NCBI GenBank assembly: GCA_963783385.1
Contig: CAWANJ010000007.1
Span: 64,001-128,000 of the forward strand
DNA from: an uncultured Gemmatimonadales bacterium
GTDB lineage: Bacteria; Gemmatimonadota; Gemmatimonadetes; Palauibacterales; Palauibacteraceae
Direction: 5' to 3'
Length of the DNA stretch: 64,000 bases
Position 1 is the first letter of the stretch; every line of letters begins with the position of its first letter. Below the pieces are notes generated by a model. It ran no database searches, had not been told where the DNA came from, and worked only from the letters and a program-made list of their open reading frames with translations. The translations under genes were made by a program, and so were the position numbers. Below, piece after piece: positions 1 through 64,000 of the stretch.

Positions 1-416
1 ACCTCGAGCGGACAGGAGACGAAGATCTCCACGAAGTCCATGTCCCGCTCCAGGATGGTCCGCACCTGGTCGCGGTCGTCCCGGTACGGGGAGATGAAGG
101 CCGTGGCGACCAGGACGCCCGCGTCGGCGAACAGCCTGGCCACCTCGCCCACGCGGCGGATGTTCTCGGTGCGGTCCTCCGGCGAGAAGCCCAGGTCGCG
201 GTTGAGGCCGTGGCGGACGTTGTCGCCGTCCAGGATGTAGGTGCTGTAGCCGTCGCGGTACAGTCGCTCCTCCAGGCGGGACGCCAGCGTCGACTTGCCG
301 CTGCCCGAGAGGCCGGTGAACCACAGGACGGCGCCGCGGTGGCCGCGGCGGGCCTCCCGGTCCTCCCGCGAGATGCGGGTCTGCTGCCAGAAGATGTTCT
401 TCGACTTGGGGCTCAT
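1..416 (-). CDS. cysC: Adenylyl-sulfate (APS) kinase; 3' end runs off the window
   Basis: Manual translation of the minus strand from ATG 416: [12 protein letters not shown]...[15 protein letters not shown]...[32 protein letters not shown], a P-loop plus APS kinase signature. Not in the ORF track because it has no stop inside the window. Confidence 0.95.
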
Positions 417-460
417 GCTCTCATGTCTCGTTGGTGGTCGTTGAATCGCGGTCGGAGCCG

Positions 461-1414
461 TCAGGCGCCCGGCGCGATATGTCTAACGGTCGGGAGCACC
501 CGGGACCAGACCTCCGGCTCCGCCGCCAGGATCCCCTCGGGCTGGACGGGAGGGCTCTTCCCGTAGCCGAGAGGCTCGCCCAGGCAGTCCGTCACCCGGC
601 CGCCCGCTCCCCGCAGCACCGCCTCCGGCGCGCACGTGTCCCACTCCTTGAGGTAGGGCACCGGGTGGACGTACAGGTCCGCCTCGCCGCCGGCGATGAG
701 GCCGCATTTGACCCCCACCGACCCGGAGGAGACCGACTCGAGAGTCCCCAGCGCCGCCTCCAGCTCGTCCAGCGCCTCGGGGCGGTGGGAGCGCGAGTGC
801 ACGAAACGGACGGGCCCGTCGCGGCGGGGCGGGACGTGGAGGGGCTCGAGGTGGAGGGGCTCGAGGCGGAGGTCGCGAGGGAGGCCGCGCTCCTCCAGGT
901 CGCCGGCGGCCTCCGGCCTCACGCGTGCCCGCCACGCGTCCCCGTCCGCGATCCCGACGTCCAGGACGCCCGGGTCGGGACGGTAGACCGCGCCGAGGAT
1001 ACAACGCCCGCCCTCCGCCAGGCCGACCATGGCCGCGAACTCACCGAGCCCGTCGATGAACTCCCGCGTCCCGTCGAGCGGATCGACCACCCACAGTCGG
1101 TCGGTCCGGGTCGACTCGGAGGGGGACTCGCTCTCCTCGCTGAGCACCGGGTCGTCCGGGCGCTCGCGAGCCAGGAGGTCCAGGATGGCGCGGTTGGAGG
1201 CGTGGTCGGCGGCGGTCACCGGGTCGTCGGGGGCCTTGAGCTCGACGCCGAGGTCGCGGGGCGCACCGCCGTAGTAAGGGAGGATGGCGGCCCCGCCGGC
1301 CAGCGCCGCCGCTGCGGCCACCGCCAGGTCCTCCAGGCGAGCGTCGGGTGCGTCCGGCCCGGCGGCCGTCCGCAGGGCGGCTCGAAGTCTCTGAAGCTCG
1401 GGAGTGGGCGTCAC
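461..1414 (-). CDS. cysQ: 3'(2'),5'-bisphosphate nucleotidase (CysQ, inositol monophosphatase family)
   Basis: Motifs [23 protein letters not shown] and KEWDTCA; directly upstream of cysC on the same strand. Confidence 0.85.
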
Positions 1415-1537
1415 GGGATGGACGAGATCCGGGTCGATGCGGCTGCGGAAGCGAGCCCGGCACGCTTGTGCCGGGTCGGGGGCGAGCCTAGTCTATCGAC
1501 CGATCGACCCGGGTTCAACGCGGACCTGTCGTGTCCC

Positions 1538-4470
1538 ATGGTCGGAGGCCATATTCCGGACCCCGTGTTCGTGAGACGCTTTCTGGAAAGGCAGGGCGGG
1601 AGCCGTCGCCGGCCCGGGCTTCCGTCGCGGCCGACGACCGGTTTCGCGGCGACCGTCACGCTGGCGTGGCTCGCCGCGGCCGCGCTCCTCCTCCCGGTCA
1701 CCCTTCGGGCGCAGCAGCCGACCGCCGACCAGCTTCGACAGCGGGCCGAGCAGCTCCTGGGACATCCGGTCTCGAACCAGGACATCCTGCGCTACATCCA
1801 GCAATCGGGGCTCACGCCCGACCAGATCCGCCAGCGGCTGGCCGCTCGCGGGATCAATCCGGACATCGCGGCGCCCTACCTGGATGTGCTGGAAGGTCGA
1901 TCGCAGACCGTCGCCCCCGGCGCGTCGTCGATCTCCGCCGCCCAGCTCTTCAGCGTGCTTCCGGGCATCACGGGCCAGACCGGGGTCGATACGACGGGGA
2001 TGATGACGGGCCGGGTGCCTTCTCCCTATCTCACGCAGCCCGGCCTGTACGGTCAGGTCCCCTACGGCGGCCAGCCGGAGACCGGTCCGCCGGTATACGG
2101 ACGAAAGCTCTTCCGGCAGGCCACCTCGCAGTTCCAGCCCGTGACGACCGGCCCCGTCCCTCCGGACTACCGCGTGGGTCCCGGGGACGAGCTGGCGCTG
2201 GTGCTCACCGGCGGCGTGGAGGCCGCCTATCAGCTCCCGGTGACGAGGGAGGGGTGGATCGTCATCCCCGACGTCGGCCGCGTGTACGTGAACGGCAAGA
2301 CCATGGCCGATCTCCGGGAGACGTTGTTCCAGCGTCTGTCGCAGTCGTACTCGGGGATCAAGAAGGGTTCCGGTGCCACGACCCACTTCGACGTGACGGT
2401 GGGCAACCTGCGCACGGACCAGGTCTACGTGATCGGCGAGGTCGAGCGGCCGGCCGCCTACACGGTGAGCAGCCTGGCCACGGTCCTCACGGCGCTCTAC
2501 TACGCCGGAGGACCCACGCGGGATGGGTCGTTCCGGGACGTCTACGTGAACCGCGGCGACAGCACGGTGGCCCACGTCGACCTGTACGACTACCTGCTCA
2601 AGGGGAAGGCGGGCCAGGACATCCGTCTCGAGCAGGGCGACATCGTCTACGTGCCGGTGGCCCGGAAGCGCGTGGACCTGGAGGGCGCGATCAAGCGTCC
2701 GGGCATCTACGAGCTCGAGGGTAAGGAGGGGCTGGCCGACGCCATCCGGTTCGCGGGCGGCCTGGCCGCCAACGCCGAGCTTCGCCGGGTCCAGATCCAG
2801 CGGGTCCTGCCGCCCGACCAGCGCACCCCCGGTCACGACCGGGCGCTGCTGGACGTGTCCGTCTCCGGCCTCCTGGCGGCCGGGGACTCCACCGTCCGGT
2901 CGGCCGGAGGACGGTCCGTGCCGCTCGTGGATGGGGACCAGATCACCGTGTTCGCCGTCCTCGACGAGACCCGGAACCAGGTGACCGTGAGCGGCGGCGT
3001 GTGGCGCCCCGGCACCTACGCGGCCGGCGACAGCACCCGCCTGTGGGATATCATCGATGCGGCCGGGGGGCTGGTGCCGGACGCCTACCAGGGCCGCGCG
3101 CAGATCCAGCGGCTCCAGCCCGATTACACGCGCCGGCTCATTCCCGTCTCCCTGGCCACCGGATCGGACGGCCATCCCCTCCAGAATCCGCGCGTGGAGG
3201 GCATGGACCAGGTCATCATCTTCGCCAAGCACACCCTGCGGGAGGACCAGGCGGTGTCGATCGGCGGCTGGGTCCAGAACCCCGGCGTGTATCCGTACGT
3301 GGAGGGGATGACGGTGGCCGACCTCGTCCTCAAGGCCGGCGGCCTGCGCACCGGCGCCTTCACGGGTCAGGCCGAGGTCGCGCGAGTAGTGATCTCGCAG
3401 ACGCGCTCGGACACGCTGACGCGGCGGTACCTGGTCCCCCTGGACAGCAGCTTCGTGTTCGACGCGTCGAACGGGTCCGCCGAGAACGAGTCGGCTGGCG
3501 CCGGCTCGCCGGGCGGGCAGGCATCCCGCTTCACGCTCCACAACCTGGATGCCGTGTACGTGCGTAAGGCGCCGGGCTTCGAGCCGCAGCAGAAGGTGGT
3601 GGTGACCGGCGAGGTCCAGTTCCCGGGTCCCTATTCGATCCGGACCCGGGAGGAGCGGCTCACCGACCTCATCAAGCGGGTGGGGGGTCTCACCGAGCAG
3701 GCCTATCCGGAAGGCTTCCAGCTGTGGCGGGCCGAGCCCGTGCAGAGCAACGACACCCTCACGGCGGCGCAGATCGCCGGGCAGGCCGTCGGCGACACGA
3801 CCCGGGGCGGTCTGTTCACCGCCGATTCCCTGTACCAGGGTGCCCTTCGGCCGGGGACGCAGCCGGGGGGAGCCGGCCAGTACGGCAGCGGGGCCAGTTC
3901 GGCATTCCGGGGTACCCGCCGACCGACACCGGCGCCGTGGGCGCCATGCGCGACTCGCTCCAGGCGCTGCAGCAGCAGCTCCAGGCGCAGCAGGCGGGCC
4001 AGCAGCCATCGCCGGCGCCCACGCCGCGCACGCGCGTCGGGATCGACTTCCAGCAGGCCCTGCGTCAGCCCAACGGGTCCGCCGACATCCTGGTCGAGCC
4101 CGGTGACTCCATCTACGTGCCGCGCTACGTGCCCACCGTGGACGTGGAGGGCGCCGTGGGCGTGCAGACCAAGGTGCTGTGGAAGGAGGGAGAGGGCGTC
4201 GACTACTACATCCGCCGGGCCGGCGGCTACGCCGAGAACGCCGACAATGGGCGCACGCGCGTGCGGTTCGCCAACGGCCAGGTGGCCGCGCGCGGAAGCA
4301 AGTTCCTCATCTTCGGCGGGGGACTTCCGGATCCCGATCCCGGCAGCACGATCACGGTGCCCAGCAAGCCGCCCAAGCAGGGCGGCGGGATCTCGGTGGG
4401 TGCGCTGTTCGGCATCCTGACCTCGATCGCCACGGCCGCGGCCACCATCATCATCGCCGCCAAGAAGTAG
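1538..4470 (+). CDS. Polysaccharide export protein with multiple SLBB domains (KpsD/Wza-like); frameshift near 3890
   Basis: Signal-like segment (TLAWLAAAALLLPVTLRA), Poly_export motif PDYRVGPGDEL, repeated SLBB motifs (GEVERPAAY, GAIKRPGIYEL, GGVWRPGTY, GWVQNPGVY, GEVQFPGPY). C-terminus continues in the 3724..4470 frame (ILVEPGDSIYVP...terminal hydrophobic helix). Start could be 1538 or 1571. Confidence 0.85.
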
Positions 4471-4510
4471 GCGGCGGGCCGCCACCGCGGCGGGCGCGTC
4501 GGCGCCCCGG

Positions 4511-5722
4511 CTACGCCCCCTGCAGCACCCGCGTCCGGATGGCCCCCTCCAGCGCCCCGAACCGCTCGGCCGCGTCGGCCGGCGGCTTCCCCTCCACGTC
4601 CGTGGCCGCGTAGCCCAGCGGCCCCCGGGTCTCCAGGTGCTGGGCGGCCACGTTGAGGCCGAGGCCGCTCACCAGCTCGTTGAGCCGGCTCAGGAAGCCG
4701 GGCGCGTTGCGGTGCATGGACAGGATGCGCGCGCGCCCCTCGCGCAGGGCCCCCGGGTCGAGCTCGGGGACGTTCACCGAGCCCCGCGTCGAGCCCTCGA
4801 GCACGTAGCGGGCGAGCTTGGCGGCCACGTCGCCGCCGATCGACTCCTGGGCCTCGACCGTGGATCCGCCAATGTGGGGGGTGATGAGGACGTTGTCGAA
4901 CGTCAGGAGCGGTGACGCGAACGCCTCGCCCTTCGAGCCCGGCTCGTCCGGGTAGACGTCGATGGCCGCGCCCGACAGGTGGCCCGAGCCCAGCGCCTCG
5001 CACAGGGCGTCGATGTCCACCAGGTCGCCGCGCGCGTGGTTGACGAGGCAGGCGCCGGGCTTCATGCGGGCGATGGCCTTCGCGTCGATCATCCCGCGGG
5101 TGAGCTCCGTGGAGGGGACGTGCAGGGTCACCACGTCCGAGAGCCCCAGGAGCTCCTCCAGCGTCCCGACCGCCCGCGCGTTGCCGTGGGAGAGCTTGGC
5201 CTCGATGTCGTAGTAGTACACGTGCATCCCGAGCCCGCTGGCCAGCACCGAGAGCTGCGACCCAATGTTGCCGTAGCCGATGATGCCCAGGTTCTTGGCC
5301 CTGGCCTCGTGGGCGCCCTGGACCGTCTTGAGCCACTGGCCGCGGCGCAGGCCGAGGCTCTTCTCCGGGATCCGGCGCAGCAGCATGACCGCCGAGGCCA
5401 GCGTCAGCTCCGCGACCGAGCGGGTGTTGGCGAAGGGCGCGTTGAACACGGGGACGCCGTGCTCGGCGGCGGCCTCCAAGTCCACCTGGTTGGTCCCGAT
5501 GCAGAAGCAGCCGATGGCCAGGAGGTCCTTCGCGGCGCCGATCGCCCCGGCGTCCAGGTGCGTGCGCGAGCGGATCCCGACCAGGTGGCGGTCGGCCATC
5601 GCCTCGGCGACGCCCGTCTTGATGGCGCCCGCGCGCCGGTCGATCTGGATGCCTTCGATGCGGCCGAGCGGGGCGTCGGCGCTGGCGTGGATGTTCTCGG
5701 TGAGCAGGGCCTTCGTGGGCAC
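4511..5722 (-). CDS. serA: D-3-phosphoglycerate dehydrogenase
   Basis: GIRSRT, GCFCIGTNQVDL, NAPFANTRSVAE, GIIGYGNIG, TPHIGGST and a C-terminal ACT domain, matching E. coli-type SerA. Confidence 0.95.
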   Translation of the reverse strand: MPTKALLTENIHASADAPLGRIEGIQIDRRAGAIKTGVAEAMADRHLVGIRSRTHLDAGAIGAAKDLLAIGCFCIGTNQVDLEAAAEHGVPVFNAPFANTRSVAELTLASAVMLLRRIPEKSLGLRRGQWLKTVQGAHEARAKNLGIIGYGNIGSQLSVLASGLGMHVYYYDIEAKLSHGNARAVGTLEELLGLSDVVTLHVPSTELTRGMIDAKAIARMKPGACLVNHARGDLVDIDALCEALGSGHLSGAAIDVYPDEPGSKGEAFASPLLTFDNVLITPHIGGSTVEAQESIGGDVAAKLARYVLEGSTRGSVNVPELDPGALREGRARILSMHRNAPGFLSRLNELVSGLGLNVAAQHLETRGPLGYAATDVEGKPPADAAERFGALEGAIRTRVLQGA

Positions 5723-5982
5723 GGCGTCTCCCGTCCTCGTGTCGGCACGCGGCGGGTCCGCCGCCGCGTCCGGGGTGAGCGTTGGTCGTCGACCCGGCCA
5801 AGGCTATGCGCCCGGCACCCGGCGGGCCACCGCGCGTGACCGCCGCCGACGTGGATCCCGGCCCGGCCGCGCCTGTATTACACGCCGACCGACGTCATTC
5901 GAGACCGCTGACAGCGATCCGACCGCGGCCCGCCGGCCGGCGGGCGACACGACACCGACGGCTCCAGATCCCGGAGGCACCC

Positions 5983-6846
5983 GTGAACAGCAGGCAGCGC
6001 TTCGCACCGATCCTGGCCGCCGTCCTGGCCATGGTCGTCACCCTTCCGGCCGCACCCGTTCGCGCCCAGTCCGCCAGCTCGGTCCTCCAGAAGGCCCTGG
6101 ACCGCTACGACCAGCAGATGAAGGGAGTGGACAACTACTCCCTGACGCTGGGCTCCTCGATGATGCCCCAGAACTACACCGTCTACTACGAGAAGAAGAT
6201 GGTGAACGGGCATCCGGTGTTCGTGACGCCGGGCCAGAGCCAGGAGAAGGCGGCCAGCGAGTGGGGGAACCCCTACGAGGTGCTGCCCAAGATCGCCTCG
6301 CGGGCCAGGGTGACCGGCCACGAGACCGTCGATGGCCACGACACGTACGTCGTGAAGGTCGACGACCTGACGGGCATCGACTTCGGGCAGGAGGCGCTGG
6401 GGCAGGCCCAGGACGCCAAGCTCGAGCCCAAGACGATGACGCTGTACCTGGACAGCAAGGAGTACCTGGTGCGCCGCATGCACCTGGAGGGCACGATCAC
6501 GCGGGACAGCGCCTCCAACCCGGTCACGATGGACGCCCACCTGCTCGACTACCGGAACATCAAGGGCCTCATGCAGCCCTTCAAGACCCAGATCACCATG
6601 GAGGGGCTGACCGGCAGTCTGTCCAAGGAGGACCGGGAGCAGGCCCGGCAGTCGCTCGCGCAGCTCGAGGATCGGCTCAAGAGCATGCCGGAGGCGCAGC
6701 GTCAGGCCATGGAGCAGATGCTGGGGCCGCAGATGAAGAAGATGCAGCAGATGCTCGACACCGGGAGCATGGACATGACCATCGAGGTCAAGGACGTCCA
6801 GGTGAACGCCGGGCCACCCAAGGGACAGGGTTCCGGCGGGAGCTGA
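5983..6846 (+). CDS. Exported hypothetical protein with Gln/Met-rich helical C-terminal insert
   Basis: GTG 5983 after GGAGG; signal peptide ending PVRA-Q; strong GC3 codon bias; no family recognised. Confidence 0.75.
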   Translation: MNSRQRFAPILAAVLAMVVTLPAAPVRAQSASSVLQKALDRYDQQMKGVDNYSLTLGSSMMPQNYTVYYEKKMVNGHPVFVTPGQSQEKAASEWGNPYEVLPKIASRARVTGHETVDGHDTYVVKVDDLTGIDFGQEALGQAQDAKLEPKTMTLYLDSKEYLVRRMHLEGTITRDSASNPVTMDAHLLDYRNIKGLMQPFKTQITMEGLTGSLSKEDREQARQSLAQLEDRLKSMPEAQRQAMEQMLGPQMKKMQQMLDTGSMDMTIEVKDVQVNAGPPKGQGSGGS

Positions 6847-6852
6847 CCTCCG

Positions 6853-7945
6853 TCAGGTCTGGACGCGGGTCATCAGCGCCAGGCCCGCGACCAGGAACAG
6901 GGCGTTGGGGAGCCAGGCCGCCAGCACCGGCGGCAGGGCCCCCCCGGCGCCCAGCGCCTGCGCGATCCGGATGAGCATCAGGAAGAAGATCGTGGTGGCC
7001 AGCGCGATCCCCATGGCCACCGGGGCGCCCCCGCGGCGCGTGGAGTGCGCCAGCGGCAGGCCGAACAGCACGATGATCAGGCAGGTGAAGGGGAAGGCGA
7101 TCTTCAGGGCACGCTCGACGATGAGCTCGCGGGCGGAGCCTCCCGAGCGCTGGATCGCCTCGATGAAGTGGCCCAGCTCGGCGTAGCCCATTCTCGTCGG
7201 GGTCCTTCGGCTCCGCCAGGAGCTCCTGGGGCGTCTCCGTGAACGAGCGCTGCCACAGCGTCTGGAACTCGAAGCTCAGCGAGATGCCGCGCTGCGGGAA
7301 CAGTCGGAGGCTCCCGCCGCGGATCGTCCACTGCCGCCCCGCCGAGTCCCAGTCGGCGCCTCGCGCCAGCACGTCGTAGGTGGGGTAGTCCCAGCCCGTC
7401 CCCTCGCGCGTGATCTCGAGCCCCGCGATCGACGCGTGCCGCGCGTCCAGCTGCCGGATCTGGTAGACCCGCCCCGCGTTCCCCCGGAACACGAACTGGT
7501 TGCGGACCGTCTCGCTGCGCGAGCGCTGCTTGCCCAGGACCTGGTCCGCCTTGCGGTTGGCCGCCGGCACCACCTCCGTGAGCGCCAGCGCCACCAGGCT
7601 GATCACCCCGCCGGCCAGGAGGAGGGGCGCGATCAGCCGGTAGAAGCTCACGCCTCCCGCCTTGGCCGCCGTCGTCTCGAAGTGGTGGGTCATGTTGGAG
7701 ATCGTGAACACCGCGGCGAGCAGGGCGGCGATCGGGAAGGCGAGGAGGGACTGGTAGGGGAACTGGTAGACGTAGTGGAGAAGCACGTCCAGCCGGCTGG
7801 CCCCCTCGTTGAGGAAGCTGGACAGGTGGTCGGTGAGGTCGATGACGATGAGGATGAAGGGCACGCCCAGCACGCACAGCCCGAAGATCCTCAGGAACTG
7901 CCCGAGGACGTAGCGGTCCAGCACCCGGATACGGAGGCGACTCAT
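6853..7945 (-). CDS. lptG: LPS export ABC transporter permease LptG; one extra base near 7192 splits the frame
   Basis: LDRYVLGQF N-terminus, FETTAAKAGGVS; C-terminal part in 6853..7191 (KIAFPFTCL...LPPVLAAWLPN). Junction reads GAG-A-ATG. Confidence 0.88.
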
Positions 7946-7985
7946 CGGAGTCCCGCCCCGCGGCACGACCGGACGCCCGAGCTCC

Positions 7986-9464
7986 TCATCCGACCCGGAC
8001 CCCGCGCCACACGAACCACAGCCCGATGGCGCCGAACAGGACGTCCGGCGACCACATGGCCACGTACGGCGAGATGATGAGCCGGTCCGCCAGCCCCTCT
8101 CCCGCCACCAGCGACACGTAGTAGGCGCAGAACACCAGCAGGCTCACCCCCACGACCATGGCCACGCCTCCCTCCTTGTAGCGTACCGCGATCGGACCGC
8201 CGATGAGCACGAACACGAGGCAGGCCGTCGGGATGGCGAACTTCTTCTGGATCTCGACCTGGTAGCGGCTGGCCCGCTGCTCTGCCCCCCGGAGCCGGAT
8301 CGCGTACGAGCCCGCCTCCGTCGCGGCCGAGACCAGGGCGTTGAGCCGCGCGGCGTTGTCGTGTCCCTTCCGACGCGCCGCGGCCAGGGTCGAGTCGCGC
8401 ACGAAAGCCGTGTCGGAGCCGCTCACCGCGGCCAGGGGGCCCGTGTCGGAGACGGAGGTCGCGGCCTTCCGGGCCGCGGCGGGCCGGGTGAGGATGGAGT
8501 CGCGCGGGACCGGGAGGCCCAGAACGCGCAGGGCGAGGCCTTCGGAGAACGCGCGGCTCTGCGCGATCACCTCCGCCTGCTCGAGGCGCGCGCTGCGGAC
8601 TTGCTGCTCCATGCGGCCGACCGGCATCTCGCGGTCGCCGCGGTAGCCGTTCTCCTGCTCCTTTTCGAGCTGGTTGGTCACCCCGGGCACGCGCATGACC
8701 AGCTCGCGGAAGTCCATGCGTTCGAACTCGCGGGGCTTGTTCTCGCTGTGCTGGTACATGATCCCGTTGTACAGCGTCAGGAACAGGTCCGTCTGCGCCT
8801 CATTGTAGGCCATGTCGCCGCTGTCGGCGTAGATGGTCCGGGCCCGGTCGCGCGTGCGGCGGTCGTAGATGGCCACGTCCTGGAGCGCGCTGCGCGCGCG
8901 GTCGATGCGGGCGGCCCGCAGGTAGAGCTCGTTCGACAGCACCTCGTTGATCGTGCGCTCGCGGAGCACGAAGGTGGGCTTCTTGCGCCCGATGCTGGAC
9001 AGGAGGAGCGCCAGCCTGTGGTTGGAGGAGGGGAGCAGCGTGTTGTTGAACACGACCAGCCCCCCGCCGACCAACATGCCGGCGAGGGCCAGCGGAGCCA
9101 GAAGGCGCGGCAGGTGGATCCCGCTCGCCTTGAGGGCGGTGATCTCGTTGTCGGCCGCCAGCTGGTTGAAGGTGTACAGGACGGCTATCAACACCGCCAT
9201 TGGCACGGTGACGGCGAGGATGAAAGGAAAGGAGAGAACGAAGACGCGCGCGATGATGGTCCAGTCCAACCCCTTGCCCAGCAGTTTGTTGAAACGCTGG
9301 CCAATCTCGTTGAGGAGGAGGAGCAGCGTGAGCGCGGACAGCGCGAACAGGAAGGGCGCGGCATGCAGCCGGAGCAGGTAGCGCGTGAGGATGCCGCCCG
9401 GACGAGCCGAGCGGGGCTCGCTCTCGGGCAGGCGGGCTCGTGCGCGTCGCGGGGACCCTGGCAT
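7986..9464 (-). CDS. lptF: LPS export ABC transporter permease LptF
   Basis: ILTRYLLR, PMAVLIAVL, DNEITALKASGI, KKFAIPTACLVF; tandem with lptG. Confidence 0.88.
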   Translation of the reverse strand: MPGSPRRARARLPESEPRSARPGGILTRYLLRLHAAPFLFALSALTLLLLLNEIGQRFNKLLGKGLDWTIIARVFVLSFPFILAVTVPMAVLIAVLYTFNQLAADNEITALKASGIHLPRLLAPLALAGMLVGGGLVVFNNTLLPSSNHRLALLLSSIGRKKPTFVLRERTINEVLSNELYLRAARIDRARSALQDVAIYDRRTRDRARTIYADSGDMAYNEAQTDLFLTLYNGIMYQHSENKPREFERMDFRELVMRVPGVTNQLEKEQENGYRGDREMPVGRMEQQVRSARLEQAEVIAQSRAFSEGLALRVLGLPVPRDSILTRPAAARKAATSVSDTGPLAAVSGSDTAFVRDSTLAAARRKGHDNAARLNALVSAATEAGSYAIRLRGAEQRASRYQVEIQKKFAIPTACLVFVLIGGPIAVRYKEGGVAMVVGVSLLVFCAYYVSLVAGEGLADRLIISPYVAMWSPDVLFGAIGLWFVWRGVRVG

Positions 9465-9602
9465 GCGTCGGACTCGTGACCCCTGGCTGGTGGATCCTGT
9501 GGCGTGGGGCTCGGCTTCGCGGCCTCCACGCTGGAAGCTACGCCCTCCCTGGGCCCATGGACACCGCCGCGCGGGCCGGCCGAAGGGCCGGCGCCGGGGA
9601 GC

Positions 9603-9713
9603 GGAGGGGTCCTCCCGGACGCGATGTCAAAGAATGTCCATCCTTGCTATTCCCTGACATATCCTGACAATCTTCGGCATGCGCTCTCCGAGACACCCCG
9701 GGCCCTCCTCCTC
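9603..9713 (+). repeat. Dispersed phased-heptad element, copy A
   Basis: GGAGG-ggt-CCTCC hairpin (9603-9615), then 10-bp units from 9624: ATGTCAAAGA ATGTCCATCC TTGCTATTCC CTGACATATC CTGACAATCT TCGGCATGCG, then tail CTCTCCGAGACACCCCGG. Aligns by eye with copies B and C. Confidence 0.8.
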
Positions 9714-10767
9714 GAACCCGCCGATCTTCGAGCGGCCGCCGCGGCGCGTGGCCGTGGTCCTGCTCTCGGCGATCGGAGACGTGGTGCACGGCATGCCGGT
9801 CGTCACATCGCTGGCGGAGGCGTGGCCGGAGGCCCGCATCGAGTGGATCATCCAGCCCGGTCCGCGGGCCCTGGTCCAGCCCCACCCCGACGTCGCCGAG
9901 TTCGTACCCTTCACCCGGCTCAAGGGCCCGGCCGCCCTCGCCGAGCTGGCCGACTTCCGCAGGCGCGTGGCCGGCCGCCGCTACGACCTGGTGCTGGCCC
10001 TGCAGGTGTACTTCAAGGCCGGGATGCTCACCGGGCTCCTGGACGCGTCCGTGAAGCTGGGCTTCGACCGGGAGCGCGCCGCCGACCTCAATGGCCTGTT
10101 CGTCACCCACCGCATCCCGGCACGGCCCGTGCGCCACGTCCAGGACCAGTACTTCGAGTTCCTCGAGTACCTGGGCGTGCCCGTGGTGCGCGAGTGGCGC
10201 TTCGCATTCAGCGAGGCGGAGCGGGAGGCGCAGCGCGCCTTCTTCGAGGCGCTCGACCGGCCGGCGCTCGCGGTCGTACTACGCACGACGCGTAGCGACA
10301 AGGACTGGATCCCCGAGCGCTATGCCAGGGTACTCGAGGCAGCCGAATCGGAGCTGGGTCTCCGTCCGGTCCTCGTGGGCAGCGGGGCGGCCGCCGAGCA
10401 GGCGGCCGCGGCCGAGGTCGAGCGCCTCACCTCGGCCCGGACCGTGAACGCCCTCCGGGACGACCTCCGGCGCCTGGCCTGGATCCTGGAGGGGAGCACG
10501 CTCGTGCTGAGCCCCGACACGGGGCCGCTGCACATCGCCTCGGCGCTGGGCACCCCGGTCGTGGGCCTGTATGGCGCCACCGACTCGCGGCGCGCCGGAC
10601 CCTACCGGGAACCGTTCCGGGAGCTGGTCGTGGACCGCTTTCCGCGCCGTCCCGACGAGCCGCCGGTGGCCGGGTTCCGGTCGGGCGGGATGAAGCGCAT
10701 CACGGTGGACGAGGTCGTCGAGAAGCTCCGGCTCGCCGCCGCGCGCCACCTTGGGGGTGGATCATGA
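9679..10767 (+). CDS. Glycosyltransferase family 9 (LPS heptosyltransferase-like)
   Basis: LSAIGDVVH, YDLVLALQ and SPDTGPLHIASALGTPVVGLYG are GT9 signatures. Confidence 0.92.
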   Translation: MRSPRHPGPSSSNPPIFERPPRRVAVVLLSAIGDVVHGMPVVTSLAEAWPEARIEWIIQPGPRALVQPHPDVAEFVPFTRLKGPAALAELADFRRRVAGRRYDLVLALQVYFKAGMLTGLLDASVKLGFDRERAADLNGLFVTHRIPARPVRHVQDQYFEFLEYLGVPVVREWRFAFSEAEREAQRAFFEALDRPALAVVLRTTRSDKDWIPERYARVLEAAESELGLRPVLVGSGAAAEQAAAAEVERLTSARTVNALRDDLRRLAWILEGSTLVLSPDTGPLHIASALGTPVVGLYGATDSRRAGPYREPFRELVVDRFPRRPDEPPVAGFRSGGMKRITVDEVVEKLRLAAARHLGGGS

Positions 10768-12341
10768 CGGGACGGGATGGGGGCGCCCGGCGCGGGCGCA
10801 TCCTGTGGGTCGACGACGAAGCCGACTTCCTCAAGCCGCACGTGATGCGGCTGGAGGAGGAAGGCTACCAGGTCGACACGGTCATGAACGGGGACGACGC
10901 CCTGCAGCTCCTGGGCGCCGAGCCCTACGACCTCGTCCTGCTCGACGAGCAGATGCCGGGCCTGCGCGGCATCGAGGTGCTGGGCCGCCTGCGCCGGCGC
11001 ATGGGCCGCCTGCCGGTGGTCATGGTGACCAAGAGCGAGGAGGACGTCACCCTGCGCGAGGCCATCGGCCGGCGCGTGGACGACTACATCGTCAAGCCCA
11101 CCAGCCCCCGCCAGGTCCTCTCCGTGGTGAAGCGGCTGCTGGAGGGGGAGAGCCTCCGGCACGAGCGCATCGCCCGGGACTTCACCCGCCGCTTCGGCGA
11201 GCTGCGCGAGACGCTGTCCGGGGCCGAGACGTGGGACGACTACGCCCATCTGTACGGCGAGATCGTCGACTGGGAGCTGCGGCTCGAGGAGTCGGGCGAG
11301 TCCGGTCTCCGCGAAAGCCTGGAGACCCTGGTCATCGACGTGCGCCGCGCCTACTGCGACTTCGTGGCCGCCCGCTACCCGGAGTGGGTGCACGAGGAAG
11401 GGGAGCGCGGCCCGGCCCTGTCGGTGGACGTGATCCCGCAGTTCTTCCTGCCCCTCCTGGCCGGCGGCGATCCCGCCCTGCTCATGGTCGTCGACTGCCT
11501 GCGGCTGGACCAGTGGCGGGCCATCGCGCCCATGGTTTCGGACATGTTCGAGATCGAGGAGACGCTGTACGCCTCGCTCCTCCCCTCGGCCACGCCCTAC
11601 GCGCGCAACGCCATCTTCGGGGGCATGTTTTCCGACGAGCTCGCCGAGCGCTACCCGCGCTGGTGGGAGCACGGCGACGAGGAGGGCTACAACACGTTCG
11701 AGGACGAGCTGTTCGAGGGCTTCATCGGCGAGCTGTCGGGCGGCACGGTGCGCACCCACTACGAGAAGGTGTTCTCGGCGGATGAGGGCGATGCGATGCT
11801 CCAGCGCCTGGCGGGCTACCTGGCCGACCCCTCGGCCACGGCGCTCGTGTTCGGGTTCGTGGACCTCCTGACCCACGGGCGCAGCGAGTCCCGCCTGGTG
11901 TGGGAGATGGCCCGCGACGCCGCGGCGCTGCGCTCGCTGACGCGCACCTGGTTCGAGCGCTCGGCCGCCTTCGCCGCGCTCCGGGAGGCCGCCCGGCGCG
12001 GGGTGCGCGTCCTGTTCACCACCGACCACGGCTCGATCCACTGCCGGCGCCCGGCCACCGTGTATGCCAAGCGGGACGCCACCGCCAACCTGCGCTACAA
12101 GTTCGGCGAGGACCTGAGGACCGAGAGCCCCTCGACGGTTCTCGGCGCCAACCGCGCCGATGACTTCCGCCTCCCGCCGGGCGGCACCCGCATGCGCTAC
12201 CTGCTGTGCCGCGAGGACTATTATTTCGTGTATCCGACCAAGCTGCGGGAATACCAGCAGCGTTACCGTGACAGCTTCCTCCACGGCGGCGTGAGCCCGG
12301 AGGAGATGATCCTGCCCGCGGTGCTCCTCACGCCGCGGTGA
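10764..12341 (+). CDS. PorX-like response regulator: receiver domain + PglZ (alkaline phosphatase superfamily) domain
   Basis: REC: WVDDE, LLDEQMPG, VTKSEE, KP. PglZ: VVDCLRLDQW, LPSATPYARNAIF, FVDLLTH, TTDHG, FLHGGVSPEEM. Confidence 0.9.
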   Translation: MTGRDGGARRGRILWVDDEADFLKPHVMRLEEEGYQVDTVMNGDDALQLLGAEPYDLVLLDEQMPGLRGIEVLGRLRRRMGRLPVVMVTKSEEDVTLREAIGRRVDDYIVKPTSPRQVLSVVKRLLEGESLRHERIARDFTRRFGELRETLSGAETWDDYAHLYGEIVDWELRLEESGESGLRESLETLVIDVRRAYCDFVAARYPEWVHEEGERGPALSVDVIPQFFLPLLAGGDPALLMVVDCLRLDQWRAIAPMVSDMFEIEETLYASLLPSATPYARNAIFGGMFSDELAERYPRWWEHGDEEGYNTFEDELFEGFIGELSGGTVRTHYEKVFSADEGDAMLQRLAGYLADPSATALVFGFVDLLTHGRSESRLVWEMARDAAALRSLTRTWFERSAAFAALREAARRGVRVLFTTDHGSIHCRRPATVYAKRDATANLRYKFGEDLRTESPSTVLGANRADDFRLPPGGTRMRYLLCREDYYFVYPTKLREYQQRYRDSFLHGGVSPEEMILPAVLLTPR

Positions 12342-14215
12342 GCGACAGCCGGAACGGGCCCGCGGCGGACGGTGGCTCGGGCGGCTACGGGCGACTCCTC
12401 CGCTACCTGACGCCCTACCGCGGGATCTTTTCGGCGAGTCTCCTGTGCATGGTGCTCGCCGCCCTGTTCGACGCCTTCAGCCTCGTCCTCCTCATCCCCT
12501 TCCTGCGCTCCCTGTTCGGGCAGGGCGCGCTCCTGCCCGGCGGCGGCCGGAACACGGCCGAGCGCGTCATCGACTGGGTGGTGGGCGGGTGGCTGCAGGG
12601 GGCGACCGGGCTCGAGGCGCTCCGGGGCATCTGCCTGGTCGTGCTGGCGGCGCTCCTCCTCAAGAACGTCTTCCTGTACGGGGCGCGCTTCCTGGGGATC
12701 GTCGTGCAGGAGCGGATCGAACGCGACATGCGCGACGACGTGTACGGACACCTGGCGCGGCTGCCGCTGCCCTTCTTCTCGGGCACCCGGGCCGGCCAGC
12801 TCATGGCCCGCGTCCTCACCGACACGCGCGAGACCAAGCAGATCGTGAGCTACGCGCTGGCGGACGCGCTCCGCCAGGTGGTGACCGCGATCGCTTACCT
12901 GCTCACCATGATCGCCCTGTCGTGGCGGCTCACCATGATCGCCGTCGTCCTGGCCCCCGTGCTGGCGGGCGCTCTCCGGCCGCTCCTCCGACGGCTGCGG
13001 CGGGGCTTCCGAAGGGCCTACGACGAGCAGGGCGATCTGCTCAGCATCCTCGAGGAGACGGTGAGCGGCGTGCGCCTGGTGAAGGCGTACGGGGCGGAGG
13101 CGTACGAGCGCGGGCGCTTCGAGGAGGGGTCGGCGCGCTTCACGCGGAGGCTGATCCGCACCGAGGCCGTCTCCCAGCTCGCCTCGCCCTTCTCGGAGGT
13201 GCTGAGCGCGCTGGTGGCGCTCGTCCTCCTGTGGATGGGCGCCAACATGGTCCTGGGCTCGGGCTCCATGGGGCCCGAGCAGTTCCTCACCTTCATCACG
13301 ATCGCGCTCCGCCTCATCTCCCCCGTCAAGGCGCTGGCCCAGCTCCCGGCCAGGGCCCAGTCCTCCATGGCCGCCGCCGACCGCTTCTTCGAGGTGCTCG
13401 ACACGCCGCCGGAGCCCGCCGTGCGGCCGGTTCCGGAGGAGGCGGGAGGAGACGGCGTCAGGCCGGTGGGGCTCGAGCGGGAGATCCGCTTCGAGGGCGT
13501 CGAGTTCGAGTACGAGCCGGATCGGCCGGTCCTCCGCGACATCAGCTTCGCGGTCCCCAGGGGAGAGGTCGTGGCCCTGGTGGGCCCCTCGGGGGCGGGG
13601 AAGAGCACCCTCGTCGACCTCCTGCCGCGCTTCATCGAGCCGGGCCGGGGCCGGATCACCCTGGACGGGGTGGACCTGCGGCGGATCAACCTGGGCGCGC
13701 TGCGGGACCTGATGGGGATCGTGAGCCAGGAGACGGTGATCTTCCACGACAGCGTGCGCGCCAACGTCGCCTACGGGAGGCCGGATCGCTGGGGCCAGGA
13801 GCGGCTGCGGGAGGCGGCGCGGGCCGCCAACGCGCTCGCGTTCATCGAGGCACTTCCGCACGGCTGGGACACGCTCCTCGGCGACCGGGGCGTGCGCCTC
13901 TCCGGCGGACAGCGCCAGCGGATCGGCATCGCTCGGGCCATCCTGCGCGACCCGCCCATCCTCATCCTGGACGAGGCCACCTCCAACCTGGACGCCGAGT
14001 CCGAGCGGCTCATCCAGGCGGCCATGGACCGCCTCCTGACCGGCCGCACCGTGTTCGTGATCGCCCACCGCCTGTCCACCGTCCGCGGCGCCGACCGCAT
14101 CCTGGTGCTGGAGGACGGCCGACTGGTCGAGAGCGGCACGCACGACGAGCTGTACGCGGCCGGCGGCCTGTACCGACGCCTGTACGAGATGCAGCTGGAG
14201 CCGGGTGGGAGCTGA
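12338..14215 (+). CDS. msbA: MsbA-like ABC exporter (fused TMD-NBD), probable lipid A-core flippase
   Basis: N-terminal TM domain, GPSGAGKST, LSGGQRQR, LILDEATS, IAHRLST; located among LPS genes. Confidence 0.75.
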   Translation: MSDSRNGPAADGGSGGYGRLLRYLTPYRGIFSASLLCMVLAALFDAFSLVLLIPFLRSLFGQGALLPGGGRNTAERVIDWVVGGWLQGATGLEALRGICLVVLAALLLKNVFLYGARFLGIVVQERIERDMRDDVYGHLARLPLPFFSGTRAGQLMARVLTDTRETKQIVSYALADALRQVVTAIAYLLTMIALSWRLTMIAVVLAPVLAGALRPLLRRLRRGFRRAYDEQGDLLSILEETVSGVRLVKAYGAEAYERGRFEEGSARFTRRLIRTEAVSQLASPFSEVLSALVALVLLWMGANMVLGSGSMGPEQFLTFITIALRLISPVKALAQLPARAQSSMAAADRFFEVLDTPPEPAVRPVPEEAGGDGVRPVGLEREIRFEGVEFEYEPDRPVLRDISFAVPRGEVVALVGPSGAGKSTLVDLLPRFIEPGRGRITLDGVDLRRINLGALRDLMGIVSQETVIFHDSVRANVAYGRPDRWGQERLREAARAANALAFIEALPHGWDTLLGDRGVRLSGGQRQRIGIARAILRDPPILILDEATSNLDAESERLIQAAMDRLLTGRTVFVIAHRLSTVRGADRILVLEDGRLVESGTHDELYAAGGLYRRLYEMQLEPGGS

Positions 14216-15557
14216 CGCGCCGTCTCCGTGGAGGCGGCGGGCCGTCCTGGCCCTGTACGTGCTCCTCGGGCTCGTCGCCCTCGTGGAGGTGGGGCGCGAC
14301 CTCGCATCGCCGGGCGACTACACCGGATTCGTGGCCTTCGGCGCGGCCGCGGCGGCCGGACAGGTCCCCTACGACCCCGCCGTGGAAGCCGCCTACCTGA
14401 ACGCCCGCTGGGCCACGTGGCCCCCCTCGTTCGCCCCCATCGCCGTTCTCCTGGCCCGCCTGGACGCGATCGCGCACGAGCCGGCCGTGTTCCTGTTCCA
14501 GCTCGCCAACCTCCTGGCCCTGGCCTGCGTCCTGTGGATCCTGGCGCGGTGGCTGTACGGGCGTCGGCTCACGCTGGGATCGCCGGATGGGCCGGGGTCG
14601 GACCCGTGGCCAGCGACGCGCTCCGGCGACGGGATCCCGCTCGCCGCCCTCCCGGTGCTCGGCGCCCTCCTGGTCCCGCTGCGCGTCGTCCTGGCCAACT
14701 TCGAGCACGCCCAGTCCAACCTCCTCATCCTCGGAGTGGCCGTGGCCGGGATGTGGCTCCTCCACCGGGGGCGGCGGGCCGGGGGCGGGGTCGCGCTCGG
14801 CCTGGCCACCGCCTTCAAGGCGACGCCGCTGCTGCTGCTCGGCTACCTGGCGTGGAAGGGAAGGTGGCGGGACCTGGCGGCCGCGCTGGCCGGCTGCGCA
14901 CTCACCTGGCTCCTCCTGCCGGCGCTCCTCCTCGGGCCGGGGCGCCTGGCGGCCTGGTACGGGGCGTGGATCCGGAAGAGCGCGGGATCCGCGGCGCAGA
15001 CGTCGCCGCTCAACCAGTCGCTTCTGGCCGCCCTCGAGCGCCTGGTCCCGGGAGTGCCCGGCTGGCCGCTGTTCCTGGCGGTGGCGGGGATGCTCGTGGC
15101 CGTGGGCCTGTGGGCGCTGCGGCGGCCGGGCGCGAGCGGCGAACGGGCAGGCGACGAGGCGGCGAGCGGCCGGCGCGAGGTACTGGAGGTGGCGCTGGTG
15201 CTGGCGGCCATGAGCCTGCTCTCGCCCCTGGCCTGGAAGGCGCACTTCGTGACCCTGGTGCCCCTGGCCGGCGCCCTGTTCGCCTACACGTCGGCGGGAG
15301 AGCGGTGGCGGGCGGACGGCATCGGAGGCACGGGCGCCGGAGGCGCGGGCGTCGCGGAAGGCGTCATGCCGGCGGCCGGGGGCGGAGCCCTGTACGTCGT
15401 GCTCGGGGCCGCCTTCCTCGTCCTGAACCTGAGCTCCGACGGCGTGATCGGTCGCTCCGCGGCCCGGGCGCTCGAGGCCGGGAGCGTGGTGACCTGGGCC
15501 GCGCTCCTCCTGGTCGGGGCCGGTCTGGTGGTGCTGGCGCGCGGGACTACGGCGTGA
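14205..15557 (+). CDS. GT87 (DUF2029) membrane glycosyltransferase, copy 1
   Basis: Polytopic membrane protein with ATWPPSF, AQSNLL, LATAFKATP, NQSL, LSPLAWKAHF. Confidence 0.8.
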   Translation: MGADAPSPWRRRAVLALYVLLGLVALVEVGRDLASPGDYTGFVAFGAAAAAGQVPYDPAVEAAYLNARWATWPPSFAPIAVLLARLDAIAHEPAVFLFQLANLLALACVLWILARWLYGRRLTLGSPDGPGSDPWPATRSGDGIPLAALPVLGALLVPLRVVLANFEHAQSNLLILGVAVAGMWLLHRGRRAGGGVALGLATAFKATPLLLLGYLAWKGRWRDLAAALAGCALTWLLLPALLLGPGRLAAWYGAWIRKSAGSAAQTSPLNQSLLAALERLVPGVPGWPLFLAVAGMLVAVGLWALRRPGASGERAGDEAASGRREVLEVALVLAAMSLLSPLAWKAHFVTLVPLAGALFAYTSAGERWRADGIGGTGAGGAGVAEGVMPAAGGGALYVVLGAAFLVLNLSSDGVIGRSAARALEAGSVVTWAALLLVGAGLVVLARGTTA

Positions 15558-16969
15558 GGGAGGGGGCCGGCGGAACCGGGCCGCGGGCCCCGATGGAGGG
15601 AGGCGGAGGCCGCGTCTCGCGTCCCGTGAAGCTCCTCGCCGGCGCGCTGGCGGCGGGCCTCGTGTGGGTCGCCCTGCGCGAGGTGCGGTCGCCGGGCGAC
15701 TACCTGGGCTTCGTGGCCTTCGGACGCGCGGCGCTGGACGGCGTCCTCCCGTACAGCCGCGCGCTCGAGGCGCTGTATCGACCCGATCTCCACGCCCCCT
15801 GGGCCACGTGGCCGCCGGCGTTCGCGCCCGCCGCGGCCGTCCTCGCGCTGGTGGACGGGGTCTCCCGGCCCCTGGGCGTGCTCCTCGTGCAGAGCGCCGC
15901 GCTCGGAGGGCTGGCCACGGCGCTGGCCTTCTTCGCCCGGCGCGCCGGCGTCGGGGCGGGCGAGGAAGCGGGCGCGCCGGGCGGCGCACGCTGGACGCCG
16001 GACGCACGCCGCGCGGCCGCCCTGTTCGTCACGGCTCCCGTCCTGCTGGCGCTGGCCGTTCCCTACAGGATCCTCCTCGACAGCCTGCAGAACACGCAGG
16101 TGAATCTCCTGGTCCTCGGCCTGGTGGCGGCGGCGTTCGGGCTGCTGGGGTCGGGGCGGCGGTGGGCGGGCGGACTGACGCTGGGGGCGGCTACCTCGTT
16201 CAAGGCGGCCCCGCTCCTCCTGCTGGGTTACCTGGCGTGGCGCGGACGGTGGAGGGACCTGGGCGCGGCGGCGGTCGGCGTGGTGGTGTGGTGGGTGGCG
16301 CTGCCCGCGCTCCTGCTCGGGATCGGCCGGGCCGGTCCCGCGATCGGCGGGGCCGGTCCCGCGGGCGGCATTCTCGGGTCCTACGCCGCGTGGCTCGGGC
16401 ACGCCGCCTCGGGAACGCTGCTCGTGCGCGGGAGCAACCAGTCGCTGCTCGCGGTGATCCTGCGGCTGGTCCCGGTCGGCCGCGGGACGGGGATCGCCCT
16501 GTTCGCCGTCGTCACGCTGGTCCTGGCGGTCCTCACGCTCGTGGCGTTCGGCCGGCCGCTCCGCCGCGTGGGGCCGCGGCGCGAGGTCGCCGAGCTGGCC
16601 GTGATGCTGGTGGCGGTCAGCCTCCTCTCACCCCTCGCCTGGAAGGCCCACTACGTGTCGCTGGCGCCTCTCGTCCTCGTGCTGGCGGCGGAAGCGGCGA
16701 TGGGAACGGGCACAGGATCCGGCGACGGCCGGAGGAGGAGCGTGGGAACGCTCGTCCTCTTCGCGCTTGCCTTCATGGCGCTCGACCTCAGCGGGCGGGA
16801 CCTGGTCGGCCGCGCCCTGTCGGCTGCCGCGGAGCAATGGGGGGCCGTCACCTGGACGGCGCTCTCACTCCTGGTGGCCGCTCTATGGTACCTGAGGACG
16901 ACTGAAGAGCCCGAGGCTCGTCCTGGGGAGGGGAGCCGGGGGCCTCCGGGAGCGGATGTCGAACATTGA
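15554..16969 (+). CDS. GT87 (DUF2029) membrane glycosyltransferase, copy 2
   Basis: GTGA start/stop overlap with copy 1; same motifs (SPGDY, ATWPPAF, TQVNLL, SFKAAP, NQSL, LSPLAWKAHY). Alternative ATG at 15593. Confidence 0.8.
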   Translation: MREGAGGTGPRAPMEGGGGRVSRPVKLLAGALAAGLVWVALREVRSPGDYLGFVAFGRAALDGVLPYSRALEALYRPDLHAPWATWPPAFAPAAAVLALVDGVSRPLGVLLVQSAALGGLATALAFFARRAGVGAGEEAGAPGGARWTPDARRAAALFVTAPVLLALAVPYRILLDSLQNTQVNLLVLGLVAAAFGLLGSGRRWAGGLTLGAATSFKAAPLLLLGYLAWRGRWRDLGAAAVGVVVWWVALPALLLGIGRAGPAIGGAGPAGGILGSYAAWLGHAASGTLLVRGSNQSLLAVILRLVPVGRGTGIALFAVVTLVLAVLTLVAFGRPLRRVGPRREVAELAVMLVAVSLLSPLAWKAHYVSLAPLVLVLAAEAAMGTGTGSGDGRRRSVGTLVLFALAFMALDLSGRDLVGRALSAAAEQWGAVTWTALSLLVAALWYLRTTEEPEARPGEGSRGPPGADVEH

Positions 16970-17043
16970 CAAAGATTGACAAGCTTTGTCAAAGATTGCC
17001 AAAGATGGCCATCGCGTTCCGAAGAGGCCCACCACCCCCTCTT
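16925..17043 (-). repeat. Dispersed phased-heptad element, copy B
   Basis: AAGAGG...CCTCTT hairpin (17022-17043); on the minus strand from 17012: ATGGCCATCT TTGGCAATCT TTGACAAAGC TTGTCAATCT TTGTCAATGT TCGACATCCG, then tail CTCCCGGAGGCCCCCGG. Confidence 0.85.
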
Positions 17044-17046
17044 TTC

Positions 17047-19180
17047 CTAGCCCTTGCACACCGGACGGCCGAACATCCCCCGGCCACCCTGATTCTCAGC
17101 CGTGGTTTCCGGCTGACGCGGCCACGTGTCGTCGGCCACGTCGCGATCCGGGAAGCGGCAGTGCGGGTCCAGCACGATGCGGTCGATCTTGCGCGGTCCG
17201 AAGTCCAGGTGCGCGTCGAAGGTCCGTGAGCCGTCGAACCACACGTCGACCGGATAGCGCACCACGGCGGTCGAGTCGTCCACCATGGTGGCGTGGGTCA
17301 TCTTCCGGATCGCCGGGCCCTGCGGTGCGAAGTGCACGGCCAGCACGACCGGCGAGGGCATGTCGCCGTCCTGGCGCACGGTCACGGTCGTGCTCGCGCC
17401 CGACTGCTGCACGCCCTGGATGGAGCCGTCCACGGCGTCGGTGGTGAACAGCCAGTAGTACCAGAACCAGCCCAGGTCGCGGTGCAGGGCGTGGCTCATG
17501 AAGAAGGCGTAGTCCCACGGCGAGGGGTGCTTGAAGCGCCACGCCGCGGCGTACTGGCTCATGGCGCGGGTGACCGCGCTGTCCCCCACGATCCCGCCCA
17601 GCATCGACAGCATCATGGGCGCCTTTCCGTACGCCTGGAAGCTGTACATGGGGCCGCCGTAGTTGGCGTCCCACATGAGCGGGGCCTCGCGCTCGTTGCC
17701 GCTCACCCGGCCGTACAGCTGGCCGCGGCCGTCCAGGCTCGGCCCGACCGGGAGCCCGCGCAGGTCGTCGGCCGACAGGACGTTCATGTACTGGTTGAAG
17801 CCCTCGTCCATGAAGCCGTACCAGGTCTCGTTGGTGCCCAGCGTCATGGGCCACCACTGGTGGCCGGTCTCGTGGTCCGACGCGCCGGTGCTCGACATGA
17901 TGAACATCGGGTACTCCATGCCGAGCTCGGGCCCGTCCACGTCCGTGAGGACGGGGAAGGCGTACGGGATCCACAGCTTCGAGTAGAACTCGAGCGCGTG
18001 GCGGATGCGCGCCGGGGCCGGGGCGTACGCCTTCGCGTGGCCGGGCAGGTACATGACGTTGACCGGGACCGGACCCCGGTCCGGGATGGTGGCGCGGGTG
18101 GCGTCCCACAGGAACTGGTTCGAAGTGGCCCAGCCCACGTCCCCGACCGTGTCGGCCACGAAATGCCAGGTCAGCCGGTCCCCGGCCGCCGTCGCCTTGC
18201 CGGGGCCGAGCTCATCGGGGCCCACCACGTGGATGGTCGAGTCCGAGTCGAGCACGTGCGAGAGCCGCTCGCGCTCGGTGGAGGTCAGGACCTGGTCGGG
18301 GTTCTGCAGCACCCCGGTCGCGCCCACCACCCAGCCGGCGGGCACCTCCACCTTCAGGTCGAAGTGCCCGAAGTCGTTGTAGAACTCGGACGGGCCCAGG
18401 TAGGGGTCGGTGTCCCAGCCGCCCTGGAACAGGTCGTCGTACATGGCTACCTGCGGGTACCACTGGCCCACCTGGTAGAGCGAGTCGCCCCAGGCGCCCA
18501 TGCGCTCCCCGCGCTCGCCGGCGGGCACCTTCGGCACCGTGAAGTGCCAGTCCGCCTCCAGGGTGAAGCTGTCGTGCGCGGCCACCGGCGTGGGCAGCGT
18601 GATCAACGCCACCGTGGCCGACGTGTCGTAGGCGGCCAGGATCACCTTGGGCGGGGTGGTGTCCCTCCGGAAGCGGCGGCGGGGCGGCGGGTTCAGGTTC
18701 ACCGGCTGGCCGTCGAACGAGAGGCTCGTCAGCGTGATGCCATCGGTCATCGACGGCATGGGGCGCTCGCGGACCGCGTCGGGCGCGAAGATGTTCTGGT
18801 AGAGCCGCAGGACGATGGTAGCGCATGGTGCTGTCGCTCCGGTTCTGCACCGTCACCCGCTCGTGTCCCGTGACCACGCCCGTCGACGGGTCGAGGCTGG
18901 CCTGGATGGCGTAGTCCGTCCACAGCTGCCAGTAGTTGGGTCCCGGCCGCCCGGTGGAGTCGCGGGTGCCCGCCGCGAACGCCCGGCGGATCATGTCCGT
19001 CATCGGGATGTCGTGACGGATCGGACGGGCCGGCCAGCTGTGCGCGGCCTGCGCGGGCGCCGGGCGGGCCCGGGCCTGCGCCGAGGCGGGTCGGCTCCCG
19101 CCGAGCAGGAGGAGCGCCGCGAGGCTCCCGGCGGCGACGACGGACAGGGCGGAACGCGGGACGGACGACGAGCGGCGCAT
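17047..19180 (-). CDS. M1 family zinc aminopeptidase, exported; frameshift near 18820
   Basis: Signal peptide and GRPGPNYWQ in 18212..19180; GMEYP, HETGH and downstream DEG (gluzincin) in 17047..18759. Junction ATG-CGC-T-ACC-ATC. Confidence 0.9.
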
Positions 19181-19434
19181 CGTGTCTCCTGGGCCGAGGT
19201 CGGTGTCGCGGCCCGGATCCCTCGAGCCGGGAGCCGGGCATCCGCGCCTCGCCCCTCCGGGCGGGGCGCCGAACAGAGATACAACGGACGCTGGCCCGTG
19301 GCGACCCCGGGTCCCCGCGCCGGCGGGCCGGGATGCCCTGTAGGCGGCGAGCCGGGTCGCGCTATATTCGGTTCCATGCCAGGCCGCGCCACGGATCGCC
19401 CACGACGTCTCTTCATTCCCGAGGAGTCCTTCGA

Positions 19435-21064
19435 GTGCCCCGACGACCGCTCGACCACCGCGCTCTCCGCTCGACCCTCCGCGCCGCGAGCCTCTCGCCT
19501 GCGGCGCTCATCCTGCCGGCCCTGATGGTCGCGGCCGGCCCCACGAGCTCTTCGCGCAGGGGGCCGGCACCTACACCTTCCGGATGCAGGTCGGCGGCCA
19601 GATGATGGGGACCGAGGTGGTCCACCGCAGCCCGGTTCGGGTCGAGGTCGACCTCGTGAGCCTCCTGGGCGCGGGCCGGATCCACTACGTCCTCACCGTC
19701 GCCCCGGGCGGCCGGGTCCCGGCTATGACGGCGGTCATCTACGGCGCCGCGGAGGACACGGCGCCGGCCGAGACCATCGATCTGCAGTTCGAGGACGACT
19801 CGGCCGTGGCGACCCTGTCGGGCCGGATGTCGAGGGTCGAGCGGCTGGCCACCCGGCCGGGCGCCATGCCCTACATCAACCCGTCGGCCGCCATGATCGA
19901 GCAGGCCCTCCGGCGGGCCAGGCATCCTGGGCGCGGCGCCGGGCAGGTAGACACCGTGCCCATGTTCGCCGTGCAGGGCGGGAGCACGCGCCCGCGCGGT
20001 GACCTGGGGCGGGCCGACTCGGCCGTGCTCGGCATGGGCGGGGTGGAGATGCGCGCCCACTTCTCCGCCGGGGGGGACGTGGAGTCCCTCGACATCCCGG
20101 TCCAGAACGTCCGCTTCGAGCGAGTCGAGGGCGCCCACCCGCTCCAGCCGGAGAAGATCGACTACGGGCCACCCGAGGGTGCGCCGTACGCGGCCGAGGA
20201 CGTGACGGTGCATACGCCGGCCGGCCTCGATCTCATGGGGACGCTCACCCTCCCGGACACGTCGGCCGGTCCCGTGTCGGCCGTGGTCACGATCACCGGC
20301 TCGGGCGCCGAGGACCGCGACGAGCGCATCCCCTTCGTCCACGGCTACCGGCCCTTCTGGCAGATCGCCGACACGCTGGGCCGGCGCGGCATCGCGACCC
20401 TGCGCCTGGACGACCGCGGCGTGAACGGCTCGAGCCCGGGCCCGACTCGGCCACCTCGGCCGACGACGCCGACGACATCCGGGCGGCGGTGGCGTGGCTG
20501 CGGGGCGGCCGGGGATCGACGGGAAGCGCATCGCGCTGGTGGGCCACAGCGAGGGCGGTCTCATCGCGCCGATGGTCGCGGCCACCGATCCGTCCCTGGC
20601 GGGCATCGTGCTCCTGGCCGGGCCGGCCTACACGGGGCGGCGCATCCTGGACTACCAGTACCGCAGCGGGATCGAGCGCGCGCCGGGCTTCTCGCCCGCC
20701 GAGCGCGACTCCGCCTGGCGAAGGTGCCGAGCCAGATCGCGGCGGGGGCGAAGCGGAGCGCCTGGCTCCGCTTCTTCTCTCCCACGACCCCGTGCCGACG
20801 GCCCGGACGGTCCGGGTTCCCGTCCTCATCCTGCAGGGGGAGACCGACCACCAGGTGACCCCGGAGCAGGCCGACACCCTGGCCGCGGCCTTCCGGGGGG
20901 GCGGCGACCCGGATGTCACGCTGGAGAAGTATCCGGACACCGATCACCTCTTCCTGGCGGACTCCTCCGGGATCCCGAGCGGCTACGCCGCGCTTCCCTC
21001 GCACGCCGTCCGTCCAGAGGTGCTGGGCACGATCGCGGACTGGCTGGCGGAGCACCTGAAGTGA
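19435..21064 (+). pseudogene. Exported alpha/beta hydrolase broken by about five frameshifts (pseudogene or sequencing error)
   Basis: GTG 19435 after GAGGAG; pieces in three frames: ITGSGAEDRD, LRLDDRG, GHSEGG nucleophile elbow, ILQGETDHQV, TDHLF. Confidence 0.8.
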
Positions 21065-23202
21065 GGGGCGCCCGGGCGGTCCTGGCGGTCGCGGCACTCC
21101 TCGCGCTCCTGGCCGGGGCCTGCCGTCCCGCCGCATCGCCCTCCTCTCCGTCGTCCCTCTCCGGCGACTGGGACTGGTACCGGACCATGGGCGCCACGCC
21201 CACGGGCGGCTGGGAGGGCCGACGCCGCTTCGCCTTCGCCCACTTCGAGGGCCCCGAGGCGGCCGGTGCGTGGCTGAAGCGCCGCTCGGGCGAGACCATG
21301 GAGACGATCGACTCGGTGGCGGTCACCGGGGACTCGGTGGTCCTCGACTTCGCCCCGGAGGCGGGTGGGGAGACGGCGACCTTCCGCGGCGCCTGGACGC
21401 CCGCCGGCGCGGCGAGCGGCGCCGAGACGGACACCCTCGCCGGCTTCCTGTACCGGGGCGGGACGCCGACCGAGCGCGTGTGGTTCGTGCGGCGCTCCTC
21501 GCCGGCCGACTTCGAGCCCCCCATCCGGCTGTGGCCGGGGCCCCTGTCGGACTCGACCTACGACGTGACGATCGACCCGGCCGTCCCCATGCACGCCCGC
21601 GACGGGACGCTCCTCATGAGCTTCGTAGGCCGGCCGGTGGGGAAGGGCCCGTTCGGCGTCGTCATGGAGCGGACCCCGTACCTGCGCTGGGACACGGCGG
21701 CGGCCACCTTCTGGGCGTCGCGCGGCTACATCTACGTGAAGCAGGACGTCCGGGGGCGGGGCGGCTCGGGCGGAGTCCTCGACATGAACGACATGCAGAT
21801 GGAGGACGGCTACGACGCGGTCGAGTGGGCCGCCCGGCTGCCGGGCTCCAACGGCAGGGTCGGCATGGTCGGCCGCTCCAACCCCGGCCTGTACGCGTGG
21901 TACGCCGCCATCGCCGCTCCCCCGCACCTGGCCGCCATCGCGCCCCAGGTGGCCACGGCCGATCCCGTCCGTCTCGTTCCCTACATCGACATGGTGTTCT
22001 CGCCCACGATCGTCCCGTGGCTGTGCCTGACGAAGGTGAAGGACAGGCTGTCGGACATGAGCGACGTGGCCGAGGTGAAGGCGTTCCGGCACCTGCCGGT
22101 CATCGACGCCGACACCCTGGCCGGCTGCCCGCGCCGCCAGTTCTGGCTGGACTGGTTCGACCACCAGAGCCAGGACGCCTACTGGAAGCGGCTCGGGGTC
22201 GAGAACCACCTGGACCGTGTGAAGGTGCCCGTGCTGGGCATCGCCGGCTGGCACGATGACGCGCGCGGCACGATCCGGAACTACACGGTGATGAGCCATC
22301 ATCCGCACCACCCCTTCCTCCGGGTCGTGATGGACGCCGGCGCGCACAAGGGGATCGACTACGTGCACGGTCACTTCGGCCCGCGCGCCCGCATCCAGCC
22401 GCGCCTCCTGCAGCTGCGCTGGTTCGACCACTACCTGAAGGGGATCGACAACGGCGTGGACCGGGAGCCACCGCTCGACTTCTTCCTCATGGGGCCCAAC
22501 GTGTGGACGAAGGAGGAGGCGTGGCCGCTGGCGCGAACGAGGTGGACGCCCTTCTACCTGCACTCGGGCGGGAACGCCAACACCTCGGCGGGGGATGGGA
22601 CCCTGGACACGGTCCCGCCGCGACCCGGTGCGGGAGCGGGCGCCGCGGCCGACACCTTCACCTACGATCCGGGCGATCCCACCCCGTACCTGGTCGACGC
22701 GCGCGAGCTGGAGCTGTCGCTCAACGAGGACTACGCGGCCGTCGAGCGCCGACGCCGCGACATGCTCGTGTTCACCACGGCGCCTCTGCGGGACTCGCTC
22801 CGCATCGAGGGCCCGATGACCGCCACCCTGTGGGCGGCCACGGACCGGAGGGACACGGACTGGCACGTCATGATCCTGGACGTCCACCCGGACGGGAAGG
22901 CCATGCGGATCCAGGACGGCATCGTGCGGGCCCGGTTCCGGAACGGCTTCGACCGGCCCGAGCTCCTCACGCCGGGAAGGGTCGAGAAGTACGAGATCAA
23001 TGTGTGGTTCACGGCGATGGTGCTGCCGCCGGGACACCGGCTGCGGGTGACGGTGGAGTCGGCCGCGTTCCCGAAGTATGACCGGAACCTCAACACCGGC
23101 GGCGACAACGAGCGGGATACGACCTACGTGTCCGCCCACCAGCGCGTCCTGCACGACGCCGCGCACCCCTCGCACGTGACGTTGCCGGTGATCCCCGGGT
23201 GA
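21061..23202 (+). CDS. CocE/NonD family hydrolase (S15-like), probable lipoprotein
   Basis: GTGA overlap with the upstream stop; lipobox-like LAGAC; ERTPY, QDVRGRGGSGG, DGYDAVEW, GRSNPG, C-terminal FPKYDRNLNTG. Confidence 0.9.
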   Translation: MRGARAVLAVAALLALLAGACRPAASPSSPSSLSGDWDWYRTMGATPTGGWEGRRRFAFAHFEGPEAAGAWLKRRSGETMETIDSVAVTGDSVVLDFAPEAGGETATFRGAWTPAGAASGAETDTLAGFLYRGGTPTERVWFVRRSSPADFEPPIRLWPGPLSDSTYDVTIDPAVPMHARDGTLLMSFVGRPVGKGPFGVVMERTPYLRWDTAAATFWASRGYIYVKQDVRGRGGSGGVLDMNDMQMEDGYDAVEWAARLPGSNGRVGMVGRSNPGLYAWYAAIAAPPHLAAIAPQVATADPVRLVPYIDMVFSPTIVPWLCLTKVKDRLSDMSDVAEVKAFRHLPVIDADTLAGCPRRQFWLDWFDHQSQDAYWKRLGVENHLDRVKVPVLGIAGWHDDARGTIRNYTVMSHHPHHPFLRVVMDAGAHKGIDYVHGHFGPRARIQPRLLQLRWFDHYLKGIDNGVDREPPLDFFLMGPNVWTKEEAWPLARTRWTPFYLHSGGNANTSAGDGTLDTVPPRPGAGAGAAADTFTYDPGDPTPYLVDARELELSLNEDYAAVERRRRDMLVFTTAPLRDSLRIEGPMTATLWAATDRRDTDWHVMILDVHPDGKAMRIQDGIVRARFRNGFDRPELLTPGRVEKYEINVWFTAMVLPPGHRLRVTVESAAFPKYDRNLNTGGDNERDTTYVSAHQRVLHDAAHPSHVTLPVIPG

Positions 23203-23214
23203 GAGGGGCGGTAG

Positions 23215-23333
23215 AGAGGGGAGGCACCCTCTTTCGGGCACCAATGGCCAGGATTGTCAGAGAATGTCCAACTTTGTCATTCCTTGACAAGGATGGACAT
23301 CAGCTCCCGGAGGACCCCCGCGCTTCCCCCTCC
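23215..23333 (+). repeat. Dispersed phased-heptad element, copy C
   Basis: AGAGGG-gaggca-CCCTCT hairpin (23215-23232); units from 23244: ATGGCCAGGA TTGTCAGAGA ATGTCCAACT TTGTCATTCC TTGACAAGGA TGGACATCAG, then tail CTCCCGGAGGACCCCCG. Confidence 0.85.
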
Positions 23334-24205
23334 TTCTCCCCCTCGCTCTCTCCCTCCCGGGCCTCCACATAGGCCGCCTCCAGCGCCCAGAACGCCGCCA
23401 GCGCGGCCTCCAGCCTTCGCTTGCGGAGATGGCGCGCGAGCCGGCGCAGGCTCCAGTGGCCCACGGCCGTCGGCACGGGAAAGGGGAACAGGCGCCCGCG
23501 GTCCAGGTCCACGAGGAGGGGGAAGGGAGCCGGCGGGGCCGCGGAGGGCTCGGCGGTCGGGTCCCGGACGAGGAAGTTGTCGACGTGCAGGTCGGGGTGC
23601 CATCCCCCGGCCGCGTGCAGGCCGGCCGCCGTGCGGCCGAGGGCGCGCATGAGGGAGGTCGCCGCGTCCGCCGCCACCCCCTCCGGCGTGGGGGCGGTCG
23701 CGTCCAGGCTCGCCAGCACCTCGCCGGCCGGCCGCGCGCCGTCCACGAAGCGGGTGATGAGCGCGGCCCGGTAGCCGGGCCCGAGCTCCTCCCGGACGCA
23801 GGCCAGCGGCTCGACCACCGGGACGCCCCGCCGGCGGAGCCGCTCGGTCACGACCAGCTCCCGCTCGCCCCGCCGGCCCAGCAGGTAGCGCCGCCGGCTG
23901 AAGCGCCGGGCCAGCCCGCCGCGCCGGTACGGCCGGACGACGGCCTCTCCCGGTGGCTCGGTGGGCACCACGGCCACGGGGCCCCGGCCCGAGTCGGTGT
24001 CCAGGAGCCGGGCGCCCCGCCCCTCGAGCCGCGTCACCAGCTCCCGGGGCTCGAGATCCGCGGCCTCCAGCAGCCCGGCCGCGTCGAAGGTGCCGGCGAA
24101 GTCGGTCCGCACGAGGGCGGAGCGGCGTCCCTCGCGGCGGACCACGAACCGGTCCGCGAGGTCGGCGGGGAGGGCGGAGGCGGGAGGGGCGTCGGCGCGT
24201 GCCAT
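23300..24205 (-). CDS. Lipopolysaccharide kinase, Kdo/WaaP family
   Basis: VVRPYRRGG, RE..V, catalytic HPDLHVDNFLV, LVDLDRG, RRLARHL. Confidence 0.85.
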   Translation of the reverse strand: MARADAPPASALPADLADRFVVRREGRRSALVRTDFAGTFDAAGLLEAADLEPRELVTRLEGRGARLLDTDSGRGPVAVVPTEPPGEAVVRPYRRGGLARRFSRRRYLLGRRGERELVVTERLRRRGVPVVEPLACVREELGPGYRAALITRFVDGARPAGEVLASLDATAPTPEGVAADAATSLMRALGRTAAGLHAAGGWHPDLHVDNFLVRDPTAEPSAAPPAPFPLLVDLDRGRLFPFPVPTAVGHWSLRRLARHLRKRRLEAALAAFWALEAAYVEAREGESEGEKEGEARGSSGS

Positions 24206-24327
24206 GCCCCGAAGATGCCGCGCCCGCCGTCCATCCGCGATGCGGGGAGGCGCGCGCCGCGCCGTCTCGTCTCGCGCGGCGTCCCCGATTTGTACGGCCC
24301 GGGCCGGCGCGGTAGCTTTCCCGGCCC

Positions 24328-25206
24328 ATGATCCCCCCTCTGTCCGGATTCTCGATCGTCAAGAACGCCAGCCTCCAGGAGTACCCCGTCGAGGTGGCAC
24401 TCCGGTCGGCGCTCCCGCTTGTCGAGGAGCTCGTCGTGGACGTGGGGGTGTCCGAGGACGATACGCTGGATCGCGTGCGGTGCTGGGCGGAGGCGGAGGG
24501 TGCGGGGCGGGTCCGGGTCCTGGAGCGCGACTGGGGTGCGGAGCGGGGCCGGTCCACGGTCGTCCACTCCGAGGAGACCAACGCAGCCATGGCGGAGTGC
24601 CGGAACGACTGGGTCCTGTACATCCAGGCCGACGAGGTGCTGCACGCGGAGGACTACGAGGCCTTCCGCGAGGCGCTCGGCGCGGCGGACCGCGACCCCC
24701 GGGCCGAGGGGCTGCTGTTCGACTATCTGCACTTCTACGGCTCGCCGGACTGGGTCCTGTGGGGCCGACGCTCCTACCGGCGAGAGGTACGGGTGGTGCG
24801 GCGCTCGAGCGGGATCCGCTCGGTGAGCGGCGCGCAGGGCTTCATGGTCGGGGACCGCAAGCCGCGCGTCCTGCCGGCACGGGCGCGGATGTTCCACTAC
24901 GGCTACGTGAAGAGCCTCCGGGCGCTGACCGAGAAGCGCAAGCTGGGCGCGCGCTACGCGGGGAGGGACGACTCGGCGGTGGACCCGTTCCGCTGGCGCC
25001 GGCACGGCGGGCTCGTCCGCTTCGAGGGCACCCACCCCCCGGCGGCGCGCGCCTGGATCGCCTCGGAGGCGTGGCCCTTCGACCCGGAGGCCTCGCCGCG
25101 CCCGGAGCTCACGCCATACGAGCTCAAGGTGCGCGTGTCGGACGCTATCGAGCGCCTCACGGGGCGGCGGCCGTTCGAGCACCGGAACTACATCCTGCTG
25201 GAGTAG
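24328..25206 (+). CDS. Glycosyltransferase family 2
   Basis: GFSIVKN, SEDDT, DWVLYIQADE, FHYGY. Confidence 0.85.
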   Translation: MIPPLSGFSIVKNASLQEYPVEVALRSALPLVEELVVDVGVSEDDTLDRVRCWAEAEGAGRVRVLERDWGAERGRSTVVHSEETNAAMAECRNDWVLYIQADEVLHAEDYEAFREALGAADRDPRAEGLLFDYLHFYGSPDWVLWGRRSYRREVRVVRRSSGIRSVSGAQGFMVGDRKPRVLPARARMFHYGYVKSLRALTEKRKLGARYAGRDDSAVDPFRWRRHGGLVRFEGTHPPAARAWIASEAWPFDPEASPRPELTPYELKVRVSDAIERLTGRRPFEHRNYILLE

Positions 25207-25227
25207 AGAGGTGAGGGCGGGCGTCCG

Positions 25228-26178
25228 GTGAGGATCGGCCTGTGGTTCCACTCGACCGTGCCGGTGCGCCGCTACGGCGGGACGCAGCGGGTGGTGGTGT
25301 GGCTCGCCGACGCCCTGGCCGAGCTGGGACACGAGCCCGTGCTCCTCACCCCGCCGGGCTCCCGGTCGCGGACGGCGGAGGTCGTGGCCCTCCCCCGGAA
25401 GGTGATGCGCCGGGCCGAGGCCGAGCCCGGGTTCGAGCTGGACGCGCACCTGCCGCCGGGCCTCGACGTGATCCACTTCCACTCGGTGGCGGCCGCGCGC
25501 ACGGGCCTCCCGCGTCTCACCACCATCCACGGGAACGGGGAGCCGGGCTCCTTCGGGCCCGACGCGGTGTTCGTCTCCCGCGACCACATGGAGCGCATGG
25601 GCGGCAGCCGCTACGTCCTCCACGGTCTCTCCCCGGACGACTACACCTTCCGGGAGAGGAAGGAGGAGTGGCTCCTGTTCCTGGCCAAGGTGCGATGGAA
25701 GGTGAAGGGGGTGGACCGCGCCGAGCGGGTGGCGCGGGCGGCCGGCGTTTCGCTGGTGATCGCCGGGGGGTGGCGCCCACACCCGTTCGAGCGGAGCATC
25801 CGGTCGGTGGGCATGGTGGGCGGCGAGCGCAAGCGGGAGCTGCTGGCGGACGCGCGGGCGCTCCTGTTCCCGGTGCGCTGGGACGAGCCGTTCGGGCTGG
25901 CGGTGATCGAGGCCCTCGCCTCCGGGACGCCCGTCCTGGCCAGCCGGCGCGGCTCCCTGCCCGAGCTGGTGAGCCCGGAGACCGGCTTCCTGTGCGCGAG
26001 CGAGGAGGAGTTCGTGGAGGCGGTAGCCGAGCTGGACCGCATCGAGCCGGGGGCGTGCCGTGCCCGGGTGGAGGAGCGCTTCACGGCGCGCCGCATGGCC
26101 GAGGACTACCTGCGGCTGTACCGCGAGGCCGCGGGAGGTGGCCTCGGGCCGGAGGAGAGCGCCGGAGGCGGCGCGTGA
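25228..26178 (+). CDS. Glycosyltransferase family 4
   Basis: YGGTQRVV, TTIHG, WDEPFGLAVIEALASGTPV. Confidence 0.92.
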   Translation: MRIGLWFHSTVPVRRYGGTQRVVVWLADALAELGHEPVLLTPPGSRSRTAEVVALPRKVMRRAEAEPGFELDAHLPPGLDVIHFHSVAAARTGLPRLTTIHGNGEPGSFGPDAVFVSRDHMERMGGSRYVLHGLSPDDYTFRERKEEWLLFLAKVRWKVKGVDRAERVARAAGVSLVIAGGWRPHPFERSIRSVGMVGGERKRELLADARALLFPVRWDEPFGLAVIEALASGTPVLASRRGSLPELVSPETGFLCASEEEFVEAVAELDRIEPGACRARVEERFTARRMAEDYLRLYREAAGGGLGPEESAGGGA

Positions 26179-26957
26179 GCGGGCGCGCGGGCTCGACGGG
26201 CGTGTCCGTGGCGATGATCGCCACGGACGAGGAGGACCGGATCGACCGGGCCCTGGCCTCGGTGGCGTGGGCCGACCAGGTGGTGCTGGTCGACGGCGGG
26301 AGCTCCGACCGCACCCCGGAGATCGCACGAGAGGCCGGCGCCCGCGTGCTCGGCACGGATCCGCCGTGGCCTGGCTACGCCGCTCAGCGCCGCCGCGCCA
26401 TCGAGGCCGCGGCCGGCCCCTGGATTCTGGTCCTCGACGCCGACGAGGAGGTCACCCCGGAGTTCGCCCGGGAGATCCGGGATGTGGTCGGCACCCCGGC
26501 CGGCGGCCCCGCCGGCTACGAGATCACCTTCCACACCCGATACCTGGACCACTGGTTCGGGCGCCGGGGCTGGTACCGGGAGCGGCACCTGAGGCTGGCG
26601 CGCAAGGACGCGCTCCGGGTGACCGAGCGGCGCGTGCACGAGGGGCTCGAGGTGGCGGGCCCGGTCGGGCGGCTGCGGGGCCCGATCCGCCACTACAGCT
26701 ACCGGAGCGTCGCCCACCACCAGGCCAAGATGGCCGAGTACGCCCGGCTCAAGGCGAGGGACCTCCGCGAGCGCGGCCGGCGCGGCACCCCGGCCTCGGC
26801 CTGCGCGCACGCTCTCGGCCGCCTGTTCGGCGGCTACCTGCTCCAGGGCCGCTTCCTGGACGGCTGGGCCGGCCTCGCCCACGAGCTCCTGGCCGCGGAG
26901 GCCAGCCTGCTGGCCTACCTGGAGCTGTGGGAGCTGGGGCGGGGCGAGGATGCCTGA
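26175..26957 (+). CDS. Glycosyltransferase family 2 (WaaE/KdtX-like)
   Basis: GTGA overlap; VDGGSSDRT, WILVLDADE, RVHE, IRHYSY, FLDGWAG. Confidence 0.88.
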   Translation: MSGRAGSTGVSVAMIATDEEDRIDRALASVAWADQVVLVDGGSSDRTPEIAREAGARVLGTDPPWPGYAAQRRRAIEAAAGPWILVLDADEEVTPEFAREIRDVVGTPAGGPAGYEITFHTRYLDHWFGRRGWYRERHLRLARKDALRVTERRVHEGLEVAGPVGRLRGPIRHYSYRSVAHHQAKMAEYARLKARDLRERGRRGTPASACAHALGRLFGGYLLQGRFLDGWAGLAHELLAAEASLLAYLELWELGRGEDA

Positions 26958-28113
26958 CCTCCCGACCGTCCTCCACGTGGATGCGGCGCGGGAGTGGCGC
27001 GGCGGCCAGAACCAGGCGCGCCTCCTCGTCTCCGAGCTGGCCCGCCGCGGACTGGAGCAGGCGCTGGCCGCCCGGCCGGATTCCCGACTGGCCGCGGAGG
27101 TGGATGCGCTGGGCGTCCGGGTCGTCCCCCTCCGGTGGCGTACGGGGCTCGATCCGGCCGCCGTGGTCGGCCTCGCGCGGGAGCTCGGGGCCGGTGGCTG
27201 GGACGTCGTGCACGCACACAGCTCCCACGCCCTGCAGACCTCCCTGCTCGCCCTGGCGCTGGCGGGCGGTCGTTCCGCGCTGGTCGGGTCCAGGCGGCTG
27301 GACTTCCCGCTGCGCTCGCCGGCCGTGTGGAGGCGGGCGGACGTGGTGCTGGCCGTGTCCTGGGCCGTCCGCGACGTGCTGGTGACCGGGGGGCTCGAGC
27401 CGGCCCGGGTGCGCGTCGTCCACGACGGGGTGGACCTCCGGGAGACGAAGCCCCGCCCCGTCCCGGGTCCGGATGCCCGTTCCGGGTCCGGCGCTCCCGG
27501 GCGCCTGCGCCGGGCGGCGGGCGCCGGGCCCGGCGACCTCCTGGTGGGGACGGCCGGGGCGCTGGTCGGCCACAAGGACCACGCCACCCTCCTCCAGGCC
27601 GCCGCCGAGGTGGTGCACGCGCGCCCGGAAGCGCGCTTCGTGGTGGCCGGCGAAGGGCCGCTGCGCCCGGAGCTGGAGCGACTGGCGGAGACGCTCGGTC
27701 TGGGGCCGCGGGTGTCGCTTCCAGGGCACCTGCCCGACGTGGCCGGCTCCCTGGCCGAGCTCGACCTGTTCGTCCTCTCCTCCAGCGGCGAGGGGCTCGG
27801 CTCGGCCTCGCTCGAGGCGCTGGCCGCGGGCGTCCCGGTCGTGCTGACCCGGGCCGGCGGCCTGGTGGACGTGGCCGGGGATGTCCTCCCCTCGGTTCCG
27901 CCCGGCGACTCGGCCGCCCTGGCTGCCGCGATCCTCCGGCTCCTGGCCGATCCGGAGGCTCGCGCCCGGGTCGCTCGGGCCGGCCGGGAACGGGTACGGG
28001 CGTTTTCGGCCGCGGCCATGGCCGAGCGAACGCTGGACGCCTACCGGGCGGTGGCGCTTCGGCGGCGGGAGGAGGCCCTGGTGGCTCGCGCCTACCGCCG
28101 CGCCGAGCCGTGA
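26950..28113 (+). CDS. Glycosyltransferase family 4
   Basis: WRGGQNQ, VVHAH, HKDH, EGLGSASLEALAAGVPVV. Confidence 0.9.
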   Translation: MPDLPTVLHVDAAREWRGGQNQARLLVSELARRGLEQALAARPDSRLAAEVDALGVRVVPLRWRTGLDPAAVVGLARELGAGGWDVVHAHSSHALQTSLLALALAGGRSALVGSRRLDFPLRSPAVWRRADVVLAVSWAVRDVLVTGGLEPARVRVVHDGVDLRETKPRPVPGPDARSGSGAPGRLRRAAGAGPGDLLVGTAGALVGHKDHATLLQAAAEVVHARPEARFVVAGEGPLRPELERLAETLGLGPRVSLPGHLPDVAGSLAELDLFVLSSSGEGLGSASLEALAAGVPVVLTRAGGLVDVAGDVLPSVPPGDSAALAAAILRLLADPEARARVARAGRERVRAFSAAAMAERTLDAYRAVALRRREEALVARAYRRAEP

Positions 28114-29048
28114 GCGGGGCGCGGGGTCGGCTCGAGTACCTGGGCGCGAGGGCGCTCGAGGCCGGATTCTCGGCCCTTCCGCCGCGCGCGGGAGAGGCGG
28201 TGGGCGTCGCGCTCGGCGCCGCGGCCCGCGCGGCGGGCGTGCGCGCGGAGGTGGTGCGGCCGCAGATCGCCGCCGCGTTTCCGGGACGTGACGCCGCCTG
28301 GGTGGAGGAGACCGCGTCGGCCTGCTACCGTCACTTCGGCCGGGAGGCGGCCGCGCTCGCCCGCATGTCACGCCTGGATCCCGCGCGCCTGGTGACGGGC
28401 ACGCGGGGCGTCGAGGTCCTGCGCGGGGCGCTGGCGGGAGCCGGAAGCCCCGGAGGCGGACGGATCATCGTGACCGGCCACCTGGGCAACTGGGAGCTGG
28501 GGGGGGCGCTGCTGGCCGGGCTCGGGCTCCCCGTGCTGGCGGTGGTGAAGCGTCAGGCCAACCGGCGCTTCGACCGGCGGCTGGAGGGGCTGCGGCGCCG
28601 GCTGGGGATCGAGACGGTGACCATGGCGCGGGCGGGGCACAGGATCCCGGAGGCTGTGGCCGGGGGCGCGGTCGTGGCTCTGGTGGCGGACCAGGACGCG
28701 GGGAGCCGCGGCGTGTTCGTGCCCTTCCTGGGCCGGCCGGCGTCCACGTTTCGCGGCCCGGCGTACCTGTCCCTGCGGACGGGTGCGCCGCTGATGTTCG
28801 GGTTCGTGGTCCGCGACGGAGAGGGCTACCGCACGGAGATCGAGGAGGTGGCGCACGCCGGGGCGCCCGACGCCGAGGCGGTCGCCGGGGACGCCGTCGC
28901 CGCCGAGGCGGAGCTCACCCGCCGCTGGGTGGGCCGCCTCGAGGCCGCGGTGCGCCGCTGGCCGGGCCAGTACTTCTGGTTCCACCGGCGCTGGAAGACG
29001 CGCCCTCCGGGCGAGCGCAGGGCCGACGGCGCGCCGGGCGAGCGCTGA
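28110..29048 (+). CDS. Lipid A late acyltransferase (LpxL/HtrB family)
   Basis: GTGA overlap; TGHLGNWE, ALVADQD, VPFLGRPAST, PGQYFWFHRRWK. Confidence 0.9.
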   Translation: MSGARGRLEYLGARALEAGFSALPPRAGEAVGVALGAAARAAGVRAEVVRPQIAAAFPGRDAAWVEETASACYRHFGREAAALARMSRLDPARLVTGTRGVEVLRGALAGAGSPGGGRIIVTGHLGNWELGGALLAGLGLPVLAVVKRQANRRFDRRLEGLRRRLGIETVTMARAGHRIPEAVAGGAVVALVADQDAGSRGVFVPFLGRPASTFRGPAYLSLRTGAPLMFGFVVRDGEGYRTEIEEVAHAGAPDAEAVAGDAVAAEAELTRRWVGRLEAAVRRWPGQYFWFHRRWKTRPPGERRADGAPGER

Positions 29049-29158
29049 CCGGCACGGAGGGAGGCGGCGAGGGTACGCAGGATTGCGGGACGTGCTGGGG
29101 GGCCGGGCCTCGTCGGGCCGCGGCCCACGACGGGCGATGTAACGAAGACGAGGTCACC

Positions 29159-29953
29159 TTGATCTACATCGGACTCCCGGTCCACGACGAGCGGCACACG
29201 ATCGGGCCCCTGCTGTGGCGCATCCGAAAGGTGCTGCTGGAGCAGGGCGGAGACTTCCACCTGGTGGTCGTGGACGACGCGTCCACGGACGGGACCGACC
29301 GGGCGCTCGAGCCGTATCGGCGCATCCTCCCCCTCACCCTCATCCACCACGAGGCTCGCAAGGGCTATGCGGCCTCGCTGGAGCGCATCGTCCGGGAGGT
29401 TCTGGAGCGCTCGGGCTACCACCGCCGCGATGCGCTCCTCACCCTGCAGGCCGACTTCACCGACGCCCCGGAGGCCATCCCGGAAATGATCCGCCGCTTC
29501 CGGAGCGGGGCCGACCTGGTGGTCGGCGCTCCACGCCTCGACCGCAGGCCCCCGACCGCGGTGCGGCTGGGCCGGGCGGGAGCCTCGTTCCTGACCCGCT
29601 CGCTCCCGGCGGCCCACGAGGTGGAGGATCCCCTCGGCGGGTTCCGGCTCTACCGGCTGTTCCTGCTGGAGCGGGCACTCCGGGAGGCGTCCGGCGCGGA
29701 CGGTCGGCTGTTGCGGCACCAGGGGTGGGCGGCCAACGCCGAGCTGCTCGTCCGCGTCCTCGCTCACGCCCGCAGGGTGGAGGAGGTGGAGTTCCCGCTC
29801 ACCTACACGCGCCGCTATAGGGAGAGCCGGTTCCGGGCCCTCCCGGAGCTGTGGGGGCTGGTCAGGGTCGGCCTGGACCGCGGGCTGCGCAGGGCCGCGC
29901 GCGGCGGCGACGGGCCGGAGCAGGCGCTGGAGGCCGGAGGCGGGTCGGGGTGA
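29159..29953 (+). CDS. GT2, polyprenyl-phosphate glycosyltransferase-like
   Basis: PVHDE, VVDDASTDGT, LQADF, ADLVVG, DPLGGFRLYR, RYRESRF. Confidence 0.75.
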   Translation: MIYIGLPVHDERHTIGPLLWRIRKVLLEQGGDFHLVVVDDASTDGTDRALEPYRRILPLTLIHHEARKGYAASLERIVREVLERSGYHRRDALLTLQADFTDAPEAIPEMIRRFRSGADLVVGAPRLDRRPPTAVRLGRAGASFLTRSLPAAHEVEDPLGGFRLYRLFLLERALREASGADGRLLRHQGWAANAELLVRVLAHARRVEEVEFPLTYTRRYRESRFRALPELWGLVRVGLDRGLRRAARGGDGPEQALEAGGGSG

Positions 29954-30927
29954 CGCGGCGGGCTCGCGCCGTTCCCACGCTGCCGGCCGCCGCGGCCGCC
30001 GCGGCCGCCGTGCTCCTGGCGACGGCGCCCGCCGCCGGGGCCGACACGACCCGGGTCGACACGCTGGCCCCCGACACCACCGCGGAGGCGGCCTGGCCCT
30101 TCCGCGTCGGGGAGCGGGCCACCTACGCCGTGACCCTCGGTCCGGTGAAGGTGGGCGGCGCCTCCCTGGCGGTCGAGGCGGCCGACACGATCCGGGGGAC
30201 GCCCACCTGGCGCGTCGCCATGGCGCTCCGGGGCGGCACCTTCTTCTATCACCTGGACGATCGTCAGGTGAGCTGGATCGCGCCACGGCCCTTCCGGTCC
30301 CTGCGCTTCGAGCAGCACCTGAGGGAGGGAAGCTACCGTCGAGACCGCAGGTACTGCCTGGACCAGCGCGCGGGGCGCTACTGGCGCTTCGACCGGGCCG
30401 ACGACGGGGGCTGGCGCTCGCCGCCCGGTGACGACGACCGGGACGAGGGGATGCCGATGCCCCCGGCCGCCCTGGACGAGATCGCCTTCCTGTACTTCGC
30501 CCGCACGCTGTCCCTCGCGCCTGGCACGACGTACCGCTTCGCCCGCTACTTCGAGGCCGAGGGGAACCCCGTGGTGCTCGAGGTGCTCCGGCGCGAGACC
30601 ATCACGGTCCCCGCCGGACGCTTCCGGACCGTCGTCGTCCATCCGATCATCAGGACCGGAGGGATGTTCGGCGAGGGGGGCAAGGCGGAAGTGTACTTCA
30701 GCGACGACGAACGGCACGTGGTGGTCCAGCTGGCGACATCCATGAAGGTGGGCAGGCTGAATCTCTACCTGAAGGACTACCGGCCGGGCGAGGAGCCGGG
30801 CACCGTACGGCCCGACTCCGTCGCCCCCGCCGACGCGCTCAGTCCATCGGGAGCGCCCCCGCCGGCATCTCCACCTTCGTGTAGCCCGCCGGAGGCTGGA
30901 ACAGGCTCGCGTCCAGCGAGGCGGTAG
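29950..30927 (+). CDS. Exported DUF3108-like protein
   Basis: Signal peptide, PFRVGERATY, ETITVPAGRFRT, YFSDDERHVVVQ. Confidence 0.75.
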   Translation: MTRRARAVPTLPAAAAAAAAVLLATAPAAGADTTRVDTLAPDTTAEAAWPFRVGERATYAVTLGPVKVGGASLAVEAADTIRGTPTWRVAMALRGGTFFYHLDDRQVSWIAPRPFRSLRFEQHLREGSYRRDRRYCLDQRAGRYWRFDRADDGGWRSPPGDDDRDEGMPMPPAALDEIAFLYFARTLSLAPGTTYRFARYFEAEGNPVVLEVLRRETITVPAGRFRTVVVHPIIRTGGMFGEGGKAEVYFSDDERHVVVQLATSMKVGRLNLYLKDYRPGEEPGTVRPDSVAPADALSPSGAPPPASPPSCSPPEAGTGSRPARR

Positions 30928-31888
30928 ACAGGTCCTGGAGCTTCGTCGTGCTCTGGAACAGGAGGGCACGACCGGCCTGGTCGTTCCCCTCCGCCTTCTT
31001 CTCGATCTTCTTCTCGATCTTCTTCTTGAAGAATCCCCCCAGGCCGCCGCCGCCGGAGTCCTCCTTCTTCTGGGCCTCCTGCGCGCTCTTGCCGCTGGCC
31101 TCGGTCTCGATCTTCAGGACCGTCAGTATCGGCGCGCCCTCGAGCTTGGATGCGTCCGTGGCCAGCTTCGCGTAGCTGTCGGCCGCCTCGGGACTGGACT
31201 GCGCCAGGAGCTTGCCGATGCCGGCGGTCGAGGCGCGCCAGGACTCACCCAGCTTCTCCGCCAGCTTCTTGTAGAAGGCGTGCACCTGGTCGTAGGCCGT
31301 CACGTCCTTCGCCAGCCACATGTCCGAGGTCGCGTACAGGGTGGCGGTGTCGGACTTCACGGTGTCCGCCCCCTGGACGGTCATGCTGAGCACGGCCTCG
31401 TCGCATTCGTGGCCGTCGATCGTCTGCGTCTTGCCCGTCCGGTCGAGCTTCACGCTGCCGGTGACCTTCACGTGGCTGGAGTCGGCCGGCGCCCCGGACG
31501 GCGCCGAGGCGGTGTCCTCCTGCTGGCCGGCGGCCTCCTGACTGGCCTGGTCCGCGGCCTCCTGGAGGCGCTTCCGGAACTCGTCGAAGGTGAGGACGCT
31601 GTATTCCTTCTTCGCGTGGTCGACGTCGATGAACATCTCTCGGTCCAGGTCGATGATCTTCGACCGGTCGCCGCTGTCGATGCGCAGGACGTTGCCCTTG
31701 AGGAAAGTCGTGTCGGTGTGGGGCTTGCCGACCCCCATGAACCGAGCGGCGGCGCCCAGCGTTCCGCCCAGCTTGAAGGTGGTCTCCGTCTCGTAGCGGA
31801 CGTCCTGGGCCCGGGCCTGGACGGACCCGACCGCGAGGAGCGCCAGCGCCACGACCAGCGCCCGCGAGCGGTGCATCTTTGAATACAT
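30839..31888 (-). CDS. Exported hypothetical protein (DUF4412-like)
   Basis: Signal peptide ending ARA-Q; TGKTQTIDGHEC and SLFQPPAGY motifs; strong codon bias. Confidence 0.75.
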   Translation of the reverse strand: MYSKMHRSRALVVALALLAVGSVQARAQDVRYETETTFKLGGTLGAAARFMGVGKPHTDTTFLKGNVLRIDSGDRSKIIDLDREMFIDVDHAKKEYSVLTFDEFRKRLQEAADQASQEAAGQQEDTASAPSGAPADSSHVKVTGSVKLDRTGKTQTIDGHECDEAVLSMTVQGADTVKSDTATLYATSDMWLAKDVTAYDQVHAFYKKLAEKLGESWRASTAGIGKLLAQSSPEAADSYAKLATDASKLEGAPILTVLKIETEASGKSAQEAQKKEDSGGGGLGGFFKKKIEKKIEKKAEGNDQAGRALLFQSTTKLQDLSTASLDASLFQPPAGYTKVEMPAGALPMD

Positions 31889-32059
31889 GGTGGACCTCTG
31901 AACCGTGGCCCCTCGGCCACGCGCCGGTTGGGCCGTGCCCGGGTCGCCGCGGCGGGTTCCGCGGCGCGGCGCGGCCCGGCCGGACCCGGGTGGATCCGAC
32001 CGTCCCTCAAGTTAGCGAAACCCGGGGGCGGGAACAGGGTCCGCCGGGCCCCGGCGGTT

Positions 32060-32088
32060 TTGCCCGCCTCCGCTTTGGCCGGTATATT
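32060..32088 (+). promoter_or_regulatory. Putative sigma70 promoter
   Basis: TTGCCC-17 bp-TATATT upstream of the small ORF at 32168. Confidence 0.5.
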
Positions 32089-32167
32089 CAAGCATGCGGG
32101 ACCTCCCGCGCCCGGGGGGCGTAGGACGATCCGCGATCACACGAAACCAGTTGAATCGGAGGAGCGT

Positions 32168-32455
32168 TTGGGTAAAGGCAAGTACGAACCGACGGACCTG
32201 GAACGGGCACGCGACGAGCTGTTCAGCCACATCCGGCGGTGCGGCGTCCTCGAAGCCGAGGACGGCCAGCGGGAAGAGTGGATGCAGGATACGATCGAGT
32301 TCCTGGCCGAGAGGTATCCGAACCTGTCACGTCAGGAGCTGGGCGAGCTGAAGAAGATCGGTGATCGGTATTGCCGTCCGGCGATCCCCCACGGGGATGC
32401 CGATGCGCGCGCTGCTTGGGACGAAGTCGAGACCGACGAGGTCACCGCAGCCTGA
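32168..32455 (+). CDS. Small hypothetical protein
   Basis: TTG start after GGAGGAG; protein-like composition (DLERARDELFSHIRRCGV...). Confidence 0.75.
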   Translation: MGKGKYEPTDLERARDELFSHIRRCGVLEAEDGQREEWMQDTIEFLAERYPNLSRQELGELKKIGDRYCRPAIPHGDADARAAWDEVETDEVTAA

Positions 32456-32594
32456 ACCGGCCTGACCGACGGTCGCATCGGCGGGATGCGTCGGCCCGGG
32501 AGCCGCTGTACGGTTCCGGGCCTGACGCGCCGACTCGATCGGATTCGAGCCCGGCGGACTCCGCGTCCGCGGTCGGCGAATCCCACTTTCTCGG

Positions 32595-33983
32595 ATGGAT
32601 CCGGCTCTAGCCTTCAAGCTGCTGGCCGTTCTGCTCCTCGTGGGGGCGAACGGCTTTTTCGTGGCGGCCGAGTTCGCCCTGGTCAAGGCGCGCCGCACGC
32701 GCATTCAGGAGCTGGCCGAGGGGGGCGACCTCCTGGCTCGCGCCGTCCAGGCGGCACAGGCCGACCTGGACCGGTCCATCTCCGGCACGCAGCTCGGCAT
32801 CACGATCGCCTCGATCGGGCTGGGCTGGATCGGCGAGCCGGCCATCGCCGACACCCTCTCCGGCCTGTTCGCCCGCCTGCCCGGCTTCTGGTCCGGGATC
32901 GCGACCCACGGGGTCGCCGTGGCGATCGCCTTCGCGCTCATCACCTTCCTGCACATCGTGCTCGGGGAGCTGGCGCCCAAGACGGCCGCGCTGCTGCGCC
33001 CCGAGACCGTGAGCCGCTACGTGGCCGTGCCTCTGAACCTGTTCAACCGCTTGACCGCGCCCGCCGTGTGGCTCCTGAACAGCTCGGCGGGGCTCGTGGT
33101 GCGGGCGTTCGGGTGGGGCTCGGCCGGGGGCGGGGAGCACATCCACAGTCCGGAGGAGATCCAGATGCTCCTGCACCAGAGCCTCGAGGGCGGGGTGGTC
33201 GAGCAGGACGAGGAGGCGATGATCCACGGCGTGTTCGAGCTCACGCGCACGGTGGCGCGCGAGGTCATGACGCCGCGCACCGACATCGTCGCCGTCCGGC
33301 ACGACGCCAGCCTGGACGAGGTGCTGGCGGCGGCGGCCGATTCGGGCTTCTCGAGGCTCCCGGTGTACCGCGAGTCGATCGATGACGTCGTGGGCGTGGT
33401 GCTGGTCAAGGACCTGCTCCCGTGGCTGCGCCGGCAGGACCGGAGCGGCTTCCGGGCGGACCGCGCCGCTCGGGAGGCCTACTTCGTGCCCGACACGAAG
33501 CCGGTGGACGACCTGCTGGCCGAGCTGCGGCGCCACAAGGTCCACATGGCGGTGGTGGTGGACGAGTTCGGCGGCACGGACGGCATCGTGACCCTGGAGG
33601 ACCTCGTCGAGGAGATCGTCGGAGACATCTACGACGAGCACGACATTGCCCAGGCCGAGATCCGGGTGGAGCTGGACGGCCGCATCCTCGTGGACGGCGG
33701 GGCGGCCCTCTCGGACCTGGAGCAGGAGTTCGACCTCCCCGAGGTCGGAGAGGAGTACGACACGGTGGCCGGCTACGTGATCGGCGAGCTGGGGCACATT
33801 CCCGAGCCGGGGGAGCGCGTGCCCCTCGGCCCGGCCGTGCTCGAGGTGCTGGAGACGCGCGACCGTCGCGTGACCCGGCTCGAGCTCCACAGGCCGGGGC
33901 CCGGGTCGGCTCCCGGCGACGCGGCGTCGAGCGGAGCGCGGCCGGCCGGGGACGGGGGACGGGACGGCGCGATCGCGAAGTGA
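32595..33983 (+). CDS. HlyC/CorC family (CNNM-CBS-CorC) membrane protein
   Basis: [68 protein letters not shown]. Confidence 0.95.
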
Positions 33984-34013
33984 TATCCTTAGGGGACTTC
34001 ATTTCGGACGGAG

Positions 34014-35225
34014 GTGGACCGGGCGATGGGACGGGATCTGTGGGAGTGGGAGGAGTACGACGCCCGCGCGCAGGACGAGTACGACCGCGGCGCCTTCGAC
34101 GAGGCCCTCCAGACCCTGCACGAGGGGCTGGCGCTCCACCCCGGGTCGCCGGAGCTGTGGGTGTCGCTGGGCTACACCCAGCTGGCCCGCGAGGCGTACG
34201 CATGGGCGCGTGAGGCGTTCGTCCGGGCCCTGGGGCTCGAAGAGGACCACGAGGAGGCCCTCGTCGGCCTGGGCGACGTCCTGCTCAAGCTGGGCGAGCG
34301 TGCCCGCGCCTTTCGCTGCTTCGGCCGCGTGCTCGAGCTCGGCTTCGGCTCCGACCCCGACCTGCTCCTCGCCATGGCGCGGGCTCTCTACCGCGAGGAG
34401 TTGTACGAGCGCGCGGTGACCCTCTACCGGATGGCGCTCGGCGCGGCGGAGGCCGCCGCCGGCGCGTCCACCGACGACGTGTCCTCCGACGAGGGAGTCC
34501 GGGTCGGGGCGGACGGCGTCCCGACGGCCGGTGACGTGACCGTGGCGGAGGCCGCCGCCGAGCTGGCTTACGCGCTCTACCAGATGGGCGACGCCGAGGG
34601 AGCGCTTCCGCTCCTCGAGGGCGCCCTCGCCCGCCATCCGGAACACCACGAGGCCCGCGTGTTCTACGGAAACCTCCTGTACGACCGGGGCGACTACGAG
34701 CGGGCCCTCGAGGAGTTCGAGCGCGTGCCGCCCGACCGGATGTGGGATCCGCTGGCAGTGTGGCGCGCCGTGGAGCTCCTGAGAGGCTTCCGGGGCCTGC
34801 CGCCGGACGCCGACGCCATCGAGCCCCTCATGCGCCAGCTCGAGATCCTCACCGAGGAGCCGGCGCCGGAGGAGCGCCTGCTGGCGGAGGTCGAGGCGGC
34901 CGCCGATCCCGGGTCGGCGGGCCCTTCCGTGCCCGATCGGAACCAGCTCGACCTGTTCGTCCTGGAGCGGGGCAGGCCCGAAGCCCGAAACCCGGACGTT
35001 CACGTCGTAAGAGCCCGTGACGGCAAGCTTTACGCCGGTGACTGGGCGGCCATCGTTCAGGCCATGCGTGACGATTCCATCGATCCGAACGTCTCCATCT
35101 TCGACTACATGCGGGACGCCGCGCGCGTCGTCCGCAGCTTGACGGGGATGTCCGTCCCGGACGACGATCCGGAGCGGTTCCTCCGGGCCTCGGCCCGGGC
35201 GGGCATCCTGCGCATCGAGCGGTGA
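34014..35225 (+). CDS. Tetratricopeptide repeat protein with unrecognised C-terminal domain
   Basis: Multiple TPR-like helical repeats. Start 34014 or ATG 34026. Confidence 0.8.
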   Translation: MDRAMGRDLWEWEEYDARAQDEYDRGAFDEALQTLHEGLALHPGSPELWVSLGYTQLAREAYAWAREAFVRALGLEEDHEEALVGLGDVLLKLGERARAFRCFGRVLELGFGSDPDLLLAMARALYREELYERAVTLYRMALGAAEAAAGASTDDVSSDEGVRVGADGVPTAGDVTVAEAAAELAYALYQMGDAEGALPLLEGALARHPEHHEARVFYGNLLYDRGDYERALEEFERVPPDRMWDPLAVWRAVELLRGFRGLPPDADAIEPLMRQLEILTEEPAPEERLLAEVEAAADPGSAGPSVPDRNQLDLFVLERGRPEARNPDVHVVRARDGKLYAGDWAAIVQAMRDDSIDPNVSIFDYMRDAARVVRSLTGMSVPDDDPERFLRASARAGILRIER

Positions 35226-35806
35226 GCGCGGTCGCGCTGGGGCGCTTCCTGGCTCGCCGGATGGCGGCCGCGGGCGTGGACCCGAACGGGACGCTCACGG
35301 TCGAGGACGTGCGCGCGCGCTTCGTCTCCTACCGGAGCTGCCGGGGGGAGCTCGACCTGGCCACCAAGGCCGAGTACGATCTCGCCCTGCTCGCGATGCT
35401 GAACGAGCCGGAGCTGGTCGAGGTGATGGACGAGGGGCTGCGGGAGGCGGTCGGGCGCGAGCTGACCTGCCCCGAGCCCGAGCTCGCCGTGCTGGATGGG
35501 TTCGCGGCCTCGATGGTGGGGCTGGGCCCGGCACTCGGCGGCCGGCGCCGCCAGGGGGCGGCCCGGGGGTCGAAGAGGACGAAGCGGCCGGCCGCGGAAG
35601 CGGGGGCGGAGGAGCCCGGGAGTGAGGGCGCGCCGGAGGCGGCCGCCTGCCGCGCGTGTGGCGCGGAGCTGCCCCGGAACCGGGAGGCCCGGTTCTGCCC
35701 TTACTGCGGTGCGGACCAGGAGATGCCTCGCTGCGCGGCGTGTGGCGAGGAGCTGGAAGCGGAATGGCGGTACTGCCCGGCGTGCGGCCGGGCGGCGGAC
35801 AGGTGA
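35222..35806 (+). CDS. Double zinc-ribbon protein
   Basis: Four CxxCG motifs (CRACG, CPYCG, CAACG, CPACG); GTGA overlap with the TPR gene. Confidence 0.85.
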   Translation: MSAVALGRFLARRMAAAGVDPNGTLTVEDVRARFVSYRSCRGELDLATKAEYDLALLAMLNEPELVEVMDEGLREAVGRELTCPEPELAVLDGFAASMVGLGPALGGRRRQGAARGSKRTKRPAAEAGAEEPGSEGAPEAAACRACGAELPRNREARFCPYCGADQEMPRCAACGEELEAEWRYCPACGRAADR

Positions 35807-35860
35807 GCGAGCGGCCCCCTGAAGGGGCTTCCACGGACCGACGCAGCCCGGGAGGCGACG

Positions 35861-36280
35861 ATGCGGAGCCTCAGAGTCATGCTGGTGCCGGCACTGGTCA
35901 CGGGATGGATGTGGAGTGTCCCTGCGGAGACGACCGTTGCGCCTTCGGGCGTGGCGTCGCTCCAGGCCCTGCCGGCCGGCGTCACGCCCGACATGGTGCG
36001 CGAGGGCAAGCGCCTGTTCGGTGGGAACGGGCTGTGCTACACCTGCCACGGGCCCGACGGCAAGGGGCTCCCCAGGCTCGGCTCGAGCCTCACGGACGGG
36101 CAGTGGCAGCACTCGGACGGCTCGTACAAGGGCATCGCGGCGACGATCGACAAGGGCGTGTCCGCCGAGCGCTCCTCGACCGGCATCCCCATGCCGCCCA
36201 GGGCCGGGGCGGACCTCACCGACGACCAGGTCCGGGCCGTGGCCGGCTACACCTGGACGCTGAGCCACTCGAGCGGCTGA
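35861..36280 (+). CDS. Monoheme c-type cytochrome
   Basis: Signal peptide, CYTCH heme motif, distal Met in PMPP; GGAGG RBS. Confidence 0.92.
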   Translation: MRSLRVMLVPALVTGWMWSVPAETTVAPSGVASLQALPAGVTPDMVREGKRLFGGNGLCYTCHGPDGKGLPRLGSSLTDGQWQHSDGSYKGIAATIDKGVSAERSSTGIPMPPRAGADLTDDQVRAVAGYTWTLSHSSG

Positions 36281-36332
36281 GCGCGCGGGCGCCGAGGGTC
36301 GGCCCCGTCCGGACCGGAAGGGGGGCGCACCC

Positions 36333-37379
36333 GTGATCCGGGTGGCCCTCATCCCGGGCGACGGGATCGGCCCCGAGGTCCTGCGGGAGGCTCGGCGCGT
36401 GCTGGACGCCGTGCAGGAGGCCGGGCTAGCCGAGCTCGAGCTCGAGACCTTCCCGCACGGCGCCGACCACTACCTGTCCACGGGCGAGACCCTGGGCGAG
36501 GAGACCTTCGTCCGTCTCCGCGACGACTTCGATGCCATCCTCCTCGGCGCGGTGGGCGATCCGCGCGTCCCGGGCAACGAGCACGCCCGCGACATCCTGC
36601 TCGGGCTGCGCTTTCGCCTGGACCTGTTCATCAACCTCCGTCCCGTCCGCCTGAGGGCGCCGGACCTCTGCCCCCTGAAGGGGGAGGGGGAGATCGACTT
36701 CCTGATCTTCCGTGAGAACACGGAGGGCTTCTACACGGGCGCCGGGGGCCTGCTGCGCGAGGGGACGCCCGAGGAGGTGGCGGTCAGCGAGTGCTTCGCG
36801 ACCCGGCGCGGCGTGGAGCGCATCGTGCGCGCTGCTTTCGAGCGGGCGCGCGCCGAGGGCCGGAAGCGCGTGACGCTGGGCGACAAGGCCAACGCCGTGC
36901 CGCACGTGTACGGGCTGTGGCGGCGGGTGTTTCGCGAGGTGGCCTCCGAGTACCCGGACCTCGAGTCCGAGATGCGCTACGTGGACGCCCTGGCCATGGA
37001 GTTCGTGCGCGCCCCGGAGCGATTCGGCGTGGTGGTGGCCGAGAACCTGCTGGGCGACATTCTCTCCGACCTGGGCGCCGAGCTGGTGGGCGGCATGGGC
37101 GTGGCTCCCTCGGCCAACGTGAACCCGGGGTCGCACGGCCTGTACGAACCCGTCCACGGCAGCGCCCCGGACATCGCGGGCACGGGGCGTGCAAACCCGA
37201 TGGGCGCGGTGCTGAGCGCCGCCCTGCTGCTCGCCGACCACGGCGCCGACCGCGCCGCCGCGCGCCTGGAGGAGGCCGTGGACCGTGCCCTGGCCGAGGG
37301 CGTGCGCACCCCGGACCTGGGGGGCGATCGCACCACGGCCGCCGTGGGCGAGTGGCTGGCCCGCGCCGTCATCGATTGA
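36333..37379 (+). CDS. Isocitrate/isopropylmalate dehydrogenase family protein
   Basis: IPGDGIGPEV, RENTEG, DKAN, NLLGDILSD, EPVHGSAPDIAG. Confidence 0.93.
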   Translation: MIRVALIPGDGIGPEVLREARRVLDAVQEAGLAELELETFPHGADHYLSTGETLGEETFVRLRDDFDAILLGAVGDPRVPGNEHARDILLGLRFRLDLFINLRPVRLRAPDLCPLKGEGEIDFLIFRENTEGFYTGAGGLLREGTPEEVAVSECFATRRGVERIVRAAFERARAEGRKRVTLGDKANAVPHVYGLWRRVFREVASEYPDLESEMRYVDALAMEFVRAPERFGVVVAENLLGDILSDLGAELVGGMGVAPSANVNPGSHGLYEPVHGSAPDIAGTGRANPMGAVLSAALLLADHGADRAAARLEEAVDRALAEGVRTPDLGGDRTTAAVGEWLARAVID

Positions 37380-37417
37380 GTCCGACACCGACAACGATAC
37401 CAGTGAGGAGATAGACG

Positions 37418-38620
37418 ATGGGCACGATGGGCTTCGACCGGGACGTGGTGTTCCTCTCCGCGGCGCGCACGCCGTTCGGGACGTTCGGCGGCTCGCTCAA
37501 GGACGAGACGGCCACGGACCTCTCCGTCCTCGCCTCGATGGCGGCGGTGGAGCGCTCGGGCGTCGACGCGTCCGAGTTCGGGCAGGTATACATCGGCAAC
37601 GTCATCCAGACGTCCCGGGACGCCATTTACATTGCCCGGCACGTGGGCCTCAAGTCGGGGCTCCCGATCGAGGTGCCGGCCTGCACCGTGAACCGCCTGT
37701 GCGGCTCCGGCTTCCAGGCCGTCATGGACGGGGCGCAGGCGATCCTCCTGAACCAGGGCCGCGTGTGCCTGACGGGCGGGACCGAGTCGATGAGCCAGGC
37801 GCCGCACACGGTGCGCGGGGCGCGCTGGGGCCTGCGGCTCGGGCCGTCCAAGCCGTTCGAGGACGTGCTGTGGGAGGCGCTCACCGACCCGTACTGCGGC
37901 TACTCCATGGCCGAGACGGCCGAGAACCTGGCCGAGGAGTACGGCGTCACGCGGGAGGAGGTCGACGAGTACGCGCTCCGCAGCCAGAAGGCGGCCAGAG
38001 CGGCCTGGGACGCCGGCAAGTTCGACGAGGAAGTGATCCCGGTCACGCTGTCCCGGCGCGGCAAGGAGCAGAAGTTCCACCTCGACGAGCACATGCGGCC
38101 CGACACCACGCTGGAGGGGCTGGCCAAGCTCAAGCCGTACTTCAAGGAGGACGGTCTGGTCACGGCGGGCAACGCCAGCGGGATCGGCGACGGTGCCGCC
38201 TCCCTGGTCATCGCCGACCGCGAGTTCGCCGACGCCCACGGCCTCGAGCCGATGGGGCGCCTGGTGGCGTGGGCGGTGGCGGGCGTTCCGCCGCGTATCA
38301 TGGGGCTCGGCCCGGCCCCGGCGTCGCGGGCGGCGCTCGAGCGCGCGGGCCTCGGCTGGGACGACATCGACCTGATCGAGATCAACGAGGCGTTCGGGCC
38401 CCAGTACGTGGCGGTGGAGAAGGAGCTCGACCTGGACCGTGACCGGGTGAACGTGAACGGCGGCGCCATCGCCATCACTCACCCGCTCGGCGCCACGGGC
38501 GCCCGCATCACGGGCCACCTCCTGTTCGAGCTCCGGCGCCGGGGCGGCGGGATCGGCCTCGGCTCGGCCTGCATCGGCGGCGGTCAGGGCGCCGCGGTCA
38601 TCGTCGAAGTGGAGGGCTGA
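37418..38620 (+). CDS. Acetyl-CoA C-acyltransferase (thiolase)
   Basis: VNRLCGSG, VTAGNASG, INEAF, NGGAIAITHP, CIGGGQG. Confidence 0.95.
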   Translation: MGTMGFDRDVVFLSAARTPFGTFGGSLKDETATDLSVLASMAAVERSGVDASEFGQVYIGNVIQTSRDAIYIARHVGLKSGLPIEVPACTVNRLCGSGFQAVMDGAQAILLNQGRVCLTGGTESMSQAPHTVRGARWGLRLGPSKPFEDVLWEALTDPYCGYSMAETAENLAEEYGVTREEVDEYALRSQKAARAAWDAGKFDEEVIPVTLSRRGKEQKFHLDEHMRPDTTLEGLAKLKPYFKEDGLVTAGNASGIGDGAASLVIADREFADAHGLEPMGRLVAWAVAGVPPRIMGLGPAPASRAALERAGLGWDDIDLIEINEAFGPQYVAVEKELDLDRDRVNVNGGAIAITHPLGATGARITGHLLFELRRRGGGIGLGSACIGGGQGAAVIVEVEG

Positions 38621-38694
38621 GGCCCTCCGGCCTTCGCGGACGGGCCGCGCCGGGCGCCGGCGCGGCCCGCTCCCGCGACAAGGGGAGGTGCGGC

Positions 38695-40002
38695 ATGGTG
38701 CTCTCCAGGATCGGTCGCGGCCCGGCCCGTGTGGCGCTCGCCTCGTTGCTCGGCCTGCTCCCGGCGGCCTGCAGCAAGAGCGGCGGGACGCCGTCCGGCC
38801 CCGTGCTCGGCGACGTGGCCGTGTACACGCTGACCACCGGCGGCGCGGTCGACCCGGATGGCTACGCGGTGTCGCTGGACGGTGGGACCGGCCAGGCCAT
38901 AGGGATCTCCGGGACGGTCACCTTCAAGAACGTCGCGACCGGATCCCACCAGCTCCAGCTCTCCGGACTGGCCTCCAACTGCTTCGTGGCCGGCTCCAAT
39001 CCCCGCGCCGCGGACCTGGCCGGGTCCGGCACGGTCCAGGCCACCTTCCTGGTCCACTGTCCCCTCGGGTCCAGCATCGCCTTCGTGAGCCGGCGCTCCG
39101 GCGACGCCGAGGTGTGGAGCATGGCACCGGACGGCTCCGGGGCCATCGACCTGAGCCAGAGCGGCGGCAGCCTCGACATGGAGCCGGCCTGGTCGCCCTT
39201 CGGGAGCGCGATCGCGTTCGTGAGCGACCGCACGGGGAGCCAGCACATCTGGAGCGTGGGCCCGGACGGGTCGGGAGCCACCGACCTCACCTCCGGGTCG
39301 GCCGGGCCGGACTCGGATCCCCGCTGGTCGCCGGATGGCGGGCGGATCGCCTTCGTGAGTGCCCGGACCGGCGACCGCGAGATCTGGGTGATGGCCTCGG
39401 ACGGGTCGTCTCCCTTCGACGCCACGGCGAACTCCTCGTCGGTCGACGAGAGCCCGCGCTGGTCGCCTGACGGGACCCGCATCGCGTTCGTGAGCGACCG
39501 GACGGGGAGCCGGGAGATCTGGGTCATGAACGCGGACGGCTCGAACCCCGTCCAGCTCACCGACGGCGCCGGGGCGGACCGGGACCCGCGGTGGTCGCCC
39601 GACGGCAGCATGATCGCCTGGGTGAGCGCCCGCACGGGGAGCGACGAGATCTGGGTCATGAACGCGGACGGCTCCGGCGCCGCGCAGCTCACCAGCGCGG
39701 CCGGCGTAGACGAGAGCCCGCGGTGGTCGCCCGACGGGGGCGCGATCGCCTTCGTGAGCGCCCGCACGGGGGGCCAGGACGTGTGGATCATGGGCGCGGA
39801 TGGGTCCGGCCAGACCGACCTCACGAGCGACGGGGCGGGCCGGGACTACGATCCCGAGTGGTCGCCGGACGGGAGCATGATCGCCTTCGTCAGCGACCGT
39901 ACGGGTGACGCGGACGTGTGGGTCGTGGGCGCGGACGGGTCCGGGCCAACCGATCTGACCTTCGCGCCGGGCTCCGACGACGCGCAGGTGTGGCTGCCCT
40001 AG
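38695..40002 (+). CDS. TolB-like PD40 beta-propeller lipoprotein
   Basis: Lipobox-like PAAC; seven repeats of IAFVS.RTG..EIWVM.ADGS....LT......PRWSPDG. Confidence 0.9.
   Translation: MVLSRIGRGPARVALASLLGLLPAACSKSGGTPSGPVLGDVAVYTLTTGGAVDPDGYAVSLDGGTGQAIGISGTVTFKNVATGSHQLQLSGLASNCFVAGSNPRAADLAGSGTVQATFLVHCPLGSSIAFVSRRSGDAEVWSMAPDGSGAIDLSQSGGSLDMEPAWSPFGSAIAFVSDRTGSQHIWSVGPDGSGATDLTSGSAGPDSDPRWSPDGGRIAFVSARTGDREIWVMASDGSSPFDATANSSSVDESPRWSPDGTRIAFVSDRTGSREIWVMNADGSNPVQLTDGAGADRDPRWSPDGSMIAWVSARTGSDEIWVMNADGSGAAQLTSAAGVDESPRWSPDGGAIAFVSARTGGQDVWIMGADGSGQTDLTSDGAGRDYDPEWSPDGSMIAFVSDRTGDADVWVVGADGSGPTDLTFAPGSDDAQVWLP
39076..39999 (+). repeat. Intragenic tandem repeat, 7 units of 132-135 bp (PD40 blades)
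   Basis: ATCGCSTTCGTGAGC-like unit starts at 39076, 39211, 39346, 39481, 39613, 39745, 39880. Confidence 0.85.
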
Positions 40003-40004
40003 AG

Positions 40005-40892
40005 GTGTCCGGAGGGGACCGGCCCCGAGAGCCCGAGTCCTGGCCGCCCGCCGGGCCCGGGCCCGACGCGCCCGGGCCCGACGGGCCCTCCGGAGAGTCG
40101 ATCCCCTACGAGGCCCTCGAGCAGGTGATCCGCCGGGCCGCCGAGCTGCAGTCGGCGACCGGGGAAGGCCGCACCGAGGTCCTGGCCACGGGCGAGATCA
40201 TCCGCATCGGCCGGGAAGTGGGGCTCGACGAGCGGCACGTGCGCCAGGCGCTGGCGGAGGTTCGGGCCGACGCCCTCCTGCCGGAGGCGCCACGGGATGC
40301 GGCCTTCGCCCGGCGGCTGTGGGGGGAGGCGTTCGTCCGCGGCAGCCGGCCCGTGCCCGGCACCCCCTCGGCCGTCCAGTCACGGGTGGAGACGCACTTC
40401 CGGGAGCGCGAGAGCCTCGCCGAGGTCCGACGCCGTCCGGGCCGCTCGTTGTGGCGGCCGGCCACGGGGCTGGCGAGCAAGGTCCAGCGCACCTTCGACC
40501 TGACCGGGAGGAGCTACGAGCTGGCCGACGTGAAGCAGGTCGAGCTGGCCGTCTCCCCGCTCGAGTCGGACTGGTCGCTGGCCACGGTCACGGCCGACGT
40601 GTCCAACTTTCGGGGCCGCTACATCGGCGGGTGGCTGGGGGGCACCGTGTCCGGCTACGGGGTGGTGGCGGTCGCCGCCTTCCTGTCCTTCGCCCTGCCG
40701 CCCCTCCTCCCCATCGCCGGGGCGGGAGCCGCCGTGGTCGGCACCACGGCGTGGGGTGTGGGCTTCAGCATGAGGCGCCGGAAGTCCCGCATCGCGCTCG
40801 CCATCGAGGGGCTCCTGGACCGGCTCGAGCAGGGCGGGCCGCTCGAGCCCTCGCGTCCCAGCCTGCGCGACAAGATCCTGGGAAAGCTCTGA
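40005..40892 (+). CDS. Hypothetical membrane protein
   Basis: GTG 40005; N-terminal VIRRAAELQ...IGREVGL...VRQAL helical motif and two C-terminal TM segments. Confidence 0.75.
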   Translation: MSGGDRPREPESWPPAGPGPDAPGPDGPSGESIPYEALEQVIRRAAELQSATGEGRTEVLATGEIIRIGREVGLDERHVRQALAEVRADALLPEAPRDAAFARRLWGEAFVRGSRPVPGTPSAVQSRVETHFRERESLAEVRRRPGRSLWRPATGLASKVQRTFDLTGRSYELADVKQVELAVSPLESDWSLATVTADVSNFRGRYIGGWLGGTVSGYGVVAVAAFLSFALPPLLPIAGAGAAVVGTTAWGVGFSMRRRKSRIALAIEGLLDRLEQGGPLEPSRPSLRDKILGKL

Positions 40893-41053
40893 GCGCGCCG
40901 CGCGGGGGACACCCGCGGGCGTCCCCCGGCTGGCGCGCGCCCCCGACCGGCACGTAGCCTGCATCCCCTCGGACCCGGTCCTGTCGGGCCCAATCTCCGC
41001 GCCGGGGCGCCGCCCGGGCCGGATCCTCGCAGACCTGCGAAAGGAGCGATCAC

Positions 41054-41944
41054 GTGGCGTCGATACAGAAGGTCGGTGTGCTCGGCTGCGGTCTCATGGG
41101 CAGCGGCATCGCCCAGGTGAGCGCCCAGGCGGGCTTCGACACCGTGGTGAGGGAGGTCGACCAGGACGCCCTCGACCGGGGCCTGGCCGCCATCCGGAAG
41201 AACCTGGACCGAGCCGTCAAGAAGGAGAGGATGACCGGTGACCAGCGCGACGAGGTGCTGGGCCGCATCCACGGCACCGTGGACTTCGGCCCCCTGGGCG
41301 ACCGGGACATCGTCGTCGAGGCGGTGGTCGAGGACCTGTCGGTGAAGGAGCAGGTGTTCGGCAAGCTGGACGAGCTGTGCGGCGCCGACACGATCTTCGC
41401 CTCGAACACTTCGAGCCTCACGATCACCGAGATGGCCTCGGTGACCGAGCGCCCCGACCGCTTCGTCGGGCTCCACTTCTTCAACCCCGTCCCGGTGATG
41501 GCGCTGGTCGAGGTCGTGCGGACCGGCTTCACCTCGGACGAGACGTTCGATTCGGCCTGGGCGTTCGCGAAGTCGGTCGGGAAGCAGCCGATCGCCTGCC
41601 GCGACAATTCGGGCTTCATCGTGAACCGGCTCCTGGTGCCCTACATGCTCGACGCCATCAGGGCGTACGAGGAGGGGATCGGGTCCATCGAGGACATCGA
41701 CCAGGGCATGCGGCTCGGCTGCGGCTACCCAATGGGTCCCTTCGTCCTGGGCGACTTCGTCGGGCTCGACACGCTCTACAAGATCACCGAGATCATGTTC
41801 GACGAGTATCGCGAGACGCGCTTCGCGCCGCCGCCGCTTCTCAAGCGCATGGTCCTGGCGGGACACCACGGCCGGAAGACCGGCATCGGCTTCTACGACT
41901 ACAGCGGCGACGAGCCCGTGGTGAGCGACTTCGTGAAGCGCTGA
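41054..41944 (+). CDS. 3-hydroxybutyryl-CoA dehydrogenase
   Basis: GCGLMGSG, EAVVE, ASNTSSL, GLHFFNP, GFIVNRLL, YPMGPF; AAGGAG RBS. Confidence 0.95.
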   Translation: MASIQKVGVLGCGLMGSGIAQVSAQAGFDTVVREVDQDALDRGLAAIRKNLDRAVKKERMTGDQRDEVLGRIHGTVDFGPLGDRDIVVEAVVEDLSVKEQVFGKLDELCGADTIFASNTSSLTITEMASVTERPDRFVGLHFFNPVPVMALVEVVRTGFTSDETFDSAWAFAKSVGKQPIACRDNSGFIVNRLLVPYMLDAIRAYEEGIGSIEDIDQGMRLGCGYPMGPFVLGDFVGLDTLYKITEIMFDEYRETRFAPPPLLKRMVLAGHHGRKTGIGFYDYSGDEPVVSDFVKR

Positions 41945-41956
41945 GCGCGGACTCGC

Positions 41957-42862
41957 CTAGAAGGTGAGCCCCACCCCCAGGAAGCCGGGGGCGGCAATGA
42001 GGTGCGCCCGGAGACCGATCGGGTCTCCGGGCGCGCGTGCATCCCGGCGGTCGGGACCGGACCCGACGGAGCTCCCGGCGCCGCCGGCCGCGCCACGCGC
42101 CCCGTCGGCGGCCGCACCCGCGCCGTCGGTCCCTCCCGGCCCGCGAAGGAGCCGCAGCACCCGGCGGGTCGTGATGCGCGAGACGACGGTCCCAATGGCC
42201 GCGCCGACCACGATGTCCGACAGCCAGTGCTTGTCGTCGTACACGCGCGACAGGGCCGTGGCGCTCGCGATCGTGTAGCCGAGGGCGGCCGGCAGCCAGC
42301 CGTCGGTGGCCTCATCGATGGCTCCCGCCATGGCGAAGGTGTAGGCCGCGTGTCCGGAAGGGAACGAGGCGTGCCCGGACAGCGGCCGGAAGGAGAATTC
42401 GCCGCGCCCCCACAGGGGCCGCGCCCTCCCGACCAGCTCGTTCACGACCTCGTTGGCCGCAGAGCCGGCCGCGGCGCCCGCCAGCACCGCCGCGGCCGTC
42501 TCCAGCCCGCGGCCTCCACCCGTCACCCCGCCGACGGCCAGCGTGCCGCCCACGAACCACGGCAGGCTCTGGTGCCAGTTCCCGAACCACCGCGCCCGCC
42601 GGGCGAGCGCGTCGCCGGTCCTCCCCTGCACGTCCCGCGACAGGTCCCGGACCGGCTCGTCGAGGGCCACCAGGGCGCCGAGGGCGGCCGCGCCGCCGCC
42701 GATCCACACGAGGGTGGAGGGGCCGCCGTGCGAGGTAGCGACCCGCGAAGTGTCCGCCGCGACGGGACGCCGTATCGAGGTCGCCGAGGCCGGCGCGAGG
42801 CCGGCGGACAACAGCAACAGCGCGGCCGCGAGGCCGCCCGACGTACCCGTTCGGCGGATCAT
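41957..42862 (-). CDS. PAP2 family phosphatase
   Basis: GRARP, SFPSGH, SRVYDDKHWLSD. Confidence 0.88.
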   Translation of the reverse strand: MIRRTGTSGGLAAALLLLSAGLAPASATSIRRPVAADTSRVATSHGGPSTLVWIGGGAAALGALVALDEPVRDLSRDVQGRTGDALARRARWFGNWHQSLPWFVGGTLAVGGVTGGGRGLETAAAVLAGAAAGSAANEVVNELVGRARPLWGRGEFSFRPLSGHASFPSGHAAYTFAMAGAIDEATDGWLPAALGYTIASATALSRVYDDKHWLSDIVVGAAIGTVVSRITTRRVLRLLRGPGGTDGAGAAADGARGAAGGAGSSVGSGPDRRDARAPGDPIGLRAHLIAAPGFLGVGLTF

Positions 42863-43035
42863 GGGCGCCGAATGTGGGATGGTGGGCGAGGGAGGATCAG
42901 AATGCAGCGGAGCACGAGGGTGGGTCCGGGCCCTCCGGCTCCCGCCCGCTCGCGCCTCCCGAGCGGCCCGGCCCGCCCGGCTACGGCCCCGGCGACCGGG
43001 TGCCCGTGCGCGTCCGCGCCGATCCGACTTTTTCG

Positions 43036-43065
43036 TTGCAACCGCGCGGGTTTCCGGGTTATGTT
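43036..43065 (+). promoter_or_regulatory. Putative sigma70 promoter of recF-dciA-gyrB
   Basis: TTGCAA-18 bp-TATGTT, preceded by a T-tract, upstream of GAGGAG and ATG 43108. Confidence 0.5.
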
Positions 43066-43107
43066 GGTGGGATTCGACGGGAGGCGTACACAGGCCGCCG
43101 AGGAGCA

Positions 43108-44298
43108 ATGCCACACAGCGCATCCGCGCACCCTCTGCCGAAGGCGAGCGGTCCGGAGCTGGCGACCGGAGCGGTCCGGCTCGGACGGGTCCGTCTGCGG
43201 GACTTCCGGAACTTCGAGCGGCTGGAGTGCGAGCTCCCCGCCGAGGGGGTGATGATCCTCGGGCCCAACGGCGCCGGGAAGACCAACCTGCTCGAAGCGG
43301 TGTATTATCTGGAGGTGTTTCGCTCCTTCCGCGGTGCTTCGGACCGGGAGCTGGTGCGCTTCGGCCAGGAGGTGTTCCGGGTCGAGGCGACGGTGGAGGG
43401 ACCGCGGGGCGAGCGCACGATCGCGGCGGCCTACAGCGCGGCCGAGCGGCGCAAGCAAGTCGAGGTGGACCGCCGGGAGGTCTCGCGTCTGTCGGACGCT
43501 ATCGGGGGGCTGGGGGCGGTGGTGTTCAGCCTCGACGACGTGGAGATCGTGCGGGGCTCGCCGTCGGGGCGGCGGCGCTTCCTGGATATCCTCCTGTCGC
43601 TGGTGGAGCCCGGGTACGTGGACGCCCTGGGCAAGTACAGGTCGGTGCTGTCGCAGCGCAACGAGGCGCTCAAGGGAGGCGCCGACCGGGCGGAGCTCGA
43701 GGCGTGGTCGGCCGGCCTGGTCGAGGTCGGGGCCCGGGTGATGGAAGCCCGGGCGCGCTGGGTGGCCGGCCGGGCGGCGGCGTTCGATCGCTACCACGCG
43801 CGCATCGCGGGCGGATCGCGCGGCGTGCTCGGGTACCGGCCGTCGGTGGGGATGCCGGAGGGCGCGAGCCCGCCCTCCGGCGCCGCCTGGGCGGAGGCGT
43901 TTCGGGAGGCGCTGGAGCGTGCGCGCGGGCGGGAGCGCCGCCGCGGCGTGACCGTCGTCGGACCGCACCGCGACGAGCTCGCGTTCACGGCGCAGGTGGG
44001 CGGAGAGGAGGAGCGCGACCTGAGGACGTACGGATCGGGCGGACAGCAGCGCACGGCGGCGCTGGCCCTGCGGCTGGCCGAGGCGGACACGCTTCGCGAG
44101 CGGCTCGGGCGCGAGCCGGTCTACCTGCTCGACGACGTGTTCGCCGAGCTCGACCGCGAGCGCTCCGGCCGGCTGCTCCAGCTGCTGGAGGAGGGACGCT
44201 CGGGCCAGGTGGTGCTCACGGCTCCCAAGCCGGCGGAGGTCGAGCTCCGCGGCGGGCTCCAGGTGTGGCGGCTCCGGGACGGGAAGCTGGAGTGTTGA
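43108..44298 (+). CDS. recF: DNA replication/repair protein RecF
   Basis: DFRNF, GPNGAGKTNLLEA, RRRFLD, GPHRDEL, GSGGQQR, LLDDVFAELD. Confidence 0.96.
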   Translation: MPHSASAHPLPKASGPELATGAVRLGRVRLRDFRNFERLECELPAEGVMILGPNGAGKTNLLEAVYYLEVFRSFRGASDRELVRFGQEVFRVEATVEGPRGERTIAAAYSAAERRKQVEVDRREVSRLSDAIGGLGAVVFSLDDVEIVRGSPSGRRRFLDILLSLVEPGYVDALGKYRSVLSQRNEALKGGADRAELEAWSAGLVEVGARVMEARARWVAGRAAAFDRYHARIAGGSRGVLGYRPSVGMPEGASPPSGAAWAEAFREALERARGRERRRGVTVVGPHRDELAFTAQVGGEEERDLRTYGSGGQQRTAALALRLAEADTLRERLGREPVYLLDDVFAELDRERSGRLLQLLEEGRSGQVVLTAPKPAEVELRGGLQVWRLRDGKLEC

Positions 44299-44756
44299 CG
44301 GGCGACCCGGCACCGGGGCCGGCCGAGGCGCGTGACCGGCCGGGCTCCTACGACGACCGGTCGGGTCCGCGGCGCCCCCGGCGGCACCGCCGCCGGAAGA
44401 CCGACGCCGCACGACGGCAGGCGCCCGAGCCGATCGGCGGGGTGGTGGGCTCCGTGCTGGAGCGCTGCGGCGTGCGCGACGAGGTCGAACGGGCCACGAC
44501 GGCCTCGCGCTGGGACGAGATCGTCGGGCCGCACATCGCGCGGGTCACGCATCGGCCGCGCGTGTCGGGGACCACGCTGTTCGTGGAGGTGGATGGCGCC
44601 GCCTGGATGACGGAGCTGGCCATGATGCGCCGTGACCTCATGCGGCGCCTGAACGCGGGACGGGAATCGGGTCGGATCGAGAAGATCGTCTTCCTCCAGG
44701 CCGAGGGCCGGGAGGGAAGCGGCGGGGACAACGCGAGCACACGGGGACCAAGCTAA
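44292..44756 (+). CDS. dciA: DUF721 / DciA family protein
   Basis: PEPIG, WDEIVGPHIA, TLFVEV..AAWMTEL; lies between recF and gyrB. Start 44292 or 44295. Confidence 0.85.
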   Translation: MLTGDPAPGPAEARDRPGSYDDRSGPRRPRRHRRRKTDAARRQAPEPIGGVVGSVLERCGVRDEVERATTASRWDEIVGPHIARVTHRPRVSGTTLFVEVDGAAWMTELAMMRRDLMRRLNAGRESGRIEKIVFLQAEGREGSGGDNASTRGPS

Positions 44757-46733
44757 ATGGCGAAGACGAAGACGACGAAGACGGAAGAAGAGCTCCGGAA
44801 GAAGGTCCGCAAGAAGGTCGAGGCGGGCGACTACACGTCGCGCCAGATCCAGGTGCTCAAGGGGCTCGAGGCCGTCCGGAAGCGGCCGGGCATGTACATC
44901 GGCTCCACGGCGGCCCGGGGTCTCCACCACCTGGTCTACGAGGTGGTGGACAACTCCGTGGACGAGGCCATGGCCGGGTACTGCACGCACATCGCGGTGG
45001 CGCTGCTCCCGGATGGATCCGTCACCGTCTCGGACGACGGCCGCGGCATCCCCGTCGACCTCCACCCGACCGAGAAGGTGCCGGGCGTCGAGCTGGCGCT
45101 CACCACCCTGCACGCCGGCGGCAAGTTCGACAAGCAGAGCTACAAGGTCTCGGGCGGGCTCCACGGGGTGGGCGTCTCGGTGGTCAACGCCCTGTCGGAG
45201 TGGCTGGAGGCGGAGGTGTGCCGCGACGGGTACATGTGGCGCCAGCACTTCCAGCGCGGCCTCAAGACCGACGACCTGGCCAGGGGCGAGAAGACGGACG
45301 AGACGGGGACGACGATCCGCTTCCGCCCCGATCCCGAGATCTTCACCGAGCTCCGCTTCAACTTCGACACCCTCGTCGGTCGGTTGCGCGAGCTCGCCTA
45401 TCTCAACAGGGGCACCCGCATCCTCATCACCGACGAGCGCGAGGAGGAGCCTCGCGTCGAGGACTTCCAATTCGACGGCGGCATCGTGCAGTTCGTCGAG
45501 TACCTGCGAGGCAAGAAGACGCCGCTCCACCCCGACGTGATCTACGTGGAGGGGACGCAGGAGGACGTGGAGGTGCAGCTGGGCATGCAGTACACGGACA
45601 GCTACAACGAGGACACCTTCACCTTCGTCAACAACATCAACACCCACGAGGGCGGCACCCACCTCACGGGCTTCAAGGCGGCGCTCACGCGCACGATCAA
45701 CAGCTACGCCGAGAAGAACAACCTACTCAAGAAGGGCGATCCGGGCCTGTCGGGCGACGACGTGCGTGAGGGGCTCACCGCCGTTCTCTCGGTCAAGGTC
45801 CTCGAGCCCCAGTTCGAGGGGCAGACCAAGACCAAGCTCGGCAACAGCGAGGTGCGCGGCATCGTGGAGAGCCTGGTGAACGACAAGCTCTCGACGTGGC
45901 TGGAGGAGACCCCGTCGGCCGGCCGCTCGATCATCGAGAAGGCGGTGCAGTCGGCGCGGGCGCGCGAGGCGGCCCGCAAGGCGCGCGATCTCACCCGCAA
46001 GCGCTCGGCCCTCGAGACCGGGATCCTTCCCGGCAAGCTGGCCGACTGTTCGATCACCGACGCCGAGCTCTCCGAGATCTTCATCGTGGAGGGCGACTCG
46101 GCGGGAGGGAGCGCCAAGCAGGGCCGGAACAGGAACTTCCAGGCCATCCTGCCCCTGCGCGGGAAGATCCTGAACGTCGAGAAGGCACGGATCGACAAGA
46201 TCCTCTCCAACGAGGAGATCCGGGCCATGATCACCGCCATAGGGGCCGGGATCGGCGAGGAGTTCGATCTCGGGGAGACCCGGTACCACAAGATCATCCT
46301 CATGACCGACGCCGACGTGGACGGCGCCCACATCCGCACGCTTCTCCTCACCTTCTTCTTCCGGCAGATGAAGGAGTTGATCGAGGCGGGCTACATCTAC
46401 ATCGCCCAGCCGCCCCTGTACCGGGTGCACAAGGGGAAGCAGGAATTCTACTGCTATACGGAGGAGGAGCGGGAGGCGATCGTCGAGCGGTTCTCGGACG
46501 GGAAGGGCCGTGGAGGGATCGGCGTGCAGCGCTACAAGGGCCTCGGCGAGATGAACCCGGAGCAGCTCTGGGAGACGACCATGAACCCGGAGAAGCGCAC
46601 CCTCCTCCAGGTCACGATCGACGAGGCCACGGCGGCCTCGCGGCTGTTCGAGGACCTCATGGGCGAGGACGTGGACCCGCGACGGGAGTTCATCGAGAAG
46701 AACGCCCGTTACGTGAAGAACCTGGACGTGTGA
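44757..46733 (+). CDS. gyrB: DNA gyrase subunit B (short form without the E. coli-type insert)
   Basis: LEAVRKRPGMYIG, EVVDNSVDE, LHAGGKF, EGDSAGG, PLRGKILN, MTDADVDG, QRYKGLGEMNPEQLW. Confidence 0.98.
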   Translation: MAKTKTTKTEEELRKKVRKKVEAGDYTSRQIQVLKGLEAVRKRPGMYIGSTAARGLHHLVYEVVDNSVDEAMAGYCTHIAVALLPDGSVTVSDDGRGIPVDLHPTEKVPGVELALTTLHAGGKFDKQSYKVSGGLHGVGVSVVNALSEWLEAEVCRDGYMWRQHFQRGLKTDDLARGEKTDETGTTIRFRPDPEIFTELRFNFDTLVGRLRELAYLNRGTRILITDEREEEPRVEDFQFDGGIVQFVEYLRGKKTPLHPDVIYVEGTQEDVEVQLGMQYTDSYNEDTFTFVNNINTHEGGTHLTGFKAALTRTINSYAEKNNLLKKGDPGLSGDDVREGLTAVLSVKVLEPQFEGQTKTKLGNSEVRGIVESLVNDKLSTWLEETPSAGRSIIEKAVQSARAREAARKARDLTRKRSALETGILPGKLADCSITDAELSEIFIVEGDSAGGSAKQGRNRNFQAILPLRGKILNVEKARIDKILSNEEIRAMITAIGAGIGEEFDLGETRYHKIILMTDADVDGAHIRTLLLTFFFRQMKELIEAGYIYIAQPPLYRVHKGKQEFYCYTEEEREAIVERFSDGKGRGGIGVQRYKGLGEMNPEQLWETTMNPEKRTLLQVTIDEATAASRLFEDLMGEDVDPRREFIEKNARYVKNLDV

Positions 46734-46754
46734 GGCGGACCGGGGCGCTCCGGC

Positions 46755-47990
46755 TCAGCCGCCGTCGCGCTCCCGGATCACCACCGTCCCGGCGATGCGG
46801 TCCTGGATTCCCTGCCGGTTGGCGTCCCACAGGATCTGCAGAAAGCCCAGCAGCCCGGTGGCGAGCCCGGCGGCGTAGCCACCGAAGCGGCTGAAGGCGT
46901 TCCACCAGCCGATCTTCTCGCCCGACAGCCGGACCGTGCGGATGCCCATCAGCCGCTTGCCCGGGGTTCGGCCCCGCCAGTACACGGGGATGGCCGTGAA
47001 GTAGAGTCCCAGCCACCCGAAGCCGAAGCCGAGGTCGTTGGCTATCCCCTTGAGGAAGCCGATGATGCTCGGCTGCTTCCTGGCCTGCGCCAGCTGCTTC
47101 TGCAGGTCCTCGTTGGTGCTCCGGAGCTTCCGGATCCGCTCGCCCGCCACCGCGTCGGCCACCTGCTCCCGGCGGGCGGCGGCGGCAGCCGTGTCGCCGC
47201 CGCGGACCGCGTCGGCCCACGCCAGGAGAATGGAGTCCGCCGAGGCGAGCCGCAGGTTGGCCGCGGAGTCGAAGTGCGCCATCGCGTCGCCGATGATGGA
47301 GGCCCGGGTGGCGGAGTCCGCCTGGTCCTGGAGCACGCTCCGCAGGGCGTCGCGGATCTCGGCGCGAGAGGCTCCCCCCTGGGCGAGCCGGCCCGTGAAC
47401 CGGCGGGCCGCGTCCCGGGCCTGGTCGGGGGAGCTCGAGGCGGAGCGCAGGGCGAGCACGTCCCCCACGCCGCCCGCGATGTCGCCCAGTCCCAGGGAGC
47501 GGAGCGTGGTGACCGCCGCGGTGTCGCGGCCCGCCGTGACCACCCGCGGCCCACCGCGGCTCCCCCGGCTCGATCCCGTCCCGCCGCTGATCGCTTCCCA
47601 GCCCTGGGCCAGGGCCAGGAACAGGGCGAGGGCCGCCAGGCCCTTGAACGCCCGGCGCGAGAAGGCGCTCCTTCCATCCACCTCCCGGCTCTTCGCCATA
47701 CGCCAGAAGATCCACGCGAACATGAGGGAAAACAGGACGACGCTCAGGCTCCGGAGCACCGCCGTCAGGGTCCCCGCGGCGATCAGGTCCAGGAGCATGG
47801 CGAAGCCGCGCCGGGAGGGCGCGGCCAGGGGCGTCCCCAGGAGCTCCGGGGCGATCCTGAACGCGTGGGGCGTGACGATGTCGCGCGGATCGCGATGGGG
47901 CCGCGACTCTCCCGGGGCGCCGACGTGAGCGCGCGCGTGCCCTTCGCGCTCCCGGGCGTATCGGTCGTGGGGCGGCGGCTTCGGGGTCAG
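46755..47990 (-). CDS. RDD family membrane protein; start uncertain
   Basis: GRTPGKRLMGIR and QGIQDRIAGTVV; conserved-looking DPRDIVTPHAF...LAAPSRRGFA lies upstream of the first ATG (47798) in the same frame. Confidence 0.75.
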   Translation of the reverse strand: MTPKPPPHDRYAREREGHARAHVGAPGESRPHRDPRDIVTPHAFRIAPELLGTPLAAPSRRGFAMLLDLIAAGTLTAVLRSLSVVLFSLMFAWIFWRMAKSREVDGRSAFSRRAFKGLAALALFLALAQGWEAISGGTGSSRGSRGGPRVVTAGRDTAAVTTLRSLGLGDIAGGVGDVLALRSASSSPDQARDAARRFTGRLAQGGASRAEIRDALRSVLQDQADSATRASIIGDAMAHFDSAANLRLASADSILLAWADAVRGGDTAAAAARREQVADAVAGERIRKLRSTNEDLQKQLAQARKQPSIIGFLKGIANDLGFGFGWLGLYFTAIPVYWRGRTPGKRLMGIRTVRLSGEKIGWWNAFSRFGGYAAGLATGLLGFLQILWDANRQGIQDRIAGTVVIRERDGG

Positions 47991-48150
47991 CTCTGCCTCG
48001 CGGCTGTGGGTCCCGGCGAAACGGGTGAGGGCACCGCTGGCGGCGCCCGCTTTCGCCTCCTATTCTCTCGCCTCGGGAGGCCGCGGTAAAGGCCATCCCG
48101 GCCGCTCGCCAGCGCAGCCGCAGCCCCAGGGACGTAGCCCGAAGGAGCCG

Positions 48151-49182
48151 ATGGAGACACGCCGCCCGACCAGCCCCGCCGCCGAGGAGATCCTGGGCGG
48201 CTACTTCCCCGTCCTCGACCACGGGTTCGTCGCCCTCGTCGACTACATGGGCGGCGACGAGGACGTGGAGCGCGCCGCCCGGGTGAGCTACGGCTACGGG
48301 ACGCGGAAGCGGAGCGCCACGCGCGGCCTCATCCGCTACCTGCGCCGCCACCGCCACACCACGCCGAGCGAGATGGTGGAGCTCAAGTTCCACTGCTGCA
48401 TGCCCATCTTCGTGGCCCGCCAGTGGGTGCGGCACAGGACGGCCAACATCAACGAGTACAGTGGCCGCTACAGCCTCATCCCGCTCCTGTTCTACACGCC
48501 CGAGCACGGGGACTTCGCCCTGCAGAGCCACTCCAACCGCCAGGGACGCCGCTCCGAGAGCGCGGGCGAGGCATTCCACCGGGAGGCCGTCCGCCGCTGG
48601 GAGCGGGGCAGGGAGGAGGCGGCGGGGCTGTACGAGTGGCTGGTGGGCGAGGACGTCGCCCGCGAGCTGGCCCGCATCGACCTGCCGCTGTCGACCTACA
48701 CGCAGTGGTACTGGAAGATCGATCTGCACAACCTCCTGCACTTCCTCTCCCTGCGGGTGGACCCCCACGCGCAGAAGGAGATTCGGGCGTACGGCGAGGT
48801 CATGGCCGGGATGCTGAAGCGGGTGGCGCCCCTCTCCTACGAGGCCTGGATCGACTACCAGGTGGCCGGCACGGTCCTGTCGCGCGGGGAGCTCGAGGCC
48901 CTGCGCCGCCTGCTCGAGCCCGTCGGCGAGGAGGAGGGCATCCGGGTGCGGGCGGACGGGGATGGAGCGGGCGGGACCGATGGGGCTGCGGGCCGATCGG
49001 GACTCACGGGCGACCAGCTCCGGGAGCTGGGCCTGTCGGGCCGCGAGGTCCGGGAGCTGCTCGAGAAGCTCCGCCCCGCCGAGCGTCCCGACTTCGAGCT
49101 CGACCTGTCGGAGATGAAGTCGGCAGAGCACTTCGCCGCGATCATGGAGCGCGCGGTGCCGGGCGCGGACGTGGAGGGGTAG
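48151..49182 (+). CDS. thyX: FAD-dependent thymidylate synthase
   Basis: AARVSY, HTTPSE, RHRTANINEYSGRYS (RHRx7SxR), RELARIDLP, HAQKEIR; AAGGAG RBS. Confidence 0.97.
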   Translation: METRRPTSPAAEEILGGYFPVLDHGFVALVDYMGGDEDVERAARVSYGYGTRKRSATRGLIRYLRRHRHTTPSEMVELKFHCCMPIFVARQWVRHRTANINEYSGRYSLIPLLFYTPEHGDFALQSHSNRQGRRSESAGEAFHREAVRRWERGREEAAGLYEWLVGEDVARELARIDLPLSTYTQWYWKIDLHNLLHFLSLRVDPHAQKEIRAYGEVMAGMLKRVAPLSYEAWIDYQVAGTVLSRGELEALRRLLEPVGEEEGIRVRADGDGAGGTDGAAGRSGLTGDQLRELGLSGREVRELLEKLRPAERPDFELDLSEMKSAEHFAAIMERAVPGADVEG

Positions 49183-49377
49183 GGGGGCGCCGTACCCGTC
49201 CGAGCCTCCCCCCCGGCGAGGAGGGTGAGACCGCCCCGTGACGGCCTTCGCCCCAGGATCTCGCTATACGGGGTGAGCAACGGTCGTCCGCCGGTCCTCG
49301 ATCACCCGGTCTAGCCCCCGGGCTCTCACTCGGCGGGCCTCCGTCCCAGGGTCCATTCTCCAAGAGGAGCGCTTCCC

Positions 49378-49842
49378 ATGACCGAGTTCAGCCCGAACCG
49401 GCGCCGATTCGTGGAACGGTCGGCTTCGATCGTCGGTGGCCTGTCGATTGTCGGGCCCGCCGCTCTGGCTCGACCGGAGTCGCCTGGCGGCGCCGAGGCC
49501 GCCCACCCCCGGCGAGCCGATCTCGAGGCGCGCGTGATCGCCCGCGCCTGGAGGGACGAAAGGTATCGCTCGGCCCTCCTGCGGGACCCGCGGGGGGTCT
49601 TGAGTCAGGCGCTGCGGACGCAGATCCCATCCCGCCTCAAGATCCAGGTCCTTCAGGAGACCCCCGACCACGTCTATTTCGTGCTCCCGGCCGATCCCAC
49701 CGCCACGACGGACAAGGAGATCTCGTCCGGGGACATTGGCATCCTGGCCATGGGTGAGACGGTCAAGACGGCGTGCAAGATTCCATCCACCGTCATGGTG
49801 CCGACGTGGTTCCAGTCGATCGGCATGTATGGAGGTCGCTAG
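49378..49842 (+). CDS. NHLP-leader RiPP precursor with N-terminal twin-arginine-like signal
   Basis: AAGAGGAG RBS; NRRRFVE; NHLP signature DLEARVIARAWRDERYRSALLRDPRGVL...IQVLQETPDHVYFVLP; Ser/Thr/Cys-containing C-terminal core. Confidence 0.88.
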   Translation: MTEFSPNRRRFVERSASIVGGLSIVGPAALARPESPGGAEAAHPRRADLEARVIARAWRDERYRSALLRDPRGVLSQALRTQIPSRLKIQVLQETPDHVYFVLPADPTATTDKEISSGDIGILAMGETVKTACKIPSTVMVPTWFQSIGMYGGR

Positions 49843-49843
49843 C

Positions 49844-51745
49844 GTGTGTCGCGGGGAGCCGGGGCTGGAGTCGGGCCCCGGCTCCGTCGAAGCCCTGGCG
49901 CGGATCGCCCTCCGGGGCGCATGGCCCGGTGAGTCGGAGTTCCCGATGGGCGCCGGCGGCGGCGAGCGCTCCGGCCCGCCCGGAGCGGGGCCGCTCCCGT
50001 CCTGGGTCGGGGGCTTGGCGGCCTGGGCGGAGCGAGGGAGGGGCCGGGCCGGGGTGGACTCCGCGCCGTGCGCGCGGACGGAGGAGCCGCTCCCGTTCCA
50101 GGACATCCTCCTTCCCCTGGTCGAGATCGCCGGTGAGCGCCTGGCGTCGCGCCCCGAGCTTCCGTCGGGCGCCTTCGCACCGAGCGCCCACGCCGACCTG
50201 GAGCGCGGCCTGCTGCTGTGGCTGTGCCAGCTGTGTGGTCCCGCGCTGCTGCATGAGTTCTCGCTGTATCGGCTGACACGCCAGTCGGCGCTCGACAGGA
50301 TCGGGAGCCGTGCGGGGGGGCGAGCCCTGTACGAGTCCTTCGCGCGCGATGTCCTGTGTGGCGACTTGCTCCTCTTGCTGGGCGAGTACGGGGCCCTTGC
50401 GCGACTGGCCACCGTGGTCGTCGACCGCTGGACCGACATGGCCGCCGAGCTGGGCCGCCGCGCGGCCGCGGACCGCGAGCTCCTCGGGCGAGCCTTCACG
50501 CGGGGACGCGATCCGGGGCGGGTCAGCGCCGTACGCTGGCTCTCCATGGACCGCCACGAGGGTGGGCGGGTGATCCTGGCCGTGCGCTTCGAGTCCGGGC
50601 TCCACCTGGTCTACAAGCCGCGGCCGGTGGCGCTGGAACAGCGGTTCTCCGAGCTGGTCGGGTGGCTCGATCGCCGGGGGCGGCTCCGGCCGCGTCTGCG
50701 CGTCGCCCGGGTCGTGCCCCGCGGAGGCTACGGCTGGATGGAGGTGATCCGTCACGCCCCCTGTCGGGACATCGCCGCGGCCGAACGTTTCTACCGGAGG
50801 GCGGGGAGCCTGCTCGCCCTCGTGCACGCCCTGGGCGGCGTCGACTTCCACATGGAGAACCTCATCGCCCACGGGGAGCACCCCGTGCTGGTGGACATGG
50901 AGTCGATCATGTATCCCCGGGCGCTCCCCGCAGCGGTCTCGAGCCCCGAGCCGTCGGACGGGAATCCTCCGGTTGGGCTCACGGACTCGGTCCTGGCCAC
51001 CGACCTCCTGCCGCGCGAGCACGACGCTCGTCCCTTCGCCTGCAGCGGGCTGGCCGGCGGCACGGAATTCGGCTCGGGATCTGTCGAGAGACGGAAATGG
51101 GATGCCGTGAACACCGACGACATGGCCTTGCGCCTGGGGCCGGCGACCGTTCGCCGCCCCGAGAACCTCCCGAGCCTCGGTGGCGAGAGACTCGACCCTT
51201 CGCAGTTCCGGGAAGAGATCGTCGAGGGGTTCTCGTCGACGTACGGAATGCTCGTGGAGACGCGCGAGTCCCTCCTGGCGCCGGACGGCGCGTGGCTCCG
51301 GTTCGCGGGTCTACCCGTACGCTTCGTACCCCGTCCGACGCACGTCTACGGCTGGATCGAGCGCCGGGCCGGGCGTCCCGAATGCCTGTTGAGCGGCGCC
51401 GACCGGGACGCCGAGCTTGACGTCCTGGAGCGTTCCTCCGCGAGTTGGGATCCCCGCCGCCGATCACACTTCGAGCGCCTGGTCGCCTCCGAGCGCAGAG
51501 CGCTCCGGGAGTGGGACATCCCGTGCTTCCGAACGCTCACCGACAGCCGCGACCTGCCGCTGCCGGGTGACGGCCTCCTGAAGGACTTCTTCGAGCAGTC
51601 GGGCTACGAGCGAGCCACCCGACGGCTCCAGCGGATGGACGAGGCGGACCTCGAGGTCCAGGTCGGCCACATCGTCCGCGCCCTCCAGGGTCGGACGCCC
51701 ATCGGTCGACCGTCCGCGCATCAGTCCATCTCGGCGTCGCCGTGA
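49844..51745 (+). CDS. Stand-alone LanM-type dehydratase domain (DUF4135), no LanC cyclase domain
   Basis: GTG 8 nt after GGAGG; DRHEGG, LVYKPR, YGWME, DFHMEN, LVDME, RPTHVY, DIPCF, DLEVQ; stops immediately afterwards. Confidence 0.9.
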   Translation: MCRGEPGLESGPGSVEALARIALRGAWPGESEFPMGAGGGERSGPPGAGPLPSWVGGLAAWAERGRGRAGVDSAPCARTEEPLPFQDILLPLVEIAGERLASRPELPSGAFAPSAHADLERGLLLWLCQLCGPALLHEFSLYRLTRQSALDRIGSRAGGRALYESFARDVLCGDLLLLLGEYGALARLATVVVDRWTDMAAELGRRAAADRELLGRAFTRGRDPGRVSAVRWLSMDRHEGGRVILAVRFESGLHLVYKPRPVALEQRFSELVGWLDRRGRLRPRLRVARVVPRGGYGWMEVIRHAPCRDIAAAERFYRRAGSLLALVHALGGVDFHMENLIAHGEHPVLVDMESIMYPRALPAAVSSPEPSDGNPPVGLTDSVLATDLLPREHDARPFACSGLAGGTEFGSGSVERRKWDAVNTDDMALRLGPATVRRPENLPSLGGERLDPSQFREEIVEGFSSTYGMLVETRESLLAPDGAWLRFAGLPVRFVPRPTHVYGWIERRAGRPECLLSGADRDAELDVLERSSASWDPRRRSHFERLVASERRALREWDIPCFRTLTDSRDLPLPGDGLLKDFFEQSGYERATRRLQRMDEADLEVQVGHIVRALQGRTPIGRPSAHQSISASP

Positions 51746-51746
51746 A

Positions 51747-52304
51747 TCAGGCGCTTCCCATGGCGCCGCCTCCCGCGCCGGAAGCGCCCCCGGACTCACC
51801 GGCCGTCCCGCGCGAGACCGCGATCGCCGGCGCGCTGCACAGCGTCTGGTAGACCACGCAATAGCGTTCGGTGAGGCGCTGGAGGGTGTCGAGCTCCTCC
51901 CCGGAGGCGTCGGTGTCGAGGTCGAAGCGGAGGCGGATGGCCTGGAAGCCCACCGGCGCCTCCCGGTCCACGCCCAGGGTGCCCCGGAAGTCCAGGTCGC
52001 CGTCGGCGTGGACGGTGCCCTCCCGGATCTCGATCCCCAGCGCCGTGGCGACGGCGTTCAGCGTCACGCCGGCGCACGCGGCCAGCGCCTCCAGGAGCAT
52101 GTTGCCGGAGCAGGCGTGCAGGCCGCTGCCTCCGGTGGCCGGGTGGAGTCCTGCCTCCACGAGCGCCCTGCCGGTCTCTACCCGGCAGGTGACGTCCTCG
52201 CCCAGGCGGCCCTCCGCCTCGAGCGTGATGAGCGCGGCCTCCGGCTGGTCGCGGTAGCGCTCCTTGAGGGGCGCCTGCAGGGATCGGAGCTCGTCGGATC
52301 TCAT
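51747..52304 (-). CDS. OsmC family protein
   Basis: AGLHPATGG, ACSGNMLLEALAACAGVT, LDFRGTLG, TERYCVV. Confidence 0.9.
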   Translation of the reverse strand: MRSDELRSLQAPLKERYRDQPEAALITLEAEGRLGEDVTCRVETGRALVEAGLHPATGGSGLHACSGNMLLEALAACAGVTLNAVATALGIEIREGTVHADGDLDFRGTLGVDREAPVGFQAIRLRFDLDTDASGEELDTLQRLTERYCVVYQTLCSAPAIAVSRGTAGESGGASGAGGGAMGSA

Positions 52305-52363
52305 GGCATCAGGTCCGGTCGGGGTTCGAGTGGTTCGGAAGGCGCGCGGTCACGGCGCGTGGC

Positions 52364-52795
52364 TCACCGCGGGCGCCAGTCCTCGGCCTCGCGCGCCGCG
52401 CCCGCCGCCGCCAGCGCCCGCTCGATGCGGCGATCCGGCACCAGCCACATCAGCGCCACGAAGACGTACACCGCATCGGCGATCCAGGGTCGAAGGAACG
52501 CGGCCGGGATCGCGGCGGCGTACAGCACCGGCGACAGCTTCCCCTTGAGGTCCCGGCCCACGGCCGCGGCCAGCACGGAGTCCCGGCCCTGCCCGGCGAG
52601 GATGGCCCCCTGCAGGATCCAGTAGGCGATTGCCGCCATCAGGAGGACGATGCCGTACAGCGCGGTCGGGACGGCCGCGAAGCTGTTCTCGCCCATCCAC
52701 CCGGTGACGAACGGGACGAGGGACAGCCAGAACAGGAGGTGCAGGTTGGCCCACAGCACGCCGCCGCTGAACGCCTGCAACCGGTCAGTGCCCAC
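52364..52795 (-). pseudogene. TMEM175 (DUF1211) K+ channel-like gene with an in-frame internal deletion
   Basis: RLQAFSGGV joined directly to LWANLHLLFWLSLVPF; the usual IAIIITIMVLE...YWxxHH segment is absent. Confidence 0.75.
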
Positions 52796-52823
52796 GAGCC
52801 GGGCTCCGGTTCGTCGGGTTGGC

Positions 52824-53318
52824 TCAAGCGTCCGCGGGGGGCACGGGGATGACGAGCCGCGGGAGGAGGCGAGCCGTGCCGGCCACGGGCGCGGGCACCC
52901 AGCCCATGCGAACGGCTCCCATGCGGACGTAGAAGGACTCGGCGTGAGGATCCGCGTCCACCTGCAGGGTCGGGTATCCCCTCAGCGCCGTCCGCGCCAC
53001 GGCGTGCTCGAGCAGCCTGCGTCCCAGGCCGCGGCCCATGAACCGTGGATCCATCCACAGGTGCTCCAGCGCGGCCCGGTCCCCGAACGCCAGGCAGTAG
53101 AACCCGACGGGCTGGTCGGAGCCGCGCGCCACGAACACCTCGCGGTTCTCGAGGTCGATCCTGGAGAGGGTGAGCTGTGGCCCCCACTCCTGGAGCCAGT
53201 CGGCCGGATAGCCCCAGTGCGCCTTGGAGCGGAGGGCCAGCGCGCTCAGCGCCTGGACCTCGCTCACGCGGGCCGGTCCGATCGTGAACTCCTCGGGTGA
53301 TGGGGTTGAATCGGCCAC
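52824..53318 (-). CDS. GNAT family N-acetyltransferase
   Basis: RSKAHWGY, LEHLWMDP, MGRGLG, DPHAESFY; likely GTG start at 53318. Confidence 0.88.
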   Translation of the reverse strand: MADSTPSPEEFTIGPARVSEVQALSALALRSKAHWGYPADWLQEWGPQLTLSRIDLENREVFVARGSDQPVGFYCLAFGDRAALEHLWMDPRFMGRGLGRRLLEHAVARTALRGYPTLQVDADPHAESFYVRMGAVRMGWVPAPVAGTARLLPRLVIPVPPADA

Positions 53319-53410
53319 CGGGCTTGTTTTCCTCCGGTATCTGGTATACGGTTCTCGTTCGGCGCTTCGCACCTCACACTGCACCTTGTGCCATGGTGGC
53401 CCGGATCTCA

Positions 53411-54040
53411 ATGCCTCGACCTTCCCGTCCACCCGTCGCAGCCATTCCGACGCTGGTCCTCGTGGTCGCTTGCGCGGTGGGACTGACGCTCGCCGACACC
53501 ACGCCTCTGCACGCGCAGCAGCCCTCGGGCAACCCGGCGGATGTGCAGTTCATGTCCGGGATGATCATCCACCACGAGCAGGCCGTTCTCATGGCCGGAT
53601 GGGCGCCGACCCACGGCGCGGGGCCGGCGGTGGCCAGGCTGTGCCGAAAGATCTCCGTCTCCCAGCGCGACGACATCGATCTCATGAAGCGCTGGCTCCA
53701 GGAGCACGGCCATTCGATTCCGGACACGAGCTGGGTGTTCGACTACGAGGGGTCCGGCATGCGGACTCACAAGCTCATGGCCGGGATGCTGACCGCCGAC
53801 CGGCTGGCCGCGCTGGACGCGGCTCGTGGTGAGGAGTTCGACCGCCTGTTCCTCGAGGGCATGATCGGTCATCATGCGGGCGCGGTCACGATGGTCAAGA
53901 ACCTCCTGGCCTCGCCCGGCGGAGCCCAGGACAACTTCGTGTTCGAGTTCGCGACGGACATCAACTCGAGTCAGACGGTCGAGATCCACCTCATGCAGCG
54001 CATGCTGGTGGCGCTGCCGGCCGACGCGACGAAGCCGTAG
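53411..54040 (+). CDS. DUF305 (ferritin-like, CopM-related) exported protein
   Basis: Signal peptide; DVQFMSGMIIHHEQAV and FDRLFLEGMIGHHAGAV. Confidence 0.88.
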   Translation: MPRPSRPPVAAIPTLVLVVACAVGLTLADTTPLHAQQPSGNPADVQFMSGMIIHHEQAVLMAGWAPTHGAGPAVARLCRKISVSQRDDIDLMKRWLQEHGHSIPDTSWVFDYEGSGMRTHKLMAGMLTADRLAALDAARGEEFDRLFLEGMIGHHAGAVTMVKNLLASPGGAQDNFVFEFATDINSSQTVEIHLMQRMLVALPADATKP

Positions 54041-54081
54041 TCGTCCCCGTCGCCACACACCCTTCACGCGGAGAGTTTCCC

Positions 54082-56193
54082 GTGGCTCCTGTCCCAGCCG
54101 TCCCACGCCTTCATGCACGTTGGAGCGTCGCCGCCCGCCGCCTGTGGGCTGTGCCGGCGGCGTTCGCGCTCGCATCTTTCATGGCCTGTGCCTCGTCCGG
54201 GACACAGTCCGACATGAGCGCGTCGCCAGCCGCGAGCGCGGCGCCGGCCGCCGACATGTCCACGTCCCCGCCGAGCCCCGATCCGCGGGTCGGACTGCGC
54301 GCGGGCTGGATGGATGCGGGTCAGGCCATCTGGAACATGCGGCTGGTGTCGGCCACCGAGCCGCCCGACGGGTTCATCGACCGCGACAAGCCCGGCGACT
54401 TCGCCTACATCAACTCCGACCTCGCGTTCACGGGCCACTACGTGGTGCAGGGGAACTTCTGGGGCATCCAGATCTGGGATGTGGCCGACCCCGCGCACCC
54501 GCACGCCGTCACCGCGCTGGTGTGCCCCGGCTCCCAGAACGACGTGTCGGTCTACCGTAACCTCCTGTTCGTGTCGGTCGAGTCACCCGCCGGGCGCGTC
54601 GACTGCGGCACGCAGGGCGTGCAGGACTCGGTGAGCCCGGACCGCATGCGCGGCATCCGGATCTTCGACATCAGCGACGTCGCGCACCCGAAGCAGATCG
54701 CCGACGTGCAGACCTGCCGCGGCTCGCACACCCACACGGTGGTCACCTCCCCGAACGATCCCGACGACGTGTTCATCTACGTCTCGGGCCAGGCTCCCGT
54801 ACGGTCCCCGAGCGAGCTCGATGGCTGCTCGGCGCTGACGCCCGACCAGGATCCGAACAGCGAGCTGTTCCGGATCGAGGTGATCCAGGTGCCGTTGGCG
54901 CACCCCGAGCAGGCGAAGGTGGTGAGCAAGCCGGCCATCCTGGCCGGTCTCACGCACGCCGGGGAGCACGGTCCGGCCGAGGTGGACATCGAGGCCGCCA
55001 GGAAGGCGGCGGCCGACGCACGGGCGCAGGGGAAGTTCACCGTGGAGATCCAGGGGATCGAGCGCGTGCTGCCCGATCGCTACGCCGACCACATGCTGGA
55101 CAGCCTGGTGACCGCTCGCGGCGGCAGTGGCGCGCCCACGACCGCGGACAGCGCCACCCTGCGCGAGCAGGTGCAGGGGATCGTCGACAAGATGATGAAC
55201 CCGCCGGCCGGCCCCGGGGGAGCGCGTCCGGGCCCGGTGCAGTGCCACGACATCACCGTCTACCCGGAGATCGGGTTGGCCGGCGGCGCCTGCGCCGGCT
55301 ACGGCCTGCTGCTCGACATCCGCGACCCGGTGCATCCGCGGCGCCTGGCCGCGGTGGCGGACTCGAACTTCGCGTACTGGCACTCGGCCACCTTCAGCAA
55401 CGATGGCAGCAAGCTCCTGTTCACCGACGAGTGGGGCGGGGGGCTGCAGCCGCGCTGCCGCTCGACGGACAATCCGCACTGGGGCGCGGACGCCATGTTC
55501 CGGCGCGCGGGCGGCTCGCTGGAGTTCGAGGGGTACTACAAGCTGCCCGCCCCGCAGACCTCGCAGGAGAACTGCGTGGCCCACAACGGGTCGCTGGTGC
55601 CGGTGCCGGGCCGCGACATCTTCGTGCAGGCGTGGTACCAGGGCGGCATTTCCGTGGTCGACTGGACCGACCCGGCGCACCCGAAGGAGATCGCCTTCTT
55701 CGACCGGGGACCCATGGACGCGACCAAGCTCGTGGGCGCCGGCTCCTGGTCCGCCTACTGGTACAACGGGCACATCTACAGCTCGGAGATCGCGCGCGGA
55801 CTGGACGTGCTGGACCTCGTGCCGAGCGGGCTCCTGTCGAAGAACGAGATCGAGGCGGCCAGGCAGGTCCGCTTCGACCACCAGAACGTGCAGGACCAGC
55901 AGCGCTTCGTGTGGCCCCGGAGCGTCGCCGTGGCGCGTGCCTACCTGGACCAGCTCGAGCGCTCCCACGGGCTCTCGCCCGACCGTCTCGCGGCGGCGAG
56001 GACGGCCCTGGACCGGGCCGAGGCGCTCACGGGCGCCGAGCGCACCCGGGTGCTGGAGGAACTCTCGCGGCGGATCGACGGGTACGTGGCGAGCGCGCCT
56101 GATGCCGCCAAGGTGAGGCTCCTGGCCGCGGAGGTGCGGCGGGAGGCGGGCGCCGCGGACCGGACCACCGCGGCCAGGAGGGCCGCGAACTAG
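54082..56193 (+). CDS. LVIVD-repeat lipoprotein
   Basis: Lipobox-like FMAC; NSDLAF, GIRIFDI, CRGSHTHT, CHDI, WHSATF, DEWGGG, CVAHN, QAWYQGG. Confidence 0.85.
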   Translation: MAPVPAVPRLHARWSVAARRLWAVPAAFALASFMACASSGTQSDMSASPAASAAPAADMSTSPPSPDPRVGLRAGWMDAGQAIWNMRLVSATEPPDGFIDRDKPGDFAYINSDLAFTGHYVVQGNFWGIQIWDVADPAHPHAVTALVCPGSQNDVSVYRNLLFVSVESPAGRVDCGTQGVQDSVSPDRMRGIRIFDISDVAHPKQIADVQTCRGSHTHTVVTSPNDPDDVFIYVSGQAPVRSPSELDGCSALTPDQDPNSELFRIEVIQVPLAHPEQAKVVSKPAILAGLTHAGEHGPAEVDIEAARKAAADARAQGKFTVEIQGIERVLPDRYADHMLDSLVTARGGSGAPTTADSATLREQVQGIVDKMMNPPAGPGGARPGPVQCHDITVYPEIGLAGGACAGYGLLLDIRDPVHPRRLAAVADSNFAYWHSATFSNDGSKLLFTDEWGGGLQPRCRSTDNPHWGADAMFRRAGGSLEFEGYYKLPAPQTSQENCVAHNGSLVPVPGRDIFVQAWYQGGISVVDWTDPAHPKEIAFFDRGPMDATKLVGAGSWSAYWYNGHIYSSEIARGLDVLDLVPSGLLSKNEIEAARQVRFDHQNVQDQQRFVWPRSVAVARAYLDQLERSHGLSPDRLAAARTALDRAEALTGAERTRVLEELSRRIDGYVASAPDAAKVRLLAAEVRREAGAADRTTAARRAAN

Positions 56194-56331
56194 GCTCCCG
56201 AGGGACCTCGTGGGGACGGGATCCGGCTCAGGCCGGGTCCCGCGAACGGGCGGGCGTGGCGCGGGCCGGCTTCGGCGGGTCCGCGCCACGCCCGTTCGGC
56301 TCTCGGGGAAGAGCCGGAGGCCCCCTCCCGT

Positions 56332-57814
56332 TCAGTCCGTCTTGCCCGTCATCGTGCAGGGCTTGTCGTGCAGGTACTTGGTCGCCTTCTTCTTCCAGAT
56401 CTCCTTCTGTCCCTGGTCGATGGTCAGGCCGAAGAACCCGAGCTTGTAGCCCACCACGGACATGAGCTGCGTCTCGCCCATCTGACACGGGGGGATGTCG
56501 CCCGTCAGTACGGTGCCCGGCTGGAACATGCTCGAGCTGTAGGCCTTGACGGTCACGAACGCCGTCGCCGTGCCGAGGACGGAGAGCTCGATCCTCGGGA
56601 ACTCGATTCCGACCGCGAAGCCGACCGGGTAGTGGCCGGCCGACACCGTCTCCCCGTTCACCCCGATGTTGCTGTCGTGCAGCCCTCCCCACGGCGTCGG
56701 GAGCGTGTTGTTCGTCTCGAAGCCCTGGTCGCTCCTGTAGGTCACCTTCCAGCTGCCGCTGCTGCTCGCGTCGGGCGGGACGAGCTGCGGCACGACCTGC
56801 AGGACGGCCTTCAGGTGGAGAACGGCCACGATGGGTCCGACGTCGAAGGGGATCGGCAGGTCCACCGGGACCTTGAACGCCGTGACCTCCGTCACCCCCT
56901 TCTCGCCCATCGTGAAGGCCGACCACTTGATCTCCATCTGGCCCTGGAGGCCGGTCGTCTTCACGACGATGTGGTCGGGGGTCATTCTGGTCGTAGCTCA
57001 GCAGCGTCTCCTGCGTGAAGTTGCTGATCCATCCGCTGGCGTGGATGGCCATGAACTTCTTGCCGCCGGCCGACCTGGAGGCGACGAGGTCCATGTTCAC
57101 TCGCTTCCCCGTGGGCTGGAGCTTGTACTCCAGGTCCCAGCCCCTGTACTTCTCCTTGAGGGAGAGGCTCGGAGCGCCGCCGGCCGCCAGCGGACGATCC
57201 GGGGCGACGACCAGGGACGCGAAGCGGACGGGTGTGACCGGCGGGACGGCGACCGGCCCCGGTCGCCGCGGATCTCCGACGGGCCCTGGCCGCGGACCGT
57301 CGGCCGGGGCGTGCCACATGGCCTGCTGCATGGCCTCGTAGCTTCCAGGCGGCAGGTGGCCCCAATCGATGGCGTAGTTCCAGGAGATCGTGCCGTTGCG
57401 AATCGCCTCGGCGAGCGTGGCGGGCGCGGTCTGAACGTCGATCTCGCCGCCCTCCGTGCTCACCGCGGAGACCTTCCGGAGCGTCAAGCCGGACAGGAGG
57501 AGCACCTGGCCCGGCTTGAGCCGTTCGACGGCGCCCGTCCCGGCCTTGAACCGGTACACCGTGCTGTCCGAGCCCGGGCCCAGGTAGCTGGACTGCACGG
57601 TCCGACGATCCAGCACGACGGTGTTGTCCGTGTAGGTCACGTCGTAGTGCGTCTCGAGGCCCGGCACGGTCCCCGCCGCCTGATCTCCCGAGCCCTCCCC
57701 GGCAGCTGCCTGCCCGGCGGGTCCGGACTTCCTCTGACGTCCGCACCCGGCGGCAGCGAGCGCGAACAGCAGGACGACGAGCGAGCCGCGCCGCGGCGTG
57801 GCGAGCGGGCGCAT
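56332..57814 (-). CDS. Hypothetical beta-rich lipoprotein; frameshift near 56986
   Basis: Lipobox-like AAGC; coding-like sequence continues into 56332..56985; junction CAG-A-ATG. Confidence 0.7.
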
Positions 57815-57861
57815 GGCAGGCCTCCTTTCGGCGACGTGTGGAAGCGGCACCGTGGGGTCGT

Positions 57862-58443
57862 TCACAGCCGCGACAGCGCGAGGCGCGCGAGGGGCCGGAA
57901 GTTCTTGGCGGCGTGGGGGAGCTCCGCGGTATTGAAGTCGAGCAGCGTGTCGCCCACCAGCACGTACGAGTCCATGATGTCGCTGAACACGGCCAGGTCC
58001 CCGAGCCCCGGGACCGGCCCGGGCACCACGATGCTGTCCGAGTTGACGTCCGGAGACTCCATCATCCGGGCGGCCATCCGGGTGGCGGTCTGGTCGATCT
58101 TCCACTCCTCCCGGCCGCCCTGCCAGTAGACGGTCAGTCCGAAGTAGATTCGGTCGCTCGTCGGGCTCTCGTACCAGCACTCCGACTTCGTCGCCGTGCC
58201 GGGCCTCGGCGTGGCGACGACCGGCTTTCCCACTGCCGCCTGGAGGTCCTTGGCCGTGAGGACGTCACAGGCGCTGCGGAGGGCGCTCGAGGCCGGCGCT
58301 GCGGATGCCGAGGCGTCGGCGGAGGATGCCGAGTCGGAGGAGGCTCGCTCGCTGCCGGAGGAGCCGCACGCGAGGAGGATGGCGCACAGGAGGACGACGG
58401 GGGACTGCCGGAGCACGGCGGGGCACGGCCGGAGCACGGACAT
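57862..58443 (-). CDS. Hypothetical lipoprotein (DUF3558-like)
   Basis: GGAGGG RBS, lipobox LLAC, Ser/Ala linker, ACDVLT...ECWY pattern. Confidence 0.75.
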   Translation of the reverse strand: MSVLRPCPAVLRQSPVVLLCAILLACGSSGSERASSDSASSADASASAAPASSALRSACDVLTAKDLQAAVGKPVVATPRPGTATKSECWYESPTSDRIYFGLTVYWQGGREEWKIDQTATRMAARMMESPDVNSDSIVVPGPVPGLGDLAVFSDIMDSYVLVGDTLLDFNTAELPHAAKNFRPLARLALSRL

Positions 58444-58604
58444 GGCTCCCTCCAGATCGAGGCGAACGGCGAGCGCCGGATGCCGGCTATGGCCGCCGAC
58501 GGGGGCCCGGCCTACCATGAACTGAAATAACTCGTGCCTCCTGGCGGCACCACGGTCGGCTCGCCCGGCCGCGTCCGCCCCCCCGGACCACACGGGAGGA
58601 GCCC

Positions 58605-59913
58605 ATGCGTCATGTCGTGATCGTGATGGTGGCCGCCCTGGCGCTCGGTGCCGGCGTCGCAGCCTGCGGAGGAAGCTCGGAGCCGGCGTCCGGCAGCTCC
58701 TCGCATTCCGGCTGCCGCCTCGTCCGACACGAGCCGGGTGGCCGGGGAGAGTCCGGCGCCCGCTGGGAGCGGCGCGAGCGCGGAGCTGCAGGAGATGCTG
58801 GGCTCGATGGGCTCGGCCATCGACGAGGCGGACGAGTGCGGACTGTGGACCGCGCGGGCACGCCGCCGGGGGACCTTCGCGGACACGGCGTCGAGCCCCA
58901 ACGGACTCCGGATCGAGAAGGGACTCGAGTTCGTGGAGGCCGAGCACATCCACGGTCGCGACTACGAGGCGATCGTGGACGTCGTCGAGGCCGATTCGGA
59001 GGCCGTCACCTTCCGTGCGGTGATCACGCTCCCCGTCTTCGTGGACACCACGGGCCCCCGGGCGTACGAGATCCGGCGCGTGAGGACGGACACGCTGCGG
59101 CGTCACGTGTTTCGCCAGGACCTGGCCACCGCCCGCTGCCTGGGCGCGAACTACGTCACCTTCGCCGGCGAGCTGAACACGATGCCGGGAGCGACGTGGG
59201 AGATCCTGTCCCGGGCACTGTTCTCCGAGCTCGGTGGTCCCCGAGCCGCGGCGTTCGGTCTCGCGAACGAACCCGAGACCGGTCCCAACCCCACCCGGGG
59301 GGTCACCTACGTGGGCACCATGGCGCGCGTCGACAGCGGGCCGCACTCGTACTCCCTCATCCTCGACGATTCGCTCGTCGAGCTGCCCACGGTCGTGGTC
59401 CGGACGGACCTGCAGTACCACGGGGCCCGCCTCGGGCAGCGAGTCGAGATCCTCGACGATCCGCGAATGCCGATCGTCCTTCGTTCGTGCTGCCTGCGGG
59501 GCGGGATGCAGGTCGTGCGCATCTCGCGACCCATGGACCCCGCGCGCATGGAGCGCACGCTGGAGAAGAAGCGCAAGCTGGTGCTGTACAGGGTCCACTT
59601 CCCGTTCGCGAGCGACTCGATTCTGCCCGGGTCCGGACCCGTTCTCGAGGCGATCGCGGGCATCATGCGGAAACACCCCGACTGGCGCATGACCGTCACG
59701 GGACACACGGACTCCATAGGGACCGAAGAGGCCAACCTGGATCTGTCCCGGCGGCGGGCGAGGGCCGTAAAGGCCGCCATGGTGCGCCTCCTCGGGCCGG
59801 CGGCGGCGGCGCGGCTCACGACATCCGGGTCCGGGGAATCGAGACCCCTCGCCGATAACGGCACGCTGGAGGGCCGGGCCGCCAACCGGCGGGTGGAAGT
59901 CCGCCGGGAGTGA
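58605..59913 (+). CDS. OmpA-family peptidoglycan-binding lipoprotein; frameshift near 58710
   Basis: Lipobox VAAC in the 58605 frame; VHFPFAS, GHTD, NLDLSRRRA, NRRVE in the 58648 frame. Confidence 0.85.
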
Positions 59914-59980
59914 GCCGGGCGGATCCGGCCCGGGCCCCGGCGTCCTGTCGCCGGCCCGGGCCGCGGCGCATTTTGGTCGC

Positions 59981-61204
59981 ATGAGCGATTCCGGCCAAGT
60001 ATCGGCTCTCGGCCCTCCCGTCCCCATCCGCTTCAGCGAGGACGGCCGAGGTCTCGTCATCCTGGACCAGACCGAGCTCCCCGGGAGGGAAGTGGAGCGG
60101 GAGCTCCGCGACCTGGCATCCATGTCCGAGGCGATCCGGAGCCTCCGGGTGCGGGGCGCGCCCCTCATCGGGATCACCGCCGCCATGGGCGTGGCGGCCC
60201 TGGCCCGGGACGTGGCCGACCGGACAGACTGTGGGCCCGGCTCCGGCGAGGGGGAGTCGTCGGCCGCAGACCTCCGCTTCGCCGTCGCCGAATGGTGCGC
60301 CGCGCTCGAAGCGACCCGGCCGACCGCCGTGAACCTGGCCTGGGCGCTGGACAGAATGCGCCGGGTGGCCGGCCCGGAAGTCGAGCGCGGCCGGGACGTG
60401 GAGCCTCCATCGACGGGTGACGACGCGCGGATGGTGGACGCCCTGTCGGATCGCCTCCGCCGTGAGGCCGAGGCGATCCTGGCGGAGGATCGCGACATGT
60501 GCCGCCGGATCGGGGAGCACGCCCTCGCGCTGCTCGACGAGAGTGGCGGCGGGGACGAGGCGGAGCGCGCGGGCGGCACCGTGCTCACGCACTGCAACGC
60601 CGGGGCGCTGGCCACGGGCGGGATCGGGACGGCGCTCGCCCCCATCTATCTGGCCGCCGAGCGCGGCCGGCCGCTGCGCGTCGTGGCGGACGAGACCCGG
60701 CCCCTCCTCCAGGGGAGCCGGCTCACCGCCTGGGAGCTCCGCCGCGCCGGCGTGGACGTCACGGTGATCGCCGACGGGGCGGCCGGGGCGCGACTGGCCT
60801 CGGGGGGCGTGGACGCGGTGCTCGTGGGCGCCGACCGGATCGCGGCCAACGGGGACGTGGCCAACAAGGTGGGCACCTACTCGCTGGCGGTCCTGGCCCG
60901 GCACCACGGCGTACCCGTCTACGTGCTCGCGCCCACCTCCACTGTCGACCTCTCCACCCCGACGGGGGCCGACATCCCGATCGAGATCCGCGACCCCGAC
61001 GAAGTCCGCCACGCCGGGGGCCGTCTCACGGCGCCCGAGGAGGTGGACGTGTGGAGTCCGGCGTTCGACGTGACGCCCGCCGACCTGGTGACGGCGATCG
61101 TGACCGAGCAGGGGGTGTGCCGGCCCCCGTACGGACCCTGCCTGTCCGTCGCGGTGCGAAGAACCGACGAGGCTCGGGCCGCCGCTGCCGGGGCGGCCGG
61201 ATGA
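59981..61204 (+). CDS. mtnA: S-methyl-5-thioribose-1-phosphate isomerase
   Basis: LDQT, VRGAPLIG, RPTAVNL, LTHCNAG, ETRPLLQG, GADRIAANGDVANKVGT, PAFDVTP. Confidence 0.96.
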   Translation: MSDSGQVSALGPPVPIRFSEDGRGLVILDQTELPGREVERELRDLASMSEAIRSLRVRGAPLIGITAAMGVAALARDVADRTDCGPGSGEGESSAADLRFAVAEWCAALEATRPTAVNLAWALDRMRRVAGPEVERGRDVEPPSTGDDARMVDALSDRLRREAEAILAEDRDMCRRIGEHALALLDESGGGDEAERAGGTVLTHCNAGALATGGIGTALAPIYLAAERGRPLRVVADETRPLLQGSRLTAWELRRAGVDVTVIADGAAGARLASGGVDAVLVGADRIAANGDVANKVGTYSLAVLARHHGVPVYVLAPTSTVDLSTPTGADIPIEIRDPDEVRHAGGRLTAPEEVDVWSPAFDVTPADLVTAIVTEQGVCRPPYGPCLSVAVRRTDEARAAAAGAAG

Positions 61205-61881
61205 CGCGGATCGGCGGGGCGTCGAGGCACGAGCGCGCCGGTCCCGATCCGGACCTCGAGCGGAAGCTCAGGGCCCGCCTGTGCCGCGTGGGGCGCCAGC
61301 TCCACGAAGCCGGCCTCATCGCCGGGAGGTGCGGCAACCTGTCCGTGCGGCTCGGAGAGGGTCGACTGCTGGTGACTCCGAGGGGCGTGCCCAAGGGGCG
61401 CATGGAGCTCCACGATCCGGTCCTGGTCTCGCTACCCGAGCCGACGGAGGAGGAGCGCGCCGCGGCGAGCACCGAGCTCCCCTGCCACCTGGCGTGCTAC
61501 CGGGCCGGGGTCGACGTGGGCGCGGTGGTCCACGCCCACGCTCCCGCCCTCACGGCGGCGGGGCTGCGCGGGCTCGACATCGGGAGCCTGCTCCCGGAAG
61601 TGCAGGAGGCCACCGGGAAGATCGCGACGGCTCCCTTCGCCCCGAGCGGGAGCGAGGCGCTCGCGGAGGAGGTGGGCGAGGCGGTGGCCGGCGGCGGGAG
61701 GGTCGTCCTCCTGTCCCGCCACGGCGTCCTGGTCACGGGCCTCGACCCCGAGTCCGCGCGCGACCGGCTGGAGCTGGCCGAGCTCTCGGCCGCGGCGTGC
61801 CTCCTGGCCCGGGAGCCCGGCATGGAGATGGACCTGGGGCCCGTCGTCGAGCGCTACCGGAGGCTGTCGGGGGGCTCCTGA
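61201..61881 (+). CDS. Class II aldolase/adducin family protein
   Basis: ATGA overlap with mtnA; GNLSVR, VTP, STELPCH, VVHAH, LLSRHG. Confidence 0.9.
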   Translation: MTRIGGASRHERAGPDPDLERKLRARLCRVGRQLHEAGLIAGRCGNLSVRLGEGRLLVTPRGVPKGRMELHDPVLVSLPEPTEEERAAASTELPCHLACYRAGVDVGAVVHAHAPALTAAGLRGLDIGSLLPEVQEATGKIATAPFAPSGSEALAEEVGEAVAGGGRVVLLSRHGVLVTGLDPESARDRLELAELSAAACLLAREPGMEMDLGPVVERYRRLSGGS

Positions 61882-61941
61882 CCCGCCCCGGCGCGCCCCG
61901 GCGTCGCCAGCAGGGAGCGTCCGGGCCGCGGGCTCACCGGC

Positions 61942-63441
61942 TCACGGCTGCGTGCCGGGCGGCTTCTCGCCCACCACCCACTTGATCGTGCGTCCGGCCG
62001 GGATCGTCTCGCCCGGCGCGACCTGGTTCATGATGGCGAGCGTCTGCGCGTCCACCGGCGACGCCTTGCTACCGGCCAGCTCGGCGATCGTGGTGGCGCG
62101 CGACGGCGTGTACAGCTGGACGTGCATCGGCTTCACGTCCAGGGCCTTCGAGTCCGTGAGACGGTCGAAGCTCCGGATCGTCGCCTCGAACGTGCTCCCG
62201 AAGGAGGACAGTTTTCCTGCCTGCGTGTAGCCCAGGATCCGGTACACGTGCCCGCCGTACCCGATGAAGCTGGCCACCCCGTCCAGCTGGCCCTGCTGCG
62301 TGCTGGCGCTGAACTGGCCGATGATGGCCGGGAAGCCGTGGATCGTGGTGCGCGAGACGCCGCTGGCCTGCATGCCCTGCTGCGAGAAGAAGGCGCTCGC
62401 CGCCGCGTCCTCGGAGCCCGCCGAGTCGGCCAGCGTGAGCTCGAGGATCGCGTCCTGGCCCGGGCTCTGGGCGGCCACCGCCTGCGGCATGTTCTGGGTC
62501 TGCCAGCCGTCGGGGAACTCGATCCGGAACTTCAGGTCGGGGTGCAGGAAGAGGGCGCCCTGGAAGTAGCCCTGGCGCGGGTCCGGTCCGAACACGATGC
62601 CGTCGATGTGCTTCAGGTAGGCGTCGCGATCCACCTTCCCCGAGCGCTCCGAGGCGGGCAGGGTGTCGATCTGCTGGCGGATGTCCTGGATCCGGTTCTG
62701 GGGCGCCGGGTGCGTGGCCAGCCACGACGGGACCCCGCTCCCGCCGGCCGCCTGCTCCTGGCGATCCAGCATCTCGAACACCCCGATCGCCTGGTTCGGG
62801 TCGTAGCCGTCCTTGACCGCGTAACGGATGCCGAGCGCGTCGGCCTGCTGCTCGTCATCCCGGCTGTACTTGAGGAACAGCACCTGGAGCCCGCCCGACA
62901 GGAGGCCGCCGAACTGGCGGATGGGCTTCACGAAAATGGCGCCGAGCCCGAGGCCGAGCTGGGCCAGCTCCTGCCGGCTGATCTGCTGCACCGAGTGGCG
63001 CGCGGTCACGTGGCCGGTCTCGTGCCCCATGATGATGGCCAGCTGGGCTTCATTGTCCAGGTAGGGCAGGATTCCGCGCGTCACGAAGATGAAGCCGCCC
63101 GGGAGCGCGAAGGCGTTCACGACCGGCTCGTCGGCGACCTGGTAGCTCCACGGGAGGTCGGGCCGCTCGGACACCCGGGCCAGGCTGAGGCCGACCTGCT
63201 GCACGTACGCCTCGAGCCCGGGATCCTGGTAGACGCCGATGGTCTGGCGCACCTGCGCGGCGCCCTGCTGCCCCATCTGGATTTCCTGGCCCTGGCCGAT
63301 CAGGGAGAGCTGGGACTCTCCCGTGGCCGGGTTGGTGGCACAGCTGCCCAGGGGCAGGGCGGCGAGGCACACGGCGGCGGCCAGACCCGGGAGGCGCGGC
63401 GTACGGTGGGTCCGGCGGCGAGGTGTTCGGTGTCGGGTCAT
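61942..63441 (-). CDS. M48 family zinc metalloprotease, lipoprotein
   Basis: LGSC-ATNPATG, NAFALPGG, HETGH, YSRDDEQQAD, ATHP. Confidence 0.93.
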   Translation of the reverse strand: MTRHRTPRRRTHRTPRLPGLAAAVCLAALPLGSCATNPATGESQLSLIGQGQEIQMGQQGAAQVRQTIGVYQDPGLEAYVQQVGLSLARVSERPDLPWSYQVADEPVVNAFALPGGFIFVTRGILPYLDNEAQLAIIMGHETGHVTARHSVQQISRQELAQLGLGLGAIFVKPIRQFGGLLSGGLQVLFLKYSRDDEQQADALGIRYAVKDGYDPNQAIGVFEMLDRQEQAAGGSGVPSWLATHPAPQNRIQDIRQQIDTLPASERSGKVDRDAYLKHIDGIVFGPDPRQGYFQGALFLHPDLKFRIEFPDGWQTQNMPQAVAAQSPGQDAILELTLADSAGSEDAAASAFFSQQGMQASGVSRTTIHGFPAIIGQFSASTQQGQLDGVASFIGYGGHVYRILGYTQAGKLSSFGSTFEATIRSFDRLTDSKALDVKPMHVQLYTPSRATTIAELAGSKASPVDAQTLAIMNQVAPGETIPAGRTIKWVVGEKPPGTQP

Positions 63442-63591
63442 TGGAGCGTGGCCTCCGGCTGGAGGGGCGGTTCGGTGCGGGGGCGTACCGAATCCTACAG
63501 CCACAGAGAGGGAAGGATCGTGCCAGGTGCGCGAAGGACGGGCGCGGGTTCGCCGCACCCGCGCCCGTGCGTGGCGTCCGGGGCTCCGGCC

Positions 63592-64000
63592 TCACGCGTT
63601 GTGGCCGTCCCAGGTCAGGCTCGAGTGGATCGTGTGGTCGCACACGGTGCCGTCGACGGTGCGGGTGTGGGCCGCCGGATCCAGCTGACCCTGGATGTCG
63701 ATGTCGCAGGTGCCGCTGGTCCCGTCGGGTTTCACCCAGCCCACCGAACCCTTGAGCGACCAGGTTTGGAGGCCGCTCGGCAGCCCGCTCACCCTCTGGC
63801 GGTGCGCGGCCAGCTGCAGGTTCGGGTTGCCGGTGAGGGTGATGTGCGTGCCCCGGATGTTCCGCACGCAGCCGTCGTGGGTCACGGTGGCCTGGAAGTC
63901 GGCGGTGAGCGTGTGCGTGTCGGTGTCGAAGGTGTGGGAGATGTCGCCGTCGACCGTCAGGCTCCCGCCCAGGCGACAGTCCCGCTGGGTGTGGAAGGTG
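63592..64000 (-). CDS. Hypothetical protein, 5' end outside the window
   Basis: Coding-like Thr/Cys-rich frame on the minus strand that extends to the window edge. Confidence 0.6.
   Translation of the reverse strand, partial: TFHTQRDCRLGGSLTVDGDISHTFDTDTHTLTADFQATVTHDGCVRNIRGTHITLTGNPNLQLAAHRQRVSGLPSGLQTWSLKGSVGWVKPDGTSGTCDIDIQGQLDPAAHTRTVDGTVCDHTIHSSLTWDGHNA

Follow-up and report, generated by a model that had tools for sequence, protein, structure and literature searches.

The closest described parallels to the arrays analysed here come from RHH repressors that occupy short repeats. In Vibrio cholerae, three ParD2 dimers bind three sites 10 bp apart on a single DNA face, dimer binding bends the DNA by 120 degrees, and the operator was modelled on the CopG-operator complex, with RHH dimers in successive major grooves along one face (PMC10776004). 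For PrpA, a Pseudoalteromonas plasmid antitoxin of family PF03693, protection of 30 bp over its own -35/-10 region is reported, as is binding to another array at a different place on the replicon (PMC7848731). We set beside these a family of phased arrays in a Gemmatimonadota genome, three copies of which lie in the window, that is, the whole stretch of 64,000 nucleotides that was analysed. The omega repressor of pSM19035 and ParR on parC of R1 likewise polymerise as RHH dimers, on 7-10 short repeats, direct and inverted; several such arrays occur per replicon as operators and centromeres, parC being two facing repeat sets, and their 7-bp or 11-bp units are contiguous, plasmid-borne and accompanied by a partner ATPase gene. 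RHH centromere-binding proteins on plasmids pair arrays or serve a partition motor. Small palindromic intergenic repeats (MITEs, ERIC, Correia, REP/BIME) include some with protein-binding sites, and other intergenic palindromic repeats have been proposed to stabilise or terminate transcripts.

The earlier note on the window had described three copies of an unrecognised DNA element. All three islands (A, B and C) are real and lie where it placed them, and nhmmer and model searches found no additional copy inside the window, while the whole-genome scan and nhmmer extend the family to seven members (A-G) in the 3.54-Mb genome. A genome-wide score for six phased TGNCA cores, with a maximum of 24, reached at least 19 at seven loci only; as the background fades at about 17, chance is excluded. 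The identical seven loci, and none besides, were returned by nhmmer (--max, E<=10, whole genome). Their parts are:

9597-9699, + strand: array A envelope (nhmmer/CM)
9597..9623, + strand: array A left arm, G-rich; inward consensus GGGGTCCTCC-CGG-linker (arm alignment)
9624..9680, + strand: array A core, 57 bp, six heptads at 10-bp phase
9681..9699, + strand: array A right arm (the 'tail' of the earlier note)
17013..17039, - strand: array B left arm (element orientation)
16956..17012, - strand: array B core, 57 bp, six heptads, between convergent gene ends
16937..16955, - strand: array B right arm/tail (CCGCTCCCGGAGG...)
23217..23243, + strand: array C left arm, right behind the stop of an S15 peptidase gene (20494-23202, +)
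23244..23300, + strand: array C core, 57 bp, six heptads
23301..23319, + strand: array C right arm/tail (CAGCTCCCGGAGGACCCCC)
C7:39.2k: array G
C7:60.65k: array F
C1:33.3k: array D
C3:370.7k: array E

The array core is dyad-symmetric, with six TGNCA heptads at 10-bp phase, three units facing three. Its length is exactly 57 bp in five of the seven copies, including A-C, whose cores run from ATG to CAT; one copy has seven units, from an exact 10-bp duplication, and another has a core of 58 bp, so that the six units at fixed phase claimed for A-C hold there and not in every member. Across the units of A-C, G occupies position 3 in 18/18 and C position 5 in 17/18 (the exception being TTGCTAT in A), as had been counted before. 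Inverted arms, one G-rich and one C-rich, flank the cores, and the element as a whole forms an imperfect inverted repeat. The tails of B and C are indeed alike, but what the original description called hairpin and tail make up the two sides of a single inverted repeat. Reverse-strand matches to the element model score 33-57 bits, compared with 72-82 bits for forward matches. Read inward, the centre base of the unit is T in 24/42 and A in 6/42, hence the dyad symmetry reaches the centre base. Mean column identity among the seven copies is 58-66%, with the TG.C positions invariant and the spacers varying freely. Similarity between copies is mosaic, and every copy is full-size. The arms are common to all arrays and some halves are near-identical (26/27 between the right halves of C and E), which indicates that the module was copied rather than independently recruited.

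Five of the seven copies lie within 48 kb of a cell-envelope polysaccharide locus, while annotation shows no envelope locus for D or E. This LPS/EPS locus also encodes a receiver-PglZ protein. The core of A is flanked by a divergent LptF/G-like gene (7986-9464, -) and a GT9 gene, and the last array unit shares bases with the first in-frame ATG (9679) of the GT9 ORF. The left arm of B begins 8 bases past the stop of an M1-peptidase-like gene (17047-18759, -), and the last base of the C core is overlapped by the stop codon of a convergent Kdo/WaaP-kinase-like ORF (23300-24205, -); both arrays sit between convergent gene ends, as reported earlier. Base 23243, in C, is G and not A in the contigs of 4/4 other metagenome runs compared. 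Gene orientation around the copies is mixed: genes or tRNAs end just upstream of B, C, D, E and F, and A and G sit between divergent genes. Because every Pfam-supported gene between G and F (39.2-60.6 kb), and likewise between A and B, is on the + strand, the pairs G/F and A/B bracket two unidirectional polysaccharide clusters, which span 21 kb and 7.3 kb.

The same heptad and phase recur, in unrelated metagenomes, upstream of ParD-like genes. In the 120 nt upstream of such genes at 73 distinct metagenome loci, at least three phased T[GA]N[CT]A units occurred in 26/73 windows, compared with 0/1,928 control windows and 0/1,460 shuffles, and a weight matrix built from the units of this genome alone placed 41/73 windows above the controls' 99th percentile. 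Ordinary operators carry runs of 2-4 units. Classical parDE loci of a sister genus have GTGGCAA-N3-TTGCTAC upstream, and the ParD homologues there do have a downstream ParE. The array motif thus matches a described operator class, that of ParD-type RHH proteins. Together with the candidate gene described below, this fit partly refutes the claim that the element is unrecognised.

The only array adjoined by an RHH gene is copy E, on a different contig from A-C, which abuts the ribosome-binding site and start of this gene:

C3:370800-371387: RHH gene; product of 196 residues with a ParD-like RHH domain (1-40), a disordered Pro/Ser linker and a C-terminal domain of ~115 residues

The right arm of copy E reads GGAGG, 5 nt, then CTG, the first codon of the RHH gene, and the array C tail is almost identical to the stretch that, in the sister genome, forms the ribosome-binding site ahead of the RHH gene beside copy E. 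The CTG aligns with the ATG of ParD homologues (MNVSL...), and coding conservation with the sister genome G003 begins exactly there; CTG is presumably the start codon. The gene matches PF03693 (E 1.4e-7) and RHH_1 (1e-4), and PF03693 matches nowhere else in the genome, making it the sole ParD-family gene. A profile of the protein matches solved ParD chains (8c24, 5e-8; also 3kxe and 7b22), and solved omega and the pCXC100 RHH centromere protein are among its weak fold matches. A type II parDE module was considered for the locus and rejected: a ParD-family gene is present, but no ParE/RelE lies directly downstream, where the ORF runs on into its 115-residue fusion domain and is followed by a GIY-YIG gene in convergent orientation. 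Beside the RHH gene, no ParA/ParM-type gene was found among the neighbours, which are seven tRNA genes and the GIY-YIG gene. At copy E a sigma-70 scan gave no promoter-like site, and no canonical terminator was found.

The modelled C-terminal domain weakly resembles minimal nucleotidyltransferases (MNT / Pol-beta-like). These fill the top rows of the VIA-align search (1wot, Z 7.2, rmsd 3.9, 83 aligned; 1ylq, 6.7; 8xeh, 5.9), with Z in a range where such values are common. Foldseek returned nothing for the domain at E<=0.07 and Pfam nothing at E<=10; the protein atlas gave NTP_transf_2 at 0.86, as a lead only. Residues G156, E176, E178 and D189 are invariant in four sequences and, in our reading, may occupy the places of the G[GS]...[DE]x[DE]...[DE] motif.

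The profile scan of relatives that the earlier note had proposed placed the arrays in 2/114 family genomes, G000 and G003, which are the same two that encode the full-length RHH protein. As this co-occurrence comes from one lineage, it amounts effectively to a single evolutionary event. Among 400 further genomes from the phylum, a search for four phased units returned one match each in three. Between the two array-bearing genomes, copy F marks a clean difference of 69 bp, present in one and absent from the other: in G000 it carries a 4-bp direct repeat, TCCG, on both sides, and in G003, which has the gap, TCCG stands at the centre of a CTTCCGGAAG palindrome. A target duplication was seen at this one site only, and insertion and deletion both fit. 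Of the other sites, A, D and E are shared, B and C are disrupted by larger changes, and G lies at a contig end; in G001, the orthologous sites of A, B and C hold unrelated GC-rich DNA. In orthologous arrays of G000 and G003, 3/18 substitutions fall on T2/G3/C5/A6, against 7.6 expected (binomial P=0.022); with 18 changes, this avoidance of the cores weakly suggests selection.

We think it rather likely that the arrays are bound by six ParD-type RHH dimers and have been copied as cassettes to transcription-unit boundaries, the most likely binder being the antitoxin-like protein encoded beside copy E. Each element would then be a docking platform, with one dimer per TGNCA heptad inserting its beta-ribbon into the major groove; since the heptads are one helical turn apart, six dimers would line one face of the DNA and may bind cooperatively, three facing three. 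Cooperative binding along one face had been proposed from the sequence for an unknown protein: the idea gains indirect support from the occurrence of heptad and phase before ParD-type RHH genes, and a specific candidate for the protein can now be named, the one of 196 residues encoded at C3:370800-371387. Copy E would be its autoregulatory site and the six other copies, A-C included, whole-cassette duplicates, the unit of gain or loss being the 57-bp core plus a few bases. The copies stand at the boundaries between transcription units, often at the tip of a GC-rich inverted repeat; with protein bound there, divergent promoters would be repressed at A and G, and at B, C, D and F read-through from one converging or tandem unit into the next would be blocked or insulated against. 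The array would thus be a gene switch of a known kind that has grown larger and been dispersed to the boundaries of gene clusters. Against this reading, selection building up a regulon should leave graded sites, and a search of the genome for smaller sites of 2-3 units gave three marginal matches, compared with one in the reversed-genome control, which is noise. Also against it, a single array in seven adjoins an RHH gene, the co-occurrence of arrays and protein counts as one event, the shared arms point to module copying, and copy E shows neither a sigma-70-like promoter nor a canonical terminator.

The copy F indel, which makes both the recombination site and the REP/MITE alternative of the earlier note partly apt descriptions, raises the alternative of a selfish or neutral palindromic repeat, MITE/ERIC-like and spreading alone or helped in trans, whose likeness to a ParD operator would reflect origin only and whose satellites would be useless to the host. 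The TCCG repeat at F, the unrelated DNA at the G001 sites of A, B and C, the common arms and mosaic resemblance among modules that are all full-size, and the mixed placement relative to gene orientation all speak for it, as do the single-strand folds, long hairpins with z -2.4 to -3.4 in 5/7 copies. As in a MITE, the ends form an inverted repeat, the whole element being an imperfect one. However, there are seven copies only, 58-66% alike, rather than many near-identical ones with a cognate transposase; TG.C is invariant while the spacers are free, orthologue substitutions avoid the cores, and no transposase is linked, a search for the Y1 family giving one weak match, far off. The target duplication was seen at one site only, where the event may have run in either direction, and dispersal is clustered, not uniform as the earlier note's REP/MITE alternative would have it. 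Such a repeat would explain the spread and not the conservation, and is compatible with the favoured reading; as a full account we find it unlikely. A more elaborate version, a mobile 57-bp operator cassette in a master-and-satellite system with the RHH-nucleotidyltransferase-like protein, is distinctly doubtful. It would involve insertion at the apex of GC-rich terminator-like palindromes, protein-loaded arrays acting as switchable two-way roadblocks or loop anchors that fence off whole polysaccharide operons, autoregulation via read-through from the upstream tRNA operon, and a protein, or its enzymatic domain, that may help to copy the cassette.

A different regulator, for example of the OmpR/PhoB type, could instead control an envelope-polysaccharide regulon, with the RHH gene at E there by coincidence. 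Such response regulators recognise TGTCA-like direct repeats, and the TGTCA/TGACA heptads of the arrays resemble Pho-box half-sites; five of the seven arrays share the LPS/EPS locus with the receiver-PglZ protein, and in another family of the phylum CTGACA direct repeats follow an OmpR-type regulator gene. Yet the Pho box consists of 7-bp direct repeats in one orientation with an 11-bp period, a mismatch recorded earlier and borne out here, as the arrays have a period of 10 bp and invert at the centre, three facing three. Moreover, Pfam shows no DNA-binding domain in the receiver-PglZ protein, the heptad and its phase are strongly enriched before ParD-like genes, the E arm merges into the RHH gene start, and D and E lie outside the envelope locus as annotated, which makes this option very unlikely. 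An RNA or single-stranded DNA element, a ~110-nt imperfect hairpin that stabilises or terminates transcripts, would agree with minimum-free-energy folds that pair the left arm with the right and with the position of B, C, D, E and F right after genes or tRNAs. In an eight-sequence alignment the named structure pairs 85.8% of cells, compared with 82.8% in shuffles (11/500 reach it), and the covariation score is 0.252, compared with 0.189 (7/500), all of it from the outer arms. We nevertheless judge it highly improbable: A and G lie between divergent genes, two copies fold like shuffles (z -0.5 and -1.3), Rfam gave 0 matches at E<=1 (window 8000-25000), and RNAalifold yields a consensus of just -7.5 kcal/mol, its covariation term being positive. 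Core arms are no more alike within a copy (0.64) than between copies (0.65) and core helices show no co-variation in the alignment, which argues that sequence, not pairing, is conserved. The Rfam and covariation checks that had been called for thus turned out negative or weak and, with no sigma-70-like site at E, count against the small-RNA/antisense promoter module suggested before. Finally, array-bound RHH protein might pair sites as centromere-like loop anchors or hand them to a partition motor. Multi-place RHH arrays per replicon are the format of omega/parS and ParR/parC, five arrays cluster within 48 kb, array pairs bracket the 21-kb and 7.3-kb gene clusters, and the second folded domain may bridge; with seven tRNAs and GIY-YIG in place of a ParA/ParM-like gene at the RHH gene, and nothing placing the region near an origin, we give this very little credence.

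If docking of the ParD-type protein on copied cassettes is the true account, a toxin-antitoxin repressor would have lost its toxin and gained a new domain, and its operator, doubled in size, would have been copied as a discrete cassette of 57-69 bp to six further sites, most of them at the edges of operons for cell-envelope polysaccharides. The route to a new regulon or to insulators would then be the moving of ready-made arrays, not point mutation, and a phylum that has received little study would yield a small DNA-protein system open to testing, in which 57 bp carry six dimers. For similar phased arrays, this suggests seeking the partner by looking for a copy that abuts a small RHH gene.

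Compared with the known systems, the array shares with MITE-type repeats a ~110-bp imperfect palindrome, a strictly intergenic position, often past gene ends, presence/absence between close relatives and a short flanking repeat at one copy; it differs in its seven diverged copies, the lack of a linked transposase and conservation of the centre rather than the termini, the centre being a recognisable operator with a cognate gene beside one copy. The spacing, plasmid location and partner ATPase of omega and ParR were not seen at these arrays. Like ParD2, the system here pairs a ParD-family RHH protein with imperfect palindromes one turn apart (4 bp + 6 bp there), and the ParD2 operator overlaps the regulator's own expression signals, as at copy E. 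ParD2, however, has three sites with GGTA/GTAY cores at one locus per operon, a ParE partner and a disordered C-terminus, whereas here six TGNCA sites stand three-facing-three at seven loci, six of them without an RHH gene, and the RHH protein carries a folded C-terminal domain and lacks a neighbouring ParE. PrpA offers the likeness of a ParD-family antitoxin on its own promoter (~30 bp) and on a second short-repeat array; its two arrays share a TTTG(T/A)AAT motif, and binding to the second has a physiological effect. That second array is made up of replication iterons at a plasmid origin, and PrpA is there in competition with the initiator, whereas the six satellite cassettes here are chromosomal and intergenic and, unlike the PrpA iterons, share their build with the primary site at copy E.

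We located seven arrays of phased TGNCA heptads in the genome (3.54 Mb, 71% G+C, 9 contigs). Three of them, A, B and C, lie in the window, where the coordinates and the six-unit, 10-bp build described in the earlier note were borne out; a whole-genome scan added copies D to G, widening the family to seven.

Heptad arrays of the genome, by window position or by contig (C1, C3, C7).
Window 9624-9680, + strand: core of array A, 57 bp from ATG to CAT, six 10-bp units
Window 16956-17012, - strand: core of array B, 57 bp from ATG to CAT, six 10-bp units
Window 23244-23300, + strand: core of array C, 57 bp from ATG to CAT, six 10-bp units
C7:39.2k: copy G, from the whole-genome scan, core of 58 bp
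C7:60.65k: copy F, from the whole-genome scan
C1:33.3k: copy D, from the whole-genome scan
C3:370.7k: copy E, from the whole-genome scan, seven units

Within the 10-bp units of the A, B and C cores the word TGNCA recurs at fixed phase, and the seventh unit of copy E is an exact 10-bp unit duplication. When matches to six phased TGNCA cores were summed, just seven loci in the genome scored 19-24 out of 24, with the background thinning near 17; an nhmmer profile of the copies (--max, E ≤ 10, whole genome) recovered the identical seven loci and no others. A search for smaller sites elsewhere in the genome yielded three marginal matches, against one in a reversed-genome control. Five of the seven arrays are on contig C7, all inside 48 kb.

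In reverse orientation, too, the model recognised every copy (33-57 bits versus 72-82 forward), left arms could be aligned with reverse-complemented right arms, and the heptad centre base, read inward, followed the symmetry, being T in 24 units and A in 6 out of 42, which together indicate a build of three units facing three. The inward consensus of the 14 arms runs from a G-rich stretch through GGGGTCCTC-YY-CGG and a short linker to ATGTCAA-N3-TTGTCAA-N3-WTGNCAA. The sequences that the earlier note had taken for a hairpin plus linker and a tail are therefore present, not as separate parts but as the two arms of a single inverted repeat. In the core, arms resemble each other no more within one copy (0.64) than between copies (0.65); what is kept there is the sequence pattern, not intramolecular pairing.

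This bears on the suggestion of a small RNA, which did not hold up as the main reading; we retain an element acting as RNA as a rival. Single sequences fold into one long hairpin, with z from -2.4 to -3.4 for five of the seven copies but -0.5 and -1.3 for the remaining pair. A pair count on the alignment gave a modest surplus of pairing and covariation (covariation score 0.252 versus 0.189 in shuffles, 7/500 of which reach 0.252), but this surplus is restricted to the outer GC-rich arms, and the same count found no covariation in the core helices. The RNAalifold consensus is weak (-7.5 kcal/mol; its covariation term is positive), and Rfam returned no match at E ≤ 1 for window 8000-25000. A further reading, of low probability, takes the arrays for centromere or looping sites. 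Likenesses to sigma-54, CRP/FNR, LexA, DnaA, parS and CtsR sites were set aside on apparently unfit spacing or words, and simple scans for sigma-70 promoters and intrinsic terminators gave no hits at copy E.

Copy E lies ~120 bp downstream of a seven-tRNA-gene cluster and directly 5' of an open reading frame whose product matches ParD_antitoxin (PF03693, E 1.4e-7) as well as RHH_1 (hereafter the RHH protein). This gene is the sole PF03693 match in the whole genome, and a profile of its product matches solved ParD chains. Coding conservation with the sister genome of the same genus, G003, starts at a CTG codon 5 nt past the GGAGG of the E right arm, aligned with the start ATG in those ParD homologues whose sequence opens MNVSL; since later indels between the two genomes are multiples of three, we regard the 196-residue protein as real. 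No ParE gene lies 3' of it, the next gene being a convergent GIY-YIG gene. In G001, a genome of the same genus with ~80% identity, the tRNA cluster is followed at this position by an outer-membrane-protein-like gene. Three tandem GGGAAAGA-type octamers (C3:370660-370690; locus L055, ~9660-9690) occupy part of the interval from the last tRNA-Pro gene to array E; they are absent from G003.

An AlphaFold model of the RHH protein (mean pLDDT 67.5, alignment of four sequences) predicts an RHH domain that is joined through a disordered linker (39-79) to a folded alpha/beta domain (82-196). For this C-terminal domain, Foldseek against the PDB returned nothing at E ≤ 0.07 and Pfam no match at E ≤ 10. 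The top VIA-align rows were minimal nucleotidyltransferases (1wot, Z 7.2; 1ylq, 6.7; 8xeh, 5.9), with Z values of a size common for unmatched models, and the protein atlas offered the minimal-nucleotidyltransferase family as a lead only; a nucleotidyltransferase-like character of the domain is thus unproven. A first guess at its motif, at RGERRPSSDV, was abandoned on the structure model, and complex prediction with two copies of the domain returned no verdict (score 0.00). Full-length relatives are very rare, forming three clusters among 5.8 billion and occurring on at least two metagenome contigs (among the best 80 of 516 confirmed relatives). One distant homologue shows 40% identity. Across 114 genomes of the family, the full-length protein is confined to the present genome and G003, the same two that carry arrays. 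A scan of genome contigs with the protein retrieved a G003-type record and short archaeal RHH matches only. For two of the database proteins the start had been placed at the ATG in the first array unit, so a third genome carries the E array and the gene.

The link between heptads and protein was also tested independently. A metagenome scan provided at least 78 loci in which an ordinary ParD-like gene is present (40-69% identity over the RHH domain). Their 120-nt upstream regions gave 73 distinct windows, which we set against 1,928 control windows taken from those loci. Three or more T[GA]N[CT]A units in 10-bp phase occurred in 26 of the 73 upstream windows and in none of the 1,928 controls or 1,460 shuffles. 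With a weight matrix built only from the 42 units of the present genome and applied at three phased positions, 41/73 exceeded the 99th percentile of the controls. Typically the site reads ATAACAG-N3-TTGACAA-N3-TTGCTAT with a TAGNGT-like -10 behind it, which makes the middle unit the -35 box. Unit runs upstream of these genes are 2-4 long, and classical parDE loci of a sister genus carry GTGGCAA-N3-TTGCTAC. The upstream enrichment and the sister-genus sites argue that heptad and phase are the operator grammar of this ParD clade, of which, as far as sequence can tell, the arrays are a doubled, dyad form.

The arrays themselves are narrowly distributed. A structure-less covariance model found the element in 2 of the 114 family genomes, the present one and G003, the latter with three copies orthologous to A, D and E. 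A five-unit pattern that tolerated a single mismatch matched 2 of 41 relatives (reversed control, 0), and an exact four-unit pattern 4 of 401 phylum genomes; the three foreign matches are single sites of other character, namely a simple tandem repeat, a 20-bp-period pair and a CTGACA direct-repeat run after a response-regulator gene. This last site, in G247 from another family of the phylum (locus L045, 1491-1560), lies immediately behind the stop codon of the OmpR-type gene and has six to seven repeats, spaced at a 10-11-bp period and sharing a single orientation, unlike the present arrays. At the sites of A, B and C, G001 has unrelated GC-rich intergenic DNA. Between the two array-bearing genomes, A differs at one core position, with arms almost identical as well, D at 11, and E at 6 and in having six units versus seven. 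The T2/G3/C5/A6 positions hold 3 of these 18 core differences versus 7.6 expected (P=0.022), modest evidence that the heptad cores are under constraint. In four other metagenome runs, A, B and C recur on contigs with hardly a change. One salt-marsh contig (X2) omits window 9448-9720, the whole A intergenic region, and one soil-metagenome contig (X10) tracks array C to 23307 before passing into unrelated sequence; both departures may be strain variants or chimeras.

The copies share their arms, and some halves are almost identical (26/27 between C right and E right), which, with no graded series of smaller sites, favours copying of whole modules. At the F site of G003 the flanks are conserved around a single clean 69-bp gap, which spans the core with 4 bp to its left and right plus one copy of a twofold TCCG repeat. 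The empty site forms the midpoint of a CTTCCGGAAG palindrome; on these two genomes alone, the difference may be an insertion or a deletion. The F intergenic region differs by three separate indels in total, including a 93-bp C/T-rich (CCT)n stretch to the right of F (C7:60735-60830) found here and not in G003, and ~60 bp of extra GC-rich DNA to the left in G003. In G003, B is missing within a larger deletion that also took a gene end, the C neighbourhood is rearranged, and the G site coincides with a break between contigs. At C, G001 shows a plain GC-rich inverted repeat, flanked by the same convergent genes. The search for a RAYT/IS200-type (Y1) transposase gave one weak, unlinked match.

The stretch of C7 around the arrays (~29-95 kb) is a large LPS/exopolysaccharide locus.

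Gene clusters between arrays on C7, assigned by Pfam.
G to F, + strand: gmd, flippase, glycosyltransferases, epimerase, sulfotransferase, aminotransferase, Wzz-like gene
A to B, + strand: GT9, receiver-PglZ, MsbA-like ABC transporter, GT87

All Pfam-supported genes from G to F and from A to B are on the + strand, so that two clusters each run in one direction, the first (21 kb) from G at its head to F at its tail and the second (7.3 kb) likewise from A to B. C sits between two convergent genes, D between two tandem units, and E separates the RHH gene from the tRNA cluster. In the product of the receiver-PglZ gene (window 10764-12341), where a response-regulator receiver is fused with PglZ, Pfam recognised no domain for DNA binding. 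Gene ends touch two arrays: the GT9 frame has its first in-frame ATG (window 9679-9681) partly inside the last A unit, and a WaaP-like kinase frame ends in a stop codon (window 23300-23302) that takes in the last base of C, so that the C right arm would encode the 20-odd C-terminal residues of the kinase. Of the LptF/LptG profile, a 112-residue frame at window 6853-7191 (- strand) covers the final third alone (247-353 of 353); it may be a broken gene or have a mis-called start. The octamer GGCGGTAG in the left flank of C (window 23207-23214) equals the ops/JUMPstart core; as it accompanies that copy only, the likeness is probably chance. Left of D, the AT-rich promoter region of a SatD-family gene (C1:33215-33300; locus L054, ~9215-9300) contains several inverted GTACAAG/CTTGTAC words, conserved in the G003 orthologue (locus L019), that look like a separate operator.

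We consider it reasonably probable that the RHH protein binds the arrays, and far less so that any particular consequence follows for neighbouring genes. From this placement we infer that the arrays may serve for protein docking where transcription units border on each other; a complex of six dimers could there repress divergent promoters and impede read-through. Cooperative binding along one helical face, as the earlier note proposed, gains indirect support and a named candidate protein, with a mechanism modelled on two known cases. In Vibrio cholerae three ParD2 dimers occupy three imperfect palindromes 10 bp apart, their beta-sheets lying in successive major grooves on one face with a 120-degree bend, in a model based on CopG bound to TGCA-N5-TGCA (PMC10776004). 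The PF03693 antitoxin PrpA protects 30 bp across its own -35/-10 region, and another array of repeats, at the origin of the plasmid, is bound by it as well (PMC7848731). Judged by its motif and phase, the element is probably a ParD-type RHH operator, doubled and dispersed.
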